A DNA stretch of 64,000 nucleotides from Candidatus Dormiibacterota bacterium. Its GTDB lineage: Bacteria > Chloroflexota > Dormibacteria > Dormibacterales > Dormibacteraceae. Within the stretch, counting starts at the first letter, position 1; each line of letters begins with the position of its first letter. Both the position numbers and the translations under genes were made by a program. Shown in pieces: positions 1-64,000 of the stretch. The DNA is taken from positions 15,228 through 79,227 of the forward strand of contig DATITA010000012.1 in assembly GCA_035468355.1 (NCBI GenBank), written 5' to 3'. The notes under the pieces were generated by a model. It was given only the letters and a program-made list of their open reading frames with translations, did no database searches and had not been told where the DNA came from.

Positions 1-801
1 CACCGCAGCCGCCCCCAGCATCGGCGCGCCGATCCAGCCGCTCTCTCCGATCAACCCAGCTACGCTCTGGCTCAGGCCCCAGAGCACGTACTGCGGCACC
101 AGGAAGACGTTCGCAACCGTCGGTTGAGGGTTGGGGTGCGTCCCCATCCGGCCGAAGGCGACGTACCAGGCTGCCAGCGCGATCCCGGTGGGCATCAACC
201 ACACCAGGTCCTTTCGCCGGCCGGGCTCGAGGAAGAGCAGCACGGCCGCCACAATCGCGAAGATGAGGCCGATCCCGGAAAACATCAGCGATGCACTCAG
301 CGCCCCGGCGGCGACGGCCATGCGTGCCGGCGTCGACTGAGGCTGCAGCGCGAGAATCGCGATAAGGCCCAGCGCGCATGAGGCCACCCAGGCCATCTGA
401 AACGCCCACAGTATGTCCTCCCAGCCCATGCCAAGCACCAGAAGCACCACTGCCGCTGCAATGACGATCAGCTCGCCTGCTCGCCGGCGAACCACCTCGA
501 AGAGGAGCATCACATTGGCGATGTGCAGCGCCAGCAGGACCAGCATGTAGGGGAGGTAGCTACGCAGGCCGACCGAGTCGAGCAGGCCCGCGTAGATGAT
601 CCGCAAAAGCATTGAAGGGTGCTCGTTGTGAGGTTCGAGGTACGTCAGCCAGGTCCAGTCCGGCGCGGTCAGGATGAAGGACCACTCGTCGAAATAGAAG
701 GTGTAGCTCCTGGAGAGCCAAAGGATCGCCGAGCACGCGGCGACGGCCGCGACCACCACGATGAGCCGGGCTTGCCTGACCCGCACATCTCCGAGCGTCA
801 T
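1..801 (-). CDS. polytopic membrane protein, possibly a GT-C-type glycosyltransferase (N-terminal part; the gene runs off the left edge)
   Basis: Absent from the ORF track because it leaves the window. My translation from the ATG at 801..799 reads MTLGDVRVRQARLIVVVAAVAACSAILWLSRSYTFYFDEWSFILT..., followed by many hydrophobic helices. Its start overlaps the upstream gene's stop by 1 nt (TGATG). Confidence 0.55.
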   Translation of the reverse strand, partial: MTLGDVRVRQARLIVVVAAVAACSAILWLSRSYTFYFDEWSFILTAPDWTWLTYLEPHNEHPSMLLRIIYAGLLDSVGLRSYLPYMLVLLALHIANVMLLFEVVRRRAGELIVIAAAVVLLVLGMGWEDILWAFQMAWVASCALGLIAILALQPQSTPARMAVAAGALSASLMFSGIGLIFAIVAAVLLFLEPGRRKDLVWLMPTGIALAAWYVAFGRMGTHPNPQPTVANVFLVPQYVLWGLSQSVAGLIGESGWIGAPMLGAAAV

Positions 802-1844
802 CAAGCGGCAGCTGGGGCAGAGAGGTTATCCGCTGTGCGGGAGGGCACGACCAGGACGCCGAACCAGACTGCGACGCCGACGAGGATGGGCAGGGGCCGC
901 AGCGGCCAGGCAAGCTCTCCGCCGACCACGACGACCAATAGCCACCAGCGCTGCCAAGCGGGAGGGCCATCACGCCAGAACAGCCAGCCGGCGAGGACCA
1001 GCATCGCGAAATCCTGCAGGTGCCAGTAGGTGGCGCCGAAGGCGGTGGCGACGATGCCCAGTGCGAAGAGCCGCGCAAGACCGGCCTCGCGGTTGAGATA
1101 GCCACCGAGCATGGCCAATGCGCCGACTGCGGCCTGGGCCAGATAGCCGAGAGTCCCAGCGCCGAGCACGTACGCAAGGGTGAAATAGCGGTTGTTGACC
1201 ACGTGCTGGGCCTCGCCCAGCAGGCTGCGGTAATCGCTCACCCCCTGCGCGCCGATGATGACGACAGACGCAACCGCCAGGACACCGGCCGTCACTGCCC
1301 AGGAGGCGGCGATGCGCCAGCGCCCTGCCGCCAGCAGGACCAGGGGCAAAAGCAAGACCAGCTGTGGTTTGAACGCCGACAGCCCCAGGACAAGCCCTGC
1401 GAAGTATGGGCGTCGCTCAGCGAGGCGCCAGCCGGCGGCGACCACCGCAAGGACGACCAGGTTCGGTTGCGCCAGCCCGACCCCGTACAGGAGCGGGTAC
1501 CAGGCCAGGGCACCGAGAAGCCAGAGGGTGCGCGCGGGACCTCGACCGGGGGCGGCGATCCACCATGCTGCGGCCAGCGCGAGCATGGAGACTACGAGCC
1601 AGACGTAAACGGCGGCTTGCGCCCCGATGATCGTCAGCGGAACAAGCACCCAGGCCAGCAGCGGGGGCGAGATGAACCGTTCGCCGTCGGTGAAGGCGGC
1701 CCCAGGACGCAGATGGGCGAACCCATCGTGCTGGAGGCTCAGGGAATAGATGTGAGTCCAGCCGTGCTCGAGCCCTATCCTCGCTGCCACGTAAACGAGC
1801 GTCAGGTCGTTGTCGAGGACGTCGACTCGCATAGGCTGCACCAC
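801..1844 (-). CDS. polytopic membrane protein, DUF2029/GT87-like glycosyltransferase candidate
   Basis: 347-aa ORF with about 9-10 hydrophobic segments. The N-terminal DLTLVYVAARIG...HIY resembles the DUF2029 D-x-x-x-Y loop. Family assignment rests on pattern only. Confidence 0.5.
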   Translation of the reverse strand: MVQPMRVDVLDNDLTLVYVAARIGLEHGWTHIYSLSLQHDGFAHLRPGAAFTDGERFISPPLLAWVLVPLTIIGAQAAVYVWLVVSMLALAAAWWIAAPGRGPARTLWLLGALAWYPLLYGVGLAQPNLVVLAVVAAGWRLAERRPYFAGLVLGLSAFKPQLVLLLPLVLLAAGRWRIAASWAVTAGVLAVASVVIIGAQGVSDYRSLLGEAQHVVNNRYFTLAYVLGAGTLGYLAQAAVGALAMLGGYLNREAGLARLFALGIVATAFGATYWHLQDFAMLVLAGWLFWRDGPPAWQRWWLLVVVVGGELAWPLRPLPILVGVAVWFGVLVVPSRTADNLSAPAAA

Positions 1845-1942
1845 GACCAGCCAGGCTGTAAAAGCGAAGGCGACGAGCAGGAACCATCCGAGCCCGGCGG
1901 CGCCGAGGTTGCGCCTGGCCGGCCCGTCCAGCCGCAGCGCCG

Positions 1943-3061
1943 TTATCCCCGCTCGGCTAGCGGTACCGGCTTTCGAGGTTCGGGTCCGATGTACTCCGAC
2001 TGCGGGCGGATGATCCGGTTGTTGGCACTTTGCTCGAGCACGTGGGCGGTCCAGCCGGCTGCGCGCGAAACGGCGAAGGTCGGCGGAAAGTACTCCTTCG
2101 GGAGGCCGATCGCCTGCAGCACGCCGGCCGAGTAAAACTCGACGTTGGTGGCTTGCGGCCGTTCCGGGTGCTCTTCGTGGAGGATCGCCAGGGCCGTCTC
2201 CTCAACCTTCGAGGCGAGGTCGTAGAACTCAGGGTTGAGCCGCTCGCACATCGATTTGAGGATCCGCGCGCGGGGATCGTAAGTGCGGTAGATGCGATGG
2301 CCGAACCCCATGAATCGGACCTTCTGCTTTCGGGCCTCACGCATCCAGCGCTCGGCATTGGCGGCCGTTCCGATCATCTCGAGCTGGTCCATCACCGCTG
2401 ATGGCGCCCCGCCGTGGGCGGGGCCCTTGAGGGCCCCGATCGCTCCGACGAGGCACGACGCCAGGTCGGAGTCCGTCGACGCGATGACGCGGGCGGTGAA
2501 AGTCGAGGCGTTCATGCCGTGGTCCGCGAGCAGCACCAGGTAGGTGTTGAGCGCGCGGACGATCTCGGGGCTCGATTCCTTGCCGTTGAGCATGTACAGG
2601 TAGTTGGCCGCGTGCGCGAGGTCCGCCCGCGGTGCGATGGGATCGAGGCCGACCTGGCGCCGGTGGAAACTGGCGAGGATGGTTGGAAATGAAGCAGTTG
2701 CGTGCACCGCCAGCGGGATGGTCGGCTTTTCCAGCCGGTGCTCGACCCCTTGCACCGACACGACGCTGCGCAGCACGTCCATGGGGTCGGTGTCCTTGGG
2801 CAGCGCGTTCAGCGTGGCGGCCGCGGCCGGAGTCAGCGTTCGGGACGCCGCCAGCTCCAGCGTAAGTCCGTCAAGCTCGGCCCGGGTTGGAAGCCGGCCG
2901 TACCACAGCAGGTGCGCGACCTCTTCGAAGGACATGTCCTCGGCGAGGTCGGCGATCACGTAGCCGCGATAGACCAACCGGCCGTTGTCGCCGTCCACCA
3001 TCGAGATTGCCGTCTGCGCGGCGATGATTCCTTCGAGGCCGGGAACGTAAGCGCCGGTCAC
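1943..3061 (-). CDS. citrate synthase family protein (paralog 2 of a tandem pair)
   Basis: Motifs PGLEGIIAAQTAIS, GALKGPAHGGA, GFGHRIYRTYDPRA and NVEFYS..GW.AHV. I place the start at the GTG at 3061, which forms a GTGA overlap with the upstream paralog's stop. The Arg-rich 134-aa extension in the ORF track looks spurious. Confidence 0.85.
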   Translation of the reverse strand: MTGAYVPGLEGIIAAQTAISMVDGDNGRLVYRGYVIADLAEDMSFEEVAHLLWYGRLPTRAELDGLTLELAASRTLTPAAAATLNALPKDTDPMDVLRSVVSVQGVEHRLEKPTIPLAVHATASFPTILASFHRRQVGLDPIAPRADLAHAANYLYMLNGKESSPEIVRALNTYLVLLADHGMNASTFTARVIASTDSDLASCLVGAIGALKGPAHGGAPSAVMDQLEMIGTAANAERWMREARKQKVRFMGFGHRIYRTYDPRARILKSMCERLNPEFYDLASKVEETALAILHEEHPERPQATNVEFYSAGVLQAIGLPKEYFPPTFAVSRAAGWTAHVLEQSANNRIIRPQSEYIGPEPRKPVPLAERG

Positions 3062-4176
3062 CTGGCGGCCAGCGGCAGCGCCTGCTTGCCGCCCTCGGGC
3101 CCGACCCACCTTGATGCCGGCCGGATGATCCGCAGGTCGGAAAGCGACTCCAGCACGTGGGCCGCCCAACCTACGACGCGCGAGGTGGCGAAGATGCAGG
3201 TGAACATCTCCTTCGGTATGCCGGCCCCGGTCAGCACGACCGACGCCCAGAAGTCGACGTTGGTCGCGTTGGGCCTCTCGGGATGCGCCTCGTGAAGGAT
3301 CTGCAGAGCAAGCTCCTCGGTGCGGACCGCGGTCTTGTGGAGCTGTGGCGCGGCCGTCTTCGACATCTCGCGAAGAATCTTGGCGCGGGGGTCGTAGGTC
3401 CGGTAAACGCGATGGCCGAAGCCGGCGAAACGCTCGTGGCGGGCGTGGGCGTCTTTCAGCCACTTCTCCGCGTTGTCGGCCGAGCCGATCTTGTCCAGCA
3501 TCGTGCGGGCGGCGAGCGTCGCGCCGCCGTGCGCCGCGCCCTTCAGGGCCCCGATCGCGCCGACCACGGAAGACGTAAGGTCGCTTCCGGTCGACGCGAT
3601 GACACGGGCCGTGAAAGTGGACGCGTTGAGCCCATGGTCGGCCAGCAAGACGAGGTAGTGGCCGACCCAGCCGGCCCGCTCAGCGGGCGGCTCGGCGCCC
3701 TCCATCATCCACAGGAGGTTGGCCGCGTGGTCGAGGTCGGGTCGGGGTTCGACGATCTCTTTGCCCAGCCTCCTCCGGTGTGCGGCCGCGACGACGGTGG
3801 GGAAGATCGATGTGAGCGCGATCGCCTCATCGAGCGCCGGCTTCACGATGGACCTGGTCGACCCCTGTGCGGAGACGACCGTGCGGAGGGTGTCCATCGG
3901 GTCGGTGCCCGAGTCCAGCGCCATCAGGGCGCCGAGCGCCGCATCGTTCAGGGTGCGGGCCTCAGCCATCTGACGGCGCAACGAGTCGAGCTGGCGGGTG
4001 TTCGGCAGCTCGCCGAATAGCAGGAGATGGACGATCTCCTCGTAGCTCGCGACCGCGGCCAGGTCTTCGATGAGGTATCCGCCGCGATAGATGAGCCGCC
4101 CGTTCGCCCCGTCCACCTCGCTCACCGCGGTCTCCGCAGCGACCACTCCCTCGAGCCCGGGGCTGAACTCCGTCAC
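3058..4176 (-). CDS. citrate synthase family protein (paralog 1 of a tandem pair)
   Basis: Motifs PGLEGVVAAETAVS, GALKGAAHGGA, GFGHRVYRTYDPRA and NVDFWA. Starting at the GTG at 4176 gives 372 aa, exactly the length of paralog 2. The ATG at 4317 is the alternative start. Confidence 0.8.
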   Translation of the reverse strand: MTEFSPGLEGVVAAETAVSEVDGANGRLIYRGGYLIEDLAAVASYEEIVHLLLFGELPNTRQLDSLRRQMAEARTLNDAALGALMALDSGTDPMDTLRTVVSAQGSTRSIVKPALDEAIALTSIFPTVVAAAHRRRLGKEIVEPRPDLDHAANLLWMMEGAEPPAERAGWVGHYLVLLADHGLNASTFTARVIASTGSDLTSSVVGAIGALKGAAHGGATLAARTMLDKIGSADNAEKWLKDAHARHERFAGFGHRVYRTYDPRAKILREMSKTAAPQLHKTAVRTEELALQILHEAHPERPNATNVDFWASVVLTGAGIPKEMFTCIFATSRVVGWAAHVLESLSDLRIIRPASRWVGPEGGKQALPLAAR

Positions 4177-4234
4177 GACACGTAAGTGTACGGAGGCCCG
4201 GTTCACGACCGGAACCTCTAGAGTTCGGCCGGTG

Positions 4235-4816
4235 ATGGTCGCAGCCCCGGCCGTCGACTCGCGACCCGTGCGATTCCTGACCTGGTTCGCGCTCGTAGTC
4301 ACCCTCGCCACGGCCATCGCGTACGCATTGCTGGTCCGGGCGCAGGGCGGCTACGGCGGCTTGGACGTGCTGACCGTCCCGTTCGTGACCGCCTACATGC
4401 TCCTGATGGGAGCCCTGCTCGCCGCCTCGCTGCAGCGCCGGCTGCCCGCAAGGTTGCGCATGCCTCTGCGCGCAGCGGCGGCGGGGGGCTTGCTCGTGCT
4501 GGGGATCCTCGCGCTCTTTTCGATTGGGCTGCCCCTCGTGATTGCGGGGGCGATGGCCACGGGCGCCACGGTGCGCACGCTCCGCGGTCCGCACCTGACC
4601 TCGGTGGCGCTCATCGCCGTGGCCGGGTCGCTGCTTGCCGTCGCGGTGCTCGTGGCCGGCTTCGAGGCGACCCAGAGATACATCGTGTGTCCCGCCCAGG
4701 GCACTTATGGAGGCGGTGGATCGGGCTTCGTGAGCGGCCCATATCACTACGAGTGCGTCGACGGGAAACTGACCTTCCGGTCGGGCGCCTGCAACGGGCC
4801 TGGGCCCGCCTGCTAG
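4235..4816 (+). CDS. membrane protein with a Cys/Gly-rich C-terminal tail
   Basis: Four or five hydrophobic helices, then ...YIVCPAQGTYGGGGSGFVSGPYHYECVDGKLTFRSGACNGPGPAC. The start is uncertain (GTG 4232, ATG 4235 or GTG 4268). The ORF-track start at 4091 would overlap the citrate synthase gene. Confidence 0.5.
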   Translation: MVAAPAVDSRPVRFLTWFALVVTLATAIAYALLVRAQGGYGGLDVLTVPFVTAYMLLMGALLAASLQRRLPARLRMPLRAAAAGGLLVLGILALFSIGLPLVIAGAMATGATVRTLRGPHLTSVALIAVAGSLLAVAVLVAGFEATQRYIVCPAQGTYGGGGSGFVSGPYHYECVDGKLTFRSGACNGPGPAC

Positions 4817-4823
4817 CGCCCTC

Positions 4824-4937
4824 TCAGACCATCCCCAGCTCCCAGCGCGCATCCTCGGTCATGCGCTCTGGGGTCCAGACCAGCTCGTAGACGAGATCCA
4901 CACCCGGGTGGCCGATGCAGGGCAGCGTGAGCAGGTA
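4824..4937 (-). pseudogene. truncated duplicate of the sufT (DUF59) 3' end
   Basis: Reads ...YLLTLPCIGHPGVDLVYELVWTPERMTEDARWELGMV*, compared with the intact C-terminus at 6256..6367. 55 nt are identical (4827..4881 = 6259..6313) and the next 55 nt match at 45/55. There is no start codon; homology ends at the acyltransferase stop codon. Confidence 0.85.
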
Positions 4938-6128
4938 TCAGGCCGCGGACGCGCCTTTCGGCTGAGCGATTGAAACCGCACGCCCCATGCGCCGGCTGCC
5001 TGCGGAAACAGTCCACCGGTTCTTGATCCGCAGCGCAGGCTTTTCAATAGCGAAGTAAGTTCCGGTGGCCAAAGCCACGGTGCAGCACGCAAGTTCCAGG
5101 AGCCCAGGGATGTAACTGGATGACAGCAAGCCCGAGTTGAAGAGCACGTGGTGTATCGGCTCATGCCACAGATAGATCCCGTACGAGACGTCGCCTAGAA
5201 AGACCAGAGGACGCCACGACAGAGCCTTCGGCACCGTGGCCGCCTTACCACTGAACGCGACCGTGCCCACGACCAGGAAGAAGGCCAATCCGCAGAGCGG
5301 GCTGAACACGTACATATGGCGGTCGTAAGCGAGGCCGGACGCGGTGAGAAGGACCAAGATTCCGGCGCCCCCGATCACAAGCGCTCGGGTGGAAGGCTCA
5401 TATTGGGGCCAGCGCGAGCGGAAGCTGCCCAGTAGCATGCCGAAACCGAACAGGTGGAATTTGGTCAACGGCCCGCCAGTGATCGCCTGGTCACTCGGCG
5501 TCATGGCCAGCGTTGCCAGAGAGAGCAGGCTGAGGGCGCCGATCACAAATACGCCCAGCCAAAGGCGTTGCTGCGGCTTAGGCCAGGCCATAAGCACGAG
5601 ATAGAGGACCGGCAGCAGCAAATAGAACGCCATTTCGTCGTCGAGGGACCAAGCCACGGGTATCAGGTCGCCGCTGGTCTCGACCCCGGTGAATGTAAGG
5701 GCGTGCGCAAGGCGGAGCAGCGATTGATCCGATCGGTCCCAGGTCGCCAAGAAGACGATCAACACCGCAAGGAAATAGAGGGGAACGATACGCAGCGCCC
5801 GGTTCAAGGCGAAATGCCAGATCTTTACCCTTGATCGATCGGTGAGCGAGTTCGCAAACGGCCGATAAAGCAGAAAGCCCGAGATCACAAAGAACAGGGC
5901 CACGCCAGTCGCCATGTTCTCGACGAACAGGCGTGGCAATCCCGCCAGCGGTGATGTTGCCATCGTATGCGACGCCACAACTCCCAGTGCGGCGAACGCG
6001 CGGAGGGCGGTGATCCCCTTGAACCGGGTTCCTTCACCGTCCTTGGTGGCCAGGCGGCCCTGGCCGAGCCATGCCAGCGCCAACGTAAGGCCGGTCGCCC
6101 CTCCGATGACGGCAAGCGGGGTCAGCAC
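4938..6128 (-). CDS. acyltransferase family 3 (membrane O-acyltransferase)
   Basis: 396 aa and about 10 TM helices. The N-terminal ITALRAFAALGVVASH ... ALFFVISGFLLYRPF is typical of the Acyl_transf_3 family. GTG start. Confidence 0.8.
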   Translation of the reverse strand: MLTPLAVIGGATGLTLALAWLGQGRLATKDGEGTRFKGITALRAFAALGVVASHTMATSPLAGLPRLFVENMATGVALFFVISGFLLYRPFANSLTDRSRVKIWHFALNRALRIVPLYFLAVLIVFLATWDRSDQSLLRLAHALTFTGVETSGDLIPVAWSLDDEMAFYLLLPVLYLVLMAWPKPQQRLWLGVFVIGALSLLSLATLAMTPSDQAITGGPLTKFHLFGFGMLLGSFRSRWPQYEPSTRALVIGGAGILVLLTASGLAYDRHMYVFSPLCGLAFFLVVGTVAFSGKAATVPKALSWRPLVFLGDVSYGIYLWHEPIHHVLFNSGLLSSSYIPGLLELACCTVALATGTYFAIEKPALRIKNRWTVSAGSRRMGRAVSIAQPKGASAA

Positions 6129-6210
6129 CTAAATTCTGGAGCCTGGGTGCATCGACACGTTCAAGGTGACGGCGTTCACTGGCATTAATTGCGCAGTTAC
6201 CGCCACTCGA

Positions 6211-6234
6211 CGGCCGCTGGTCACCCAGCGGCCG
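6211..6234 (-). terminator. GC-rich hairpin downstream of sufT (10-bp perfect stem, 4-nt loop; no U-tract)
   Basis: cggccgctgg-tcac-ccagcggccg, 22 nt after the sufT stop codon. Confidence 0.4.
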
Positions 6235-6255
6235 GCCGCCAGGCTTCGGCGGTCT

Positions 6256-6597
6256 CTAGACCATCCCCAGCTCCCAGCGCGCATCCTCGGTCATGCGCTC
6301 TGGGGTCCAGACCGGCTCGTAGACGAGGTCGACGCCGGCGTCGCTGATGCCGGGCAGGGTGAGCAGGTGATCGCGGACGTCCGCCATCACCTCGGCCGCC
6401 ATCGGGCAGCCGAGCGCGGTGAGGGTCATCTTCACGTCGACGCGCTCAGGCTTGATCGCGATGTCATAGATCAACCCCAGGTCGACGATGTTGACGGGGA
6501 TCTCCGGGTCGAAGCACTGTCGCAGGACTTCAATCACGTCCTCGGGCTTCACGGTCGAATCAGCCGCGACCTGGGACGTCGGGCTGAAATCCGTCAC
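6256..6597 (-). CDS. sufT: DUF59/MIP18-family Fe-S assembly protein (SufT-like)
   Basis: VKPEDVIEVLRQCFDPEIPVNIVDLGLIYDI...TLTALGCPMA. The GTG start at 6597 forms a GTGA overlap with the rhodanese stop. Confidence 0.8.
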   Translation of the reverse strand: MTDFSPTSQVAADSTVKPEDVIEVLRQCFDPEIPVNIVDLGLIYDIAIKPERVDVKMTLTALGCPMAAEVMADVRDHLLTLPGISDAGVDLVYEPVWTPERMTEDARWELGMV

Positions 6598-6923
6598 GGT
6601 TTTTCCAGCGGCAGACCGGCATCTCGCCATGCCTTGGTGCCGCCCCGGAGGTTGACCACGTCCTTGACGCCGAGCGCGACCGCCATTTCGGAGGCCACCG
6701 CCGACCGTTCCCCGACGTGGCAAACGAAGATCGTGCGGTCTCGAAACTTCTGCGCGGCCGGGTGGGCGAGGATCGAGTTGAGGACGACGTGGCGCGCTCC
6801 GGGAACGTGGCCCTTGTTCCACTCCCAGTCCTCTCGTACGTCGACGACCTCGTAGCCGTCGTCGATTAGCTGCTTGACCCCGTCCACCGTGATCTCGCGG
6901 AATGGAGCTTCCTGGTTGGTCAT
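6594..6923 (-). CDS. single-domain rhodanese sulfurtransferase
   Basis: 109 aa with VVDVREDWEWNKGHVPGARH and the active-site loop FVCHVGERS. Confidence 0.8.
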   Translation of the reverse strand: MTNQEAPFREITVDGVKQLIDDGYEVVDVREDWEWNKGHVPGARHVVLNSILAHPAAQKFRDRTIFVCHVGERSAVASEMAVALGVKDVVNLRGGTKAWRDAGLPLEKP

Positions 6924-6929
6924 TGGTCT

Positions 6930-7337
6930 TTAGTCCTCCTCATCATCAGCCAGACCGTACGCGCCGACTTTCAAAACCTTCAGTGACAGCAGCGCGCATT
7001 TGATGCGCGCGGGCGAGATATCGATCCCGAGCTCGCCCAAAACGTCCGCCTTGCCGATCTGCTTGGCCTGCTCGAGCGGAAGGCCTTTGATGCGCTCGGT
7101 CAGCAGCGAAGCCGACGCCTGTGAGATGGCGCAGCCGCGACCATGGAACCGCACGTCTTCGATGACCCCGTCCTTGATGCGGAAATCCATCCCGATCACG
7201 TCCCCGCACAGCGGGTTGTCCTCCTCGTGGCTGATGTCCGGATGCTCGAGGCGGCCGAAGTTCCGCGGGTTCTTGTAATGGTCGAGGATGTACTCGCGAT
7301 AGAACTGATCGTCTGGGTTGCCGGAACGTGAGCTCAT
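6930..7337 (-). CDS. sufU: SufU/IscU-like Fe-S scaffold / sulfur acceptor
   Basis: ILDHYKNPRNFG...NPLCGD...HGRGCAISQASAS...RIKCALL. Start at the ATG at 7337; the ORF-track extension is not supported. Confidence 0.85.
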   Translation of the reverse strand: MSSRSGNPDDQFYREYILDHYKNPRNFGRLEHPDISHEEDNPLCGDVIGMDFRIKDGVIEDVRFHGRGCAISQASASLLTERIKGLPLEQAKQIGKADVLGELGIDISPARIKCALLSLKVLKVGAYGLADDEED

Positions 7338-7429
7338 GCGGACCAGCGCAAATGCGGGGTCCCCGCGAAATCGAAGATTTCGTGGGGTGCATAGAACTGA
7401 TCGTCGGGGTTGCCCGAAGGTGCGGTCAT
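7334..7429 (-). other. 31-codon mini-ORF formed by a degenerate duplicate of the sufU 5' end
   Basis: MTAPSGNPDDQFYAPHEIFDFAGTPHLRWSA. Its ATG overlaps the sufS stop (ATGA) and its TGA overlaps the sufU ATG (ATGA). The first 13 aa parallel SufU's MSSRSGNPDDQFY. Confidence 0.4.
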
Positions 7430-8643
7430 GCGAATATTCTCTGGGCCTCTTTGATGGAACCGACCAGGCGGTCGACTTCGTCCTTCTGGGTGTAGACATA
7501 GAAGGACGCGCGAGCGGTGGCCGCCACGCCGAGTCGCGTCATGAGGGGCATCGCGCAGTGGTGTCCGGCCCGCAGGCACACCTGGTCGCGGTCGGCGATC
7601 GTGGCCAGGTCATGGGGGTGGATCCCCTCGAGCGCAAACGAGATGACTCCCGCGCGGTGTGATGGCGGCGGACCGTAGACGGTCAGGCCTTCGACCTCGC
7701 TGAGCGCCTCATAGGCATACTCGGTGATCTCGATCTCGTGCGCCCGCACTGCGTCCATGCCCAGGCCGACGAGATAGTCGACGGCAGCCCCGAGCCCGAT
7801 CACCTCAGCGATCGCCTGGGTACCCGCCTCGAACTTCCACGGCAAATCGTGGTAGGTCGTCCCCTCCAGGCGGACGGTCTTGATCATGTCGCCGCCGGAC
7901 ATGAAGGGGTCCATCATCTCGAGCAGCTCGCGGCGCCCGTACAGGATGCCGGCGCCCGTGGGCCCGAGCATCTTGTGGCCGCTGAACGCGTAGAAATCAC
8001 ATCCGAGCTCCTGCACGTCGACGGGTTGGTGCGGAGTGCTCTGGGCCGCGTCCACGAGCACAGTTGCGCCGGCCTTCCTCGCGGCGGCGACCATCGCGCG
8101 CGCCGGGTTGATGGTGCCCAGGGCGTTGCTCACCACGTTGAACGCGACGAGCTTTGGTCCGCGCGTCAACAGGTCGGCGTACTGGTCCTGGCGCAGCTCC
8201 CCTTTATCGTCGATGTCGACGAACTCGATCTTCGCGCCGCGCTCGGCGGCGAGGATCTGCCACGGGACGATGTTGGAGTGGTGGTCGAGGATCGTGAGCA
8301 CGATCAGGTCGCCGCGCTGGATGTTCTTACGGCCCCAGGAGTACGCCACGAGGTTGATGGCCTCGGTCGTGCCGCGCGTGTAGATGATCTCCTTGGTCGA
8401 GCTTGCGTTGATGAGACCGCGCACCTTCTCGCGCGTCGCCTCGTACCGGACGGTCGCCTCCTCCGCGATGTGGTACGCGGCGCGGTGGATGTTCGAGTTG
8501 AACTTCTCGAAATACTCGAGCATGGCGCCGGTCACCTGGCGTGGGCGCTGCGACGTGTTCGCCGAGTCCAGGTACGCGATGCCGGTCTCGAGGATCGGAA
8601 AGTCCTTCCTGATCGCGGTTACGTCGAGGGGTCGCACGGCCAT
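7426..8643 (-). CDS. sufS: cysteine desulfurase SufS (class V aminotransferase)
   Basis: FPIL...IAYLDSANTSQRP, DFYAFSGHKMLGPTGAGILY and RAGHHCAMPL. ATG at 8643, 2 nt after the Rieske gene's stop. Confidence 0.9.
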   Translation of the reverse strand: MAVRPLDVTAIRKDFPILETGIAYLDSANTSQRPRQVTGAMLEYFEKFNSNIHRAAYHIAEEATVRYEATREKVRGLINASSTKEIIYTRGTTEAINLVAYSWGRKNIQRGDLIVLTILDHHSNIVPWQILAAERGAKIEFVDIDDKGELRQDQYADLLTRGPKLVAFNVVSNALGTINPARAMVAAARKAGATVLVDAAQSTPHQPVDVQELGCDFYAFSGHKMLGPTGAGILYGRRELLEMMDPFMSGGDMIKTVRLEGTTYHDLPWKFEAGTQAIAEVIGLGAAVDYLVGLGMDAVRAHEIEITEYAYEALSEVEGLTVYGPPPSHRAGVISFALEGIHPHDLATIADRDQVCLRAGHHCAMPLMTRLGVAATARASFYVYTQKDEVDRLVGSIKEAQRIFA

Positions 8644-8645
8644 CC

Positions 8646-8960
8646 TCAGTCGGGCACCTCCACGAAGATGTCCTTGCCCTCCACGGTCACCGGGTAGGTC
8701 CTGGTGGGTATCACGGCCGGCAATCCAGTCACTTTGCCGGTCTTCAGGTTGAATCGCGAGCCGTGCTGCGGGCACTCGACGTCGAGCTCGAACAGCTCCC
8801 CCTGGCTGAGCAGGAAGTTCTCGTGGGTGCACTCGTCGTCGATGGCGTAGAAGTTGCCATCTTCCGCATGCGCCAGGCAGATCTCAGTGCCACCGGCCCG
8901 GACCCCTTTCAGCGCTTGAGCCGGTACCTCGTCGACCGACGCGACGCGATGCCTAGCCAA
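8646..8960 (-). CDS. Rieske [2Fe-2S] ferredoxin-like protein
   Basis: Contains CTHENFLLS ... CPQHGSRF, the C-x-H ... C-x-x-H Rieske motif. 104 aa. Confidence 0.85.
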   Translation of the reverse strand: MARHRVASVDEVPAQALKGVRAGGTEICLAHAEDGNFYAIDDECTHENFLLSQGELFELDVECPQHGSRFNLKTGKVTGLPAVIPTRTYPVTVEGKDIFVEVPD

Positions 8961-10149
8961 GACGTTTCTCCAGCTCGGCCTCGATCAGCGTTCTCGCGTG
9001 CTCGAAGGGGATGCGGTCGAGCACGTCGCCGAAAAAGCCCTGCACCAGCATCCGGCGCGCCGTTGCCTCAGGGATCCCCCGCGAGCGCAGGTAGAACATG
9101 TGCTGCGGGTCGATCGGGCCGACCGTTGCGCCGTGCGTGCACCGAACGTCGTTGTTGTCGATCTCGAGCATGGGGATGGATGTCGCTTTCGCGTGATCTG
9201 AAAGGACGAGGTTGCGGTTCGCCTGGTAGGCGTCGGACCGCGCGGCGCCCTTCTCGATCTTGATCAAACCGGCGTATACGGTCCGCGCCACGTCCTGGAG
9301 GGCGCCCTTGAACAGCAGGTCGGAGCGCGTGTTGCCGACCTGGTGATCTTGCAGGGTGTGGAAATCGAAGAACTGCTCGCCGGAGGCGAGGTAGATGGCT
9401 TTGAGCTCCGCGTCCGCCCCGGGGCCGACCAGGGAGGCTTCGACGCGCGTCTTCGAGAAACGTCCACCGAGCGTGACGTCGAAGAGGCGCAGCTTGGAAT
9501 CCTTGAGCAGCTGTGCGCGCTGGTCGCCAAAGTGCCAGGCGTTGCGGCCCCATTTCTGGACGGCCACGTACCCGACCTCGGAACCCTCGCCCAGGAAGAT
9601 CTCGGCCGACCCGCTGCGGTATCCCGACTCCTCGGAGTCCTCGCCGATGTACTCGTCGAGGTAATGGAATCGGGTGTTGCGGCCGGCCACGATCAGGGTG
9701 TGGGGGAGGACGAAGTTACCGCCCCCATGCGAGACGTGCCGGCCTAGGATGGGCTGCTCGATGACCACGCCGTCGGGCACGTAGAGGAATGTGCCCCCGG
9801 TGAACAAGGCCGCGTGCAGGGCGTTGAATTTGTCGCGGCCGGCGCCGACGAGTGAGAAAAGCCTCGGCTCGATCAGGTCGCGGTGCTTCGTGGCGGCGTC
9901 GCGCAGCGGCTCCAGGATCACCCCGGCGGGCAGCGGTCCGGTCTCGAGCTCGACGCCGTCGCGGTGCTCGAGCCCCGAGAAGGCGGAGGGTTCGAACCGG
10001 CTGACGTCGGTTCGTCGCCATTCCTCGTCGGTCTTGCTCGGCATCGGCAGCCGCTCATACGTCGCGAGCGCGGCGCGCCTGCGATCGCGCAGCCAGTCCG
10101 GTTCGCCCTGGAGGCCAGTGTTCTCCAGCGTCTCGGCGCTGATTGCCAT
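8953..10149 (-). CDS. sufD: Fe-S cluster assembly protein SufD
   Basis: 398 aa with a typical SufD C-terminus (...CTHGATVGPIDPQHMFYLRSRGI...). Sits between sufB and the Rieske gene. Confidence 0.85.
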   Translation of the reverse strand: MAISAETLENTGLQGEPDWLRDRRRAALATYERLPMPSKTDEEWRRTDVSRFEPSAFSGLEHRDGVELETGPLPAGVILEPLRDAATKHRDLIEPRLFSLVGAGRDKFNALHAALFTGGTFLYVPDGVVIEQPILGRHVSHGGGNFVLPHTLIVAGRNTRFHYLDEYIGEDSEESGYRSGSAEIFLGEGSEVGYVAVQKWGRNAWHFGDQRAQLLKDSKLRLFDVTLGGRFSKTRVEASLVGPGADAELKAIYLASGEQFFDFHTLQDHQVGNTRSDLLFKGALQDVARTVYAGLIKIEKGAARSDAYQANRNLVLSDHAKATSIPMLEIDNNDVRCTHGATVGPIDPQHMFYLRSRGIPEATARRMLVQGFFGDVLDRIPFEHARTLIEAELEKRLG

Positions 10150-10151
10150 GC

Positions 10152-11563
10152 TCAGCCTACCGAGCCCTCCATCTCGAGCTGGATGAGCCGGTTCAGCTCC
10201 ACCGCGTACTCGAGAGGAAGCTCCTTGGTGAATGGTTCGATGAAGCCGTTGACGATCATCGTCTCGGCCTCCGCGCGCGAGATACCGCGGCTCATGAGGT
10301 AGAAGAGCTGCTCGTCCGAGACCTTGCTCACGGTCGCCTCGTGGCCGAGGGTCACGTTCTCGGCGTCGACGTCGTTGTACGGGTACGTGTCCGAGCGAGA
10401 CTCATCGTCGAGCAGGAGCGCGTCGCACTTGACGAACGACTTGCAGTTGTTCGCGCCGGGGTACATCTTGATGTGACCTCGATACGAGGTCCGCCCGCCA
10501 TTCTTGGAGATCGACTTGGACGTGATGGTCGAGGTCGTGTTCGGCGCCACGTGGATCATCTTGCCGCCCGCGTCCTGGTGCTGGCCCTTACCGGCGAACG
10601 CCACCGAGAGCACGTCTCCCTTGGCGCCGGGCTCCATGAGGTAGACGCTGGGATATTTCATCGTGATCTGCGACCCCAGGTTTCCGTCGACCCACTCCAT
10701 GGTCGCGTCGCCGAACACCATCGCTCGCTTGGTCACGAGGTTGAAGACGTTGGTCGACCAGTTCTGGATCGTGGTGTACCGGCAGCGCGCGTTCTTCTTC
10801 ACGACGATCTCGACCACCGCGGAGTGCAGCGAGTCGGTGGTGTAGATGGGCGCGGTGCAGCCCTCGATGTAATGGACGAACGAGCCTTCGTCGCAGATGA
10901 TCAGCGTCCGCTCGAACTGGCCCATGTTCTCGGCGTTGATGCGGAAGTAAGCCTGCAGCGGGATGTCCACCCGGACGCCCTTCGGCACGTAGATGAACGA
11001 GCCGCCGGACCACACCGCGGTGTTCAGGGCCGCGAACTTGTTGTCCGCCGGCGGGATGATGGTGCCGAAGTATTCCTTGAACAGCTCGGGGTGATCGCGG
11101 AGCGCTGAATCCGTGTCGGTGAAGATGACGCCCTTCTTCGACAGCTCCTCGTGCAGGGAGTGATACACGACCTCCGATTCGTACTGCGCCGAGACGCCCG
11201 CGAGGAATTTGCGTTCCGCCTCGGGCACGCCCAGGCGGTCGTACGTCTTCTTGATGTCGGGCGGCAGGTCGTCCCACGTCTTCGACTGCTTGTCGGAGGC
11301 GCGCAGGTAATAGAAGATGTTCTCGAAGTCGATGACCGAGAGGTCCGCGCCCCACGTGGGCATGGGCTTCTTGCGGAAGATCTCGAGCGAGCGCAGCCGC
11401 ATCTTCATCATCCACTCGGGCTCTTTCTTCATCCACGAGATCTCCTTGACGATCTCAGGGTTCAGGCCGCGTTTGGCTTTGAAGACGTAGTCCTCGGGGA
11501 CGGAGAATCCGTACTTCTCTTTGTAATCGGAGCCAACGTCGACCTGCTTGGGTGCAGTAGCCA

Positions 11564-11564
<1 letters not shown>
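10152..11564 (-). CDS. sufB: Fe-S cluster assembly protein SufB
   Basis: Highly conserved SufB sequence (...[10 protein letters not shown]...[21 protein letters not shown]...). The ATG at 11564 is preceded by AGGAGG and overlaps the sufC stop (TGATG). The ORF track starts one codon earlier, at a TTG. Confidence 0.95.
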
Positions 11565-12332
<768 letters not shown>

Positions 12333-12340
<8 letters not shown>

Positions 12341-12977
12341 CTCTCTCTCCCTCCTCTTTCAATTCGTAGGTGCAATCGCTGGCCGCCTCGGCCATCCACG
12401 TCGAACGCGCGAGATCGGCGCCCAGCAACCTCTCGTACATCTCCTGCTCGCTCTGGCATGGCAGGCCGGTTCGGGCGGCGACGTCCTGAATGGGGCAATT
12501 GCAGTGCCGGAGGGCGAGCCCGCCGCCCGGGAGCTCGACCACCTCGGCCATGTGGCCGTGCTCGGTGGCCAGACGCGCCAGCTCGTGCAAACGCGAGGCC
12601 AGGTCCAGGCCCGCCAGTCGGGGTGCGTATTCGGCCTCGAGACGCGCAGCGCGCCGCTCGAAGAATTCCTTCAGCTGCTCGCCGGGCATGAAGTCGACCA
12701 GCTCGCCGGTCAGCTCTCGGTGCCCGTCGGGGAAGTGGTCGCCGGCGGCGGGGGTGAGGCGGTAAACGCTTTCCGGGCGGCCCCGTCCGTGCGGAACCGC
12801 CGCCACGGTGGCGAGCCCCCCGGCCTCCAGCGACTCGAGGTGGCGCAGCGCGCCCTGTTTGGACACCTCGAGGTGCGCTGCGATCTCACCGAGGGACGCC
12901 TGGCCCTGGGTCTTCAGGAAGGCGAGGATGGCTTCGCGCCTGGACTCCACGTTTCGAGTGTACGAGTTTGTCAACAT
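12333..12977 (-). CDS. sufR: ArsR/SufR-type winged-helix regulator with a C-terminal Cys cluster
   Basis: N-terminal wHTH (AILAFLKTQGQASLGEIAAHLEVSKQGALRHL) and C-terminal RHCNCP...LPCQ...DC. It is the first gene of the suf operon. Confidence 0.7.
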
Positions 12978-12994
12978 GGAGGTTGAAATACCCG

Positions 12995-13468
12995 TCAGGT
13001 GAGCAGGCGTGCACCTCGGCCTCGCGCAGCTCTCCCGCGACGAGCTCGAGGCGGTAGGCCAGGCGCCCGCCGACGTCGGTAACGGCCTCCTTCAGAGCCG
13101 TGCCCTCGAAGCACAGGCCGACCGCGTCGTCGGCGGCGAAGCCCGGCGGGAACCCGGACGATCACGTCCTGGTCGACGAGAAGAGGCTGCCACCGGGCTG
13201 CGTCCGGCGCTCCGAAAAGCTTGAGGTGCGCCGGTTGGGCGGGCCCCGCGAAGCGCTCGTAGAAGGTGACGATGTTCGGATCGGCGTCGGCGACCGGGGT
13301 AGGCAGGAACAAGACCTTGGGGCGATCGGGACCAGTCAGCTCGAGCACGTACTCGTCCAGCCTGGACCCGGGCCCCGATCCGCCGAAGCCGCCGCCGAAG
13401 GCGCCTCCGAAGCCGACGATGCGTCGGGGTCTTGTCACGGCCGCCAATTCTGGCAGTGTTCGCGTCAT
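12995..13468 (-). pseudogene. peptidase S51 (PepE-like) pseudogene with an internal deletion and frameshift
   Basis: The N-terminal part is in frame (RIVGFGG...LDEYVLELTGPDRPKVLFLPT...FYERF...VDQDVI). It then jumps, in another frame, to the family's C-terminal block (PGFAADDAVGLCFEGTALKEAVTDVGGRLAYRLEL). The central ~100 aa that would carry the catalytic residues are missing. Confidence 0.6.
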
Positions 13469-14618
13469 GGACCGCCTGCTGCTGTTCGCAGGACGTGGAC
13501 TTCGGGCTTTCGGCTTCGGCTTCGCGGCGGTCCTCATCGGCATCCACCTCGAACGTCGCGGTCTCACCGCGCCGGAGATCGGCCTCGCCCTGGCGATCGG
13601 GTTGGTCGCTGCTGCGCTGTCCGGTCTCGCATCGGCCGGCCTGTCGGCTCGGCTGGGGCGGCGGCGCACACTCGCCATCGCGGGGCTGCTCATGTCGCTG
13701 ACCGGTATCGACCTCGCGCTGGGAACTCAGGCCTGGCTTCTGATCCTCGCCGGCGTGACGGGGATGCTCGGCGCGGCCAGCGTCGACCTCGGCCCTTTCG
13801 CGTCGGTCGAGCAGGCAGTGCTGGCGGAGACCGTGCCCGCGGCGCGCCGCAACATCGCGTTCGCGCGTTACTCGCTCAGCGGCGGCCTCTTCAACGCGGC
13901 TGGAGGGCTTGCGGCCGCGCTCGCCACCGGTGCCGCTCAGTCGACGTTGTTCTTCGCGAGCTATGCGGCGATCGGCCTGATGACTGCCGCAATCCCTCTT
14001 TTCATGAGCGCGAAGGTGGAGCTGCCGAGCGCTGCCCCGGTGTTCGGCTCCTTCCGCCCGCTGGCCGGTCTAGCCGCGCTGTTCGCGCTCGATTCGCTCG
14101 GCGGTGGCTTCGTGGCCAACGCGGTCATTGCGTACTGGCTGCACGTCAGGTTCGGCGCCGGCACCGGCTCGCTGGGCCCGGTGTTCGCCGCCATCGCTCT
14201 GCTCCAGGCGCTCTCATACGAGGTGTCGGGGAGGCTGGGCAATCGGTTCGGGCTGGTCAACACGATGGTGTTCACGCACCTGCCGAGCAACGTGCTGCTG
14301 CTGCTCGTGCCGTTTGCCCCCAACCTGGCCTGGGCGGTCGGGATCCTGCTCGCGCGCTTCGCGCTCTCGCAGATGGACGTACCTGCGCGCCAGGCCTACA
14401 TCGTTTCGATCGTCCCTCCGGCGCAGCGCGCGGGCGCGGTCGCGATGACCGGCGCCGTGCGCGGCGTCGCCCAGTCGTTCGGGCCCGCCCTCGCCGGCGT
14501 CGCGATCGGCGCGGCGGCCTACGGACTGCCCTTCTTTGCCGGGGGCGGCCTCAAGATCGCGTATGACATCGCCCTTTTTGCCGGTTTTCGCAACCGCCGG
14601 GCGGCGCACGAGATATAA
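13467..14618 (+). CDS. MFS-type transporter
   Basis: About 12 hydrophobic helices, with loop motifs GLSARLGRRRTL and RLGNRFG. The ATG at 13467 overlaps the pseudogene's ATG head to head (CATG). Confidence 0.75.
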   Translation: MDRLLLFAGRGLRAFGFGFAAVLIGIHLERRGLTAPEIGLALAIGLVAAALSGLASAGLSARLGRRRTLAIAGLLMSLTGIDLALGTQAWLLILAGVTGMLGAASVDLGPFASVEQAVLAETVPAARRNIAFARYSLSGGLFNAAGGLAAALATGAAQSTLFFASYAAIGLMTAAIPLFMSAKVELPSAAPVFGSFRPLAGLAALFALDSLGGGFVANAVIAYWLHVRFGAGTGSLGPVFAAIALLQALSYEVSGRLGNRFGLVNTMVFTHLPSNVLLLLVPFAPNLAWAVGILLARFALSQMDVPARQAYIVSIVPPAQRAGAVAMTGAVRGVAQSFGPALAGVAIGAAAYGLPFFAGGGLKIAYDIALFAGFRNRRAAHEI

Positions 14619-14629
14619 GGTCTTCCATC

Positions 14630-15157
14630 GTGCCTGATGAGCTGGCCAACCTCGATGCCGCCGAGCTGGAGCAGCGGATCGCGGCCGTGCGCGAGCAGAT
14701 GCGTCCGCTCGAGCAGGGGCTTGCGGGGCTCCGGGGCGAACGCGACGTGCTCCAGACGGAGCTCAGGCGTCGCGAGAGGCTCACGCATCGTGCCAACCGC
14801 GCCGACCTGAAGGCGGCCATGCGCGAGGGCCGTTTCCCGAGCGTCGCGGACCTGATCGCGGGCGGCGAGCCCGAGTCCCTTGAGCGCTTCGTCTACAACC
14901 TGAAGACGGGCGGAGAGGTGCGGCTCGGCTATCCCGGCGCGCGGGCGCAGAGCTTGACCTTCACCGACGGGGTCAAGGTCGCGCAAGCCACGGACCTGGC
15001 CCAGGCGGGAGAGCTCTACCTGGCAGGCTGGGAGCTGGGCAGCCCCGGCCGGCCCGGCGTCCGAGTGCACTTTCCGGGGACTCGCCAGGAGCGGGTGGTC
15101 CCGGCGGACGAGGTGTTCGCTCTCCCAGCCGGTGGAACCATTAAGTCAATTTCTTAA
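14630..15157 (+). CDS. hypothetical protein (N-terminal coiled coil)
   Basis: 175-aa ORF with a GTG start, coding-like composition and no recognisable motif. The last ~9 codons and the stop lie inside copy 1 of the AT-rich repeat. Confidence 0.5.
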   Translation: MPDELANLDAAELEQRIAAVREQMRPLEQGLAGLRGERDVLQTELRRRERLTHRANRADLKAAMREGRFPSVADLIAGGEPESLERFVYNLKTGGEVRLGYPGARAQSLTFTDGVKVAQATDLAQAGELYLAGWELGSPGRPGVRVHFPGTRQERVVPADEVFALPAGGTIKSIS

Positions 15158-15190
15158 CGCTGAGATAATCCCGAGGGGCTCCCGTAGGCT
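15127..15190 (+). repeat. tandem direct repeat, copy 1 (~64 bp, period 76 bp)
   Basis: agccggtggaaccATTAAGTCAATTTCTTAACGCTGAGATAATCccgaggggctcccgtaggct. The 32-nt core is identical to copy 2. Confidence 0.9.
15141..15169 (+). promoter_or_regulatory. sigma70-like promoter candidate P1 with an overlapping palindrome
   Basis: TTAAGT, a 17-nt spacer, then GATAAT. Inverted repeat TTAAG-N7-CTTAA at 15141..15157. Confidence 0.45.
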
Positions 15191-15202
15191 GTTCGCTCGC
15201 TC

Positions 15203-15265
15203 AGCCGGTGGGACATTAAGTCAATTTCTTAACGCTGAGATAATCACCAGGGCCTCCCGTAGGCT
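15203..15265 (+). repeat. tandem direct repeat, copy 2
   Basis: agccggtgggacATTAAGTCAATTTCTTAACGCTGAGATAATCaccagggcctcccgtaggct. Confidence 0.9.
15216..15244 (+). promoter_or_regulatory. sigma70-like promoter candidate P2 (duplicate of P1), 28 nt upstream of the 15272 start codon
   Basis: Identical TTAAGT-17 nt-GATAAT and the same palindrome. Confidence 0.5.
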
Positions 15266-15271
15266 CACCGA

Positions 15272-16855
15272 ATGATCGCCGTCAGGCGCCCCCTCCTCGG
15301 GTTTGGCGCCAGCATCCCGGTTTCAGCGCCAGCGGTCCGCCGAAGGCCGGGCGGCATACCCAGCAGGGTTTCCGCCCTGTTGATGGTGATGGCGCTCGTG
15401 GGCACGCTCTGGGGCGGCGGGCTGATGGATGCCGGCTACGCGCTGCGGCTTCAGACGCGCGCCGGGGACCTTCATACGCGCTGGGCTTCCATGGTGGCGA
15501 ACGGCATCCCGGCCTACGAGCTGGCCCAGCTCGAGCAGGAGTGGGCTGGCGGCCAGACGCGGACCTACCTCGGCGTGGGTGCCATGTTCTGGCTGCCCGA
15601 GGCGCACGCGACGCTCGACCGCTGGCAGGTCCAGACCGACCAGATCTGGGTCCGGGACATCAACGTGTACCGCTCCGGCGCCCTCGAGGCCGAGCAGAGC
15701 CTGCATCGCGCGATTGGCCCGGAGCCTCTCGCGCAGCGCAAGGCCCGGCTCGACGCATTCACGGACGCGAGCACGCCGGCGGACTTTTTCGCCTTGCGCT
15801 CGACCTGGGACCTCGAGGCTCGGCTGGTTCCGATCGACCGTCGAATGGCAACCGTGACCGCGGCGATCGGGCAGGAGGCGAGCCAGGCGAAGGCGATGGG
15901 GATCCGCAGCGACCCGGCGGCGGACCTCCTGGCCCAGGCTGACGTATACAGCGGTCTCGGCTCGCAAGACCGGCTGGCTCGCGCCGAGCTGCTGACCCGC
16001 GGCCAGACCGCTGCGCAGAAGGACCTGCAGGGTCGCCTCGACGCCGCCGCAATCACCCAGTCGGCGATGGCCCGTACCAACGGCGTGATTACGACGGCGG
16101 GCTACTACGGGCTCGACATCTCCCGCTATCGATCGCGGGTGGCCACCGACCTGGGCAAGTACGGCAGCGTCCTCACCCCCGCGCTGTTCGACGCGATCAC
16201 GGCGGACTTGAACACCGTCGCCGCGGCCGCCAACCACGAGATCTACCTGTCGCTCAGCCGCCCGCACCTGGTCTCCGGCGTCACCTTCTACTACCAGGAT
16301 CACCCGCTGAGCTGCGAGGAGGCTGCGCTGTCGATGGCGCTTTCGCACCAGGGCATCAACCTGAGCCAGGACCAGATCCTGGCTGAGCTTGGTGCCGACA
16401 CGCGCCCTAAGTACGTCGACGGGCAGGGCCGCGTGCGCTGGGGCAACCCGTATCAGACGTTCGTCGGGAACGTGAACGACAGCGAGAGCAACTACACGGG
16501 TTTCGGGACCTATTACCCCCCGCTCGTGCGCGTGGCGCAGGCACACGGGGCGCGAATCCTGGATTACGGGTCGATGTCGGCGGCCACGATCTATGCGCGC
16601 GTCACCGCCGGTCACCCGGTGGTCGCGTTCGCGACCTGGGACTGGCAGTGGCACCCCCGGCACGATTACCTGAGCTTCGACGGTCAGTCGATCCCCTGGA
16701 TCGGCCCCGTCTTCGCGTCACACGTATACGTCGTCGTGGGGGTGAACCCGACCCAGGTGCTGGTCGACGACCCGATCAGGGGCCAGTACTGGATCAGCAA
16801 GGGCGCGTTCGAGGCCGGGTACTCAGACTTCCGGGAAGCGATCGTCCTTGCCTGA
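15272..16855 (+). CDS. membrane-anchored protein with a C-terminal C39-like (YvpB / Peptidase_C39_2-like) cysteine peptidase domain
   Basis: N-terminal TM helix (VSALLMVMALVGTLWGGG), about 300 aa of helical region, then YQDHPLSCEEAALSMAL ... ASHVYVVVG ... VLVDDP, a Cys...His...Asp pattern shared with the two paralogs. Confidence 0.65.
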   Translation: MIAVRRPLLGFGASIPVSAPAVRRRPGGIPSRVSALLMVMALVGTLWGGGLMDAGYALRLQTRAGDLHTRWASMVANGIPAYELAQLEQEWAGGQTRTYLGVGAMFWLPEAHATLDRWQVQTDQIWVRDINVYRSGALEAEQSLHRAIGPEPLAQRKARLDAFTDASTPADFFALRSTWDLEARLVPIDRRMATVTAAIGQEASQAKAMGIRSDPAADLLAQADVYSGLGSQDRLARAELLTRGQTAAQKDLQGRLDAAAITQSAMARTNGVITTAGYYGLDISRYRSRVATDLGKYGSVLTPALFDAITADLNTVAAAANHEIYLSLSRPHLVSGVTFYYQDHPLSCEEAALSMALSHQGINLSQDQILAELGADTRPKYVDGQGRVRWGNPYQTFVGNVNDSESNYTGFGTYYPPLVRVAQAHGARILDYGSMSAATIYARVTAGHPVVAFATWDWQWHPRHDYLSFDGQSIPWIGPVFASHVYVVVGVNPTQVLVDDPIRGQYWISKGAFEAGYSDFREAIVLA

Positions 16856-16880
16856 GCCTCGCGGGTTGGGGTGGGCGGCG

Positions 16881-17645
16881 CTAGGCGGCCGGGGCCAGCA
16901 CGAGGAAGACTCGACCAGCATTGAGATTCGGATAGGCCTGGTCGAGGTCGTCGATGGCGTGCATCAGCTGGTCGAAGGGGATGTGGTACCCGTGGCCGCG
17001 CGTCAGGCCGGGATCGTTGAGGACGTAAGCATCCCCCTGGTCGTACCCGGTCACGACCAGGTAGTGCGAGACCGACCAGCCCGGCTGCTCGAAATGCGTG
17101 CTGAAGCCGGGGTAGTTCGTGTTGCCGAGACCGTGCGTGCGGACCCCCACGATCAGGGGCCGCCCGAGCGCGAGCTGCTGCTTCATGCTCAACCGGTCGG
17201 CCGGCACCACCTGGTAAGCCCACCCGAGGTTCGTGTTGGCGACTTCTCCGAGCTGCTGGACAGTGAGGTCGACGGTAGGCTTCCAGGCTGTGATCTGGTT
17301 GATCGCAGCGTCGGCGGTGTGGGGGTCGATGAGAGCGCCCGAGTGGTCCCCGCGCAGGTAGCGGTCGACCATCACCAGGCTCGCTTCCTCGCAAGTGTGC
17401 TGTCGCGCCGCCCAGTTGCCGAGCGGGGCCTGAGGCGTGAACGGCACCGGCAGGATGACGGCGACGGGCAGGTTGACCGGCGGCTGGTCGCTCGGCGCTG
17501 CGGTGCTGACGGTGATGGGAACGATGTCGGGGGTGACGTAGCTCACCCGGGGGCCCGCGCCGAAGAACGCGAAGTAGACCCCCGCCCCGATTGCGATCAT
17601 GGCGACCACGCCGAGCGCGGCCACCCACTTCAGGAGCCGGATCAT
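16881..17645 (-). CDS. membrane-anchored C39-like cysteine peptidase (paralog B)
   Basis: TM anchor, then VPFTPQAPLGNWAARQHTCEEASLVMV ... SHYLVVTGYD ... YVLNDPG. Confidence 0.65.
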   Translation of the reverse strand: MIRLLKWVAALGVVAMIAIGAGVYFAFFGAGPRVSYVTPDIVPITVSTAAPSDQPPVNLPVAVILPVPFTPQAPLGNWAARQHTCEEASLVMVDRYLRGDHSGALIDPHTADAAINQITAWKPTVDLTVQQLGEVANTNLGWAYQVVPADRLSMKQQLALGRPLIVGVRTHGLGNTNYPGFSTHFEQPGWSVSHYLVVTGYDQGDAYVLNDPGLTRGHGYHIPFDQLMHAIDDLDQAYPNLNAGRVFLVLAPAA

Positions 17646-17711
17646 CGATTCCCAACACCGACCGAGCTCCGCGACGGTCGTTCCATGCCCGCAGCCGAGT
17701 ATAGGCGTGGC

Positions 17712-17740
17712 TTTACATCTCTAAACTCGATTGGTAATCC
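17712..17740 (+). promoter_or_regulatory. weak promoter candidate in the divergent region between paralogs B and C
   Basis: TTTACA, a 17-nt spacer, then TAATCC, within a locally AT-richer stretch. Confidence 0.25.
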
Positions 17741-17791
17741 GTGTCAGGCGGGCGTTTCCGGTCGGCTGCGCCGTGGGAAAGATGAGGAGCC

Positions 17792-18631
17792 GTGGAAGTC
17801 CGCCTGAGGAGAAAGGCCGGCCGGCGCCGGTCTGAAGGCATTCGCTGGGGCGGGATCGCGATCACGGTCATCGCGGCGATCGTCCTCGGCGGCGCCACAG
17901 GCGGGGCCGCGCGACACTACCTGAACGCAAGGGTGGCGCGGCCGCTGGCCGGCGTGACCGAGATTGCGGCACAGCCGATCCCCACGAGCGAGCCGGCCGT
18001 CATCCCGACGCCGGAGGCCCTGCCGGACCACGTCCTCCTCCAGGTCCCGTTCACGACGCAGGCCCCGTTGAACAACTGGGCGCAGCATCAGGAAAGCTGC
18101 GAGGCCGCCAACCTGGCGATGGTGGTGGCGTACTGGCAGCACGACCAGGCTGTGGTCATCGATCCCCACGCCGCGGACGCGACGATCCGCCAGATCGATT
18201 CCTGGAAGCCGCAACCCGATCTCAACGACACGATGATGGGCGAGCTGGCTCAGCAGCATTTTGGGTACACGTACCGCATCGTGCCCAACGACCCGCATGT
18301 GATCGCCGAGCAGCTTTCAGCGGGTCGCCCTCTCCTTGCAGAGGTGCGTACCCACGGGCTCGGTAACGCTCACTATCCCGGCTACACCAGCCACTACGAG
18401 CAGACGAGCTGGTCGGTGCCCCACTTCGTCGTGATCATCGGCTACGACAGCGCGGGGGTCTGGCTCAACGACCCGGGCATCTCGGCGGGGCGTGGCTATC
18501 ACATCAGCTACGCCCAGCTCACGCACGCGATCGCGGACCTCGACCAGCACCATCCCGCGCTGGCGCAGGGCCAGGTGCTTCTGCTGGTGGCGCCCGAGTC
18601 GCCGGTCAAGGTGAGAACGGGAAACTTCTAG
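17792..18631 (+). CDS. membrane-anchored C39-like cysteine peptidase (paralog C)
   Basis: VPFTTQAPLNNWAQHQESCEAANLAMVV ... PHFVVIIGYD ... VWLNDPG. Clearly paralogous to 16881..17645. The start codon is uncertain. Confidence 0.65.
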   Translation: MEVRLRRKAGRRRSEGIRWGGIAITVIAAIVLGGATGGAARHYLNARVARPLAGVTEIAAQPIPTSEPAVIPTPEALPDHVLLQVPFTTQAPLNNWAQHQESCEAANLAMVVAYWQHDQAVVIDPHAADATIRQIDSWKPQPDLNDTMMGELAQQHFGYTYRIVPNDPHVIAEQLSAGRPLLAEVRTHGLGNAHYPGYTSHYEQTSWSVPHFVVIIGYDSAGVWLNDPGISAGRGYHISYAQLTHAIADLDQHHPALAQGQVLLLVAPESPVKVRTGNF

Positions 18632-18662
18632 CGCCCGCTCGCCTCTAACTCATACTCTCGCC

Positions 18663-20126
18663 GTGGGCGACCAGTCTCCGGGCGCCGCCGCCGACCAGCT
18701 CGGCTCGCGGGCCGTGAGCAACTCGGTCCTCATACTCGGCGCCCGCGTCGTCTCCCGTGTCATCTCGCTGGTCGTGGTGATCGTGCTCGCCAACGCTCTC
18801 GGCGACACCAACTACGGTCGGTACACGACCTTGATCGCGTACCTGGCCCTGGTCTCGGTGGTGGCAGACTTCGGCTTCAACCCGCTCTACACGCGCGAGG
18901 CGGCGCGCTCGCCACAGGAGATTGGCGATTTCCTAGGCACTCTGATGGTCTTCAAGCTCGTCCTCGCCGCCGCGTCGGCCGTGATCCTGGCGATAGCTCT
19001 CCAGGTGGGCGCGGGTCTACCGGGCCTGATCATTCCCGGCGCGGCGCTGCTAGTGGCCACCGCCTACGCCAACCTACTTCGCAACACCTTCTATGCGGTG
19101 GGCCGCGCTGAGTTTGACGCGATTGCGATCATCGCCGAGATCCTCATCCAGGGCGGTTTGATCCTGCTCGGCTCCCGGCGACACGCTGACGTCAACTTCT
19201 ATATCTGGGCGTACGCCGCCTCCTTTCTGTTCACGGTGGTCTATTCGCTGGTGGTCATCCGCGTCTTCGATCTTGGACGAGTGCGCATCGGCCTCGACCT
19301 CCGGCTCGTGCGGCGCTGGTTTCCACTGGCGATCCCGTTTGGGATCACCTTCTTTCTGACCAACCTCTATTTCCGGGCCGACGTCCCGATCTTGCAGCAC
19401 TTCCGCTCATTTGCCGAGGTCGGCTGGTACACGTTCGCCTACAAGCCCTTCGAAGCGTTGCAGTTCATCCCCCTGGCGATCCAGGTTGTCGTGTACCCGC
19501 TTCTCAGCGTGTATTTCGTGAGCGACGCAACGCGGCTCAAGCTCGCGTACGCGAGGTTCTTCAAGGTGCTGCTGCTGCTCGGGTGGCCCCTCACCGTCGG
19601 CACCTTCGTGCTCGTGCATCCAATCGGCCGCCTGTTTCACCTGTTCCCGCAATCCGAGCCCTCGCTTCGCATCCTGGCGATCGCGATCGTCTTTCTGTTC
19701 TGCAGCTCCGCCTTCTACGCGATGCTCAACGCGATCAACCGCCAGCACCTAAACGCCTGGGCCACCGGCCTCGCCGCGGCTCTCAACATCGGCCTCAACC
19801 TGGTATTCATCCCCAGGTACGGGTACCTGGCGGCGAGCACCACCACCGTGCTGACGGAAGCCGCCCTGTGCGCTTTCGGCTGGTGGTTCGTCCAGCGCAA
19901 TCAGCCCGAGTTGAGGCTTCCGGTGATCTGGCTCGGCTGGCGCATCGTGCTGGCCGGCGCGGTGATGGGCGTCGTGCTCTATCCGCTGGCCAGGTTCTCC
20001 ATCTTCATCAGCCTTCCCGCTGGATCGGTCGCCTATTTGGTGGCGATCTACCTGCTGCGGGCGATCGACCCCGAAGAGTGGCGCCTTGCGCGCCAGGGGC
20101 TCGTGGCCCGGCTCCGGCCCGCGTAA
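18663..20126 (+). CDS. MOP-superfamily flippase (Wzx/MurJ-like polysaccharide or lipid-linked oligosaccharide transporter)
   Basis: 487 aa and about 14 TM helices. The N-terminus (NSVLILGARVVSRVISLVVVIVLANALG..YGRY) is typical of the family. Confidence 0.7.
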   Translation: MGDQSPGAAADQLGSRAVSNSVLILGARVVSRVISLVVVIVLANALGDTNYGRYTTLIAYLALVSVVADFGFNPLYTREAARSPQEIGDFLGTLMVFKLVLAAASAVILAIALQVGAGLPGLIIPGAALLVATAYANLLRNTFYAVGRAEFDAIAIIAEILIQGGLILLGSRRHADVNFYIWAYAASFLFTVVYSLVVIRVFDLGRVRIGLDLRLVRRWFPLAIPFGITFFLTNLYFRADVPILQHFRSFAEVGWYTFAYKPFEALQFIPLAIQVVVYPLLSVYFVSDATRLKLAYARFFKVLLLLGWPLTVGTFVLVHPIGRLFHLFPQSEPSLRILAIAIVFLFCSSAFYAMLNAINRQHLNAWATGLAAALNIGLNLVFIPRYGYLAASTTTVLTEAALCAFGWWFVQRNQPELRLPVIWLGWRIVLAGAVMGVVLYPLARFSIFISLPAGSVAYLVAIYLLRAIDPEEWRLARQGLVARLRPA

Positions 20127-20165
20127 CCGACTTTCGCCCTCGGCCGTTGGCTTGGGCGAGGTCCG

Positions 20166-20171
20166 TAGAAT
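20166..20171 (+). promoter_or_regulatory. -10-like box TAGAAT, 17 nt upstream of the PBP start codon
   Basis: TAGAAT hexamer with no clear -35 element and no SD before the ATG at 20189. Confidence 0.25.
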
Positions 20172-20188
20172 CAACGCGCCTCCCAACC

Positions 20189-22468
20189 ATGGCTAAAAAC
20201 ATTCCCGAAAAGATCAAGACGAAGGCCGGGCACACCCCACGCGCCCGCATCCATGCGGGATGGTCGCCGATCGGTCAGAGGATCCGCCGCAAGCTGCTCG
20301 TCCGCGGGCTCGGAGCTGCGCTCGCGGTCCTGATCGTGCTCGGGTTCGCCGCGGACGCCTACGCGCAGTCCTTTTTTGACAGCCTTCCATCGATCCAGGG
20401 ACTCGATAGCGCCGCGTTCGCGGGAGACACGGTGATCACCGACAAGAACGGAGTCCTGCTCGCTGACGTGGGAAACCATGGCGACCACCGCCTTGCGGTG
20501 AAGCTCAAAGACGTCGCGCCGGTCGTGATCCAGGCCACGGTCGCGATCGAGGACAAAGGCTTCTACACCAACCCCGGCTTCGACATCCAGGGCATCATCC
20601 GCGCCGCTTTCGACAACCTCCGTTCAGGACACATCGTCAGCGGCGCGAGCACCATCACGCAGCAGCTGGCCAAGCAGCAGTTCCTGACCCCTGACCAGAC
20701 AGTCAGCCGCAAGATCAGGGAGCTGGCGCTCGCGTACGAGCTAAGCCAGACGTACTCCAAGGACCAGATCATGGAGCTGTACCTGAACAAGAGCTTTTAC
20801 GGATCGCAGTCCTATGGGATCGAGGCGGCGGCCGGGAGCTACTTCCACGTCCCCGCCTCCAAGCTCGACCTCGCGCAGGCCTCGGTCCTGGCCGGGCTGC
20901 CCCAGGCCCCGACGGAGTGGAACCCTGTGCTCCACCCCGACGCGGCCAAGCTCCGCCAGACACAGGTCCTGCAGGCGATGGTGAGGTCGGACTACATCTC
21001 GCAAGCGGACATGGACAAGGCGCTCGCAGAGCAGCTGACCTACCAGGCGCCCATCAACAGCTTCCTCGCGCCGCACTTCGTGGACTACGTGCAGGCCGAG
21101 CTGCGCCAGCTCGGATTCCAGCCCGGCGTCCAGCAGCTGAACGTCAAGACGACGCTCGACTACCACATGCAGCAGATCGGTGAGGCGGTGGTGAGCAACA
21201 ACCTGGCCGCCAAACCCGGACGTGGCTGCTACAGCAGCGGCGTCCCAGACGGCTGGTCCTACCTGTCAGAGGCAGGCGCCAAGTGCTGGGACCCCAGGGG
21301 CCAGCTCTCGTCCGGGATGATCGCCGAGGATCCGAAGACAGGCGAGATCCTGGTCATGGTCGGATCGCCGAACTACAACGCTTCGGCCGGTCAGATCAAC
21401 TACACGACCATCCCCCGGAACATGGGCTCGTCGATGAAGCCGTACACCTACGGCAGCGTTTACAACGCACGGGCGGCGACGGTTGACACTCCCGTCTACG
21501 ACGGCCCGAGCCCGCTGATCTACAAGGACTGCTGCAGCACCACGCAGTTCCGCAACTACGACAACAAGACCCACGGCGTGCTGCCGCTCAAGAAGGCGAT
21601 GGGCAACTCGCTCAACATCGCGGCCGTCAAGGTCGAGCTGTCGATCGGGGTGCCCGCCGTCCTGTCCTGGATGCGGAACCTGGGTGTCTACCCTCGCTTC
21701 GTCAACCCGGACGGCACCTACAACGCCACCGCGCCGGCCGACGAGTACGGGCCCTCGCTGACTCTCGGCGGCTACCCCATCACGCTGCTGGAGCACGCGG
21801 GCGGAGTCGCCACGTACGCCGACATGGGCGTCTACCACAGCCCCCAGGCGATCCTGCAGGTCGCCGACTCGCATGGCCAGGTGCTCTACACGGACCACCC
21901 CGACCAGCGAGCGCGGCAGGCGATCGACCCCGGCGTGGCTTTCCTGATGGCCCAGACGATGTCTGACGACCAGAACCGCTGCATGGTGTTCGGCTGCAAC
22001 AGCGCCTTGCACTGGAAGGACCGCACCGTCGCCGCCAAGACCGGGACGACCGACAACTTCAAGGACGCGGTCACCGTCGCGTTCACGCCTGACATCGCCG
22101 TCGCGCTCTGGGTCGGCGACGTCCTCAACAACAACTACACGATGGTCAGCGGCGCGGACGGAGTGTTCGTCGCATCGCCGGCGGTGCACTCGTTCGTTTC
22201 GCAAGCGCTCGCGGGCGTTCCCGGCAACCGCTGGTACACGCCTCCTCCGGACGTCGTCTCCGGCGCCAACAACAGCTGGTTCCTGAGCGACACCCCCAGC
22301 GTCGCCAAGCTGCCCGGGGACAACCCGCCCAGCCCGACGCCGACGGGGCCGACTTACGTGCTGCCTCCCGACCCCGGTACCGGACCGGTGCTCGCCAGCC
22401 CGTCGCCGACCCCACTTGCCAGTCCCACGGCTTGCCCTAATCCCAAAAAGCAGCCGCCGAACTGCTAG
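20189..22468 (+). CDS. class A penicillin-binding protein (glycosyltransferase + transpeptidase)
   Basis: GT51 motifs (AIEDKGFY, GASTITQQLAK, RKIRE), transpeptidase motifs (SSMKP, KTGTT), and a Pro-rich C-terminal tail. I chose the ATG at 20189 (MAKNIPEK...); the ORF track's N-terminal extension overlaps the flippase gene. Confidence 0.9.
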   Translation: MAKNIPEKIKTKAGHTPRARIHAGWSPIGQRIRRKLLVRGLGAALAVLIVLGFAADAYAQSFFDSLPSIQGLDSAAFAGDTVITDKNGVLLADVGNHGDHRLAVKLKDVAPVVIQATVAIEDKGFYTNPGFDIQGIIRAAFDNLRSGHIVSGASTITQQLAKQQFLTPDQTVSRKIRELALAYELSQTYSKDQIMELYLNKSFYGSQSYGIEAAAGSYFHVPASKLDLAQASVLAGLPQAPTEWNPVLHPDAAKLRQTQVLQAMVRSDYISQADMDKALAEQLTYQAPINSFLAPHFVDYVQAELRQLGFQPGVQQLNVKTTLDYHMQQIGEAVVSNNLAAKPGRGCYSSGVPDGWSYLSEAGAKCWDPRGQLSSGMIAEDPKTGEILVMVGSPNYNASAGQINYTTIPRNMGSSMKPYTYGSVYNARAATVDTPVYDGPSPLIYKDCCSTTQFRNYDNKTHGVLPLKKAMGNSLNIAAVKVELSIGVPAVLSWMRNLGVYPRFVNPDGTYNATAPADEYGPSLTLGGYPITLLEHAGGVATYADMGVYHSPQAILQVADSHGQVLYTDHPDQRARQAIDPGVAFLMAQTMSDDQNRCMVFGCNSALHWKDRTVAAKTGTTDNFKDAVTVAFTPDIAVALWVGDVLNNNYTMVSGADGVFVASPAVHSFVSQALAGVPGNRWYTPPPDVVSGANNSWFLSDTPSVAKLPGDNPPSPTPTGPTYVLPPDPGTGPVLASPSPTPLASPTACPNPKKQPPNC

Positions 22469-22511
22469 ACCGCCGGCGAGCCGCGACTCGGTTCACCCGT
22501 AGCATTACGGG

Positions 22512-23843
22512 GTGCCTGGTTCCCTGAACGTATCGACCGAGCCGCTCCCGCGAAGCCAGGTCGGCATGACGATCGAGGTGCCGGCCGAGGTGGTCGACGC
22601 CACGTATGAGCGGGTCCTTAACCGCCTGGTCTCCCGGGCTCGCATCGAAGGCTTCCGGCCCGGCCGGGCGCCCCGAGCGCTCGTCGAGGCTCGGCTCGGC
22701 CCGGCCGTGCTCCGAGAAGAGGTGGTCGAGACGATGGTGCCCGAGATCATGCGGCAGGCGCTTGACGAGAGGTCCATCGACCCCATCGACAACCCGGACG
22801 TCGAGGTGCTCGAGCTGGAGCGCGGCCGGCCGGCCCGCCTCAAAGCGACGATCAGCGTGATGCCCGAAGTGACCCTCGCCGACGCCAGGTCGCTGAAGCC
22901 GACGGTCCCGTCGATCGAGGTCACCGAACCGATGCTGGAGCGGCGCCTCGAAGACGTGCGCCAGCCGATGGCCGAGATCACCCCGGTGGAGCGTGAGGTG
23001 CGGTCCGGCGACATCGCCATCATCGACGTGGAGGTCGAAGTCGACGGCGAGCTCGTCGCGTCGGAAAGCCGCCAGGCGATGGAGGCCGAGATCAAGGAGG
23101 GGGTACTGCTGCCCGAGCTCCTCGAGGTCCTCCCCGGCGCCTTCGTCGACGAGTCCCGCGAGGCCCGGGTGACGTTTCCCGACAACTACAGCGAGCCCGC
23201 CCTCGCCGGCAAGGAGGCCACGATCCGGGTGACGGTCCGCGGCGTCAAGGAGAAGGTCCTGCCGCCCCTCGACGATGCGCTGGCCAAGATCCTCAGCAAC
23301 GGCGCTCACGACACGGCGGCTTCGTATCGCGATTCGGTTCGGGCGGAGCTGGAGCAGGCTGCGAGGGACATGGCGCAGATGGAGCGCGAGCAGGCGGTGG
23401 TGCGAGCGCTGGTGGAAGCCTCGACGGTGGAGGTGCCCGAGACCCTCGTCGAGAAGGAGCTCACCAGTCAGCTCGAATCCCTCGAGAGGAGCCTGAACCG
23501 GCAGGGGCTGAAGCTGGATCGTTACCTGGAGTACGTGGGCAAGACGGTCGACCAGTGGATCACGGACGCGAGGCCGGACGCCGAGGCGCGCATCAAGGTC
23601 GACCTCGTGCTTGGCGAGTTCGCCCGGCAAGAGGGCCTTGAGCCGTCCGACGAGGACGTCATCGCCTTCCTGGAGGAGCAGGCCGGCAGGGACGACGATC
23701 TGAAAGGCCAGGTCGCCGAGCTGAAGAAGAGCGCAAGCGCGCGCCGGTACTTCGCGTCGCGGCTCCGCCGGGTGCGCGTCCTGGAACGGCTCCTCCAGGT
23801 GGTCGTCCCCGAAGTTGACGGCATCGGGGGATTGCCTGTCTAG
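22512..23843 (+). CDS. tig: trigger factor
   Basis: N-terminal ribosome-binding signature GFRPGRAP; 443 aa; lies upstream of clpP-clpX. Confidence 0.9.
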   Translation: MPGSLNVSTEPLPRSQVGMTIEVPAEVVDATYERVLNRLVSRARIEGFRPGRAPRALVEARLGPAVLREEVVETMVPEIMRQALDERSIDPIDNPDVEVLELERGRPARLKATISVMPEVTLADARSLKPTVPSIEVTEPMLERRLEDVRQPMAEITPVEREVRSGDIAIIDVEVEVDGELVASESRQAMEAEIKEGVLLPELLEVLPGAFVDESREARVTFPDNYSEPALAGKEATIRVTVRGVKEKVLPPLDDALAKILSNGAHDTAASYRDSVRAELEQAARDMAQMEREQAVVRALVEASTVEVPETLVEKELTSQLESLERSLNRQGLKLDRYLEYVGKTVDQWITDARPDAEARIKVDLVLGEFARQEGLEPSDEDVIAFLEEQAGRDDDLKGQVAELKKSASARRYFASRLRRVRVLERLLQVVVPEVDGIGGLPV

Positions 23844-23846
23844 AAT
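23841..23846 (+). promoter_or_regulatory. -10-like box TAGAAT overlapping the tig stop, 6 nt before the clpP GTG
   Basis: TAGAAT at 23841..23846 and GTG at 23853. The nearest TTGACG lies 20 nt upstream, which is poor spacing. Confidence 0.25.
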
Positions 23847-23852
23847 GACCTT

Positions 23853-24545
23853 GTGCACGACATGAGCCGAACCGAACGTCCATCGAGCTACCTCGTCCCG
23901 ATGGTGGTCGAGAACACAGGCCGCGGCGAGCGCGCCTTCGACATCTACTCCCGCCTCCTGAAGGAGCGCATCGTTTTCATCGGCACCCCGATCGACGACC
24001 AGGTTGCCAACCTCGTCGTGGCGCAGCTTCTCTTCCTACAGTCGGAAGACCCGGAGAAGGAGATCGCCGTCTACATCAACAGCCCGGGCGGCCAGGTGAC
24101 TGCGGGCCTCGCCATCTACGACACGATGCAGTACATCCGCCCACCGGTCTCAACGATCTGCATCGGCATGGCCTACTCGATGGCCGCGGTGCTGCTTGCC
24201 GGCGGAGCCCACGGTCAGCGGTACGCGCTGCCCCACGCGAACATCCTCATCCACCAGCCCTGGGGCGGCATGCAGGGCCAGGCGTCAGACATCCAGATCC
24301 ACGCCAAGGAAATCCTTCGCACTCGCGAGCAGCTGAACCAGATCCTGGCGCGCCACACCGGTCAGAAGATCGAGAAGGTGACGCTCGACACCGAGCGCGA
24401 CTACTTCCTCACGTCAGAGGCGGCCAAGGAGTACGGGTTGATCGACGACATCATCCTCACCCCGACCAAGCCGCTGGGGGCGGACAAGGAAAAGGAAAAG
24501 GCGAAGGACGCCGAGAAGGAAAAGGAGAAAGTAGCGGCCGGATGA
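23853..24545 (+). CDS. clpP: ATP-dependent Clp protease proteolytic subunit with a Lys/Glu-rich C-terminal tail
   Basis: [28 protein letters not shown] and IHQP. Start at GTG 23853 or ATG 23862. Confidence 0.95.
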
Positions 24546-24736
24546 TCTTTCGACGCAAGAGCAAGGGCGGCGAGGTCAAATGGCATCGGCCGAAATGCTC
24601 GTTCTGCGGCAAAGCTCAGGGCGAGCGCGGAATCAGACTCGTAGCCGGCTCCGGCGTCTACATCTGCAGTGAATGCATAAGCGTTGCCAACGAGATGCTG
24701 TGGGGTCATAATCCCCCGGCGCCAGCATCTTCTTAA
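24542..24736 (+). CDS. stand-alone ClpX-type C4 zinc-finger (ZBD) protein
   Basis: 64 aa: ...[36 protein letters not shown]... This parallels the ClpX N-terminus ([35 protein letters not shown]). Its ATG overlaps the clpP stop (ATGA). Confidence 0.65.
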
Positions 24737-24755
24737 AGGACATACCAGGGAACCC

Positions 24756-26033
<1,278 letters not shown>

Positions 26034-26053
26034 GACCGATTAGTCTTCGGCCT

Positions 26054-26851
26054 GTGGAGGACCTGCGTGGCAAGACCGTCCTCCTCACCGGAGCTTCTGC
26101 GGGGCTTGGACCTCACATTGCGCGCCGGCTGCATCGCGCCGGCGCGAAGTTCGTCCTTTCGGCTCGCAGCGGGCCCGCGCTGAGAAAGCTCGCCAAGGAG
26201 TTGGGCGGCTCGCGGGTCGTGGTGGCGGATCTTTCGCTGCCCGGCGAACCGGAAAGGCTTGCCCGGGCCGCGGGCCGCGTTGACGTGCTGGTCTCCAACG
26301 CTGGACTGCCCGCGAGCGGCGCGCTGACGAGCTACACCATCGCGCAGCTGGATCGTGCCCTGACGGTGAACCTTCGCGCCGGAATCGTGCTGGCGCGCGA
26401 GCTCGCGCCGGCCATGATCAAGCGCAAGTCAGGCCACCTGGTGTTCATGTCGTCTGTCGCCGGCAAGGTGCCGACCGCCGCCGCCACCCTGTACCACGCC
26501 ACGAAGTTCGGTCTCCGCGGATTTGGGCTCGCGCTGCGCGAGGAGCTCTGGGGCAGCGGAGTCGGCGTCTCGGTGATCTATCCGACCTTCGTCAGCAAGG
26601 TGGGAATGTGGGCGGAGACCGGATTGAAGGTGAACCCAATGGCGGGTGAAGTCTCGCCGGAGCAGGTGGCTGAGGCTGTGTGGTCAGCCATCACCAAGAA
26701 CCGCGGCGAGGTCGACGTCGTGCCGTTCCAGGTGAGGGCAGGTGTCGTGGCCCAGGCTCTAGCGCCGGGCCTGTTCACTTCGATCGCCCGCTCGACAGGG
26801 GCCACGCGAGCCATCGATGATCTGACCGAAAGGCAGCGCTCCAAGCGTTAG
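26054..26851 (+). CDS. short-chain dehydrogenase/reductase
   Basis: TGASAGLG, NAG and YHATK (Y-x-x-x-K). Confidence 0.85.
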   Translation: MEDLRGKTVLLTGASAGLGPHIARRLHRAGAKFVLSARSGPALRKLAKELGGSRVVVADLSLPGEPERLARAAGRVDVLVSNAGLPASGALTSYTIAQLDRALTVNLRAGIVLARELAPAMIKRKSGHLVFMSSVAGKVPTAAATLYHATKFGLRGFGLALREELWGSGVGVSVIYPTFVSKVGMWAETGLKVNPMAGEVSPEQVAEAVWSAITKNRGEVDVVPFQVRAGVVAQALAPGLFTSIARSTGATRAIDDLTERQRSKR

Positions 26852-26978
26852 AATTCACCAAACCATGAGCCGCCACGAGAGCGTCGGGCCTGTATCCGTA
26901 CCCTCGCCGGCTCAGTCGCGCTAAAAGCGACCTTCGTGCCGGCGCATTCCACCTCCCAAGAGCGATGAAACACGCCCA

Positions 26979-29531
26979 ATGAACAACAAGGAGATGCCCA
27001 AAGCGTTTGACCCGCAGGCCGTCCAGGCCGGCTGGTACGCGCGCTGGGAGGCTGACGGCTTGTTCGTCGCCGATGCCTCGAGCAACAAGCCCACGTTCAC
27101 GATGTGCTTCCCACCGCCCAACATCACCGGTGAGCTGCACATGGGGCATGCGCTCCAAACCGCAATCTACGACCTGCTCGCGCGCTACAAGCGAATGAAC
27201 GGATTCGAGGTGCTCTTTCTGCCCGGCTACGACCATGCGGCCATCGCGACGCAGAACGTCATCGAGAAGCAGCTTTCGCGCGAGGGGTCGAGCAAGGAGG
27301 ACCTCGGCCGCGAGAAGTTCGATGCGCGAGTGCAGGACTGGTACGCCACGGTCGGCGCCACGATCATCAACCAGCTGCGATTGCTGGGCGCGTCGATGGA
27401 TTGGAGCCGTCTGCGCTTCACGATGGACTCGAGATACGTCAATGCGGTCATGACCGCGTTCGTCGCTTTCTACGAGCGCGGTTGGATCTACCGCGCGCCG
27501 CGCATCGTCAACTGGTGTCCGCGCGATCGCTCAGCCATCTCCGACCTCGAGATCCAATGGGAAGAGCACCACGACGTGCTGTACCACATCCGTTACCCGA
27601 TCGAGGGCGGTGGGGAAGTGGTGATCGCGACTGTGCGCCCTGAGACCATGCTCGCCGACACCGGCGTCGCCGTGAACCCGGCGGACGATCGCTACGCCAA
27701 CCTGGTCGGGAAGGTTGCGGTGCTCCCGCTCGTCGGCCGCAAGCTGCCTATCGTCGGCGACGAGCTCGTCGAGAAGGACTTCGGCACCGGAGCGCTGAAA
27801 GTCACCCCCGGCCACGACCCGATGGACTACGACATCGGGCAGCGACATTCGCTCGAGACCGTCAATGGAATGCATGAGGACGGCAGCATGAACGTGCCGG
27901 GTCTTCCTTATGACGGCCTGCCTGCGCTCGAGGCGCGCGCGCGAGTGGTGGCGGATCTGCGGGCGCAGGGATTGCTCGTCAAAGAGGAGCCGTACACGCA
28001 CGACGTCGGCCACTGCGACCGCTGTCACGCCGTGATTGAGCCCATGGTCAGCGAACAGTGGTGGCTGCGCATGGAGACCATGCGCGACAAGGCTCTCGAG
28101 GCGTCGGCTGCGGGCAAGGTGCGCTGGCATCCGGAGCGTTACGAGCGGACGTATCTCGACTGGCTCAACGGTCTGCGTGACTGGAACATCGGCCGGCAGC
28201 TGTGGCTCGGGCACCGCGTCCCGGTTTACTACTGCGAGAACGGACACCAGCTTGTGGCGATCGAGAAACCGGCAGCGTGCACCGAGTGCGACAGCCGAGA
28301 CCTCACTCAGGACCCAGACGTTCTCGACACCTGGTTCTCGTCGGCGCTGTGGCCGTTCGCAACATTGGGCTGGCCGGAGAAGACGGATGACCTCGCGGCG
28401 TTTTATCCGACCGACCTCAATGCCACCGCCCGCGAGATCATCAACCTGTGGGTGAGCCGGATGATCATGACCAGCCTGGAATTCATGGGCGAAGTGCCGT
28501 TCTCCGACGTGGCCATCCACTGCCAGGTCCAGGCGGCTGATGGTCGAAGGATGTCGAAGTCGCTAGGCACCGGCGTCGACCCTCGACAGCTGATCGACAA
28601 ATACGGCACCGATGCCCTTCGAGCGTGGGCAGCATCGGTCGCCATGTCGAGCCAGGACGTGCGCTTCGACGAGAGCCGCGTCGAAGGCTACCGCCGATTC
28701 TGCAACAAGCTCTGGAACGCCACGCGCCTGGTCCTGAGCTCGCCAGGCACGCCGCCCTCGGGCCCGCCCGGAATCCTGGAGGCGGGCGAGCACCTCGAAG
28801 ACCGCTGGATACTCTCCCGGCTGGCGTACGCGACATCGGCGGTCACCGCCGGCATCGAGAGCTTCACGTTCCAGGATTCGATCGCGGCCGCGTACGGCTT
28901 CGCGTGGAACGAGTTCTGCGACTGGTACCTGGAGGCGGCCAAGGAGCGGCTGCGCGACGGCGACGCCGCGGCACAGGACGTCGCGTATTTCTGTCTCGAC
29001 AACATCTTTAGGCTCCTGCATCCGTTCATGCCCTTCGTCACGGAGGAGCTGTGGTCGCGGATGCCGGGCACGCGCGACTACCTGATGCGCTCATCGTGGC
29101 CCGAAGGGCTCGACCGCCTCGTGGCTCCCGACGCCGAGGAAAGCTTCGAGCTCGTCATGAGGATCGTCGAAGAGGCCCGTGGCCACCGCCAGGCGGCTGG
29201 CGCCCCGCCGCGCGGGGGCAAGGTCAGGTTCGATGAAGCCGGCCAGACCGTCGCCATGCTGGCCGCACGGCTGGCGTGGCTGGAGCTCGACGATGGGCTC
29301 GAGGGCGGGACGCCGCTGGCGGTCGTGCCAGGTCAGGTGAGCTTTCCCGCAGGGGCCGGCGACGCCCGTCGGGTGTCGGAGCTCAAGCGCTTCAGGGACG
29401 AGCTCGCGAAGGCCGAAGCGAAGCTGGCCAACCCCGACTTCACCTCCAAGGCGCCGCCAGAGATCGTCACCAAGCTCCGGGAGCGCGCGGCGGAGCTTCG
29501 CGCGGCGATCGCTCGACTGAACACTGAGTGA
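26979..29531 (+). CDS. valS: valine--tRNA ligase
   Basis: PPPNITGELHMGHA (HIGH region), KMSKSLG (KMSKS) and a C-terminal coiled coil. Confidence 0.95.
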   Translation: MNNKEMPKAFDPQAVQAGWYARWEADGLFVADASSNKPTFTMCFPPPNITGELHMGHALQTAIYDLLARYKRMNGFEVLFLPGYDHAAIATQNVIEKQLSREGSSKEDLGREKFDARVQDWYATVGATIINQLRLLGASMDWSRLRFTMDSRYVNAVMTAFVAFYERGWIYRAPRIVNWCPRDRSAISDLEIQWEEHHDVLYHIRYPIEGGGEVVIATVRPETMLADTGVAVNPADDRYANLVGKVAVLPLVGRKLPIVGDELVEKDFGTGALKVTPGHDPMDYDIGQRHSLETVNGMHEDGSMNVPGLPYDGLPALEARARVVADLRAQGLLVKEEPYTHDVGHCDRCHAVIEPMVSEQWWLRMETMRDKALEASAAGKVRWHPERYERTYLDWLNGLRDWNIGRQLWLGHRVPVYYCENGHQLVAIEKPAACTECDSRDLTQDPDVLDTWFSSALWPFATLGWPEKTDDLAAFYPTDLNATAREIINLWVSRMIMTSLEFMGEVPFSDVAIHCQVQAADGRRMSKSLGTGVDPRQLIDKYGTDALRAWAASVAMSSQDVRFDESRVEGYRRFCNKLWNATRLVLSSPGTPPSGPPGILEAGEHLEDRWILSRLAYATSAVTAGIESFTFQDSIAAAYGFAWNEFCDWYLEAAKERLRDGDAAAQDVAYFCLDNIFRLLHPFMPFVTEELWSRMPGTRDYLMRSSWPEGLDRLVAPDAEESFELVMRIVEEARGHRQAAGAPPRGGKVRFDEAGQTVAMLAARLAWLELDDGLEGGTPLAVVPGQVSFPAGAGDARRVSELKRFRDELAKAEAKLANPDFTSKAPPEIVTKLRERAAELRAAIARLNTE

Positions 29532-29618
29532 AGCCGGCGCACGGAGCCCCGCGCGGCTTGCGCGTGGCTGCTCCGACGCGAACCGTGCCGCGCACCCTCG
29601 CGTCGCTACGCTAGCGCG

Positions 29619-31277
29619 ATGCCGTCGCTCGTCGTGCTGGCGCCGATCCTCATCCCGCTGGTCGCCGCAGCCCTCATCACCGCATTCGGCCTGGCCGGCG
29701 TGGATCTTGGCCGCATCTCCTGCGCCGTCGGGGCCTGGGGAGCCGTCGCGGCGCTGCTGCTCCTGTGGCTTTCGGTGCGCTCCACTCAGGACCTGAACCT
29801 CGGCCCCCTTGGTTTCGGCTCGCCGCTGCTGCTGCGAATCGACGCCGTCGGGTTTGCGTTCGGCCTGATGGTCACGGTACCCGCGGCGGTGCTGCTGTCG
29901 CTGCAGCCCCGTACGTGGCAGGAGGCGACCGTTGCCCTCGTCGGCGTCGCGGCGGCCATCACGGCGATCGAATCGGGCGGGGTGGTCCTGTGCGCCTTCG
30001 CAGGTGGAACCGCGGCCACCCTGGCGGTGGTGCAGCTCGACACGGAGGACGTGAAGGCGCCGCGCCCGAGCTGGGGTCTCCTGCTCGGCTCGTGGCTGGC
30101 CCTGAGCTGGGCCGGCGTGATCTTCGAAGCCCGCGTGGGCACCGACGGCTTCGCAGCGGTGCCGGTCGCCAACCTGACGGGCCCGGTCTTCGCGCTGATC
30201 GCAGTCGCCGCCCTCGGCGCTTCGGGACTGTTTCCGTGGCGGTCATGGCCCGCGATCGTGTGGTCGCGGCCCTCCCTGCGCGCGGCCGGGATGTCGGTCG
30301 CAACCCTGTACCCCCTGGGTTTCTACCTGCTCGTCCGAGCGTACGAGATAGGGGATGGCCGGTACCCGCAACCTGGCCTGAACGTGGTGCTGGGCGGCCT
30401 CGGCGTCGCCGTCGCGCTCAGCGCCGCGATCCGCGCCCAGGGAGCGGCGACCCGGCGCGACTTTCTCGCAGAGGTCATCCCCGGCTTTGGCGGTTTCGCG
30501 CTCATGATGATCGCGCTGGGCACGCCGCTCGGACTCGTGGCCGGCCTGCTCAGCCTCGCCACCGCGTCTGCGCTGACCGCCTGCCTCGCACTTCTTCCCG
30601 ACCGGGCGGGCCTGGCTTCCCTGTTTGCCGTCGCCGCCGCCGCCGGCCTGCCGCCCGGCTTCGCCTTCGGCGCTCGCGTGCTGGGTCTGGAGGCGACCTT
30701 CGAAGCGGGCAACTCCATCGGCCTGATCGGCCTGGCCGGGGCGGCCACCTGGGTGGTCTGGATCGTGGCAGCCGCGCGAGCCATCGGCCTGCCCGGGGGC
30801 CCCGGGCATGCGGTCGCCGAGACGTTTCCGCGAATTGCGATGGCCATCGCCGCGGTCACGATCGTCGCGGGGCCCGCCCTCGCTGCTTTCCAGTCCGCTT
30901 TCGCGAACCCGGCCCAGGGCAAGGTGATGACCGGGAGCTCGGCCGGTTCGGTGGCGGGCGGGCTGGTGAGCGTGGAGACTGTCTCGACCGTGCTTCCTGC
31001 CCTCAGTCTCTTCATTCCGCTGCTGGCGATCGCAGTGCTGGTTTACGCCTTCGCCGGCACCACGCCGGTTCGGGGCCAGACGCGGCCGGCGCTGTTCACG
31101 ATGCCCGGACGGCAACCCTTCGCCCGGCTGTGGGCCGCCGTCCGCGCCACCCGTGTTCCAGACCAGTACCGCTCGATTGTCGACCTGCGTGCCATCGAGT
31201 CGGCTGCGGCGGGTGGTCATGCGGTGCTGTGGCTCGCTGCTCTGGCCGCCCTCGTTTTTGCGGTCACCCGCCAGTGA
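29619..31277 (+). CDS. polytopic membrane protein, degenerate NuoL/M/N-MrpD (proton-antiporter-like) fold candidate
   Basis: 552 aa and about 14-16 TM helices. AIRAQGAATRRDFLAEVIPGFGGFALMMIALG lines up by eye with the family block A-x-x-Q-x-x-x-KR-x-LAYSS-x-x-x-x-G, but the Lys and YSS positions are substituted. Confidence 0.5.
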   Translation: MPSLVVLAPILIPLVAAALITAFGLAGVDLGRISCAVGAWGAVAALLLLWLSVRSTQDLNLGPLGFGSPLLLRIDAVGFAFGLMVTVPAAVLLSLQPRTWQEATVALVGVAAAITAIESGGVVLCAFAGGTAATLAVVQLDTEDVKAPRPSWGLLLGSWLALSWAGVIFEARVGTDGFAAVPVANLTGPVFALIAVAALGASGLFPWRSWPAIVWSRPSLRAAGMSVATLYPLGFYLLVRAYEIGDGRYPQPGLNVVLGGLGVAVALSAAIRAQGAATRRDFLAEVIPGFGGFALMMIALGTPLGLVAGLLSLATASALTACLALLPDRAGLASLFAVAAAAGLPPGFAFGARVLGLEATFEAGNSIGLIGLAGAATWVVWIVAAARAIGLPGGPGHAVAETFPRIAMAIAAVTIVAGPALAAFQSAFANPAQGKVMTGSSAGSVAGGLVSVETVSTVLPALSLFIPLLAIAVLVYAFAGTTPVRGQTRPALFTMPGRQPFARLWAAVRATRVPDQYRSIVDLRAIESAAAGGHAVLWLAALAALVFAVTRQ

Positions 31278-31281
31278 CCTT

Positions 31282-31824
31282 TTGATCGCAGCGGTCGGAG
31301 CTTTTCTTGGCTGGTTGGGCGTCTCGACCATCGTGCTCGCCGATGGGCGCCGCGGGCTTGCCGCCGGGCTCGCCGTCGCGACCGCCGGCCTCGCTGCCAT
31401 TGCGTGGCAGAACGGCGATGGCGTGGCCGCCGTGATCGTTTTGATCGGCGGCGGCGCGGCGGCGGTGCTGCGCTACCGTGCGGGTCCAGGCGGCTGGGCT
31501 ATGATGCCGCCCGGTTCCACGCCGCGCCTGATCATGTGCGTGGCGGGAGGCCTCGTCGCATTGTGGTTCGCGGCTTCGGTGACCACCGGCTCCGGCGGCG
31601 CGACTCGCTTCGCGGTGTTGAGCGTCATCGGGTTGAGCGGTGCTCGGATCGTGTCTAGCCGCGAGCCTTCGAGCGTGGTGACCGCCGTGGCCGTTCTTGC
31701 TCTCTCCGCCGCTATCGCCACTCACCTCGGGGCCGGCTCTCCCGGCCTCTGGCCCTACGTCGCGGCCGCCTTGGTCGCCGCTGCAGCGCCGCTGGTACCG
31801 GTGCGGGTCGCCAATGCCTCCTGA
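31282..31824 (+). CDS. small polytopic membrane protein (about 5 TM; a NuoJ-like role is speculative)
   Basis: I infer a TTG start at 31282, 5 nt after the upstream stop. 180 aa, Ala/Gly/Val-rich helices. Confidence 0.4.
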   Translation: MIAAVGAFLGWLGVSTIVLADGRRGLAAGLAVATAGLAAIAWQNGDGVAAVIVLIGGGAAAVLRYRAGPGGWAMMPPGSTPRLIMCVAGGLVALWFAASVTTGSGGATRFAVLSVIGLSGARIVSSREPSSVVTAVAVLALSAAIATHLGAGSPGLWPYVAAALVAAAAPLVPVRVANAS

Positions 31825-32866
31825 CGTGGCCACGTGCCTGCCCCTGCTAATCGCCGCGGCGGCGGCCCTGGGACTCGCGGTCGCGATGTCGCCTCCGCGA
31901 GTATCCAGGACCGCGCTCCTGGCGAGAGGGGGAACCGGGCTCGCCGGCATGGTGGCCATCGCCTTGGCGCCGAGCCTCGACCTCCTGGTGTTGGCGCTCC
32001 TGGTCCTGGCGGTGCTTCACGCCTCGCTTCCGGGAAAACGCGACTTCGCATCACGACTTCAGATGCCGGTCGTCGCCGTGGTCCTGATCGCCGTGGCGCT
32101 CCTGTTCGCTCGGGTGCAGGGCCCCGAGATGCTGCAGAGGTTCGCGGCCGTCGGGCTCGCCGCCGGCGTCGCCGCATGTGTGGGATTGCTGCCGTACATC
32201 CACGTCCTCGAACCCGAGGACATGGTGGTCGTGTCGCCCACGGCGTGGATCGGGTTCGTAGGGCCGGTCGCCGCGACTGCGATTCTGATCAAGGTGCGCG
32301 GGCTGCTGTCCCAGGATGCGGGCACCGACCTGGGGGCGATGCTCATAGCGCTGGGCCTGGTCAACATGCTGTGGGGCACGCTCGCGGCATGGAGGGCCGA
32401 GGACTCGACGCGCGCATGGCACTACTCCTTCATGGCGGATTGGGGACTGGCGCTGTGCGGTTTCGGCCTGACCGTCACCGAGGGCCAGGGGGCAGCCTTG
32501 TTGATCCTGTCGAGCATCGTGTTCGGCAGGCTGCCGCTGTATCTCGCGTCGCGCCAGGCGCTCCGTGAGCACCAGTCGGCCGACCGCCCGATCAACCTCA
32601 TGGTGGCCGCCGTGCTGGCCGGGTCGGCCCCTTTCGCAGGTTTCGCAGCCAGGGTCTTGCTCCTGCGCGCGGCGACGCAGATGTACTGGCCGCTGGCCCT
32701 CGTGCTGGCGGCCGGCATGCTGCTGTGGCTCCCGGTGGCGCTCAGGCTCGGCCGCACGTTGGGCCAGCCTCGCGGGCGCCAGGCGCTCGGCGTGGGCATC
32801 GTGATCGCCGCCAACGCGGTGGTGGGCCTCTATCCCCTGCCGCTGCTCACCCTGGCCGGCCGATGA
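31814..32866 (+). CDS. polytopic membrane protein, degenerate antiporter-like (NuoN/MrpD-like) candidate
   Basis: The ATG at 31814 overlaps the upstream gene by 11 nt. LWGTLAAWRAEDSTRAWHYSFMADWGLALCGFGL parallels G-x-L-x-A-x-x-Q-x-D-x-KR-x-LAYSS-I-x-x-x-G. Confidence 0.5.
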   Translation: MPPDVATCLPLLIAAAAALGLAVAMSPPRVSRTALLARGGTGLAGMVAIALAPSLDLLVLALLVLAVLHASLPGKRDFASRLQMPVVAVVLIAVALLFARVQGPEMLQRFAAVGLAAGVAACVGLLPYIHVLEPEDMVVVSPTAWIGFVGPVAATAILIKVRGLLSQDAGTDLGAMLIALGLVNMLWGTLAAWRAEDSTRAWHYSFMADWGLALCGFGLTVTEGQGAALLILSSIVFGRLPLYLASRQALREHQSADRPINLMVAAVLAGSAPFAGFAARVLLLRAATQMYWPLALVLAAGMLLWLPVALRLGRTLGQPRGRQALGVGIVIAANAVVGLYPLPLLTLAGR

Positions 32867-33672
32867 TCCAGATCCTGTCGGCCCTCGGCGCGCACTCCCT
32901 GGCGCTGCTCGTTTATCCCGGCCTACTCACCCTGCTCGCTTTCGGCGGCCTGGTCGAGATCGCGTGGGGCAGGCTTGCTCATGGAGTCTGGAAGCTCTCC
33001 GAGGTGCCGCGCCGCAGGCCCACGCCTGTTGCCGCCACGGTCGCCATCTGTTCGGTACTCGCCGCGGTCCAGCTGGCGGCGCCCTACAACCCCGTGCCGA
33101 CCGAGGAGCGCAGCGTGGTGATCGCCGCCATCGCGCTCGCTTTCACGGTCTGGGCTGAGCTTGCGCTGACCGTTGAGCACGTCCCTGAGCCCAGCATCCT
33201 GCTCGTCGTCGAGTTCTGCTGGCTGCTCGCGGTCTTGGGCCCGGCGGTGCAGCCGGAAAGCCTTCGACCGCAGGTGTTGGGAAACGTGCTGGTGCCGGCG
33301 CTTCTCCCGGTGAAGGTGGCGAGCGGGCTTCTCTATCTTCTTTGCCTGCCCGCGCTGCTCCGCGTCTGGCCATTTTCACCACCGGCCGACCGGCGAAGCA
33401 GGCAGCGGTTCGACCTCGCGAGAGCGCTGTCCTGGTTCTCGTACTGCGGGCTTTTCACGACACTATTCGTCCCGCCTGCGGCTGCCGGACTGCCGGCGCT
33501 GTTGCGGTTTTTCGGGATCACCTTCGGGGTGGCGGCCCTGATGGTGGTGGGGGGTCTCGTGATGGACCGGCGCGGGCCGACGCTCGCGCGAGGCCTGTAC
33601 ACGCGCGCCATGCCGCCCTTCGCCCTGTTGGTGCTGCTGCTGGTGATCGGGACCTCGTTCATCGTCCGCTGA
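32863..33672 (+). CDS. polytopic membrane protein (weak NuoH/HycD-like resemblance)
   Basis: ATGA overlap with the upstream gene. 269 aa and about 8 TM helices. The family resemblance is weak and rests on pattern only. Confidence 0.35.
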   Translation: MIQILSALGAHSLALLVYPGLLTLLAFGGLVEIAWGRLAHGVWKLSEVPRRRPTPVAATVAICSVLAAVQLAAPYNPVPTEERSVVIAAIALAFTVWAELALTVEHVPEPSILLVVEFCWLLAVLGPAVQPESLRPQVLGNVLVPALLPVKVASGLLYLLCLPALLRVWPFSPPADRRSRQRFDLARALSWFSYCGLFTTLFVPPAAAGLPALLRFFGITFGVAALMVVGGLVMDRRGPTLARGLYTRAMPPFALLVLLLVIGTSFIVR

Positions 33673-33750
33673 GCAGCCCCGCGCTGCTCGGATCCTGGTG
33701 GTAGCACCCCACATCTGGGGTCAACCTGTGGAAAACACCGCTACCAGGTG

Positions 33751-33756
33751 TATGAT
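33751..33756 (+). promoter_or_regulatory. -10-like box TATGAT upstream of mreB
   Basis: TATGAT lies 44 nt before the TTG at 33800. No convincing -35 element. Confidence 0.2.
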
Positions 33757-33799
33757 CCACCGCGACCCACCACATTTTGACCCACGACTTCCACGCGCC

Positions 33800-34858
33800 T
33801 TGAACCTGTTTTCGTCCGTGTTGGGGATCTGGTCGGCCGACGTCGGCATCGACCTCGGGACCGCCAACACGCTCGTCCACGTGCGGGGTCGGGGCATCGT
33901 GCTCAATGAACCTTCGGTCGTGGCCGTGAGCAAGCGCACAGGCCAGGTGCTGGCGGTGGGCACAGAGGCCAGGCGCATGCTGGGTCGCACGCCGGCGGAC
34001 ATCGTGGCCAGCCGGCCGCTTCGCAACGGCGTGATCGCGGACTTCGAAAGGACGGAGCAGATGATCCGCCACTTCATAGCGCGCGCCCACAACCGCGCCT
34101 GGCACGTGAGCCATCCGCGGATCGTGCTCGGCATCCCGTCAGGCGTCACGGAGGTCGAAAAGCGCGCCGTGACCGACGCCGCGTCGATGGCGGGGGCGCG
34201 AGAAGCTCACCTCATCGAAGAGCCGATGGCTGCCGCGATCGGTGCGGGGCTGCCGGTCCAGGCGGCGGGCGGATCGATGATCGTCGACATCGGCGGGGGC
34301 ACCACCGAGGTCGCGGTGATCTCGCTGGGCGGGGTGGTCGCCGCGACGTCTGCGCGCGTCGGCGGCGACGAGATGGACGACGCCATCGTGCAGTACGTGC
34401 GCAGGACGATGGGCCTGCTCATCGGCGAGCGCACAGCCGAGGACATCAAGGTGGCGATGGGCTCAGCGTTTCCCATGCCGGAAGAGCGGTCTTTCCTGGT
34501 CCGCGGCCGGGACCTGGTCACGGGTCTCCCGAAGACCGTCGAGATGACGACGGCGCACGTTCGCGAGGCGGTGTCCGGCGTGCTCATCGATATCGTGCGG
34601 GCCGTCAAGTCGACCCTGGATGCGACCCCGCCCGAGCTCGTCGACGACATCATGGAACGGGGCATGGTCGTCTGCGGGGGAGGCGCGCTCCTGTCGGGGC
34701 TGGACCAGCTTTTCGCCCATGAGACCTTGATGCCGGTGCGCATCGCGGAGGACCCGCTGACCTGCGTGGTCCGCGGCACGGGGATCGTGCTCGAGGAGAT
34801 CGACACCTTGAACCGGGTCCTGTTGCGGACGCGCCGCGTCCGGGCTCTGCGTTACTAG
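33800..34858 (+). CDS. mreB: rod-shape-determining actin homolog MreB
   Basis: DVGIDLGTANTLV, NEPSVVA and DIGGGTTEVAVISLGG. The start is ambiguous: the TTG at 33800 gives MNLFSSVLGIWSADVGIDLG; alternatives are 33698, 33752 and 33818. Confidence 0.9.
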   Translation: MNLFSSVLGIWSADVGIDLGTANTLVHVRGRGIVLNEPSVVAVSKRTGQVLAVGTEARRMLGRTPADIVASRPLRNGVIADFERTEQMIRHFIARAHNRAWHVSHPRIVLGIPSGVTEVEKRAVTDAASMAGAREAHLIEEPMAAAIGAGLPVQAAGGSMIVDIGGGTTEVAVISLGGVVAATSARVGGDEMDDAIVQYVRRTMGLLIGERTAEDIKVAMGSAFPMPEERSFLVRGRDLVTGLPKTVEMTTAHVREAVSGVLIDIVRAVKSTLDATPPELVDDIMERGMVVCGGGALLSGLDQLFAHETLMPVRIAEDPLTCVVRGTGIVLEEIDTLNRVLLRTRRVRALRY

Positions 34859-34876
34859 TGGACCGCTAGGGCCCAC

Positions 34877-35692
34877 GTGTACGGCAGGACCCAGTCTCGC
34901 TCGACCGGCCTCTTCCTGTGGATGTGCGCCGCCTTGCTCCTGGTCGCGATGGTCAGCCAGCAGTCGTGGGCGGCGGGCGCGCGGGGCGCTGCCAAGAGCG
35001 CGCTGGCGCCGTTCGAATCAGGGCTCACTGCGGCTGGAGCTCAGCTCGGCCGCGTCACGTCGGTGCTGGGGGACATGTCCGTGCTTCACGCCCAAAACCA
35101 GGAACTGCTCGCCGACGATGCGGCGCTGCGCCGCCGGGTCGTCGAGCTCGACGCTGCCGCCAGGGAGAATGCCGCGCTGCGCCAGGCGCTCGACTTCGAG
35201 AGGTCGTTGGGACGTCGCATGGTGGCGGCGCAGGTCGTCGGGCTGGGCCCCGACGGCTTCAGCCGGACTCTTGAGATCGATCGAGGCACGTCCGAGGGCG
35301 TCCAGGCGGGCATGATCGTCGCCACGGGCGCCGGGCTGCTCGGCCGCGTGAGCGAGGCCGGCCCGCATTCGGCGATCGTGCAAACGCTGGCCGCCCCGCA
35401 AAGCCGGGTCAACGTTTTTCTTTCTCGCTCGGGCCTGCAGGGCACGGTGGTCGGCGGTCCCACGGCGCTCCGGATGCAGATCGAGCACAGCATCGGCGTG
35501 GTCGCATCGAACGGCGACTGGGCGATCACCAGCGGGGTCGGTGGGGGGTACCCGCGAGGCCTGGTGGTCGGTGAGATCGCGAGCGTTTCCCACCATGACG
35601 CCGCGACCTTCGACGATGCCGTGCTGGCCTGGGTCAACGATCCCGCCAGCATCAGCCTCGTTCTTGTGATCACTGACTTCACTCCGTCGTGA
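34877..35692 (+). CDS. mreC: rod-shape protein MreC
   Basis: N-terminal TM helix, a coiled coil (LHAQNQELLADDAALRRRVVELD), and beta-domain motifs (GMIVATGAGLLGRV, YPRGLVVGEI). Confidence 0.85.
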   Translation: MYGRTQSRSTGLFLWMCAALLLVAMVSQQSWAAGARGAAKSALAPFESGLTAAGAQLGRVTSVLGDMSVLHAQNQELLADDAALRRRVVELDAAARENAALRQALDFERSLGRRMVAAQVVGLGPDGFSRTLEIDRGTSEGVQAGMIVATGAGLLGRVSEAGPHSAIVQTLAAPQSRVNVFLSRSGLQGTVVGGPTALRMQIEHSIGVVASNGDWAITSGVGGGYPRGLVVGEIASVSHHDAATFDDAVLAWVNDPASISLVLVITDFTPS

Positions 35693-36180
35693 AGAACGCG
35701 ATCGGCGCTGCGTCGTTGTTGGGCGCTGCGCTGATCCAGGTGACGTGGGCGCCCCGATTCGAGATTCTCGGGGCGTTCCCCAACCTCGTGCTGATCGCGG
35801 TCGTCGCGATCACCTGGGTTCGCGGCGTCAAAGCAGGCCTGGCGTGGGCGTGCATCGGGGGCCTGTTCCTCGATCTCACGGCGGCCGGTCCGATCGGCCC
35901 CCACGCCCTGGGTTTGTTGACCGGCGCTTACCTCACCGGATTCTGGACCCGCAACCTCGATCGGCAGAGCGCGGTCCACGTCGCACTTGCGGCGGCTGTT
36001 GGCACGGCTGCCTACTCCATGGTCCTGGTCGGCTCCGATGACACCCTCGGCCTCCCGGTGCCTCCGCTCACCGTCGCGGCCGAGCTCACGATGGCGGCCT
36101 GCGCTTACAACGCCGTTCTGACCCCGCCGGCGCTGGCGCTGCTCCGGAAGGCGCGCTTGACTGCGGCCGACACCGTTTGA
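35689..36180 (+). CDS. mreD: rod-shape protein MreD
   Basis: 163-aa, 5-TM protein between mreC and mrdA. GTGA overlap with mreC. Confidence 0.75.
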   Translation: MKNAIGAASLLGAALIQVTWAPRFEILGAFPNLVLIAVVAITWVRGVKAGLAWACIGGLFLDLTAAGPIGPHALGLLTGAYLTGFWTRNLDRQSAVHVALAAAVGTAAYSMVLVGSDDTLGLPVPPLTVAAELTMAACAYNAVLTPPALALLRKARLTAADTV

Positions 36181-38054
36181 TCGAGCTCACGCCACGCGTG
36201 GAGCTCGGCGGCGCCGCGCCGCGCGCTCGATGGTCGATGCGCCTGGTCGCCGCCGCGAGCCTCGGTTTGCTGGCGATCGGCGTGCTGGCGATCGAGCTCG
36301 CCGAGCTCCAGGTGCGCGACGGGATCCACCTCGCCGGGCTGGCCCGGGCCAACTCGGTGCACCGGGTCGTCCTCGAAGCGGACCGAGGGATCATCTATGA
36401 CCGCCACGGGACGCCGCTGGTGGAGAACAGCCCGGTCTGGAGCCTGGTGGTGGTGCCGGCAGCCCTGCCGGTGGATGCGGCCGCCCGCGCCTCGGAGCTC
36501 GCCGAGCTCGCTCGAATCACGGGCGTCGACGAGACGAAGATGGCGGACCAGCTGCTCGCGGCCGACGCATACGCCGGCATGACCGTCGCTTCGGAGCTCA
36601 CCCAGGTCGAGGAGCTCGCGGTCCAGGAACGTCTGCCGCAGCTCGCCGGGGCGTCGATCCGGCAGCGCTCGGTGAGGACCTACGTCGACCCGCTGGTGTT
36701 CGGCCACGTCGTCGGCTACGTGGGCCCGATCGACGGCACAGATGCCAAAAAGCTGCTCGGTTTCGGCTACCGGTCCGACGAATCAATCGGCAAGGTCGGC
36801 GTCGAAGCCGGGCTTGAGCCAATCTTGCGTGGCAAGGACGGTTGGGCGGACGAACAGGTTGACGCCCGAGGGCAGGTCGTGAAGACGCTCGCCATGCAGC
36901 TTTCGGTCCCTGGCGAAGCGGTGTACCTCAGCATCGACGCAGCGCTTCAGCGCGCGACTGCCGGCTCGCTGGCGGCGGGTCTGGCGCGAGATCACAAGAC
37001 CGCCGGCGCCTCGGTGGTGATCGACCCTCGCACGGGCGAGGTCCTCGCCATGGTCAGCCTGCCCGGCTACGACACCAACCTGTTCACGCATGGCATCAGC
37101 CAGCCCGAGTACAGCCGGCTGTTGCACGATCCTGACCGTCCGCTGTTGAACCGGGCCATCGCGGGCCAGTACGCCCCTGGCTCGACTTTCAAGATGGTCA
37201 CGGCGACCGCCGCCCTCCAGGAAGGCAAGATCACCGCGCAGACCCTGCTCAACTGTCCGCCGTACCTCAACCTTGGCGGCTGGGTGTATCACAACTGGGC
37301 CGCCTACAGCCTTGGGCTGATGAACGTCGCCAAGGCGCTGGCGACTTCGTGCGACACGTTCTTCTACCAGGTCGCCGCCATGGTGGGCGACGTCACGCTG
37401 GCGAAGTATGCGCGGGCCTTCGGCTTCGGCCAGGCCAAGTCGATCGAGATGCCGGGCGTGATGGCCGGCCTTGTCCCAGACAGCACCTGGAAGCAGCTCC
37501 AGTGCGGTGCGGCCGACCTCAACTCCGACTCGTGCCGGTGGACGGACGGCGACACGATCACCTTCGGCATCGGCCAGTCTTATCTCCTCACGACGCCGCT
37601 CAACCAGGCGGTCTACGTGGCAGCCCTTGCCAATGGGGGGCAGGTGCTGAAGCCGACGCTCGTGCACCAGGTCCGCGACGGTGCCGGCCGCATCGTCGAA
37701 ACACAGCATCCACTCGTGACGAGCACGGTCCCGGCCTCGCCGCAGACCATCCAGGCTGTGCGCGAGGGCATGAGGGAGGAGATCAATCGTCCGTACAACA
37801 TGAACTACTGGTTCCGCGCGGCCGGAGTGCCGGCCGACGGCGGCGGCAAGACGGGCACCGCGCAGTGGGGCGGCAGCGGCCTCGACCTTCCGACCCACGC
37901 CTGGTTCGTGTTCTTCGCGCCCTACTCGTCGCCGGACGTCGCGATGTCGATCTTCGTCGAGCGAGGAGAGCTGTCGGAGGTGGAGGCTGCGCCAATCGCG
38001 GTCGACATCATGAAGTTCTACCGCGCCAACCAGGCCGCGGTCCGGGGGCAATGA
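36177..38054 (+). CDS. mrdA: penicillin-binding protein 2 (elongasome transpeptidase)
   Basis: R-G-x-I-x-DR-x-G (DRGIIYDRHGTPL), STFK and KTGTAQ. TTG start with a TTGA overlap with mreD. Confidence 0.9.
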   Translation: MIELTPRVELGGAAPRARWSMRLVAAASLGLLAIGVLAIELAELQVRDGIHLAGLARANSVHRVVLEADRGIIYDRHGTPLVENSPVWSLVVVPAALPVDAAARASELAELARITGVDETKMADQLLAADAYAGMTVASELTQVEELAVQERLPQLAGASIRQRSVRTYVDPLVFGHVVGYVGPIDGTDAKKLLGFGYRSDESIGKVGVEAGLEPILRGKDGWADEQVDARGQVVKTLAMQLSVPGEAVYLSIDAALQRATAGSLAAGLARDHKTAGASVVIDPRTGEVLAMVSLPGYDTNLFTHGISQPEYSRLLHDPDRPLLNRAIAGQYAPGSTFKMVTATAALQEGKITAQTLLNCPPYLNLGGWVYHNWAAYSLGLMNVAKALATSCDTFFYQVAAMVGDVTLAKYARAFGFGQAKSIEMPGVMAGLVPDSTWKQLQCGAADLNSDSCRWTDGDTITFGIGQSYLLTTPLNQAVYVAALANGGQVLKPTLVHQVRDGAGRIVETQHPLVTSTVPASPQTIQAVREGMREEINRPYNMNYWFRAAGVPADGGGKTGTAQWGGSGLDLPTHAWFVFFAPYSSPDVAMSIFVERGELSEVEAAPIAVDIMKFYRANQAAVRGQ

Positions 38055-39172
38055 CCGGCCGGTCGGCCTGGAGGCGGCTGGACCACGCGCAGCCGATGCT
38101 GGCCGGGATCCTTTGCATGCTCGGTGTGATGACGGTGTTCAGCGCCAACGCGGACTGGGTCCGCCAGGTGCTGTGGGTCGTCCTCGGCGCAGCCGCATAC
38201 GTCGCGGCGTCGGCGTTCGATTACCAGAGGTTGCGTACGATCGCTCCCGGCCTTTACCTGGCGATGCTTCTGATGCTGCTCGCGGTCCGGCTCGTCGGCC
38301 GATCGGCGCTGGGCGCGCGCCGCTGGCTGTCGGTGGCGGGATTTCCGCTGGAGCCTTCAGAGATCTCCAAGCTCATCCTCGTGGTGGTCCTCGCCGCATA
38401 TCTCGCGCGGCAGGAGCGGCCCTCGTGGCGTGCATTCGCAGGAGCGCTCGCCCTGCTGGCGCCGCCGGCCTTCCTGATCCTCTCGCAGCCCGACCTCGGC
38501 ACGACCATCGTCTTCGTCGCGGTCCTGCTGGGCATGTTGTTCCTGGGTGGCGCTCGCCCGGCCCAACTGCTGTCCCTGGTCGCAGCCGGGGCGGTCGCGC
38601 TGCCCCTGCTGCCCCACCTGCTGCACGGTTACCAGCGCCGCCGGCTCGACATCTTCCTCGATCCGCACCAGGACCCGCTGGGCGCCGGCTACAACCTGCT
38701 GCAGGCGCGAATTGCGGTCGGGGCGGGTGGATTCTTCGGCCAGGGCTGGCTGCACGGACTGCAGGGACAGCTCGGGTTCGTGCCCGAGCGCGCGACCGAC
38801 TTCGTGTTCGCGATCTTCGCGGAGGAGTTCGGCCTGCTGGGCAGCCTGGTGCTGCTGGCGATCTTCGGGATGCTCCTTATTCGCGTGCTCCGGGCCGCCG
38901 CAGTGGCCTCGGACCGGTTCGGTGAGCTGATGGCCGGCGGGGTGTTCGCGATGATTTTCGTCCAGGTCGTGCAGAACGTCGGAATGAACGTCGGGCTGCT
39001 TCCGATCGCCGGCATCCCACTGCCCCTGATCTCGTACGGGGGCTCGGCCACGATCACGATCCTGGCCGCGCTCGGCGTGGTGCAATCCGTGGTGCTCCGG
39101 CGGCGGGCCGTGCTCCACCGGGAAGACTCGAGCCCCGCTCTTGGTACAATCACACGCCGTGCCCAAGCCTGA
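38051..39172 (+). CDS. rodA: SEDS peptidoglycan polymerase RodA
   Basis: EISKLILVV, QPDLGT, ATDFVFAIFAEEFG and PLPLISYGGSA. ATGA overlap with mrdA. Confidence 0.9.
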   Translation: MTGRSAWRRLDHAQPMLAGILCMLGVMTVFSANADWVRQVLWVVLGAAAYVAASAFDYQRLRTIAPGLYLAMLLMLLAVRLVGRSALGARRWLSVAGFPLEPSEISKLILVVVLAAYLARQERPSWRAFAGALALLAPPAFLILSQPDLGTTIVFVAVLLGMLFLGGARPAQLLSLVAAGAVALPLLPHLLHGYQRRRLDIFLDPHQDPLGAGYNLLQARIAVGAGGFFGQGWLHGLQGQLGFVPERATDFVFAIFAEEFGLLGSLVLLAIFGMLLIRVLRAAAVASDRFGELMAGGVFAMIFVQVVQNVGMNVGLLPIAGIPLPLISYGGSATITILAALGVVQSVVLRRRAVLHREDSSPALGTITRRAQA

Positions 39173-39677
39173 TAGTTCGCTGTCGGCTGTTGTCGTCAGC
39201 GGTGGAAAGCAGTACCGGGTGGCGCCTGGCGACCATATCCTGGTCGACCGGATCGCCGCGGAGCCGGGTTCTTCGCTGAAACTCGACCGCGTCCTGCTGT
39301 TCAACGACGGAAACGAGATCAAGATCGGGGCCCCAGGGATCGAAGGCGTCGACGTCGAGGTCAAGATCCTCGCGCACAGGCGCGGGCCACGCCTCGAGAG
39401 CCTCCGCTACAAGTCCAAGAAGCGGGTCCGCGTCCACCACGGCGGCCGCGCCGACCTGACCGCGATCGAGATCATCGCCGTCGGCGGCATCAAGGCCGAG
39501 CCTCGCAAGGAAGGAGCCGCCAAGGACAAGCCGGCGGCCACGGCGAAAGCCCCGACCAAGCCGAAGGCCAAAGCCAAAAGGGTCACGACGCCCAAGGCGG
39601 AAGCGGTCGAAGAAACGTCAGAAGCGCCGGCCAAGCGAGCCCCTCGCAAGTCGCGCGCCAAGAAGGAGACGGAGTAA
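39159..39677 (+). CDS. rplU: 50S ribosomal protein L21 with a Lys/Ala/Pro-rich C-terminal extension
   Basis: [12 protein letters not shown]...RVLLF. The start is uncertain (TTG 39141, GTG 39159 or CTG 39180). Confidence 0.85.
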
Positions 39678-39940
39678 TGGCACATAAGAAAGGAGGCGGC
39701 TCCTCCCGCAACGGCCGCGACTCCAAGCCGAAGATGCTCGGCGTGAAGATCTACGGAGGCCAGCTCGTGGACGCCGGGGCCATCATCGTCCGGCAGCGTG
39801 GAACCAAGATCGCCGCAGGGGCCGGGGTAGGGCTCGGCCGGGACCACACCCTTTTCGCCCTCGTTCCGGGCGAGGTCAAGTTCGAGCGGGTGGGCAAGGA
39901 TGGCCGCCGCGTCACAGTAGCGAAGAACGCCGAAGACTGA
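39677..39940 (+). CDS. rpmA: 50S ribosomal protein L27
   Basis: [16 protein letters not shown]...[16 protein letters not shown] overlap with rplU. Confidence 0.95.
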
Positions 39941-39977
39941 CAGCCGGCGCCAGTTCATCGATACCGCGCACATCCAC

Positions 39978-41189
39978 GTGCGCGGCGGTCATGGCGGAAA
40001 AGGCTCGGCCTCATTTCGACGCGAGCCGTTCATCCCCCGAGGGGGTCCTGACGGCGGCGACGGCGGTCGCGGCGGCTCGGTGATCCTCGAGGCCACCACC
40101 AACCAGTCCGACCTCTCGCTCTTCAAGCAGCGCTCGCGATGGCTGGCCGAAGCCGGCACCGACGGCGCGGGCGGCCGCAAGACGGGGAAGCGCGGCGCCG
40201 ACATCACCATCAAGGTGCCGGTGGGGACGATCGTGCTCGACGCGGAGGGCGCTCTGATCGCGGACCTCGACCTGCCGGGCGCGACTGCGGTGGTCGCCAG
40301 GGGTGGCGAGGGGGGGCGCGGCAACGTCCACTTCAAGAGCTCGACCCGCCGCGCGCCCGATTACGCGGAGCCCGGGATGAAGGGCGACGAGCTGAATCTC
40401 ACTCTCGATCTCAAGCTCATCGCCGACGTGGGTTTGGTCGGGGCCCCGAACGCCGGCAAGTCCTCGCTCCTGCGGGCCCTCACGGCCGCGCATCCGAAAG
40501 TCGCGGACTACCCTTTCACGACCCTCGATCCCGAGCTGGGCGTGGCCGAGTCGGTCGCCGGTCGGATCGTGATCGCGGACATCCCCGGCCTCATCGAGGG
40601 CGCGGCGCAGGGTGCGGGCCTGGGCCGGAGGTTCCTGCGCCACGTCGAGCGGACCAGGGTCCTGGTCTACGTGGTCGATGGATCAGGGACGGATCCATGG
40701 CACGACCTCGCGACCGTCCGCAAGGAGGTCGAGACGTTTTCGGGCGAGATGGCCGAGCGCCCCCACCTCGTGGCGGTCAACAAGCTCGACCTGGAGGCGA
40801 CGCGCCGCCTTAAGACACGGACGCGGCGAAAGGGCGTGCAGTTCGTCTCAGCCCTCACTGGCGACGGACTGCCCGAGCTCATGGGCGCGATCGTTGCCGC
40901 CCTCGCCATCGCGCCGGAGCCGCGCATGCCCGCGCGGCCGAAGGCCACCGTCCTTCCGGCGAGGGCCCGGTCGGAGCTGATGGTGCAGAAGGAATCGTGG
41001 GGATACACGGTCCGAGGCGAACGGGTCGAACAGCTCGTCGAGCGGACCGACCTGGAGTCGGAGGGGGCGCTTGCGCGCTTCCAGTCGGAGCTCGACCGAA
41101 TCGGCGTCAACACCGCGCTGGAATCGGCCGGGATCGAACCAGGCGACACCGTGCGGATCTCGGGCATCGAGTTCGAGTACCAACCGTGA
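39978..41189 (+). CDS. obg: GTPase Obg/CgtA
   Basis: Gly-rich Obg fold (GGPDGGDGGRGGSV), G1 motif GAPNAGKSS, DIPGLIEGA, NKLD and a C-terminal OCT domain. The first canonical start is the GTG at 39978, but conserved N-terminal residues are encoded upstream of it (see findings). Confidence 0.9.
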   Translation: MRGGHGGKGSASFRREPFIPRGGPDGGDGGRGGSVILEATTNQSDLSLFKQRSRWLAEAGTDGAGGRKTGKRGADITIKVPVGTIVLDAEGALIADLDLPGATAVVARGGEGGRGNVHFKSSTRRAPDYAEPGMKGDELNLTLDLKLIADVGLVGAPNAGKSSLLRALTAAHPKVADYPFTTLDPELGVAESVAGRIVIADIPGLIEGAAQGAGLGRRFLRHVERTRVLVYVVDGSGTDPWHDLATVRKEVETFSGEMAERPHLVAVNKLDLEATRRLKTRTRRKGVQFVSALTGDGLPELMGAIVAALAIAPEPRMPARPKATVLPARARSELMVQKESWGYTVRGERVEQLVERTDLESEGALARFQSELDRIGVNTALESAGIEPGDTVRISGIEFEYQP

Positions 41190-41791
41190 GAGTCGGGGTC
41201 CTGGGTGGTACGTTCGACCCCATCCACCTCGGGCACCTTGCCGCCGCGGAGGCGGCCATCGCCTGCGCCGAGCTGGAGAGAGTCCTCATCATGCCCAGCG
41301 CGCAACCTCCGCACCGGCCGGGGGCCATCGCCACCGCCGAAGAGCGCCTGGCCATGTGCCGCCTCGCCGTCGAAGGGCGCTCGCGGCTCGAGGTTTCGGA
41401 CGTCGAGGTTCGTCACGGGGGACCTTCGTACACGGTCGACACGGTGGTCGAGCTCAAAAGGCTGGCGCCGCAGGACGACCTGTTCCTGATCCTCGGTTGG
41501 GATGCCGCCGCGCTCTTCTCCACCTGGCAACGGCCTGAGAAGGTTCGGTCGCTGGCCGCCGTGGTGGTCATCGGCAGGCCGGGGACCCAGGCTCCTGGCG
41601 CGGACCAGCTGTCCGCCGCCGGACTCGACGTGGAGAGGACCATCCTGTGCCTGCGGCCGACGCCCGACATCTCCGGAAGCGCGCTTCGCCGCGCGATCGC
41701 AGCGGGCGAGACGGTGTCCGGCAAGGTTCCTCCGGCGGTGGAGCGATACATCGCCTCGCACGGCCTCTACAGGGATAATCGAAAGAGTTGA
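41186..41791 (+). CDS. nadD: nicotinate-nucleotide adenylyltransferase
   Basis: GVLGGTFDPIHLGHL and ISGSALR. GTGA overlap with obg. Confidence 0.9.
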   Translation: MRVGVLGGTFDPIHLGHLAAAEAAIACAELERVLIMPSAQPPHRPGAIATAEERLAMCRLAVEGRSRLEVSDVEVRHGGPSYTVDTVVELKRLAPQDDLFLILGWDAAALFSTWQRPEKVRSLAAVVVIGRPGTQAPGADQLSAAGLDVERTILCLRPTPDISGSALRRAIAAGETVSGKVPPAVERYIASHGLYRDNRKS

Positions 41792-42165
41792 GAGCCTCCC
41801 GAAGCAAGGGTCCGACCCCTCTCCAGCTGGCGCGCCTGCTGCGCAGCGCTGCGGTCGACAAGAAGGCGTGGGACCCGGTCGTCATCGACGTCCGCGAGCA
41901 GACCACCGTGGCCGATTACTTCGTGATCTGCGAGGGCGAGACCGACCGTCAGGCTCGTGCGATCGCAGACGGGATGGTCGAGGCCGCCAAGCTCAAGGAG
42001 CTCAGGCCGCTGGCGGTCGACGGATACGAGGACGCCACGTGGATCCTGCTGGACTTCGACTCGGTCCTCGCCCACGTGTTCCTCCCCGGCGAGCGCTCGT
42101 ACTACGACCTCGAGAGCCTGTGGGCGCCCGCCGCCAAGCGGCGGCGCAAGGCCGCCACTCCCTAA
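41788..42165 (+). CDS. rsfS: ribosome silencing factor RsfS (iojap family)
   Basis: DYFVICEGETDRQARAIAD...WILLDFDSVLAHVF..ER.YYDLE.LW. Confidence 0.9.
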   Translation: MRASRSKGPTPLQLARLLRSAAVDKKAWDPVVIDVREQTTVADYFVICEGETDRQARAIADGMVEAAKLKELRPLAVDGYEDATWILLDFDSVLAHVFLPGERSYYDLESLWAPAAKRRRKAATP

Positions 42166-42189
42166 GCCGGATGCTTTGTGGAGCCTTCA

Positions 42190-42208
42190 GGCCGGATTCA
42201 TTCCGGCC
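42190..42208. terminator. hairpin between the convergent rsfS and merR-like genes (7-bp stem, 5-nt loop; no U-tract)
   Basis: ggccgga-ttcat-tccggcc. A second small hairpin, gaggac-aac-gtcctc, lies at 42275..42289. Confidence 0.3.
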
Positions 42209-42301
42209 GTCCTCCCGCATCCACTTTCCAGGCGCCTCCCCGCGTTGCTGGTGGAAGGAGGGGGTCCCGCGGGGGAGGACAACGTCCTCACCCGCGCTGG
42301 T

Positions 42302-42655
42302 TTAGATCAGTTGCGCGTATCGGTCGAAGACGTCGCGCAGCTCGCCGGGCGGCTCGATGCGGTGCTTCTTCATGACGTCGAACAGGCTCAGGATGTGTCG
42401 CACGCCTGCGAGGGTGACCCCCTTCTCGCGCGTGAGGTGCTGGATCACCTGCACCTTGCTGATGTCCCTTTGCGAGTAGCGGCGCCGGTTGGTCGTGGTC
42501 CGATGCGGCTGGATGAGGTTCGCGTCTTCGTAGAGCATCAACGTGCGGGGATGCGTTTCGAGGATCTCGGCCGCGACGCTGATCGTGTACAGAGGTTTGT
42601 CCAGGTCGCTGAACGACGGGTGAGGGCTCCGCGGGCCCTGTCGCTGGTTCGACAC
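42302..42655 (-). CDS. MerR-family regulator, HspR-like
   Basis: YTISVAAEILETHPRTLMLYEDANLIQPHRTTTNRRRYSQRDI...GVTLAGVRHIL. Starts 1 nt after the tadC stop. Confidence 0.7.
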   Translation of the reverse strand: MSNQRQGPRSPHPSFSDLDKPLYTISVAAEILETHPRTLMLYEDANLIQPHRTTTNRRRYSQRDISKVQVIQHLTREKGVTLAGVRHILSLFDVMKKHRIEPPGELRDVFDRYAQLI

Positions 42656-42656
42656 G

Positions 42657-43541
42657 CTATCTGACGGTCTTCAGGATCTGGATGATGGCCGGGCCAAGGA
42701 GCACGATCCACAGGACTGGGAAGATGCAGCCCACCATGGGAAAAACCATCCGGGAGGATGCCTGGGCGGCGCGCTCTTGCGCGGTCTGGCGCTGGCGCCG
42801 GCGCATCTCGGTCGCCTGGACCCTCAGCAATCGAGCGATCGGCACTCCCATCTGGTCGGACTGGACGATGGATTCGACCAGGTGATGAAGGTCGGCGACG
42901 CCCGTCGCGTCGGCCATGTGCTCAAGCGCCGCCATGCGTGGCCGGCCCAACCTGATCTCGCGCAACACTTTGCCGATCTCGTCGCCCAGCGCGTTGTGGA
43001 AACGCTCGGTGATGCTGAGCAGGCCTTCGTCGAGGCTCATGCCCGACTCGACCACCAGGGTCAGAAGATCGGTCGCCTCGGCCAGCGAACGCCTGATCTG
43101 GGCCCGCCGCCGGGCTATCTGCTGCTCGAGCCACAGGTTGGGCGCAAAGTAGCCGACCGCGGCGAGGACCAGCCCTGAGACCGGGGCCATCAAAAGGACC
43201 GGCAAAGGGCTGGGGATGAGCAGCCCGCCGCCAAGGCCGGCGATGGCAAGGAGCGCCGCCAGGCTGTAGCGAACTGCCTGGAATCCCGCCGGGGTCAACC
43301 CCCCCGGGTCGCCGGCCCGGCTCAGCTTCTGGCGCAGGAGTCCCGCCGACCGAGGCGTCAGCCGCGTGGCGAACGGCCGCACCATGGACTCGAGCTGCTT
43401 GACCAAGCCGCGCCGCGGGGGGGTCACGAGGAACCCTCCGTCGGTGGCCGCCGCCGTGCGCCGCATCTGGTCGATGGCCACGAAGTAACCGGCGACGATG
43501 ACCCCGCAGATGACGCCCGCCGCAAGCGCGATCGGCAGCAT
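42657..43541 (-). CDS. tadC: Tad pilus platform protein TadC (T2SSF family)
   Basis: T2SSF core (LPEA-like LAEATDLLTLVVESGMSLDEGL ... QSDQMGVPIARLLRVQA) flanked by TM helices. Confidence 0.8.
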   Translation of the reverse strand: MLPIALAAGVICGVIVAGYFVAIDQMRRTAAATDGGFLVTPPRRGLVKQLESMVRPFATRLTPRSAGLLRQKLSRAGDPGGLTPAGFQAVRYSLAALLAIAGLGGGLLIPSPLPVLLMAPVSGLVLAAVGYFAPNLWLEQQIARRRAQIRRSLAEATDLLTLVVESGMSLDEGLLSITERFHNALGDEIGKVLREIRLGRPRMAALEHMADATGVADLHHLVESIVQSDQMGVPIARLLRVQATEMRRRQRQTAQERAAQASSRMVFPMVGCIFPVLWIVLLGPAIIQILKTVR

Positions 43542-44485
43542 CAGCTCTCCAGGGCGGTCATGCGCTGGATGATGACGTTGCCGATGAGGACCAGCAAGGC
43601 TGCCACCCCCAGCAGCACGTAACCCACGAAGGTCGTGGTCATGGGCGCGAAGTAGCCCGGCACGAAGATGTACAGGCCCAGGGCGAGCAGGATCGGCAGG
43701 CCCGTGATGATGGTCGCCGACGCGCGCGACTGCGCGGTGAGCACGCTCATGTCGCGTTTGGTCTGAAGGCGGTCGCGCAGGGTGTCCGAGATGGTGTCCA
43801 GCACTTCGGCCAGGTTGCCGCCGACCCGAACGTGGAGGAGGATCGCGGTAACGATGAACTCCAGGTCGGGGCTGTTGATGCGAAGCAGAAGCGCGCTGAG
43901 AGCGTCCTCGACGGACGTGCCAAGCGTGATCTCGGTGGTCACCCGCTCGAACTCGGTTGAGACCGGCGGCTGCGATTTGGCGGCCACAGTCTCGAGGGCG
44001 CGGTCGATGGCGTAGCCGGTCTTCAGCGAGTTGGACAGCAGCTGGAGCATGCTGCCGAGCTGGTCGTTGAACAGCGTCTGGCGCCGGCGCTGGAGAAAGC
44101 CGACGACCAGCGGCGGCACTATGAACCCCACCGCTCCCAGGATCACCGGCCCTGCCGATATGCCGAAGCGGAACAAACCGACGAGAGCGCCCAGGGCGAC
44201 CGCGCCGATGCGGATCAGCAGGTACTCGGACGGCGTGATGTTCAAGCCGGCTCGCGCGAGCTCTTCGGTCAGGGTCGGCTTGCCCTGCACCGTCCTGCGC
44301 TGGCTCAGGTTGTCGGCCGCCGGCCGCAGCAACCGTTCGACGAGCTCCCGGGGCGTCGCCCTCGGCGCCGTGGACGCGGGAGTCCGGGTGACGTGCTCTT
44401 TGCGCACCCGATCCAGGCTCCAGAAGAAGACGGCGATGGCCGCCGCCATGGGAACGGCGACGATGACTTGCGGCGGGAGGTTCAC
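43541..44485 (-). CDS. tadB: Tad pilus platform protein TadB (T2SSF family)
   Basis: FNDQLGSMLQLLSNSLKTGYAIDRAL...VRVGGNLAEVLDTISDTLR plus TM helices. Confidence 0.8.
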   Translation of the reverse strand: MNLPPQVIVAVPMAAAIAVFFWSLDRVRKEHVTRTPASTAPRATPRELVERLLRPAADNLSQRRTVQGKPTLTEELARAGLNITPSEYLLIRIGAVALGALVGLFRFGISAGPVILGAVGFIVPPLVVGFLQRRRQTLFNDQLGSMLQLLSNSLKTGYAIDRALETVAAKSQPPVSTEFERVTTEITLGTSVEDALSALLLRINSPDLEFIVTAILLHVRVGGNLAEVLDTISDTLRDRLQTKRDMSVLTAQSRASATIITGLPILLALGLYIFVPGYFAPMTTTFVGYVLLGVAALLVLIGNVIIQRMTALES

Positions 44486-44495
44486 CTTCGGCTGC

Positions 44496-45269
44496 CTAGA
44501 AAAGAGTCGGGTATGCGGCCTGGATGAGCTGTAGGGTGACGCCCTTAGCGGCCGCGACGGACGGGCACGTGGGGTCGGGGGTCTGGGCGCCGGGCTGTAG
44601 ATAGTCGTGGTACGACTCCAGCGCGTACTTCAGCGAGGCGTAGGTCAAAAACCAGGTGATGATCTCCGCCTGGCACTCCGAAACGACCACGGTGAGGCTG
44701 GTCGCGCTTGCGGCCCCGGCGCCCGACGAGGCTGCCCCAGGCCCCACCCGGATCACGTGCAGGTTGGTGAAGATCGTCTTGGATGCGACCTTGGGGCCGG
44801 TCGAAACCGTGGCGATGACGGAGATGTAGTCGTCCGGCTGGATGTAATTGGCCACGCCCTGCTGCTCGCTGGTCGGGATGGTGATCGCCACGTACCCCGA
44901 CGGGATCGGCAGGAACTCTGACTGCGAACCCAGGGCCTGGCTGGGCTTGGCCACCTCATTGGAGGTCACCGCCTGTCCGCTTGCGACCGGGACCAGCGGG
45001 ATCGTCCCGGCGACGTCCCGGATCTGGGTGAAGTAGATCTGAGGGTAATCGGCCGGGACGGGGATGGTCTTCAGAGCCAGCGATCCCGCTGCGATCGGGA
45101 TCCGTGGTGGCAGGCCGGTGGTCGTGACGACGACCGTCTTCTGGGGACTGCTGCCAGCCTGTTGGGCGTTGAGAGCTACGAGCACGAACGCCACGATCAC
45201 GAGAAGAGCGAGCACGATGCCCAGCAGGGTGAACGGCCTTCGTGACGTAAGGCCGGTCAAATTCCGCAC
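44496..45269 (-). CDS. cpaB: Flp pilus assembly protein CpaB/RcpC (SAF domain)
   Basis: N-terminal TM helix, then VVVTTTGLPPRIPIAAGSL...VASGQAVTSNEV and IPSGYVAITIP. Confidence 0.75.
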   Translation of the reverse strand: MRNLTGLTSRRPFTLLGIVLALLVIVAFVLVALNAQQAGSSPQKTVVVTTTGLPPRIPIAAGSLALKTIPVPADYPQIYFTQIRDVAGTIPLVPVASGQAVTSNEVAKPSQALGSQSEFLPIPSGYVAITIPTSEQQGVANYIQPDDYISVIATVSTGPKVASKTIFTNLHVIRVGPGAASSGAGAASATSLTVVVSECQAEIITWFLTYASLKYALESYHDYLQPGAQTPDPTCPSVAAAKGVTLQLIQAAYPTLF

Positions 45270-45298
45270 AGCCGACCCATCATAGGCAAGATATCCCG

Positions 45299-45880
45299 GT
45301 GCCGCGCCCCCCTTACCCGACCCACCGACCTCGCAAGGCGCTTCAGCATGGGCAATCCATGGTCGAGTTCGCGCTCTCGTCCGTGGTGCTTTTGCTGCTC
45401 GTGGGCGGCCTCGTGGACATCGGCCGGTCGGTCTTCATCAGCGAGGCTCTGTCGAATGCGGCCCGTGAAGGCGCACGCCATGGAGCCTGGTTCAGCGCCC
45501 CGACCCAGTCGCATCCATACCTAGACGACGCCCAGATCAAGGCGACCGTGGATTCCGAGCTGGCCACGATCTCGCTACCGGCGTCCGTGCTCAAGAACCC
45601 CACGACGACGTGTCCGGCGACCGCCGACGGCAATGCCTTTCACAACCCGCCGTTCGTGACCTCGGCCTACCCGGCCACGGCCAACCAGTCGTGGCTCTAC
45701 ATCTGCTACAACAACACGCCCGGCCTCGACTTCGCCAGCCCGGCGGCCAACCAGTCTCACCTCGACCTGAACGTGATCGTCCTGTACGACTACGGCCCGC
45801 TGACGCCGATCATCAGCAGCGATTTCGGCCTGTTCCGCCTCGCCGCCAACGAGCACATGACCGTGCAGGGCAGCGGATGA
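45299..45880 (+). CDS. TadE-like pseudopilin
   Basis: ...HGQSMVEFALSSVVLLLLVGGLVDIGRSVF (TadE N-terminal motif). Confidence 0.75.
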   Translation: MPRPPYPTHRPRKALQHGQSMVEFALSSVVLLLLVGGLVDIGRSVFISEALSNAAREGARHGAWFSAPTQSHPYLDDAQIKATVDSELATISLPASVLKNPTTTCPATADGNAFHNPPFVTSAYPATANQSWLYICYNNTPGLDFASPAANQSHLDLNVIVLYDYGPLTPIISSDFGLFRLAANEHMTVQGSG

Positions 45881-46416
45881 GTCGCTTTGGCGGCCAGCGC
45901 TCGCAGGCGCTGATCGAGTTCGCGCTCATCTCACCGGTCCTGCTGCTGCTCCTTTTTGGAATCGTGGACATCGGCCGCGCGGTCTTCTACTACGACACGC
46001 TGAACCACGCCGCGCGAGAGGGCGCCCGTACGGCGGTGCGCGCGTCCAACCAGCTGCCGACGAACACGGACGTGCTCGCCAGGGTCACGGCACAGTTGAT
46101 CGGCATCCCGGTCACCGAGCCCTGTCCACAAGGGCCGATCACATCGGCCACGCCTCCCGGCAACACGGCCTGGCTGTATGTGACCGAGCCGAACCCACCC
46201 CCCACGGTCGAGACGGCGCCACCGGACAATGCCCCGGGAGGCGAGAATGTCGCCTCGGCGAGTGGATCCTGCAGCGCGGTCAACCCTGCGGGAGGCAATG
46301 CGCAGCTCCAGGTCACCCTGCGCTTCAACCTAGTCCTGATCACGCCGGTGGTCGCCCAGGCGACGGCCGACCACATCGTGATCACCGCCGCTGCGATCTT
46401 CCGGACGGAGTACTGA
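45877..46416 (+). CDS. TadE-like pseudopilin (second copy)
   Basis: MSRFGGQRSQALIEFALISPVLLLLLFGIVDIGRAVF. ATGA overlap with the upstream gene. Confidence 0.75.
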   Translation: MSRFGGQRSQALIEFALISPVLLLLLFGIVDIGRAVFYYDTLNHAAREGARTAVRASNQLPTNTDVLARVTAQLIGIPVTEPCPQGPITSATPPGNTAWLYVTEPNPPPTVETAPPDNAPGGENVASASGSCSAVNPAGGNAQLQVTLRFNLVLITPVVAQATADHIVITAAAIFRTEY

Positions 46417-46422
46417 GGGACG

Positions 46423-48401
46423 ATGCGAGCTTCATGCCGGCGTCGCTTTGAGAGCGGACAGGCGATAGTGCTGATCGCCATCATGCTGGCGGTCGTCGTC
46501 GGGATGGCGGCTCTCGCGATCGACGGCTCGCGCGCATATTCCATGCGGCGCGACCTCCAGGCGGCGGTGGATGCCGCGGCGCTGGCGGCGGCGGACAACC
46601 TGCAGCAAACGGGCAGCTACACGTCGGCCGAGCAGGCGGCATCCACCATCTTCGGCATCGACGCGCGCTTCTATGGGGCGCCGTCGTGCTCCCCGGGGTA
46701 TGGGTCGCCAGGCGCATCGCCCTTCACCGTGACCTGCACCTATTCGGACGGGACCACGCTGACGGACGTCGTCTCCAACCTGGGTTCGCAAGGCGCGCAG
46801 TTCAGCTTCACCGCGGCACACTCGCTCGCGCTTCAGTTCGCCCGCATCCTGATGAGCGGGACGCCGCCCAAGATCGTCGCCACCTCCTCCGGCGGGGTGG
46901 ACAACCTCCTTTACACCCCGGCCGTCGGCGCCCTGGCCAGTGCTGGTTGTGGCGGGACAGGTGGCAGCGCCGTGACGGTCAACGGCTTCGGGACCGCCAG
47001 CATGGTGGGTGACCTGGTTTCCAATGGCGCCATATCGGTGGCCGGCGGCAGCCTGCGCGTCGCCGGCGACATCTATGCACGATGTCAGGCCTCCGTCCCC
47101 GGGTCGTCGACGGCTTGCTTTCCAAGCGGGCTGGCCGCCCCGTGCACGTTCCCTGACGTTAACGGAGCCGTTCGTTCCGGCTACCAGCTGGGCGATCCGA
47201 ACTTTCCGGCGCCAGCGGTTACCGGCGGCAGCCGGGGAGCACCGGGAAGCACCGTGGTGCTCCAGGCCGGGTCATATGCTGCCAATCCCGGTTTCAGCGG
47301 AGGGCACTGCTGGTTTCTAAGCGGTGGCGTCTACCAGTGGCAGTCCGGCTACACGAACAGTCGGGACTTCGTGAGTAACGAGCTGAAGCCCCCTGACGAA
47401 CCGGCAACCACAAACGTCCGTCAGGTCTCCGCTCACCAGTTCTGGAACACGAACGGCGTCCAGTGCGCCGGGTCGGTCCTGGTGAGCGGCGTCGGCGGAC
47501 CGAACACCCTCGACAAGGGCAACTTGGGTGTGGTGCTGACCTCCGTGCGCACGGACTCCTACGGTGGCGCCACCTACCGCCGTGAGAGCGCGCCGTCGGC
47601 GTGCCAGGCAGTCCATATCAAGGTAGGCGAGGTGCTCCAGGTCCAGGTGAGCAACGTGCCCGGCGCGACTTCCTACAACGTGTATGCCAGCGACGTTGCG
47701 AACGGCTGCAAGGGACCATGGGGCTGGGCGGGCTCCATCCCGGTGGTCGGTACGGTGTCGAACAGCAACACCAACCCGTGCCCAACGTTCAGCGGCAACG
47801 GGTGCAGCCTGGGCCATGAGACGGCTCTGTTCGACAGCACTCAATTGCCCGACGTTTTTGCCCCCAACCCGTTGGCTGCGCTGGACACGTACGAGGCATA
47901 CCCACCAGATTCGGAGACCGCGCCGTTGAGCAGCACGCTGCCCAATCAGAATCCGCCGCGCGGAACCGGCGCCACCGGCGATCGCGCCAACGAGAACAAC
48001 TGCGAGACGACGACTGCAGCGTATTCAACGTGTCCCGACGCGGTCACCCCTGGCGCCGTCGAGTTCTATGTCCCAAATGGCGGCTGCCTGTCGACGACGA
48101 ACAGCGGCGACACGTATATGTTCAGCGGCTACCAGTACAACTGGCTGTCCGTTTTCGAACCTGGCGCCGGCTCGCCTCCCGCCAACACTTGCACGAACAC
48201 GCTTGGCGCCAGCGGGTTTTCGGCGTACGTGGGGCTCGTTTACGTGCCGTCGGCCGTCGTGGCCATAACCTCGGCGTACGCCTTCGAGGCAGCGGCGACC
48301 GGGGGATTGCTGGCCAGCTCGGTCACCTTCACCGGAGCTCTACCAACAATCACGTACAGCTCCAGTTACGGGCCGGTGCCGCCGGCCGCCCGCCTGACCG
48401 G

Positions 48402-48405
<4 letters not shown>
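46423..48405 (+). CDS. TadG-like large pilus-associated protein
   Basis: The N-terminus ESGQAIVLIAIMLAVVVGMAALAIDGSRAY...DAAALAAA matches the Tad_N/TadG motif. It is followed by about 560 aa of Gly/Ser/Thr/Cys-rich, presumably extracellular, sequence. Confidence 0.7.
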
Positions 48406-53288
<4,883 letters not shown>

Positions 53289-53348
53289 CGAATTCCAGCC
53301 CCGAGCGATGCTAGCACCGCGCCGCCCTCCGCCTGGTTAAGAGCACGA

Positions 53349-54353
53349 TCAACTCCCGAACCGCTCCGGCGGGCGCCGACGGTCGAGCACCCACTTTGAT
53401 CCCGGCATTCGTTTGGCCACCCCCTTGACCTCTGCCGCGCGCGCGGCCACTGCGGCTGCGCTCGCGTAGGCACCTGGCTCGGCGACCACGATTCCGATCG
53501 ACACCGAGACCATCGGGATGCGCAGCGTGTTCCCGTTCCGCTCCTGCATCTCGATCCATCCACGCTCGCGGTCAGCGGGGTCGTAAAGCGCGGGCACCGC
53601 CGCGTCGAAGCGCTTGGTGATCTCGGTCGCGATCACCTCCGCCAGGCTCGGCTCGGTCAGGATGACGAAGTCATCACCGCCGACGTGACCGGCGAAATGG
53701 CTGCTCGAGTAATTCTCCTCGAGGACCTCGAAGATGATGGTCGCGAGCGTCTTGATGACGTCGTCTCCGCGCAGGAACCCGTAGTGGTCGTTGTAGCTCT
53801 TGAACGAGTCGATGTCGGGATACAGCACGGCGAACCGGTCGCGGTGCCCGAGGCGGCGGCTGATCTCCCTGAGGATGTCGCTGTTGCCGCTCATGCCGGT
53901 GAGCGGGCTGAGCTCGCGCGCGGAGGTCGACCGGCTCATGACCGCGCGCAAGCGGGCCACCAGCTCCTCGGGGATGAACGGCTTGGTCACGTAATCGTCG
54001 GCGCCCGCGAGCAGGTGCTCCACCTTGTCCTTCAAGGATCCCCGCACGGTGAGGAAGACGACCGGTATCAGCCGGGTGCGGAAGTCGGCGCGCAGCTCGG
54101 CGAGGATCTGGTCGCCCGTGATGTCCCCGAGCATGAGGTCGAGAAGGATGATGTCGGGGCGCCATTCGGCGGCAGCGGTGTGAGCGGCATGCCCGTCGCC
54201 GACCGTGACACTCTCGAAGCCGGCACGGTCGAGCACGCGCTTGACCAGCCTTAGGACCTGCTCGTCGTCATCGATGACCAGCACGATCTCGCGGTGACCG
54301 AGCGCGGAGCGGGGACTCTCCTTGTCAGCTCCGACCCCTCTGGCCACGGTCAT
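53349..54353 (-). CDS. response regulator: receiver domain + GGDEF-type domain with a GGDDF motif
   Basis: REC motifs VLVIDDD, ILLDLMLGD and KPF. GGDEF-like motifs PLTGMSGN, YPDIDSFKSYNDHYGFLRGDDVI and HVGGDDFVIL. Confidence 0.8.
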   Translation of the reverse strand: MTVARGVGADKESPRSALGHREIVLVIDDDEQVLRLVKRVLDRAGFESVTVGDGHAAHTAAAEWRPDIILLDLMLGDITGDQILAELRADFRTRLIPVVFLTVRGSLKDKVEHLLAGADDYVTKPFIPEELVARLRAVMSRSTSARELSPLTGMSGNSDILREISRRLGHRDRFAVLYPDIDSFKSYNDHYGFLRGDDVIKTLATIIFEVLEENYSSSHFAGHVGGDDFVILTEPSLAEVIATEITKRFDAAVPALYDPADRERGWIEMQERNGNTLRIPMVSVSIGIVVAEPGAYASAAAVAARAAEVKGVAKRMPGSKWVLDRRRPPERFGS

Positions 54354-54592
54354 GTCCTGGCGTCCGGCGGCGTTGGCTGGGATACACGCGTCAAGCCGCG
54401 AAGCTTGTCGGTAAGGGCGATGGCGCGTTCGGCGGCCGTGCGGACCTCGGCGATGTCGGCGCGGACCGCTTCGGGATCGCCCGTCTCTTCCGCGATCAGC
54501 TCGCTGTAGTTGACGATGACGGCGAGCAGGTTGCGAAAGTCGTGGATCAAGACGCGCGTCTCGTCGTCCGGGGCTTTCGAGGTTTCCGCCAT
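54350..54592 (-). CDS. stand-alone histidine-kinase DHp (HisKA-like) domain protein with no ATPase domain
   Basis: H-box LIHDFRNLLAVIVNYSELI followed by a second helix. About 80 aa from the ATG at 54592 (the ORF track starts at 54634). Its stop overlaps the REC-GGDDF start (ATGA). Confidence 0.6.
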   Translation of the reverse strand: MAETSKAPDDETRVLIHDFRNLLAVIVNYSELIAEETGDPEAVRADIAEVRTAAERAIALTDKLRGLTRVSQPTPPDART

Positions 54593-54609
54593 CGGTGAGG
54601 GGTCCTGCG

Positions 54610-55029
54610 TCACAGTCTCTTCACCAGGCGCCACCGGTTGAGCTGGCCGTCGCGTTGATACCCGAGCTCGTCCAGCAGCGAGCGCGCGAGAGCAAGACCG
54701 CGCCCGTCCTCGCTCTCGAGCCCGGGCATGGCGCGAGCCAGGTGTTCGTGCACCGGCGGTCCGGGATCCACGAATGATGCGAGCAGCGTGCCCCGGTCCA
54801 GTTGAAGCTGGTATTCGACCGGGTCCGCGGCCTCCTCGGGACGCCCGTGGGTGAGCACGTTGGCGCCGATCTCCCCGAGTGCCGTCTCGAACAGCATGAG
54901 AGGGCGGTCGTCCGGCGGCCGGCCGGTAGCCCGACGGAGCAGCTCCACAGAGTGGTGCAGCACGTCCAATCCCTGGTCGAGCGCGGTGAGAGTAGCGCGG
55001 AACTCAAAGGGCTCCTGTGTGGGTCCCAA
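54610..55029 (-). CDS. RsbW/SpoIIAB-like anti-sigma serine kinase (HATPase_c_2)
   Basis: ALGEIGANVLTHG (N-box-like) and DGRGLALARSLLDELGY. 139 aa, directly after the STAS gene. Confidence 0.65.
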   Translation of the reverse strand: MGPTQEPFEFRATLTALDQGLDVLHHSVELLRRATGRPPDDRPLMLFETALGEIGANVLTHGRPEEAADPVEYQLQLDRGTLLASFVDPGPPVHEHLARAMPGLESEDGRGLALARSLLDELGYQRDGQLNRWRLVKRL

Positions 55030-55031
55030 GC

Positions 55032-55397
55032 TCAGAAGCCAGTAAGGGCTTCCTCGACAGTGGCGTAGTAGGGGAACACGCGGTCGAGGGTGGTCAGCTC
55101 GAGCACCACCCGAACCTGCTGGTTGGGGGCCGCGAGACGGAGCTCGCCCTGGCTGCCTTTGATCTGTTTGAGCGCGGAGATCACGGAGCCGAGCCCCGTG
55201 CTGTCGACGAAGCTGACTCCTTCCATGTCGATCACGACGCGTGGGAGTCCGTGCTTGACCAGCTCGCTGATCGCGTCTTTCAAGGCCGGCGCGCCCACGA
55301 CGTCAAGCCGTCCGGTGGGGGCGACCACCGTGATTCCGTTGTCAGCCGATCGGGTCTGAACGTCGAGGCTCAGCTTGGGGCTCCCATGGGGACCCAC
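55032..55397 (-). CDS. STAS-domain anti-sigma-factor antagonist (RsbV/SpoIIAA-like)
   Basis: GRLDVVGAPALKDAI...VVIDMEGVSFVDSTGLGSVISAL...LRLAAPNQQVRVVLELT. Confidence 0.8.
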   Translation of the reverse strand: MGPHGSPKLSLDVQTRSADNGITVVAPTGRLDVVGAPALKDAISELVKHGLPRVVIDMEGVSFVDSTGLGSVISALKQIKGSQGELRLAAPNQQVRVVLELTTLDRVFPYYATVEEALTGF

Positions 55398-55447
55398 AGA
55401 GTCTATGGCAGACGGTCGGGAATTTAGCCTGTCTACACTGCAGAAGC

Positions 55448-56567
55448 GTGCTGGAACCCGTGAGCTCGCGGCGCATCTTGGTCGTGGACGACGAGGAACC
55501 CCTCGCCAAGGTGATGGCGCGCACGCTCCGAAGCCGGGGATTCGAGTGCGATATCGCGCTGGACGGGGCCCAGGCCAGGCAGTTGTTCGAGAAGCAGGAC
55601 TATGCCCTCGCGCTGCTGGACGTGCGCCTCCCCGACGAATCCGGCTACGGGCTCCTCGAAGAGCTGCGGGCCAGGAGCCCGGACACCGCCGTGGTGATGA
55701 TCTCGGGGGTCGACGACCCCGAGCTCGGCCGGGCTGCCATGGAGCACGGGGCCTACGCGTACCACGTCAAGCCCGTCGGTGCGACGCAGCTCTATCTGCT
55801 GGTCGAGAACAACCTGCGCCGCAGGAGCCTCGAGATCGATGGCCGCGCGACCATGCGGCGGCTCGAATCGATGGTCGAAGAGCGCTCGGAGCAGGTGCGG
55901 CGGGCGGCCAGGCTTCAGACCGGCATGCTGCCTGCCTCTCCTTATGTGGGAGAAGGTTTCGAGCTGGCGGCCCACTTCAGCGCAGCCAAGGAGATCAGCG
56001 GCGATTTCTACGATTGGCACCACGCACTGGACGACCGGCTGACGATCACGCTGGGCGACGTGATGGGAAAGGGGCTGCCTGCGGCCCTGATGATGGCCAC
56101 GGCGCGCGCGGCCCTTCGAGGCGCTGCCGGCATCCATCCGATGGAGGCCGGTATCAAGCAGGCGGCCGAGGTGATGGCCGCCGCACTCGAGGTCGAGCAC
56201 GCGTACGTCACCGTCTTCCATTCATCGTTCGACCCGCGATCAGGCGATCTGCGCTATGTCGACGCCGGCCACGGGCACGCGCGCATCCTGCGAGCCGTGG
56301 GGGGCCAGGAGCTGCTGCCGGAGCGCAGCGCGCCGATCGGAATCTTCCCGGACACCCAGTATCTCGTCGGCACCGCGACCCTTCGACCTGGCGACACCCT
56401 GGTCGTCTTCTCCGACGGCCTGCTGGACCTGCGTCCCGACCTCGCCACCGCCGACGTGCTGCTGCCCTACGAAGCGCGACGGGCGAGCACCGCCCAGCAG
56501 ATGGTCGACATACTTGCCAACGGAGCCCCGACCCGCGAGCTCTTCGACGACGTCACCATCGTCGCCC

Positions 56568-56581
<14 letters not shown>
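55448..56581 (+). CDS. response regulator fused to a PP2C (SpoIIE/RsbU-type) phosphatase
   Basis: REC motifs [17 protein letters not shown] and KPV. PPM motifs [26 protein letters not shown] and FSDGL. Confidence 0.85.
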
Positions 56582-58949
<2,368 letters not shown>

Positions 58950-58992
58950 CCTGCGCACCTTCCATCCCGCCAGGGGGGGCGAGGTTTCAGAG

Positions 58993-61389
58993 GTGTTGCC
59001 AGAACCCGACGCGCCTGTCGCGCCATGGAGCCGGGGGCTGGTACGTCGAATCACACCCTTTGCAGCCATCGCCGCCATCTTCGCCATGCAGGCCCTGTCG
59101 GACGCCAGCCCGGTGCTGGCGTTTCCGCTATACCTGGCCGTCGTCCTGCTCGCCGCCCTCCAGGCTGGGCGGTCCGAGTCGGTCGCGGCCGCCACCCTGG
59201 CGGCGATCGCAATCCTGATCCGCCCGCTCGTGACCGGCGCCCACGCGTCGGACCTGGCGCCCGCCATGCTGCTCGCCGCCGTGCTGGTGGTGGTCACGGT
59301 GGCGGTCGGCGAGGCCGCCCGGCAGGCGCGCCAGACCGCGGTCGAGGCTCAGCGCGCGGCCGCGCGCACGGCGGCGGCGGAGCAGCGGGTCCGCACCATG
59401 CTCGAGGCGGCGATGGTGGGGCTCGCCCTCACCGACCTCGACGGAAGATGGACCCAGGTCAACGAGCAGCTGAGCCGCATCCTCGGCCGCAACCGCGATG
59501 ACATCCTCCACACGGCATTGGGAGCCGTCACAGCGGAAAGCGACCGCCTGGTGATCGATGATGCGCTCGCGCTTCTTCGCTCGGGCGACATCGTGCACTG
59601 GGAAGGCGAGCTGACGCACGTCCGGCCCGACGGGACTTTGGTTCCGGTCGCAGTCGCCATCGCCAAGCCGTCTCCAGACGCCCAATGGCTGGTGGTCCAG
59701 GAGACGGATATCTCCGAGCGCCGGCGAGTGGAGCTCCTCCGCGACTGCCTGGTCGCCGTCCAGCAAACGATCCTCGACTCGGCGAGCTGGGACCAGGCCC
59801 TCCCTGTCCTGCTCGCCAGCCTGTGCTCGCATCTCAACTGGGACGTGGGGATTTACTGGGTGGTCGAATCCGAGCGCAAGGCGCTGCGGGTGAAGCACAC
59901 GTGGCGCTCCAATGACGCCGAGCTCGACCGGTTCGTCGAGGAGGGCCGCGCCCTTGGGGTGACCGCAGAGGCGGGCCTTCTGAGCAGGGTGTGGCAGTCG
60001 GGGGTCGTCGGCGCCGAGATGAACCTCGAGCAGGCGCAGGATTACGAGCGGGTGGAAGCCGCCCGCCGGGCGGAGCTGCGCGCCGCCCTTGCGCTGCCGG
60101 TCGTCGACGCCGGCTGCGTGATCGGCGTGATCGAGCTGCTGGGCCGGCGCTCCAGAAGCCTGCGCGATGACGAGGTGATGGCCATGGCGACGGTCGGCCT
60201 GGAAGTCGGCCAGTTCATCCGCCGCAGCGACACAGCCCAGGCTCTGCGCCGGAGCGAGGCCGACCACCGCGCCATCTACGAGCGCTCGCCCATCGGCATC
60301 GCCCGCATCAGCGCGGAGGGGGAGCTGTTGGAGGCCAACGTCGCGCTGCTCGGTATGGTCGAGCACGATTTCGAGACGATGCGGTCCGGCGCCTGGCCGG
60401 ATCTGCTTCGGGCGTACGACCAGGCTGCTTCGCGCCACCGCGCCGCCCCCCTGCTGGCCGGGATCACCGACGGCGGCAGCGTCCAGGTCAGGGCGGTGAC
60501 CGCGAGCGGAAAGTGGCTGTGGCTGCAGCTGACCGCGACCTCCATCCCGGACGCCAGCGGGAGGCCCGAGCACGTCCTGGTCATGGTCGAAGACGTCACC
60601 ACGGTGCGCGACACCTCGGACAAGCTGGCCGAGGCGCTGGAGTCCCAGCGCAGCGCCAACGCCAACCTCGAGAAGCTCGACCGGACCAAGACCGAGTTCC
60701 TCAGCATCGTGAGCCACGAGTTCCGAACCGCGCTGACCGGCATCCAGGGCTTCAGCGAGCTCATCCGTGACGGGGGCCTGGAACCCGACGAGCTCCGGGC
60801 CTACGGCGGATACATATTCAATGACGCGGACCGGGTCAACCGGCTCATCGGCGACATGCTGGACCTTGACCGGATGGAGTCAGGCCGCATGAGCATGCGG
60901 AGCGGCGCGGTCGACATCAACGAGGTCTTGAGCGAAGCGATGGCGCGAGCGGTGACGGCCGCTTCCACCGTCGAGTTCAAGGCCGACCTCGACCCGAGGC
61001 TTCCGATCGTCTCCGGCGACCGCGACCGCCTGATCCAGGTGGTCAGCAACCTGGTCAACAACGCGATCAAGTACTCGCCCGACGGCGGTACGGTGTCCCT
61101 GTCGAGCAGGGCGGAGGGCGGTTTCGCCCTCGTCAGCATCTCGGACACCGGTTTGGGCATCCCCCCAGACGAGATCGGGCACGTGTTCGAGCGTTTCCGG
61201 CGCGTGCGCAGCGGCGCCGCCCAATCAATTCCCGGGACTGGCCTGGGCCTCACGATCGTTAAGCAGATCGTGGAGATGCACGGGGGCAAGATCTGGGTGG
61301 AGTCGGCGGTCGGGCATGGGTCGGCCTTTCACTTCACCGTCCCCATGGCCGTGGAGAACACGAGCCCCAGGCAGCTCCTCCGTGCCTGA
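58993..61389 (+). CDS. sensor histidine kinase (TM region, PAS, GAF, PAS, HisKA, HATPase)
   Basis: [36 protein letters not shown] and [13 protein letters not shown]-like block ...[12 protein letters not shown] infer a GTG start at 58993, after GAGG. Confidence 0.8.
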
Positions 61390-61804
61390 TGCCGGCCTGG
61401 GTGGGGCGGACGGTCAAGCGGGGGCGGGCGTCCCGGGCCTGTTCACGGTCCTGGTCGCCGACGACAACGACGTCGCCCAGCGCCTTTGCAAGCGAGTGCT
61501 CGAAAAGGCGGGGTACACGGTGCTGATTGCGGCTGACGGCCTCCAGGCGGTGGACATCGCGCTCAAGCAGCGCCCGGCGATGATCCTCATGGACGTCGCC
61601 ATGCCCGGCATCGACGGCCTCGAGGCGATGCGCCGGATCAAGCAGGAAATGCCCACCATCCCGATCGTCATCGCCAGCGCCCACTCGATGGCGAGCGACC
61701 GCGAGAGGTTTCTCACGGCGGGGGCCGACGACGTGCTGAGCAAGCCATTCCGGCTCGCTGACCTCGTCGCCATCGTGGCCAAGCTCTCCGGCGCGCCGAA
61801 GTGA
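61316..61804 (+). CDS. single-domain response regulator
   Basis: VLVADDND, ILMDVAMPGIDG and SKPF. The only canonical start in frame is the ATG at 61316, which lies 74 nt inside the upstream kinase gene. Confidence 0.75.
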   Translation: MGRPFTSPSPWPWRTRAPGSSSVPDAGLGGADGQAGAGVPGLFTVLVADDNDVAQRLCKRVLEKAGYTVLIAADGLQAVDIALKQRPAMILMDVAMPGIDGLEAMRRIKQEMPTIPIVIASAHSMASDRERFLTAGADDVLSKPFRLADLVAIVAKLSGAPK

Positions 61805-63462
61805 AAGACCTCACCGGGACGAGGCTGGGGTCCTACGAGATCGTCGAACGACTCGGGGGCGGCGGCATGGCCGTGGTCTATCGCGCCGTCCAGCAGCCTC
61901 TCGGCCGCGAGGTCGCGTTGAAAGCTCTGTCGTCGGAGCTGTTCCAGGACGAGGGCTTCGTCAAGCGGTTCGAGACCGAGGCCAAGACGCTCGCCAAGCT
62001 GGACCATCCCAACATCCTTCCGATCTACGACTTCGAGGTCACCGAGGGCGTCGCGTTCCTGACCATGCCCCTGATCCGCGGCGGGACGCTGCGCGACATC
62101 CTGAATCGAGGCCCGCTCGACCCGTTGACCGCGTGGCGATACCTACGGGAGACCGGGGACGGCCTGCAGCATGCGCACGACGCCGGCATCGTCCACCGCG
62201 ACCTCAAGCCGACCAACGTGCTCATCCACTCGGACGGTCGCGCCATGCTCGCAGACTTCGGCCTGGCGCGCGGCGCCGGGCAGCCGACCCACCTCACCAC
62301 GATCGGCCTTGCGATTGGGACGCCGGGTTACATGGCCCCCGAGCAGGTGATGGGCCACGACGTCGACAGGCGTGCCGACATATATGCGATGGGCGTCTTG
62401 ACCTTCGAGATGCTGACGGGCCGCCTGCCTTACATCGGCGCCAACCGCATGGAGGTCGCCTACGCGACGGTAAACTCACCGATTCCTTCGGCTGTGAAGC
62501 TGAACGCCGCCTTGCCCGACGAGCTCGACCAGCTCTTGGCCAGAGTGCTGGCCAAGGATCCGGCCCAGCGGCCGCAGACCGTGCGCGACCTGCTGGCGCA
62601 GATGGCCAAGCTTCCTCAGCGGCGGATGGCGCCGGTGGCGGCTGTCGCCCCCGTGCCTGCGGGGACCGCGGCCGGCGCCGGCGGGGTCGCCGTAATGCCC
62701 AGGCCTTCTCCCGGGCCCCAGGGCCCTGACACCACATCGATGCGCGCCGTCCCGGCGGGGATCCTTCACGGCTCGCCTCCGCCCACGCCGACGACGACCG
62801 CCGGCTCGGCGATCAGGACCCTGGAGCTCATGGGCGTGAAGCCGGCGCGCGCGAGGGGCCGCTTCATCCTGAACTCACACGTCAGCAACATCGTCCACGT
62901 CGCACGCGACATCGCCGGAGACCGCTGGCCCGAGGTCGCGTACGCCGCGGGCCTGGTGCAATACGTGGAGCAGGATCCGCCGCACGACGACCAGCTCTCG
63001 TCGCCAGTCGAGTCGTTGAGCCGTCTGAACGAGGCCTTCGAGACGATCTACGGACCGGAAGCCGAGGACATGATCCGGGCCTGGGGCCGGCGCGCCACGG
63101 AGCGCTGGCTGGCGGAGGGCAGGCACGGCATGGGCGGCCCGAGGCGGTTGGTGCCGGGACGGCAGCGCAAGCTGTCGGGGGTGGTCAAGAACTTCTCCGA
63201 GGCCATGGACAACGTCCGTGGCGAGCACACGCATGCGTGGCTCCAGGTCGACGAGCACCAGTTCTGGTTGGTCAACTTTTCGAACATGTTCGCGCTCGGC
63301 CGGATCAAGACGGTCAAGTCGTGCCATATGTGGACCTCGACTGTCGAAACCATCCTTCGCTGGGCCGGCCTCGCCAACGATTGGTACGTGGAAGAGGTCG
63401 AATGTGGTTGTGTGACGGGGACGTTCGATTGCGTCTTCGCCATTCGCTCCGTGGAGAGCTGA
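61801..63462 (+). CDS. Ser/Thr protein kinase fused to a C-terminal V4R-like domain
   Basis: GGGGMAVVY, ALK, HRDLKPTNVL, DFGLA and GTPGYMAPE. After a Pro-rich linker, the C-terminus ...CHMWTSTVETILRWAGL...VEEVECGCVTGTFDCVFAI is typical of 4-vinyl-reductase (V4R) domains. Confidence 0.8.
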   Translation: MKDLTGTRLGSYEIVERLGGGGMAVVYRAVQQPLGREVALKALSSELFQDEGFVKRFETEAKTLAKLDHPNILPIYDFEVTEGVAFLTMPLIRGGTLRDILNRGPLDPLTAWRYLRETGDGLQHAHDAGIVHRDLKPTNVLIHSDGRAMLADFGLARGAGQPTHLTTIGLAIGTPGYMAPEQVMGHDVDRRADIYAMGVLTFEMLTGRLPYIGANRMEVAYATVNSPIPSAVKLNAALPDELDQLLARVLAKDPAQRPQTVRDLLAQMAKLPQRRMAPVAAVAPVPAGTAAGAGGVAVMPRPSPGPQGPDTTSMRAVPAGILHGSPPPTPTTTAGSAIRTLELMGVKPARARGRFILNSHVSNIVHVARDIAGDRWPEVAYAAGLVQYVEQDPPHDDQLSSPVESLSRLNEAFETIYGPEAEDMIRAWGRRATERWLAEGRHGMGGPRRLVPGRQRKLSGVVKNFSEAMDNVRGEHTHAWLQVDEHQFWLVNFSNMFALGRIKTVKSCHMWTSTVETILRWAGLANDWYVEEVECGCVTGTFDCVFAIRSVES

Positions 63463-63544
63463 AACACCCTTTCATATTTGTTGCGTCCCTTGTTATGCCT
63501 CCAGGCTTAACATCGACCAATTCCTTAACCCCTCCCTCCTTTCT

Positions 63545-63583
63545 GAAGGTCTTTCGCCCCCCGGCGGAGGACCTTCTTCCTTT
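63545..63583 (+). terminator. intrinsic-terminator-like hairpin after the kinase gene
   Basis: gaaggtc..tcgcc-cccc-ggcgg..gaccttc, followed by ttcctttgg. Confidence 0.45.
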
Positions 63584-63671
63584 GGCCCGGACCCGCCCAT
63601 CCCTGCTCTGGCCCGCCCGCTCCGATCGGGCTGCCGGGCGGCTCGACGGCGCGTTTGGATACAGTCCAGTC

Positions 63672-64000
63672 GTGCGTTTCGCCATCGACGTCACGGCCTG
63701 CTGGCGGCCCCGCCGCGTGGGCATGCTGACGGTCGCGATCGAGCTCTCCAGGGCTCTGGTCGCCCTGCGCGGAAAGGACGAGATCACGTTGCTCTGCAGC
63801 CGGGAGCGACCGAGCGCCCTGGCAGGTCTCGATTGCGAAGCCGTGCTGTCCCCCTACCGGCACGAGCTCGTGCTGAAGACCAGGTGGCTGCCGGCCATTG
63901 AAACGCAGCTCGACTGCGACGCCATCCTTTATCCCTACTGGCCCAGCCCGCCCAGGCGCAAGCATGGCGCTCCGCCCGCGGCGGTGTTCGTGCACGACCT
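63672..64000 (+). CDS. glycosyltransferase (GT4/GT1-like N-terminal domain; partial, runs off the right edge)
   Basis: My translation from the GTG at 63672 reads VRFAIDVTACWRPRRVGMLTVAIELSRALVAL...DAILYPYWP. It is absent from the ORF track because there is no stop codon in the window. Confidence 0.5.
   Translation, partial: MRFAIDVTACWRPRRVGMLTVAIELSRALVALRGKDEITLLCSRERPSALAGLDCEAVLSPYRHELVLKTRWLPAIETQLDCDAILYPYWPSPPRRKHGAPPAAVFVHD

Follow-up and report, generated by a model that had tools for sequence, protein, structure and literature searches.

A conserved four-gene locus of Dormibacterota that probably encodes a repurposed membrane arm of the complex I/Mrp superfamily

Four tightly packed genes, designated here g1 to g4, lie between valS and the mre cluster in a genome of a Candidatus Dormiibacterota bacterium. 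Do their products form the membrane arm of a respiratory complex, a cation/proton antiporter, a scaffold linked to the elongasome, or something else? The locus was analysed in a stretch of 64,000 nucleotides (the window; contig DATITA010000012.1) and compared with related genome loci.

Results

Four genuine genes conserved as a block

The sizes and junctions of the four genes in the original prediction were borne out by the ORF list and the sequence. All are on the forward strand: g1 (29619-31277; ATG, 552 aa) for a NuoL/MrpA-like antiporter-type subunit, g2 (31282-31824; TTG, 180 aa) for an orphan subunit with 6-7 transmembrane (TM) helices, g3 (31814-32866; ATG, 350 aa) for a shortened NuoN/MrpD-like antiporter-type subunit, and g4 (32863-33672; ATG, 269 aa) for a NuoH/ND1/MbhM/HycD-like subunit, as assigned below. 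Each product is polytopic and very poor in Lys; the membrane proteins of this genome are all short of Lys (one each in RodA and MreC). A 4-nt gap (31278-31281) separates g1 from g2, g2 and g3 overlap by 11 nt, and g3 and g4 share an ATGA overlap. The ORF of g2 opens at 31153, and its start at 31282 is supported by the median length of 180 aa among 79 g2 orthologues. Among the related loci, the g2/g3 junction was -11 nt in 43 of 79 and the g3/g4 junction -4 nt in 54 of 76, and the commonest g1/g2 junction was -4 nt. The upstream neighbour of g1 is valS (26979-29531, forward strand), as in all loci covering the upstream side except the divergent L086; the two genes are 87 nt apart here, and in relatives often 10-30 nt. 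It is probable that g1-g4 are expressed constitutively along with valS.

Purifying selection acts on each of the four genes, with dN/dS values of 0.09-0.25, similar to those of valS, mreC and obg. They are real genes and not chance ORFs: more than 800 database homologues were found for each of g1, g3 and g4, and g2 homologues were recovered in 79 of 80 related loci. The block was present with the same order and strand in 80/80 related genome loci and also in five far more divergent lineages (27-43% identity), and the four genes strictly co-occur, with overlapping reading frames. The g4 family comprises just 113 clusters among 1.84 billion representatives, and the members with a credible taxon name were all Dormibacterota or 'Chloroflexi CF_' MAGs. 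As far as can be seen, the module is confined to the phylum Dormibacterota. A single partial member carries the label Binatia; we took this record to be mislabelled.

Folds and relatives of the subunits

Derivation of two of the proteins from antiporter-like subunits had been proposed, and both assignments stood, g1 by its fold together with profile-profile alignment and g3 by HMM matches. A Pfam search of 30 g1 family members gave no match, and none of g1, g2 and g4 has a significant Pfam or NCBIfam match. The AlphaFold2 model of g1 (pLDDT 72.6, pTM 0.77) shows a beta-hairpin behind TM2, and TM7 and TM12 are broken in it, which is a hallmark of antiporter-like subunits. The protein has a core of 14 TM helices, extended C-terminally by TM15, a polar linker and TM16. 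When the model was compared with the PDB by Foldseek, 146 matches were obtained at E <= 0.001 with a top probability of 1.0, and the best 50, those listed, were all NuoL, MrpA, MrpD, HycC, NuoM or NuoN (E 6e-10 to 1e-6, TMq 0.46-0.67). The hhalign comparison with E. coli antiporter-like paralogues gave an E-value of 7e-5, against 0.07-0.9 for the control comparisons. By fold and by profile-profile alignment, g1 is an antiporter-like subunit. The two signature blocks that had been lined up by eye turned out to be the stretches aligned by hhalign to NuoL 296-320.

The g3 protein extends from TM7 to TM14, with about four additional N-terminal helices. Its own PF00361 match (E 0.003, 17.2 bits) falls below the cut-off of 21.5 bits, and 11 of 30 g3 orthologues matched this family, with a best E-value of 8.6e-8. 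Matches to NCBIfam NuoN (TIGR01770, E 5e-6) and MrpD (NF009306, E 9e-5) and an hhalign alignment to NuoL 224-410 (E 1e-4) were also obtained. Judged by these profiles, g3 belongs to PF00361 as a shortened and divergent member. For g2, no relative was found in Pfam, NCBIfam, PDB sequences or by hhalign; its deeply conserved residues are W72, S79, R82 and R122. In the divergent lineage L091, g2 and g3 are fused into one 500-aa protein, in which the g2 match spans residues 9-158 (E 9.5e-12) and the g3 match residues 190-499 (E 6.4e-32). The two proteins may jointly constitute one NuoN/MrpD-like unit, split in the window and fused in L091.

The likeness of g4 to NuoH/HycD, suspected earlier, was recovered in its AlphaFold2 model and by Foldseek, without a sequence signal. 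The model (pLDDT 74.2, pTM 0.77) shows 8 TM helices and short cytoplasmic loops, and its best 45 PDB matches were all subunit-H-type chains, from complex I, MBH and FHL (E 0.025-0.8, TMq 0.39-0.60). PF00146 matched 0 of 120 g4 family members, and hhalign gave E-values of 0.15-0.19, with no sequence-level link to subunit-H proteins. The model thus points to a NuoH/MbhM/HycD-like fold for g4. The protein falls about 55 residues short of E. coli NuoH, and its cytoplasmic loops, placed from the secondary structure of the model and the positive-inside rule, are predicted to be about 14 (TM1-2) and 19 (TM5-6) residues long. In NuoH, the loops forming the quinone chamber have roughly 40 residues.

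Replacement of the proton relay

The charged residues of NuoL were mapped onto g1 and g3. The position of K229 is Ala in both proteins, that of H254 is Ser/Thr/Ala, and those of H334 and H338 are hydrophobic. K342 corresponds to R239 of g3 (81/81 sequences), and K399 to R353 of g1 (67/74) and R280 of g3 (81/81). This map shows none of the canonical TM5 Glu, TM7 Lys, TM8 Lys/His and TM11 His, and Arg replaces the TM12 Lys. The claim that the canonical Lys and Glu are missing was therefore upheld, with an ambiguous mapping of the TM5 Glu in g1, where E118 sits near the aligned position and hardly varies within the main clade. No family-conserved Lys was found in g1 or g2, and no Lys in the TM helices of g3. 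In g4, K151 is kept in 78/79 sequences, which indicates that a Lys that is needed is not lost to GC bias alone.

Other charges were retained. D209, R239 and R280 of g3 are invariant, E32 and K151 of g4 are deeply conserved, and the buried charges in g3 and g4 are invariant down to about 30% identity. E285 of g1 is invariant in the 74-sequence main-clade alignment and is Ser in one divergent lineage. Going by the aligned residues, the module has lost the usual Lys/Glu/His proton relay.

Comparison with respiratory complexes and Mrp antiporters

The module could be the membrane arm of a full respiratory complex (complex I, Ehr or group-4-hydrogenase-like) whose redox-active peripheral subunits are encoded elsewhere in the genome. 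The fold of g4 speaks for this, since a NuoH-like subunit anchors a conserved membrane-anchored peripheral module in every characterised system (Yu et al. 2021, PMC8165549). The likeness to complex I is also clear: NuoL is the best structural match for g1 (E 6e-10) and NuoH/ND1 for g4, NuoN is the best NCBIfam match of g3, and the g1 model shares the beta-hairpin and the broken helices. However, complex I has three antiporter-like units and this module two, no NuoA/J/K homologue and no Q or N module are recognisable in it, the relay is replaced, and g3 and g4 are shorter. Complex I is encoded by the nuo operon, whereas g1-g4 sit among housekeeping genes (valS, rplU).

The minimal arms of FHL, Hyf and Ech (E. 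coli HycC+HycD; HyfB/C/D/E/F) are similar in combining a NuoL-like with a NuoH-like subunit, and Hyf, like the present module, has a further antiporter-like subunit. HycC (7z0t_C) and HycD (7z0s_D) were among the Foldseek matches of g1 and g4, respectively. These arms are always encoded beside, and carry, a [NiFe]-hydrogenase peripheral module, but none is near g1-g4; moreover, the TM5 Glu and TM7 Lys that are missing here are kept in six or seven of seven compared E. coli paralogues. Among the Thermococcales complexes, MbhM (6cfw_M) was the second-best g4 match, and the MBS antiporter-like chain 6u8y_X matched g1. As in MBH/MBS, antiporter-like subunits are few, and any lateral connecting element would be short (PMC8165549). 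In MBH and MBS there are also Mrp-type small subunits and a module for hydrogenase or sulfane-reductase activity, while g1-g4 have neither.

As had been predicted, the neighbourhood lacks peripheral-arm and small Mrp genes. By tblastn, none of NuoB/CD/E/F/G/I, HycE/F/G and HyfG/H/I was found, either in the window or across 1.4 Mb of related loci, no peripheral-arm homologue occurs within about 10 kb of g1-g4 in any related locus, and neither g2 nor the neighbourhood gave a match to any MrpB/C/E/F/G family. Considering also the short loops of g4 and the loss of the relay that a redox module would drive, a split respiratory complex is unlikely.

Another candidate is a functional Mrp-like antiporter of monovalent cations and protons that relies on non-canonical residues. 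Mrp (Mnh/Pha/Sha), too, lies wholly in the membrane and has two antiporter-like subunits; MrpA (7d3u_A) and MrpD (7qru_D, 6z16_D) were strong structural matches for g1, whose model retains the broken helices, and conserved intramembrane charges are available in g3 and g1 (E285, R353). Mrp, however, contains MrpB/C/E/F/G and no NuoH-like subunit, to which g4 would be foreign, and its canonical charged residues are missing from g1-g4. The Arg at the TM12 position does not substitute for Lys in this respect, as Arg cannot cycle protons. We regard this explanation as quite improbable.

Relation to the mre cluster

The original prediction suggested that g1-g4 may form a membrane scaffold associated with the elongasome. 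In the window, mreB-mreC-mreD-mrdA(pbp2)-rodA (33818-39172, forward strand) follow g4. The start of mreB had been put at 25-130 nt past g4; the first possible start, GTG at 33698, is indeed 25 nt from the g4 end at 33672, but the start fitting the MreB N-terminus is at about 33818-33821, roughly 145 nt past g4, beyond the upper figure. The spacer (33673-33817) contains a sigma-70-like site (TGGAAA, 16-nt spacer, TATGAT; 33729-33756), a consensus match of which one was found in the scan against 0.2 expected.

The mre cluster is directly 3' of g4 in 32 of the 71 informative species, and mreC-mreD or mreB-rodA also come after g4 in two divergent lineages, L086 and L091; having mre genes at this position is probably the ancestral state. 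In the other 39 of 71, however, rplU directly follows g4, with the g1-g4 order unchanged. Four loci (L013, L038, L050, L073) carry mre deletion remnants beside intact g1-g4, such as the C-terminal 88 aa of rodA (L013), an mreC fragment (L038) or mreB only (L073), and because such partial remnants persist, the cluster must have been deleted in place. Neither mre nor rplU is downstream of g4 in L089, and in L009 and L023 inserted genes of no relation separate g4 from mreB. The g1-g4 module is independent of the mre cluster, an optional neighbour; with the promoter-like spacer site added, an obligate link is largely refuted, and the elongasome scaffold is scarcely tenable.

Discussion

A superficial resemblance, in which unrelated polytopic proteins give helical-bundle or AlphaFold2 artefacts, would fit the missing family matches of g1, g2 and g4 and the weak Foldseek E-values of g4, but is hardly credible given the uniformly antiporter-like matches of g1, the independent sequence support for g1 and g3, and the single subunit type among the best g4 matches from three kinds of complex.

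The best explanation, to which we assign a probability of roughly 0.6, is that g1-g4 form one integral-membrane complex, a stand-alone, repurposed membrane arm of the complex I/group-4 hydrogenase/Mrp superfamily that is specific to Dormibacterota. A single complex is suggested by the conserved order and strand, the overlapping junctions and the g2-g3 fusion in L091. The g1 protein would be the distal NuoL/MrpA-like subunit and g4 a shortened NuoH/MbhM/HycD-like 'heel' subunit, and the subunits may line up H-like, N-like, L-like, as in a short arm of the complex I type, where the C-terminus of g1 (TM15, linker, TM16) could act as the clamp.

Since fixed charges (D209, R239 and R280 of g3; E32 and K151 of g4) stand in place of the protonatable relay, the complex probably has a role different from canonical proton pumping of the redox-driven or Mrp type. 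An inert scaffold seems somewhat unlikely. We tentatively rank above it a retained charge-coupled function, either transport or conformational, with g2/g3-g4 at its centre, because invariant buried charges are costly to keep, and it is such a charge-dependent activity that this complex may provide in Dormibacterota.

Gene organization of the module

The four plus-strand genes g1 (29619–31277, 552 aa), g2 (31282–31824, 180 aa, TTG start), g3 (31814–32866, 350 aa) and g4 (32863–33672, 269 aa), collectively designated the module, constitute a single conserved and translationally coupled gene set under purifying selection. The ORF list and the sequence reads confirmed exactly the positions and junctions of the original prediction, i.e., a 4-nt gap between g1 and g2, an 11-nt overlap between g2 and g3, and an ATGA overlap between g3 and g4. 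The dN/dS values of the plus-strand genes were 0.09–0.25, comparable with those of valS, mreC and obg, and hundreds of homologues were found for each gene. The numerous antisense ORFs in this high-GC stretch were without support. The window has a G+C content of ~68%, and its proteins match metagenome-assembled genomes (MAGs) of Candidatus Dormibacterota.

The module is preceded by tig, clpP, clpX, an SDR gene and valS, and followed by mreB, mreC, mreD, mrdA, rodA, rplU, rpmA and obg. The SDR gene (26054–26851), located between clpX and valS, was found in a subset of related species, and is thus a variable insert within an otherwise conserved housekeeping gene string. Elsewhere in the window, the minus-strand region 3058–12358 encodes citrate synthase (3058–4350), a SufS-type class-V aminotransferase (7426–8883) and SufB/D (10152–11582), which are ordinary TCA-cycle and Fe-S assembly genes unrelated to the module. 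A 1644-codon open frame on the minus strand (48405–53336), adjoined by a Tad/Flp-pilus-type gene at 46417–48405, showed Pfam matches to the T2SSE ATPase of type II/IV secretion (residues 271–547), adenylate/guanylate cyclase (935–1095) and AAA_16 (1119–1293), and is either an unusual fusion or at least two in-frame genes.

Distribution among genomes

By a pattern scan with one genome per species, a relative of g3 was detected in 96 species, and 80 loci were retained. All of these are of the Dormibacterota type, with some records labelled as Chloroflexi or implausible taxa, and the order g1-g2-g3-g4, the strand, and the position of valS directly 5' were constant in every retained locus covering the region. 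When the g4 family was used in an exhaustive profile search of 1.84 billion representatives, no more than 113 clusters were recovered, with no canonical NuoH among them; the named members belong to Dormibacterota, except for one partial sequence labelled Binatia. The module is also kept in five divergent lineages, in which valS is 47–65% identical and the module proteins are 27–43% identical. One of these lineages has mreC-mreD downstream and lacks valS and mreB, and another has neither mre genes nor rplU downstream of the module.

Loci of the Dormibacterota type also occurred in assemblies labelled as Nitrosotalea, Nitrosopolaris, Micrarchaeaceae, Eisenbacteria, Acidoferrum, Sulfotelmatobacter or Limnocylindrales (L014, L018, L019, L028, L029, L031, L045, L077 and L079), and these records are probably mis-binned or mislabelled MAGs. 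Neither Pfam nor NCBIfam has a model that covers g1, g2 or g4. The source annotations read 'hypothetical protein' almost throughout; automatic NuoN/NuoM/MnhD labels occur a few times on g3 and once on g1, and no description of the module in Dormibacterota was found in the literature.

Antiporter-like subunits g1 and g3

Of the module proteins, only g3 is directly linked to the antiporter superfamily at the sequence level. The window copy matched PF00361 (Proton_antipo_M) with 17.2 bits (E 0.003), under the curated cut-off of 21.5 bits, while 11 of 30 orthologues matched with a best E of 8.6e-8, and several carry a precomputed PF00361 domain. NCBIfam matches were obtained with NuoN (TIGR01770, E 5e-6) and with the MrpD model (E 9e-5). 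The hhalign alignments of g3 cover TM7 to TM12 of the antiporter-like subunits, and the leftover C-terminal length would accommodate TM13-14.

For g1, neither PF00361 nor any other Pfam family was matched in the 30 members checked. The AlphaFold2 model of g1, built from a 112-sequence alignment (pLDDT 72.6, pTM 0.77), predicts the 14-TM antiporter fold, with a beta-hairpin after TM2 at 57–74 and discontinuous TM7 and TM12 (breaks at 203–209 and 354–355). In the Foldseek search of this model against the PDB, the best 50 matches were all NuoL, MrpA, MrpD, HycC, NuoM or NuoN chains (E from 6e-10, probability 1.0, TMq up to 0.67). The hhalign comparison with the seven E. coli antiporter-like paralogues improved from E 4e-4 to 7e-5 once divergent orthologues were added, and control comparisons gave E 0.07–0.9. 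Profile searches of PDB sequences with the families of g1, g2, g3 and g4, whose alignments are of low diversity (Neff ~2–3), gave no match.

The predicted topology of the g1 C-terminus is TM15, a 55-aa polar linker and TM16. This arrangement is compatible with a lateral helix, but the linker is proline-interrupted, weakly amphipathic and of low confidence in the model, and the assignment is not claimed.

g2 and the predicted NuoH-like subunit g4

Pfam and NCBIfam searches of g1, g2, g4 and 30–120 orthologues of each yielded nothing meaningful, and no relative of g2 was detected by Pfam, NCBIfam, PDB-sequence profile search or hhalign. The comparisons of g2 and g4 with E. coli NuoH/HyfC/HycD, NuoJ, NuoK, NuoA and HyfE stayed at noise level (E 0.13–0.9), and none of the Mrp small-subunit families was matched by g2 and its 60 orthologues. 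In one of the divergent lineages, L091, the module consists of three genes, encoding proteins of 491, 500 and 214 aa, with the full mre cluster (mreB-mreC-mreD-mrdA-rodA) downstream. The 500-aa protein (L091:5687–7189) is a fusion of g2 (residues 9–158, E 9.5e-12) and g3 (residues 190–499, E 6.4e-32), Rosetta-stone evidence that g2 and g3 act as a single unit. The length of the fused protein is the canonical length of NuoM/N/MrpD, and the fusion together with this length suggests that g2 may represent the N-terminal helices of an antiporter-like subunit, encoded as a separate gene. No sequence similarity of g2 was found either to the g1 N-terminus or to TM1-6 of NuoL/M/N; a connector subunit later fused to g3 is a possible alternative.

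None of the 120 members of the g4 family matched PF00146 (NADHdh) at E ≤1, and hhalign of g4 against E. coli NuoH/HyfC/HycD gave noise-level values of E 0.15–0.19. The AlphaFold2 model of g4 (pLDDT 74.2, pTM 0.77) retrieved exclusively NuoH/ND1, MbhM and HycD chains as its top 45 Foldseek matches in the PDB, with probability 0.84–1.0, TMq 0.39–0.60 and E 0.025–0.8. This model provides moderate evidence that g4 has the eight-TM subunit-H fold.

Proton-relay residues

The E. coli reference columns were verified first, and the canonical proton-relay residues were then mapped to g1 and g3 via the hhalign alignments. NuoL K229 (TM7) corresponds to A201 in g1 and C122 in g3 (Ala in most of the g3 family), and H254 (TM8) to S226 in g1, a variable position (Ser/Thr/Ala) that is not aligned in g3. 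In TM11, H334 corresponds to S312 in g1 (Thr/Leu/Met/Val in the family) and to a hydrophobic residue in g3, H338 is not aligned in g1 and is hydrophobic in g3, and K342 is not aligned in g1 and corresponds to R239 in g3 (81/81). K399 (TM12) is replaced by Arg in both proteins, R353 in g1 (67/74) and R280 in g3 (81/81). The TM5 Glu was not found in g1, where the 'WE' context is deleted; Glu118 lies close to this position and maps ambiguously, and within the main clade it hardly varies. The N-terminal part of g3 has no mid-helix acid. Judged from these alignments, the conserved relay (TM5 Glu, TM7 Lys, TM8 Lys/His, TM11 His/Lys, TM12 Lys or Glu) has been lost.

Mostly-Lys columns were found in neither the g1 nor the g2 family, and the only one in the g3 family is located in a loop. 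Since g4 K151 is Lys in 78 of 79 sequences, a needed Lys is evidently retained despite the general scarcity of Lys in the genome. Across lineages at 27–43% identity, the fixed residues are E362, R387 and the TM12 Pro-Pro in g1, W72, S79, R82 and R122 in g2, D209, R239 and R280 in g3, and E32 and K151 (Lys or Arg) in g4. The five divergent lineages offered no less degenerate intermediate, being likewise without Pfam matches and canonical residues.

Relation to the mre cluster

The original prediction had linked the module to the elongasome. This link was not supported, and the module is independent of the mre genes. Downstream of g4, mreB was found in 32 of 71 informative loci and rplU directly in the other 39, and several loci retain, beside intact g1–g4, only remnants of a deleted mre cluster. 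The remnants comprise the last 88 rodA codons only (L013:11895–12158), mreB with an mreC fragment (L038:5893–7077), mreB alone (L073:5561–6559) and mreC alone (L050:12082–12855), and they indicate that the cluster was eroded in place. Its varied erosion, and its absence in about half of the species, suggest repeated in-place losses of the Rod system in the phylum, which are possibly rod-to-coccus transitions.

In some species, g4 and mreB are separated by inserted, unrelated genes, which encode a protein of 382 aa whose C-terminus is HNH-type (L009:8700–9848) and a metallophosphoesterase-like protein of 244 aa (L023:11841–12575), both judged by eye. In the window, the 145-nt g4-mreB spacer contains a sigma-70-like promoter match (TGGAAA, 16-nt spacer, TATGAT) at 33729–33756, and mreB probably starts at the GTG/TTG at 33818–33821 and not at the longest-ORF start 33698. 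No convincing intrinsic terminator was found between the module genes or before mreB, the matches falling inside coding sequence.

Discussion

The nearest architectures to the module are complex I, the membrane arms of FHL/Hyf/Ech, which combine NuoL-like and NuoH-like subunits with or without extra antiporter-like subunits, and Mrp. The module belongs to this superfamily by fold, and g3 also by sequence, but lacks the conserved relay residues of the antiporter family. No homologues of NuoB/CD/E/F/G/I, HycE/F/G or HyfG/H/I were found in the window (64 kb) or in the related loci (1.4 Mb); with no such peripheral module, the four-gene set does not qualify as FHL, Ech, MBH or complex I. MrpB, C, E, F and G were not found beside the module, where the neighbours are valS, mre genes or rplU, and this, together with the presence of a NuoH-like subunit, distinguishes it from Mrp. 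The expectation that peripheral-arm and MrpE/F/G genes are missing nearby was thereby borne out. The idea of a derived antiporter arm is supported by the predicted g1 fold and its hhalign matches, the g3 HMM matches and the modelled subunit-H fold of g4; PF00361 matches in g1 and PF00146 matches in g4 are lacking.

The furthest-reaching interpretation, to which we assign a probability of about 0.35, is that the module is a stand-alone, redox-independent membrane arm of the complex-I type, universal in and specific to Dormibacterota, composed of a NuoH-like subunit and two antiporter-like units, one of them gene-split, in which the relay has been replaced by a fixed Asp/Arg network serving a new charge-coupled function. 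In the most likely mechanism, the proteins would assemble as a short complex-I-type arm in the order of the H-like g4, then g2/g3, and then g1, whose C-terminus (TM15, polar linker, TM16) could clamp g3 like helix HL. The length of HL tracks the number of antiporter-like subunits (PMC8165549).

As for the function, Arg is unable to cycle protons in the way that Lys can, and its presence in place of Lys makes it unlikely that the complex is a pump or an Mrp antiporter of the canonical kind. That the module is purely a scaffold, a possibility raised by the original prediction, is in our view less likely, because buried charges that are invariant over deep divergence favour a charge-coupled role; a retained role in charge-coupled transport or conformational change is therefore tentatively preferred. 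The new function might be to transport some other ion or solute, or to signal through conformational changes linked to the membrane potential. A NuoH-like subunit comes with a peripheral module in every characterised system (PMC8165549), as would be the case here if a partner module were encoded elsewhere in the genome, a reading that we consider less probable.

Current models of complex I evolution have a soluble redox module docking to an Mrp-like antiporter, with a NuoH-like subunit as the anchor. The module, whose key parts g2, g4 and the assembly are predictions, would interest specialists in this field, and if the furthest-reaching interpretation is true, g4 would be the first NuoH-like subunit working without a Q-module. 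Dormibacterota is an abundant soil phylum with, to our knowledge, no cultured member, and the module may serve as a marker of this lineage. Across the phylum, the anchor and the antiporter-like folds are kept under selection while the redox arm and the relay are gone. Such a module is either a membrane arm 'stripped' by nature or a branch of the superfamily with a new function, and it offers a natural experiment on the capabilities of these folds when Lys/Glu chemistry is absent.

Follow-up and report, generated by a model that had tools for sequence, protein, structure and literature searches.

A conserved partner switch without a sigma factor, containing a stand-alone DHp protein, lies next to a Tad motor-cyclase fusion gene in Candidatus Dormibacterota

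Gene content, spacing, and conservation of the locus

The window analyzed here is a 64-kb stretch of DNA from a member of Candidatus Dormibacterota (Table 1). On its minus strand we found, in the order of transcription, genes for a STAS protein, a kinase of the SpoIIAB/RsbW fold, a protein consisting of a DHp domain only, a REC-GGDDF response regulator, and a fusion of a CpaF-type ATPase with a cyclase. All five of these ORFs, as placed by the first-pass annotation, have a coding-type GC3 of 0.80 to 0.89. That annotation had also named the first four products, described their genes as packed on one strand upstream of the fusion gene, and placed an RsbU-like REC-PP2C phosphatase divergent from them. 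We confirmed the domain identities with Pfam and found the packing and the strand of the phosphatase gene to be as described.

Table 1. Features of the locus (coordinates are positions in the window; E values are from Pfam)
Feature	Position	Strand	Evidence
TadC	42657-43541	-	Pfam
TadB	43541-44485	-	Pfam
CpaB/RcpC	44496-45269	-	Pfam
Two TadE-like genes	45299-45880, ~45880-46416	+	Pfam
TadG-like gene	46423-48405	+	Pfam
Fusion protein (1,628 aa): CpaF/TadA-type ATPase, class III adenylate-type cyclase, AAA_16 STAND module, helical repeat tail	48402-53288	-	T2SSE, E 1e-67; Guanylate_cyc, E 2e-23; AAA_16, E 3e-24
Conserved intergenic element GTGCTAGCAT, core palindrome TGCTAGCA	53308-53317	-	Alignment, ~47 species
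REC-GGDEF response regulator (334 aa)	53349-54353	-	Response_reg, E 1.3e-23; GGDEF, E 3.2e-15
GGDDF motif	53667-53681	-
REC phospho-acceptor motif ILLDLM	54132-54149	-
Stand-alone DHp (HisKA-only) protein	54350-54613	-	HisKA
His box HDFRN	54530-54544	-
RsbW/SpoIIAB-fold serine kinase-like protein (139 aa)	54610-55029	-	HATPase_c_2, E 2.8e-14
STAS anti-sigma-factor antagonist (121 aa)	55032-55397	-	STAS, E 8e-22
DSTGLG motif with putative phospho-site Ser66	55188-55205	-
Divergent control region, STAS/REC-PP2C (50 nt)	55398-55447		Alignment across loci
REC-PP2C (SpoIIE-family) phosphatase (377 aa)	55448-56581	+	SpoIIE, E 1.9e-34; Response_reg, E 2.3e-22
Hybrid histidine kinase: membrane region, HisKA, HATPase_c, two REC (start approximate)	56568-58949	-	Pfam
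PAS-GAF-PAS histidine kinase	58834-61389	+	Pfam
Single-domain REC	61316-61804	+	Pfam
Ser/Thr protein kinase	61801-63462	+	Pfam

As judged from their junctions, the first four genes are translationally coupled. The STAS and kinase genes are 2 nt apart (55030-55031), and this gap is 2 to 4 nt across the species loci. The DHp gene overlaps both of its neighbors by 4 nt in most species: the overlap with the REC-GGDDF gene, an ATGA at 54350-54353 in the window, is 4 nt in 48 of 54 loci, and that with the kinase gene is 4 nt in 40 of 55 loci and 25 nt in 12 more. The 2-nt and ATGA junctions reported in the first-pass annotation held, as did the 60-nt gap between the REC-GGDDF and fusion genes (53289-53348). 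The reported 17-nt gap between the kinase and DHp genes (54593-54609) depends on the choice of start codon and is real only if translation of the DHp protein begins with the ATG at 54592. With the in-frame GTG at 54613 as the start, the DHp gene would instead overlap the stop codon of the kinase gene in a GTGA, the same layout as in 40 of the 55 relatives; a further GTG start is at 54634.

We found the same five genes, in the same order and with the divergent phosphatase gene, in all 55 loci from related Candidatus Dormibacterota species that have at least 2.3 kb of upstream flank. The neighborhood is thus conserved in relatives, which the first-pass annotation had suggested checking. In every one of these species the phosphatase, kinase, switch protein, and GGDEF protein are all encoded within 3.3 kb. 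Protein identity across the conserved loci ranges from 54 to 97%, and independent NCBI gene calls (L084) reproduce the arrangement. Its recurrence is far beyond chance. Synteny covers a whole region of about 22 kb in the sampled species, from a MerR gene to the Ser/Thr kinase gene and including housekeeping genes; adjacency alone is therefore weak evidence in these genomes. When we searched for the module outside the phylum, the matches listed in large protein searches were Dormibacterota orthologues.

The partner-switch triad and the DHp-only protein

The STAS protein matched the NCBIfam family ant_ant_sig with 82 bits (cut-off, 53), and its PDB matches include RsfB, SpoIIAA, and RsbV, all of them anti-sigma-factor antagonists. 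Residues F63-V64-D65-S66 and G68-L69-G70, which surround and include the putative phospho-site, are invariant in 59 orthologues. In the kinase we found an N box (E53/N57), a G1 box (D88-x-G90), and a G2 box (G109-R-G111-L), and 18 orthologues all share E53, N57, D88, G90, G109, and G111. The G1 box reads DPGPP (DxGPP) rather than DxGxG and so is only partly canonical. Searched by sequence against solved structures, the kinase gave no match alone and marginal ones with a profile, and we therefore predicted its fold by structure. The AlphaFold2 (AF2) model (pLDDT, 86.6) matched SpoIIAB (TM score, 0.72 to 0.76), RsbW, and UsfX as the top PDB folds in Foldseek (range, 0.6 to 0.76), and histidine kinase CA domains reached a TM score of only about 0.5. 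Among relatives of the kinase, fusions are to STAS or PP2C domains and never to HisKA, and some relatives carry the domain set of SypE, HATPase_c_2-REC-SpoIIE.

The REC-PP2C protein has a phospho-acceptor Asp within LLDVRLPD and all of the metal-binding motifs (GDFYD, GDVMGKG, FSDGL, and FDDVT), which are conserved in 58 orthologues. Its best NCBIfam resemblance, below the cut-off, is to Pseudomonas RssB. By these domains and motifs, the partner-switch triad of STAS protein, RsbW-fold kinase, and PP2C phosphatase is complete. The region between the phosphatase and STAS genes contains the conserved blocks GTGTAGA(C/G)A and GGCTnAA, the latter followed after about 17 nt by TAnnnT, and some species have an insertion of about 300 nt there. 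Beyond the phosphatase gene, the hybrid kinase gene is present in 35 of the 47 loci with enough flank. In the 12 species that lack it, the genes for REC-PP2C, the PAS-GAF kinase, REC, and the Ser/Thr kinase follow one another on one strand.

The first-pass annotation had stated that no sigma factor is present. This was borne out for the 64-kb window, where we found no sigma-factor domain in any GC3-supported ORF or in ten further long ORFs. Where the sigma-factor gene usually stands, after the kinase gene, the locus encodes the DHp-only protein, and this is its most original feature. The protein is 87 to 94 aa long and is a helical hairpin only, with a bare core of about 55 residues; the independent gene calls give it 67 aa and a weak HisKA match. 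The ORF at 54350-54634 matched Pfam HisKA at an E value of 2.2e-6 (28.0 bits; cut-off, 26.9), and the weak NCBIfam matches are to the DHp parts of CckA and other histidine kinases. The His, Arg, and Asn of the His box are invariant in 63 orthologues. Pfam found no HATPase, i.e., no catalytic ATPase domain, in the protein, which does not combine DHp and catalytic ATPase domains on one chain and is not a classical histidine kinase. Neither it nor the hybrid kinase matched the Hpt fold (PF01627) in Pfam, and a DHp profile gave nothing useful against solved structures.

The position of the DHp gene raises the idea that the DHp protein is itself the switched partner, so that the Ser switch gates the His-Asp relay. 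The RsbW-fold protein would sequester the DHp protein or work on it in trans as its ATPase, and release by the STAS protein would free the DHp dimer, set the phosphorylation state of REC-GGDDF, and so reach the cAMP-making pilus motor. The gene order STAS, kinase, DHp puts the DHp gene in the slot that sigB and sigF occupy after rsbV-rsbW and spoIIAA-spoIIAB, its overlap with the kinase gene is widespread, and its product, which lacks an ATPase domain, has a highly conserved core in which the His is invariant. In ordinary histidine kinases, moreover, ATPase domains of this kinase's superfamily dock on DHp helices. The closest outgroup kinases (36 to 46% identity, in other gene contexts) also have a small ORF in the next position, but these ORFs are unrelated and not DHp-like. 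For one of these outgroup kinases (L083), a Tad locus lies 4 kb away; we regard this as anecdotal. The modeled fold of the kinase resembles anti-sigma kinases and not CA domains, and HisKA is in none of its fused relatives; this fold match and these fusions weaken the idea of a split histidine kinase. We consider it quite improbable that the DHp protein is gated in this way. If it were, partner switches would gain a new class of output, a phosphotransfer protein in place of a sigma factor, and a four-layer circuit (Ser phosphorylation, His-Asp, c-di-GMP, and cAMP) would converge on one machine.

The REC-GGDDF regulator, the fusion protein, and the element between their genes

The GGDDF motif is invariant in 65 orthologues and departs from the canonical GG(D/E)EF. 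The REC aspartates of this regulator and of REC-PP2C are conserved among orthologues as well. In alignments with WspR, DgcR, and other PDB entries, the metal-binding Asp, the Asn, and the Gly-Asp guanine contacts are kept, and the change of E to D at motif position 4 is the sole altered substrate or metal contact. The protein carries SIG and AK..G signatures at its C terminus, no RxxD inhibitory site was found in it, and the GGDEF Pfam match spans only profile positions 21 to 116 of 161. One GGDDF enzyme is catalytically active, and PA3258, another GGDDF protein, showed no cyclase activity (PMC8835794). With a noncanonical motif, c-di-GMP synthesis by REC-GGDDF is plausible but unproven.

The regulator could also be a nonenzymatic adaptor that binds nucleotide or the pilus ATPase, with phosphorylation of its REC domain controlling recruitment of the motor. 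FimX, with a REC domain and a degenerate GGDEF-EAL, binds PilB and promotes assembly (PMC11656802). The invariance of a noncanonical motif, the partial Pfam match, and the translational coupling of the regulator gene to the ATPase gene in 12 species agree with such a role. It is at odds with the retention of every substrate and metal contact but one and of both C-terminal signatures, and with the activity of a GGDDF domain elsewhere (PMC8835794). We regard an adaptor role as unlikely.

The fusion protein has at least 120 full-length orthologue clusters, and its gene is the next one downstream of the block in 55 of 55 species. Its cyclase domain is nearest to the adenylate cyclases Ma1120 and Rv1900c and keeps the catalytic motifs. 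Its N-terminal domain is conserved. An AF2 model of residues 1 to 270 predicts an all-beta fold (pLDDT, 75 to 89 for residues 31 to 100), for which Foldseek found no PDB match below an E value of 0.03; the PilZ protein VCA0042 came at 0.4 to 0.9. With no MshEN or PilZ motif in the protein by regular expressions and no recognizable receptor fold, we found no evidence for a c-di-GMP receptor in the fusion protein. The Tad genes (42657-48405) are syntenic in all loci that reach that far. Pfam identified a CpaF/TadA ATPase, TadB, TadC, CpaB, and TadE/TadG minor pilins in the window, the set expected of a Tad locus, and found no Flp major pilin, prepilin peptidase TadV, or TadZ/CpaE among the window ORFs. 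Motif scans for Flp pilin returned only TadE-type leader sequences. The genes for Flp, TadV, and TadZ/CpaE may lie elsewhere in the genome. The first-pass annotation had proposed a combined Ser-phosphorylation, His-Asp, c-di-GMP, and cNMP circuit for a Tad pilus. Its domain calls are correct, but we found no canonical GGDEF motif, no receptor motif for c-di-GMP in the fusion protein, and no Flp, prepilin peptidase, or TadZ in the window.

The element GTGCTAGCAT, with its core palindrome TGCTAGCA, ends 19 nt upstream of the fusion start codon and aligns in about 47 species while its flanks vary. It occurs once per locus, solely before the fusion gene, and once in the window. It is promoter-like and can be read as an extended -10 promoter (TGnTAnnnT) or as an operator. 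Such conservation makes an own promoter for the fusion gene probable in most species, this one included, and strict cotranscription with the block doubtful. In 12 species scattered in the tree, the gap with the element is gone and the REC-GGDDF and fusion genes overlap by 1 to 4 nt at start and stop, which argues for a real functional link between block and fusion. The cotranscription suggested by the first-pass annotation is doubtful for this species and the roughly 47 others with the element. A scan of 48000-57000 for sigma-70 consensus promoters and terminators found no promoter and no relevant terminator, and such a scan is uninformative for this phylum. Rfam searches gave nothing in the window at gathering scores, in 53000-55700 at E values up to 1, or in six related loci, so that no riboswitch or other known RNA was recognized in the gaps.

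These observations bear on two other readings of the linkage. In one, the switch serves a sigma factor or another target elsewhere, and its adjacency to the Tad genes is lineage synteny without shared function. This accords with the synteny of the whole region, the fusion gene's own element, and the other contexts of the outgroup kinases, and orphan STAS/RsbW pairs are common in bacteria. It does not account for REC-GGDDF/fusion overlaps that arose or persisted in several branches or for tight four-gene packing held down to the lowest protein identity, and we judge it rather unlikely. In the other, the fusion protein stands in for the sigma factor and is bound and inhibited by the RsbW-like protein until unphosphorylated STAS displaces the kinase. 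No sigma factor is nearby, the fusion gene always comes next and in 12 species overlaps the block, and its conserved N-terminal domain and repeat tail could dock a partner. However, two genes lie between the kinase and fusion genes, most species have the promoter-like element between the block and the fusion gene, and no fused relative joins the kinase family to T2SSE or cyclase domains. The characterized switches without a sigma factor target a diguanylate cyclase, with the STAS protein as intermediary (PMC7647112, PMC6482189). A direct kinase-fusion partnership is, in our view, very doubtful.

Because the characterized sigma-less switches act on a co-encoded diguanylate cyclase (PMC7647112, PMC6482189), REC-GGDDF is more likely than the fusion protein to be the direct target of the switch. 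The first-pass annotation's view of the fusion protein as the obvious downstream element is thus upheld as far as conserved linkage goes, but not as the partner of the RsbW-like protein.

Proposed signal flow and comparison with known systems

We propose that the locus encodes a signaling unit, found throughout Candidatus Dormibacterota, of two interlocked parts, and we give the flow as proposed an even chance of being right. In the first part, a partner switch without a sigma factor, the REC-PP2C phosphatase and the SpoIIAB/RsbW-fold kinase would set the phosphorylation of Ser66 of the STAS protein. The second is a His-Asp branch that lacks an ATPase domain of its own, and in it the DHp gene is translationally coupled to both neighbors, the kinase gene upstream and the REC-GGDDF gene downstream. 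We infer that the PAS-GAF kinase, the hybrid kinase, or both would phosphorylate the REC domains, with the DHp protein as a Spo0B/ChpT-like phosphotransferase or phosphatase. Phosphorylated REC-PP2C would then remove the phosphate from the STAS protein, and the STAS/kinase pair would modulate REC-GGDDF, as SiaC does SiaD and HsbA does HsbD. Finally, REC-GGDDF may act on the Tad motor/adenylate cyclase fusion through c-di-GMP or by direct contact, by which the signaling block would control the pilus.

Candidatus Dormibacterota is an abundant phylum in soil and permafrost. To our knowledge, none of its members has been both cultured and studied well, which leaves genomes as the only source on its cell biology. 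The locus offers a concrete, testable wiring diagram for a possible decision to deploy a Tad-type pilus in these bacteria, and it adds to the increasing number of partner switches whose target is not a sigma factor. With its gene in the sigma-factor position, the DHp protein is a clear-cut candidate for a switched partner of a new kind, and the repeated replacement of the promoter-like element by an overlap is a natural experiment on the coupling of a regulator to its presumed target.

SiaC belongs to the DUF1987 family, and SiaD carries a canonical GGDEF motif. Partner switches that act on diguanylate cyclases include SiaABCD, HsbA-HsbD, BgrV-BgrR, and MtT-MtG (PMC7647112, PMC6482189). As at our locus, SiaABCD of Pseudomonas aeruginosa has a phosphatase, a kinase, a switch protein, and a GGDEF protein encoded together without a sigma factor; the switch protein controls the cyclase, and the structure of SiaC resembles those of anti-sigma-factor antagonists (PMC7647112). 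Unlike the STAS protein here, SiaC is of a different family, and its phosphorylated residue is Thr68. REC is absent from both SiaD and SiaA, the latter a membrane protein, and the sia operon has no DHp-only protein and no adjacent pilus ATPase or cyclase gene. In the HptB-HsbR-HsbA-HsbD system of P. aeruginosa, hybrid kinases likewise act through a phosphorelay and a REC-PP2C protein on the state of a STAS protein, and HsbA has a diguanylate cyclase as a binding partner and governs the choice between motility and biofilm (PMC6482189). HsbR, however, has its kinase domain on the same polypeptide, HptB has the Hpt fold and not the DHp fold, and no Tad locus is linked to the Hsb system. In addition, HsbA works via FlgM and RpoS, which brings sigma factors into play.

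RsbU/RsbV/RsbW-SigB and SpoIIE/SpoIIAA/SpoIIAB-SigF of Bacillus share the triad, the kinase fold, and the order of antagonist and then kinase, but their third gene encodes a sigma factor, whereas here it encodes the DHp-only protein and the window has no sigma factor. RsbK-RsbY of Bacillus cereus, a REC-PP2C protein driven by a hybrid kinase, resembles the REC-PP2C here. SypE-SypA of Vibrio fischeri and HenR/STAS of Anabaena are reported to be sigma-less as well, with a REC-linked PP2C and control of a surface structure (PMC10120452, PMC13555669). Their output is polysaccharide synthesis rather than a GGDDF protein and a Tad motor, and the domains here are instead on separate proteins.

Other pilus ATPases are under the control of c-di-GMP or a REC-GGDEF-EAL protein, and FimX-PilB and MshE resemble our locus in placing a pilus extension ATPase under a GGDEF-family protein or c-di-GMP (PMC11656802). 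Here, the fusion carries no MshEN motif and REC-GGDDF no EAL domain, and the ATPase differs from PilB and MshE in being a CpaF-type enzyme joined to a cyclase and a STAND module. Spo0B and ChpT are His-carrying four-helix-bundle proteins that lack kinase activity and shuttle phosphate between REC domains, and the DHp protein could do likewise. They keep a degenerate ATPase-like domain, unlike the bare hairpin here, and the DHp profile found no sequence match to either. We concluded that the locus is a variant of the already known partner switches without a sigma factor and is new in its make-up.

Gene inventory and conservation of the block

Four genes precede the fusion gene, which encodes a CpaF/TadA-type motor joined to a class III cyclase and a STAND module, and the REC-PP2C phosphatase gene diverges from them (see table). 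The domain found in the kinase, HATPase_c_2, defines the family to which RsbW and SpoIIAB belong. Third-position GC was 0.80 to 0.88 in the four block ORFs (53349-55397, minus strand), as in coding sequence. The junction coordinates of the first-pass annotation held except at the DHp gene, for which an in-frame GTG at 54613 gives a 4-nt overlap (GTGA) with the kinase stop codon. That annotation also reported that no sigma factor is present, and we found no sigma-factor domain among the ORFs scanned over the entire 64 kb.

Positions and domain content of the block, its neighbors and the gap element
Feature	Position	Strand	Content
STAS gene	55032-55397	minus	Pfam STAS, E 8e-22
Kinase gene	54610-55029	minus	Pfam HATPase_c_2, E 2.8e-14
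DHp gene	54350-54634	minus	Pfam HisKA without other domain, 28.0 bits (cut-off 26.9)
REC-GGDDF gene	53349-54353	minus	Pfam Response_reg + GGDEF
Fusion gene	48402-53288	minus	1628 aa; T2SSE + Guanylate_cyc + AAA_16; next downstream of REC-GGDDF
REC-PP2C gene	55448-56581	divergent from block	Pfam Response_reg + SpoIIE (PP2C)
Element GTGCTAGCAT	53308-53317	minus	conserved inside the otherwise variable REC-GGDDF/fusion gap

Proteins related to the fusion protein over its full length (73-91% identity, ~1600-1660 aa) came from Candidatus Dormibacterota assemblies, and a few were binned under other names. A scan of one genome per species gave 80 loci, which we searched by tblastn with the window proteins as queries; gene order was counted in the 55 loci that extend 2.3 kb or more upstream of the fusion gene. 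The first-pass annotation had asked whether the neighborhood is conserved in relatives, and it is: the STAS, kinase, DHp, REC-GGDDF and fusion genes lay on a single strand in fixed order, with the REC-PP2C gene divergent, in 55/55 loci. Median identities to the window were 80% (STAS), 64% (kinase), 75% (DHp), 81% (REC-GGDDF), 76% (fusion) and 73% (REC-PP2C). The independent NCBI annotation of one assembly (L084) calls the identical gene set and overlaps. The entire neighborhood from the MerR gene through the Ser/Thr kinase gene is syntenic in the sampled genomes, so adjacency by itself says little, and it is the spacing that bears the argument for linkage.

The STAS-kinase gap was 2-4 nt across loci. 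The kinase and DHp genes overlap by 4 nt in 40/55 loci and by 25 nt in 12/55, and the DHp and REC-GGDDF genes overlap by 4 nt in 48 of 54. Such spacing is usual for translationally coupled genes. Conservation among loci extends to the 50 nt that separate the divergent STAS and REC-PP2C genes; some species (L013, L015, L060, L063 and L074) carry an insertion of ~300 nt there, which opens with a duplicated GTGTAGG-like block.

The junction with the fusion gene

The first-pass annotation proposed that the block is cotranscribed with the fusion gene. In ~47 loci, the window among them, 52-136 nt separate the REC-GGDDF and fusion genes, and the conserved element in this gap ends 16-106 nt ahead of the fusion start codon. 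Each locus has a single copy of the exact 9-mer TGCTAGCAT, in every case in this gap, and it occurs once in the window. Because its variants (TATCAT, TAGCCT and TGATAGCAT) mostly retain T1, A2 and T6 of the -10 hexamer, we read the element as a putative extended -10 promoter; the window hexamer is TAGCAT (53308-53313). It could also be an operator, since TGCTAGCA at its core is palindromic. Twelve loci have neither the gap nor the element, and their REC-GGDDF and fusion genes share 1 or 4 nt. These loci are scattered over a neighbor-joining tree of the REC-GGDDF protein, and therefore the change between gap and overlap occurred more than once. A scan for terminator-like sites between the two genes found none.

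We concluded that block and fusion gene belong together in function and that, judging from sequence, the fusion gene probably also has its own promoter in the window genome. The overlap in 12 loci speaks for the functional link, but the probable promoter makes strict cotranscription doubtful in most species, the window's included. In one clade (L003-L010, L037, L048 and L072), the fusion leader runs 38-107 nt from element to start codon and contains a common conserved stretch, CCGTGAGGCCAAC.GCCGTGAAC, which matches no Rfam family.

The partner switch and its likely output

The PDB matches of the STAS protein are the anti-sigma-factor antagonists RsfB, SpoIIAA and RsbV, and Ser66 within its DSTGLG motif is invariant among orthologues. 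By sequence, the kinase had no convincing match to solved structures. The best superpositions of its AF2 model (pLDDT 86.6) were with SpoIIAB, RsbW and UsfX (TM scores reaching 0.76), compared with only ~0.5 for histidine-kinase ATPase domains. The N box (E53, N57), G1 box (D88, G90) and G2 box (G109, G111) are invariant. We drew kinase relatives from a search of 1.84 billion representative proteins. Those at 36-46% identity were mostly stand-alone proteins of ~140 aa, and the fused ones were joined to STAS, SpoIIE or REC-SpoIIE and never to HisKA. REC-PP2C retains all four acidic motifs. The STAS protein, kinase and PP2C phosphatase are a complete partner switch.

In two outgroup loci, the gene after the RsbW-like gene is a conserved ORF, 72-76 aa long and acidic at its tail (ORF at L081, 4192-4422; L082, 6820-7038). 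We found no Pfam match for this ORF and no STAS gene adjacent to the outgroup RsbW-like genes; the ORF product may be a further partner of this kinase family that is not a sigma factor.

The DHp protein is a helical hairpin of ~55 residues that lacks an ATPase domain, and its invariant His lies within an H-D-F-R-N box. In HisKA kinases, this form of the box goes with phosphotransfer and phosphatase activity. The kinase could in principle supply the histidine-kinase ATPase domain for DHp, but its fold match and domain fusions argue against this. They do not argue against sequestration of DHp by the kinase. A more original alternative is that DHp is the switched partner, as its gene occupies the position of sigB or sigF and is coupled to the kinase gene.

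By analogy, the most likely direct output of the switch is the REC-GGDDF protein, because the sigma-less switches described in the literature target a diguanylate cyclase whose gene lies alongside or nearby: SiaC on SiaD, HsbA on HsbD, BgrV on BgrR and MtT on MtG (PMC7647112, PMC6482189). The REC-GGDDF protein retains the REC phospho-acceptor, the metal-binding Asp, the Asn and Gly-Asp guanine contacts and the C-terminal SIG and AK..G signatures. Residue 4 of its motif is Asp in 65/65 orthologues, and the RxxD inhibitory site is absent. Activity was reported for the GGDDF enzyme GSU1937, whereas PA3258 showed no cyclase activity (PMC8835794).

According to this model, the switch would act on the REC-GGDDF protein, which in turn would act on the Tad motor fusion via c-di-GMP or by contact, as FimX does with PilB (PMC11656802). 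This second step is the weakest of the mechanism, since no signature of a c-di-GMP receptor turned up in the fusion protein. Direct binding of the kinase to the fusion protein, the first-pass idea, is a less likely alternative that lacks specific support.

The fusion protein, its surroundings and known systems

The fusion cyclase domain is nearest to the mycobacterial adenylate cyclases Ma1120 and Rv1900c, and its catalytic motifs are conserved. The AAA_16/STAND P-loop reads GAPGIGMS (residues 1132-1139; 49872-49895, minus strand). In 117 of 120 orthologues checked, A, T, S or M takes the place of the Walker A lysine, the pattern being unmatched in the other 3, and the module therefore probably lacks the usual nucleotide binding or hydrolysis. 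Preceding the CpaF core is a highly conserved, all-beta N-terminal domain (residues ~36-165; 52800-53180, minus strand; AF2 pLDDT 75-89 over residues 31-100) with no significant PDB fold match and no Pfam match.

Beyond the fusion gene lie TadG-like, TadE-like, CpaB, TadB and TadC genes; we found no Flp pilin, TadV or TadZ gene in the window. On the other side, 35/47 loci have the gene of a hybrid kinase that lacks an Hpt domain past the REC-PP2C gene. The remaining 12 do not, and genes for a PAS-GAF kinase, a single-domain REC and a Ser/Thr kinase come after REC-PP2C on its strand, which suggests that these three genes are part of a unit with REC-PP2C. The longest ORFs of the hybrid kinase (56568-59297, minus) and PAS-GAF kinase (58834-61389, plus) overlap head to head by ~460 nt, so both genes must actually begin further inside these ORFs, near 58949 and after ~59000, respectively.

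Elsewhere in the window, three neighboring genes with Peptidase_C39_2 domains (15272-18631) adjoin a polysaccharide-export-type gene and a class A penicillin-binding protein gene. Three successive large ORFs at 29619-33672 (552, 389 and 315 aa) have no Pfam match; the first encodes a polytopic membrane protein, and the stretch has a GC content of 0.72 and a strongly negative AT skew. Two citrate synthase genes lie side by side at 1943-4317 (minus).

Our literature search found no published description of this Dormibacterota system. By analogy, it would work like the SiaABCD and HptB-HsbR-HsbA-HsbD circuits. In contrast to these, it is, as far as seen, confined to one uncultured phylum, both the phosphatase and the GGDEF protein carry REC domains, a DHp-only protein replaces the Hpt protein, the GGDDF motif is invariant, and the block is linked to a CpaF-cyclase-STAND fusion gene.
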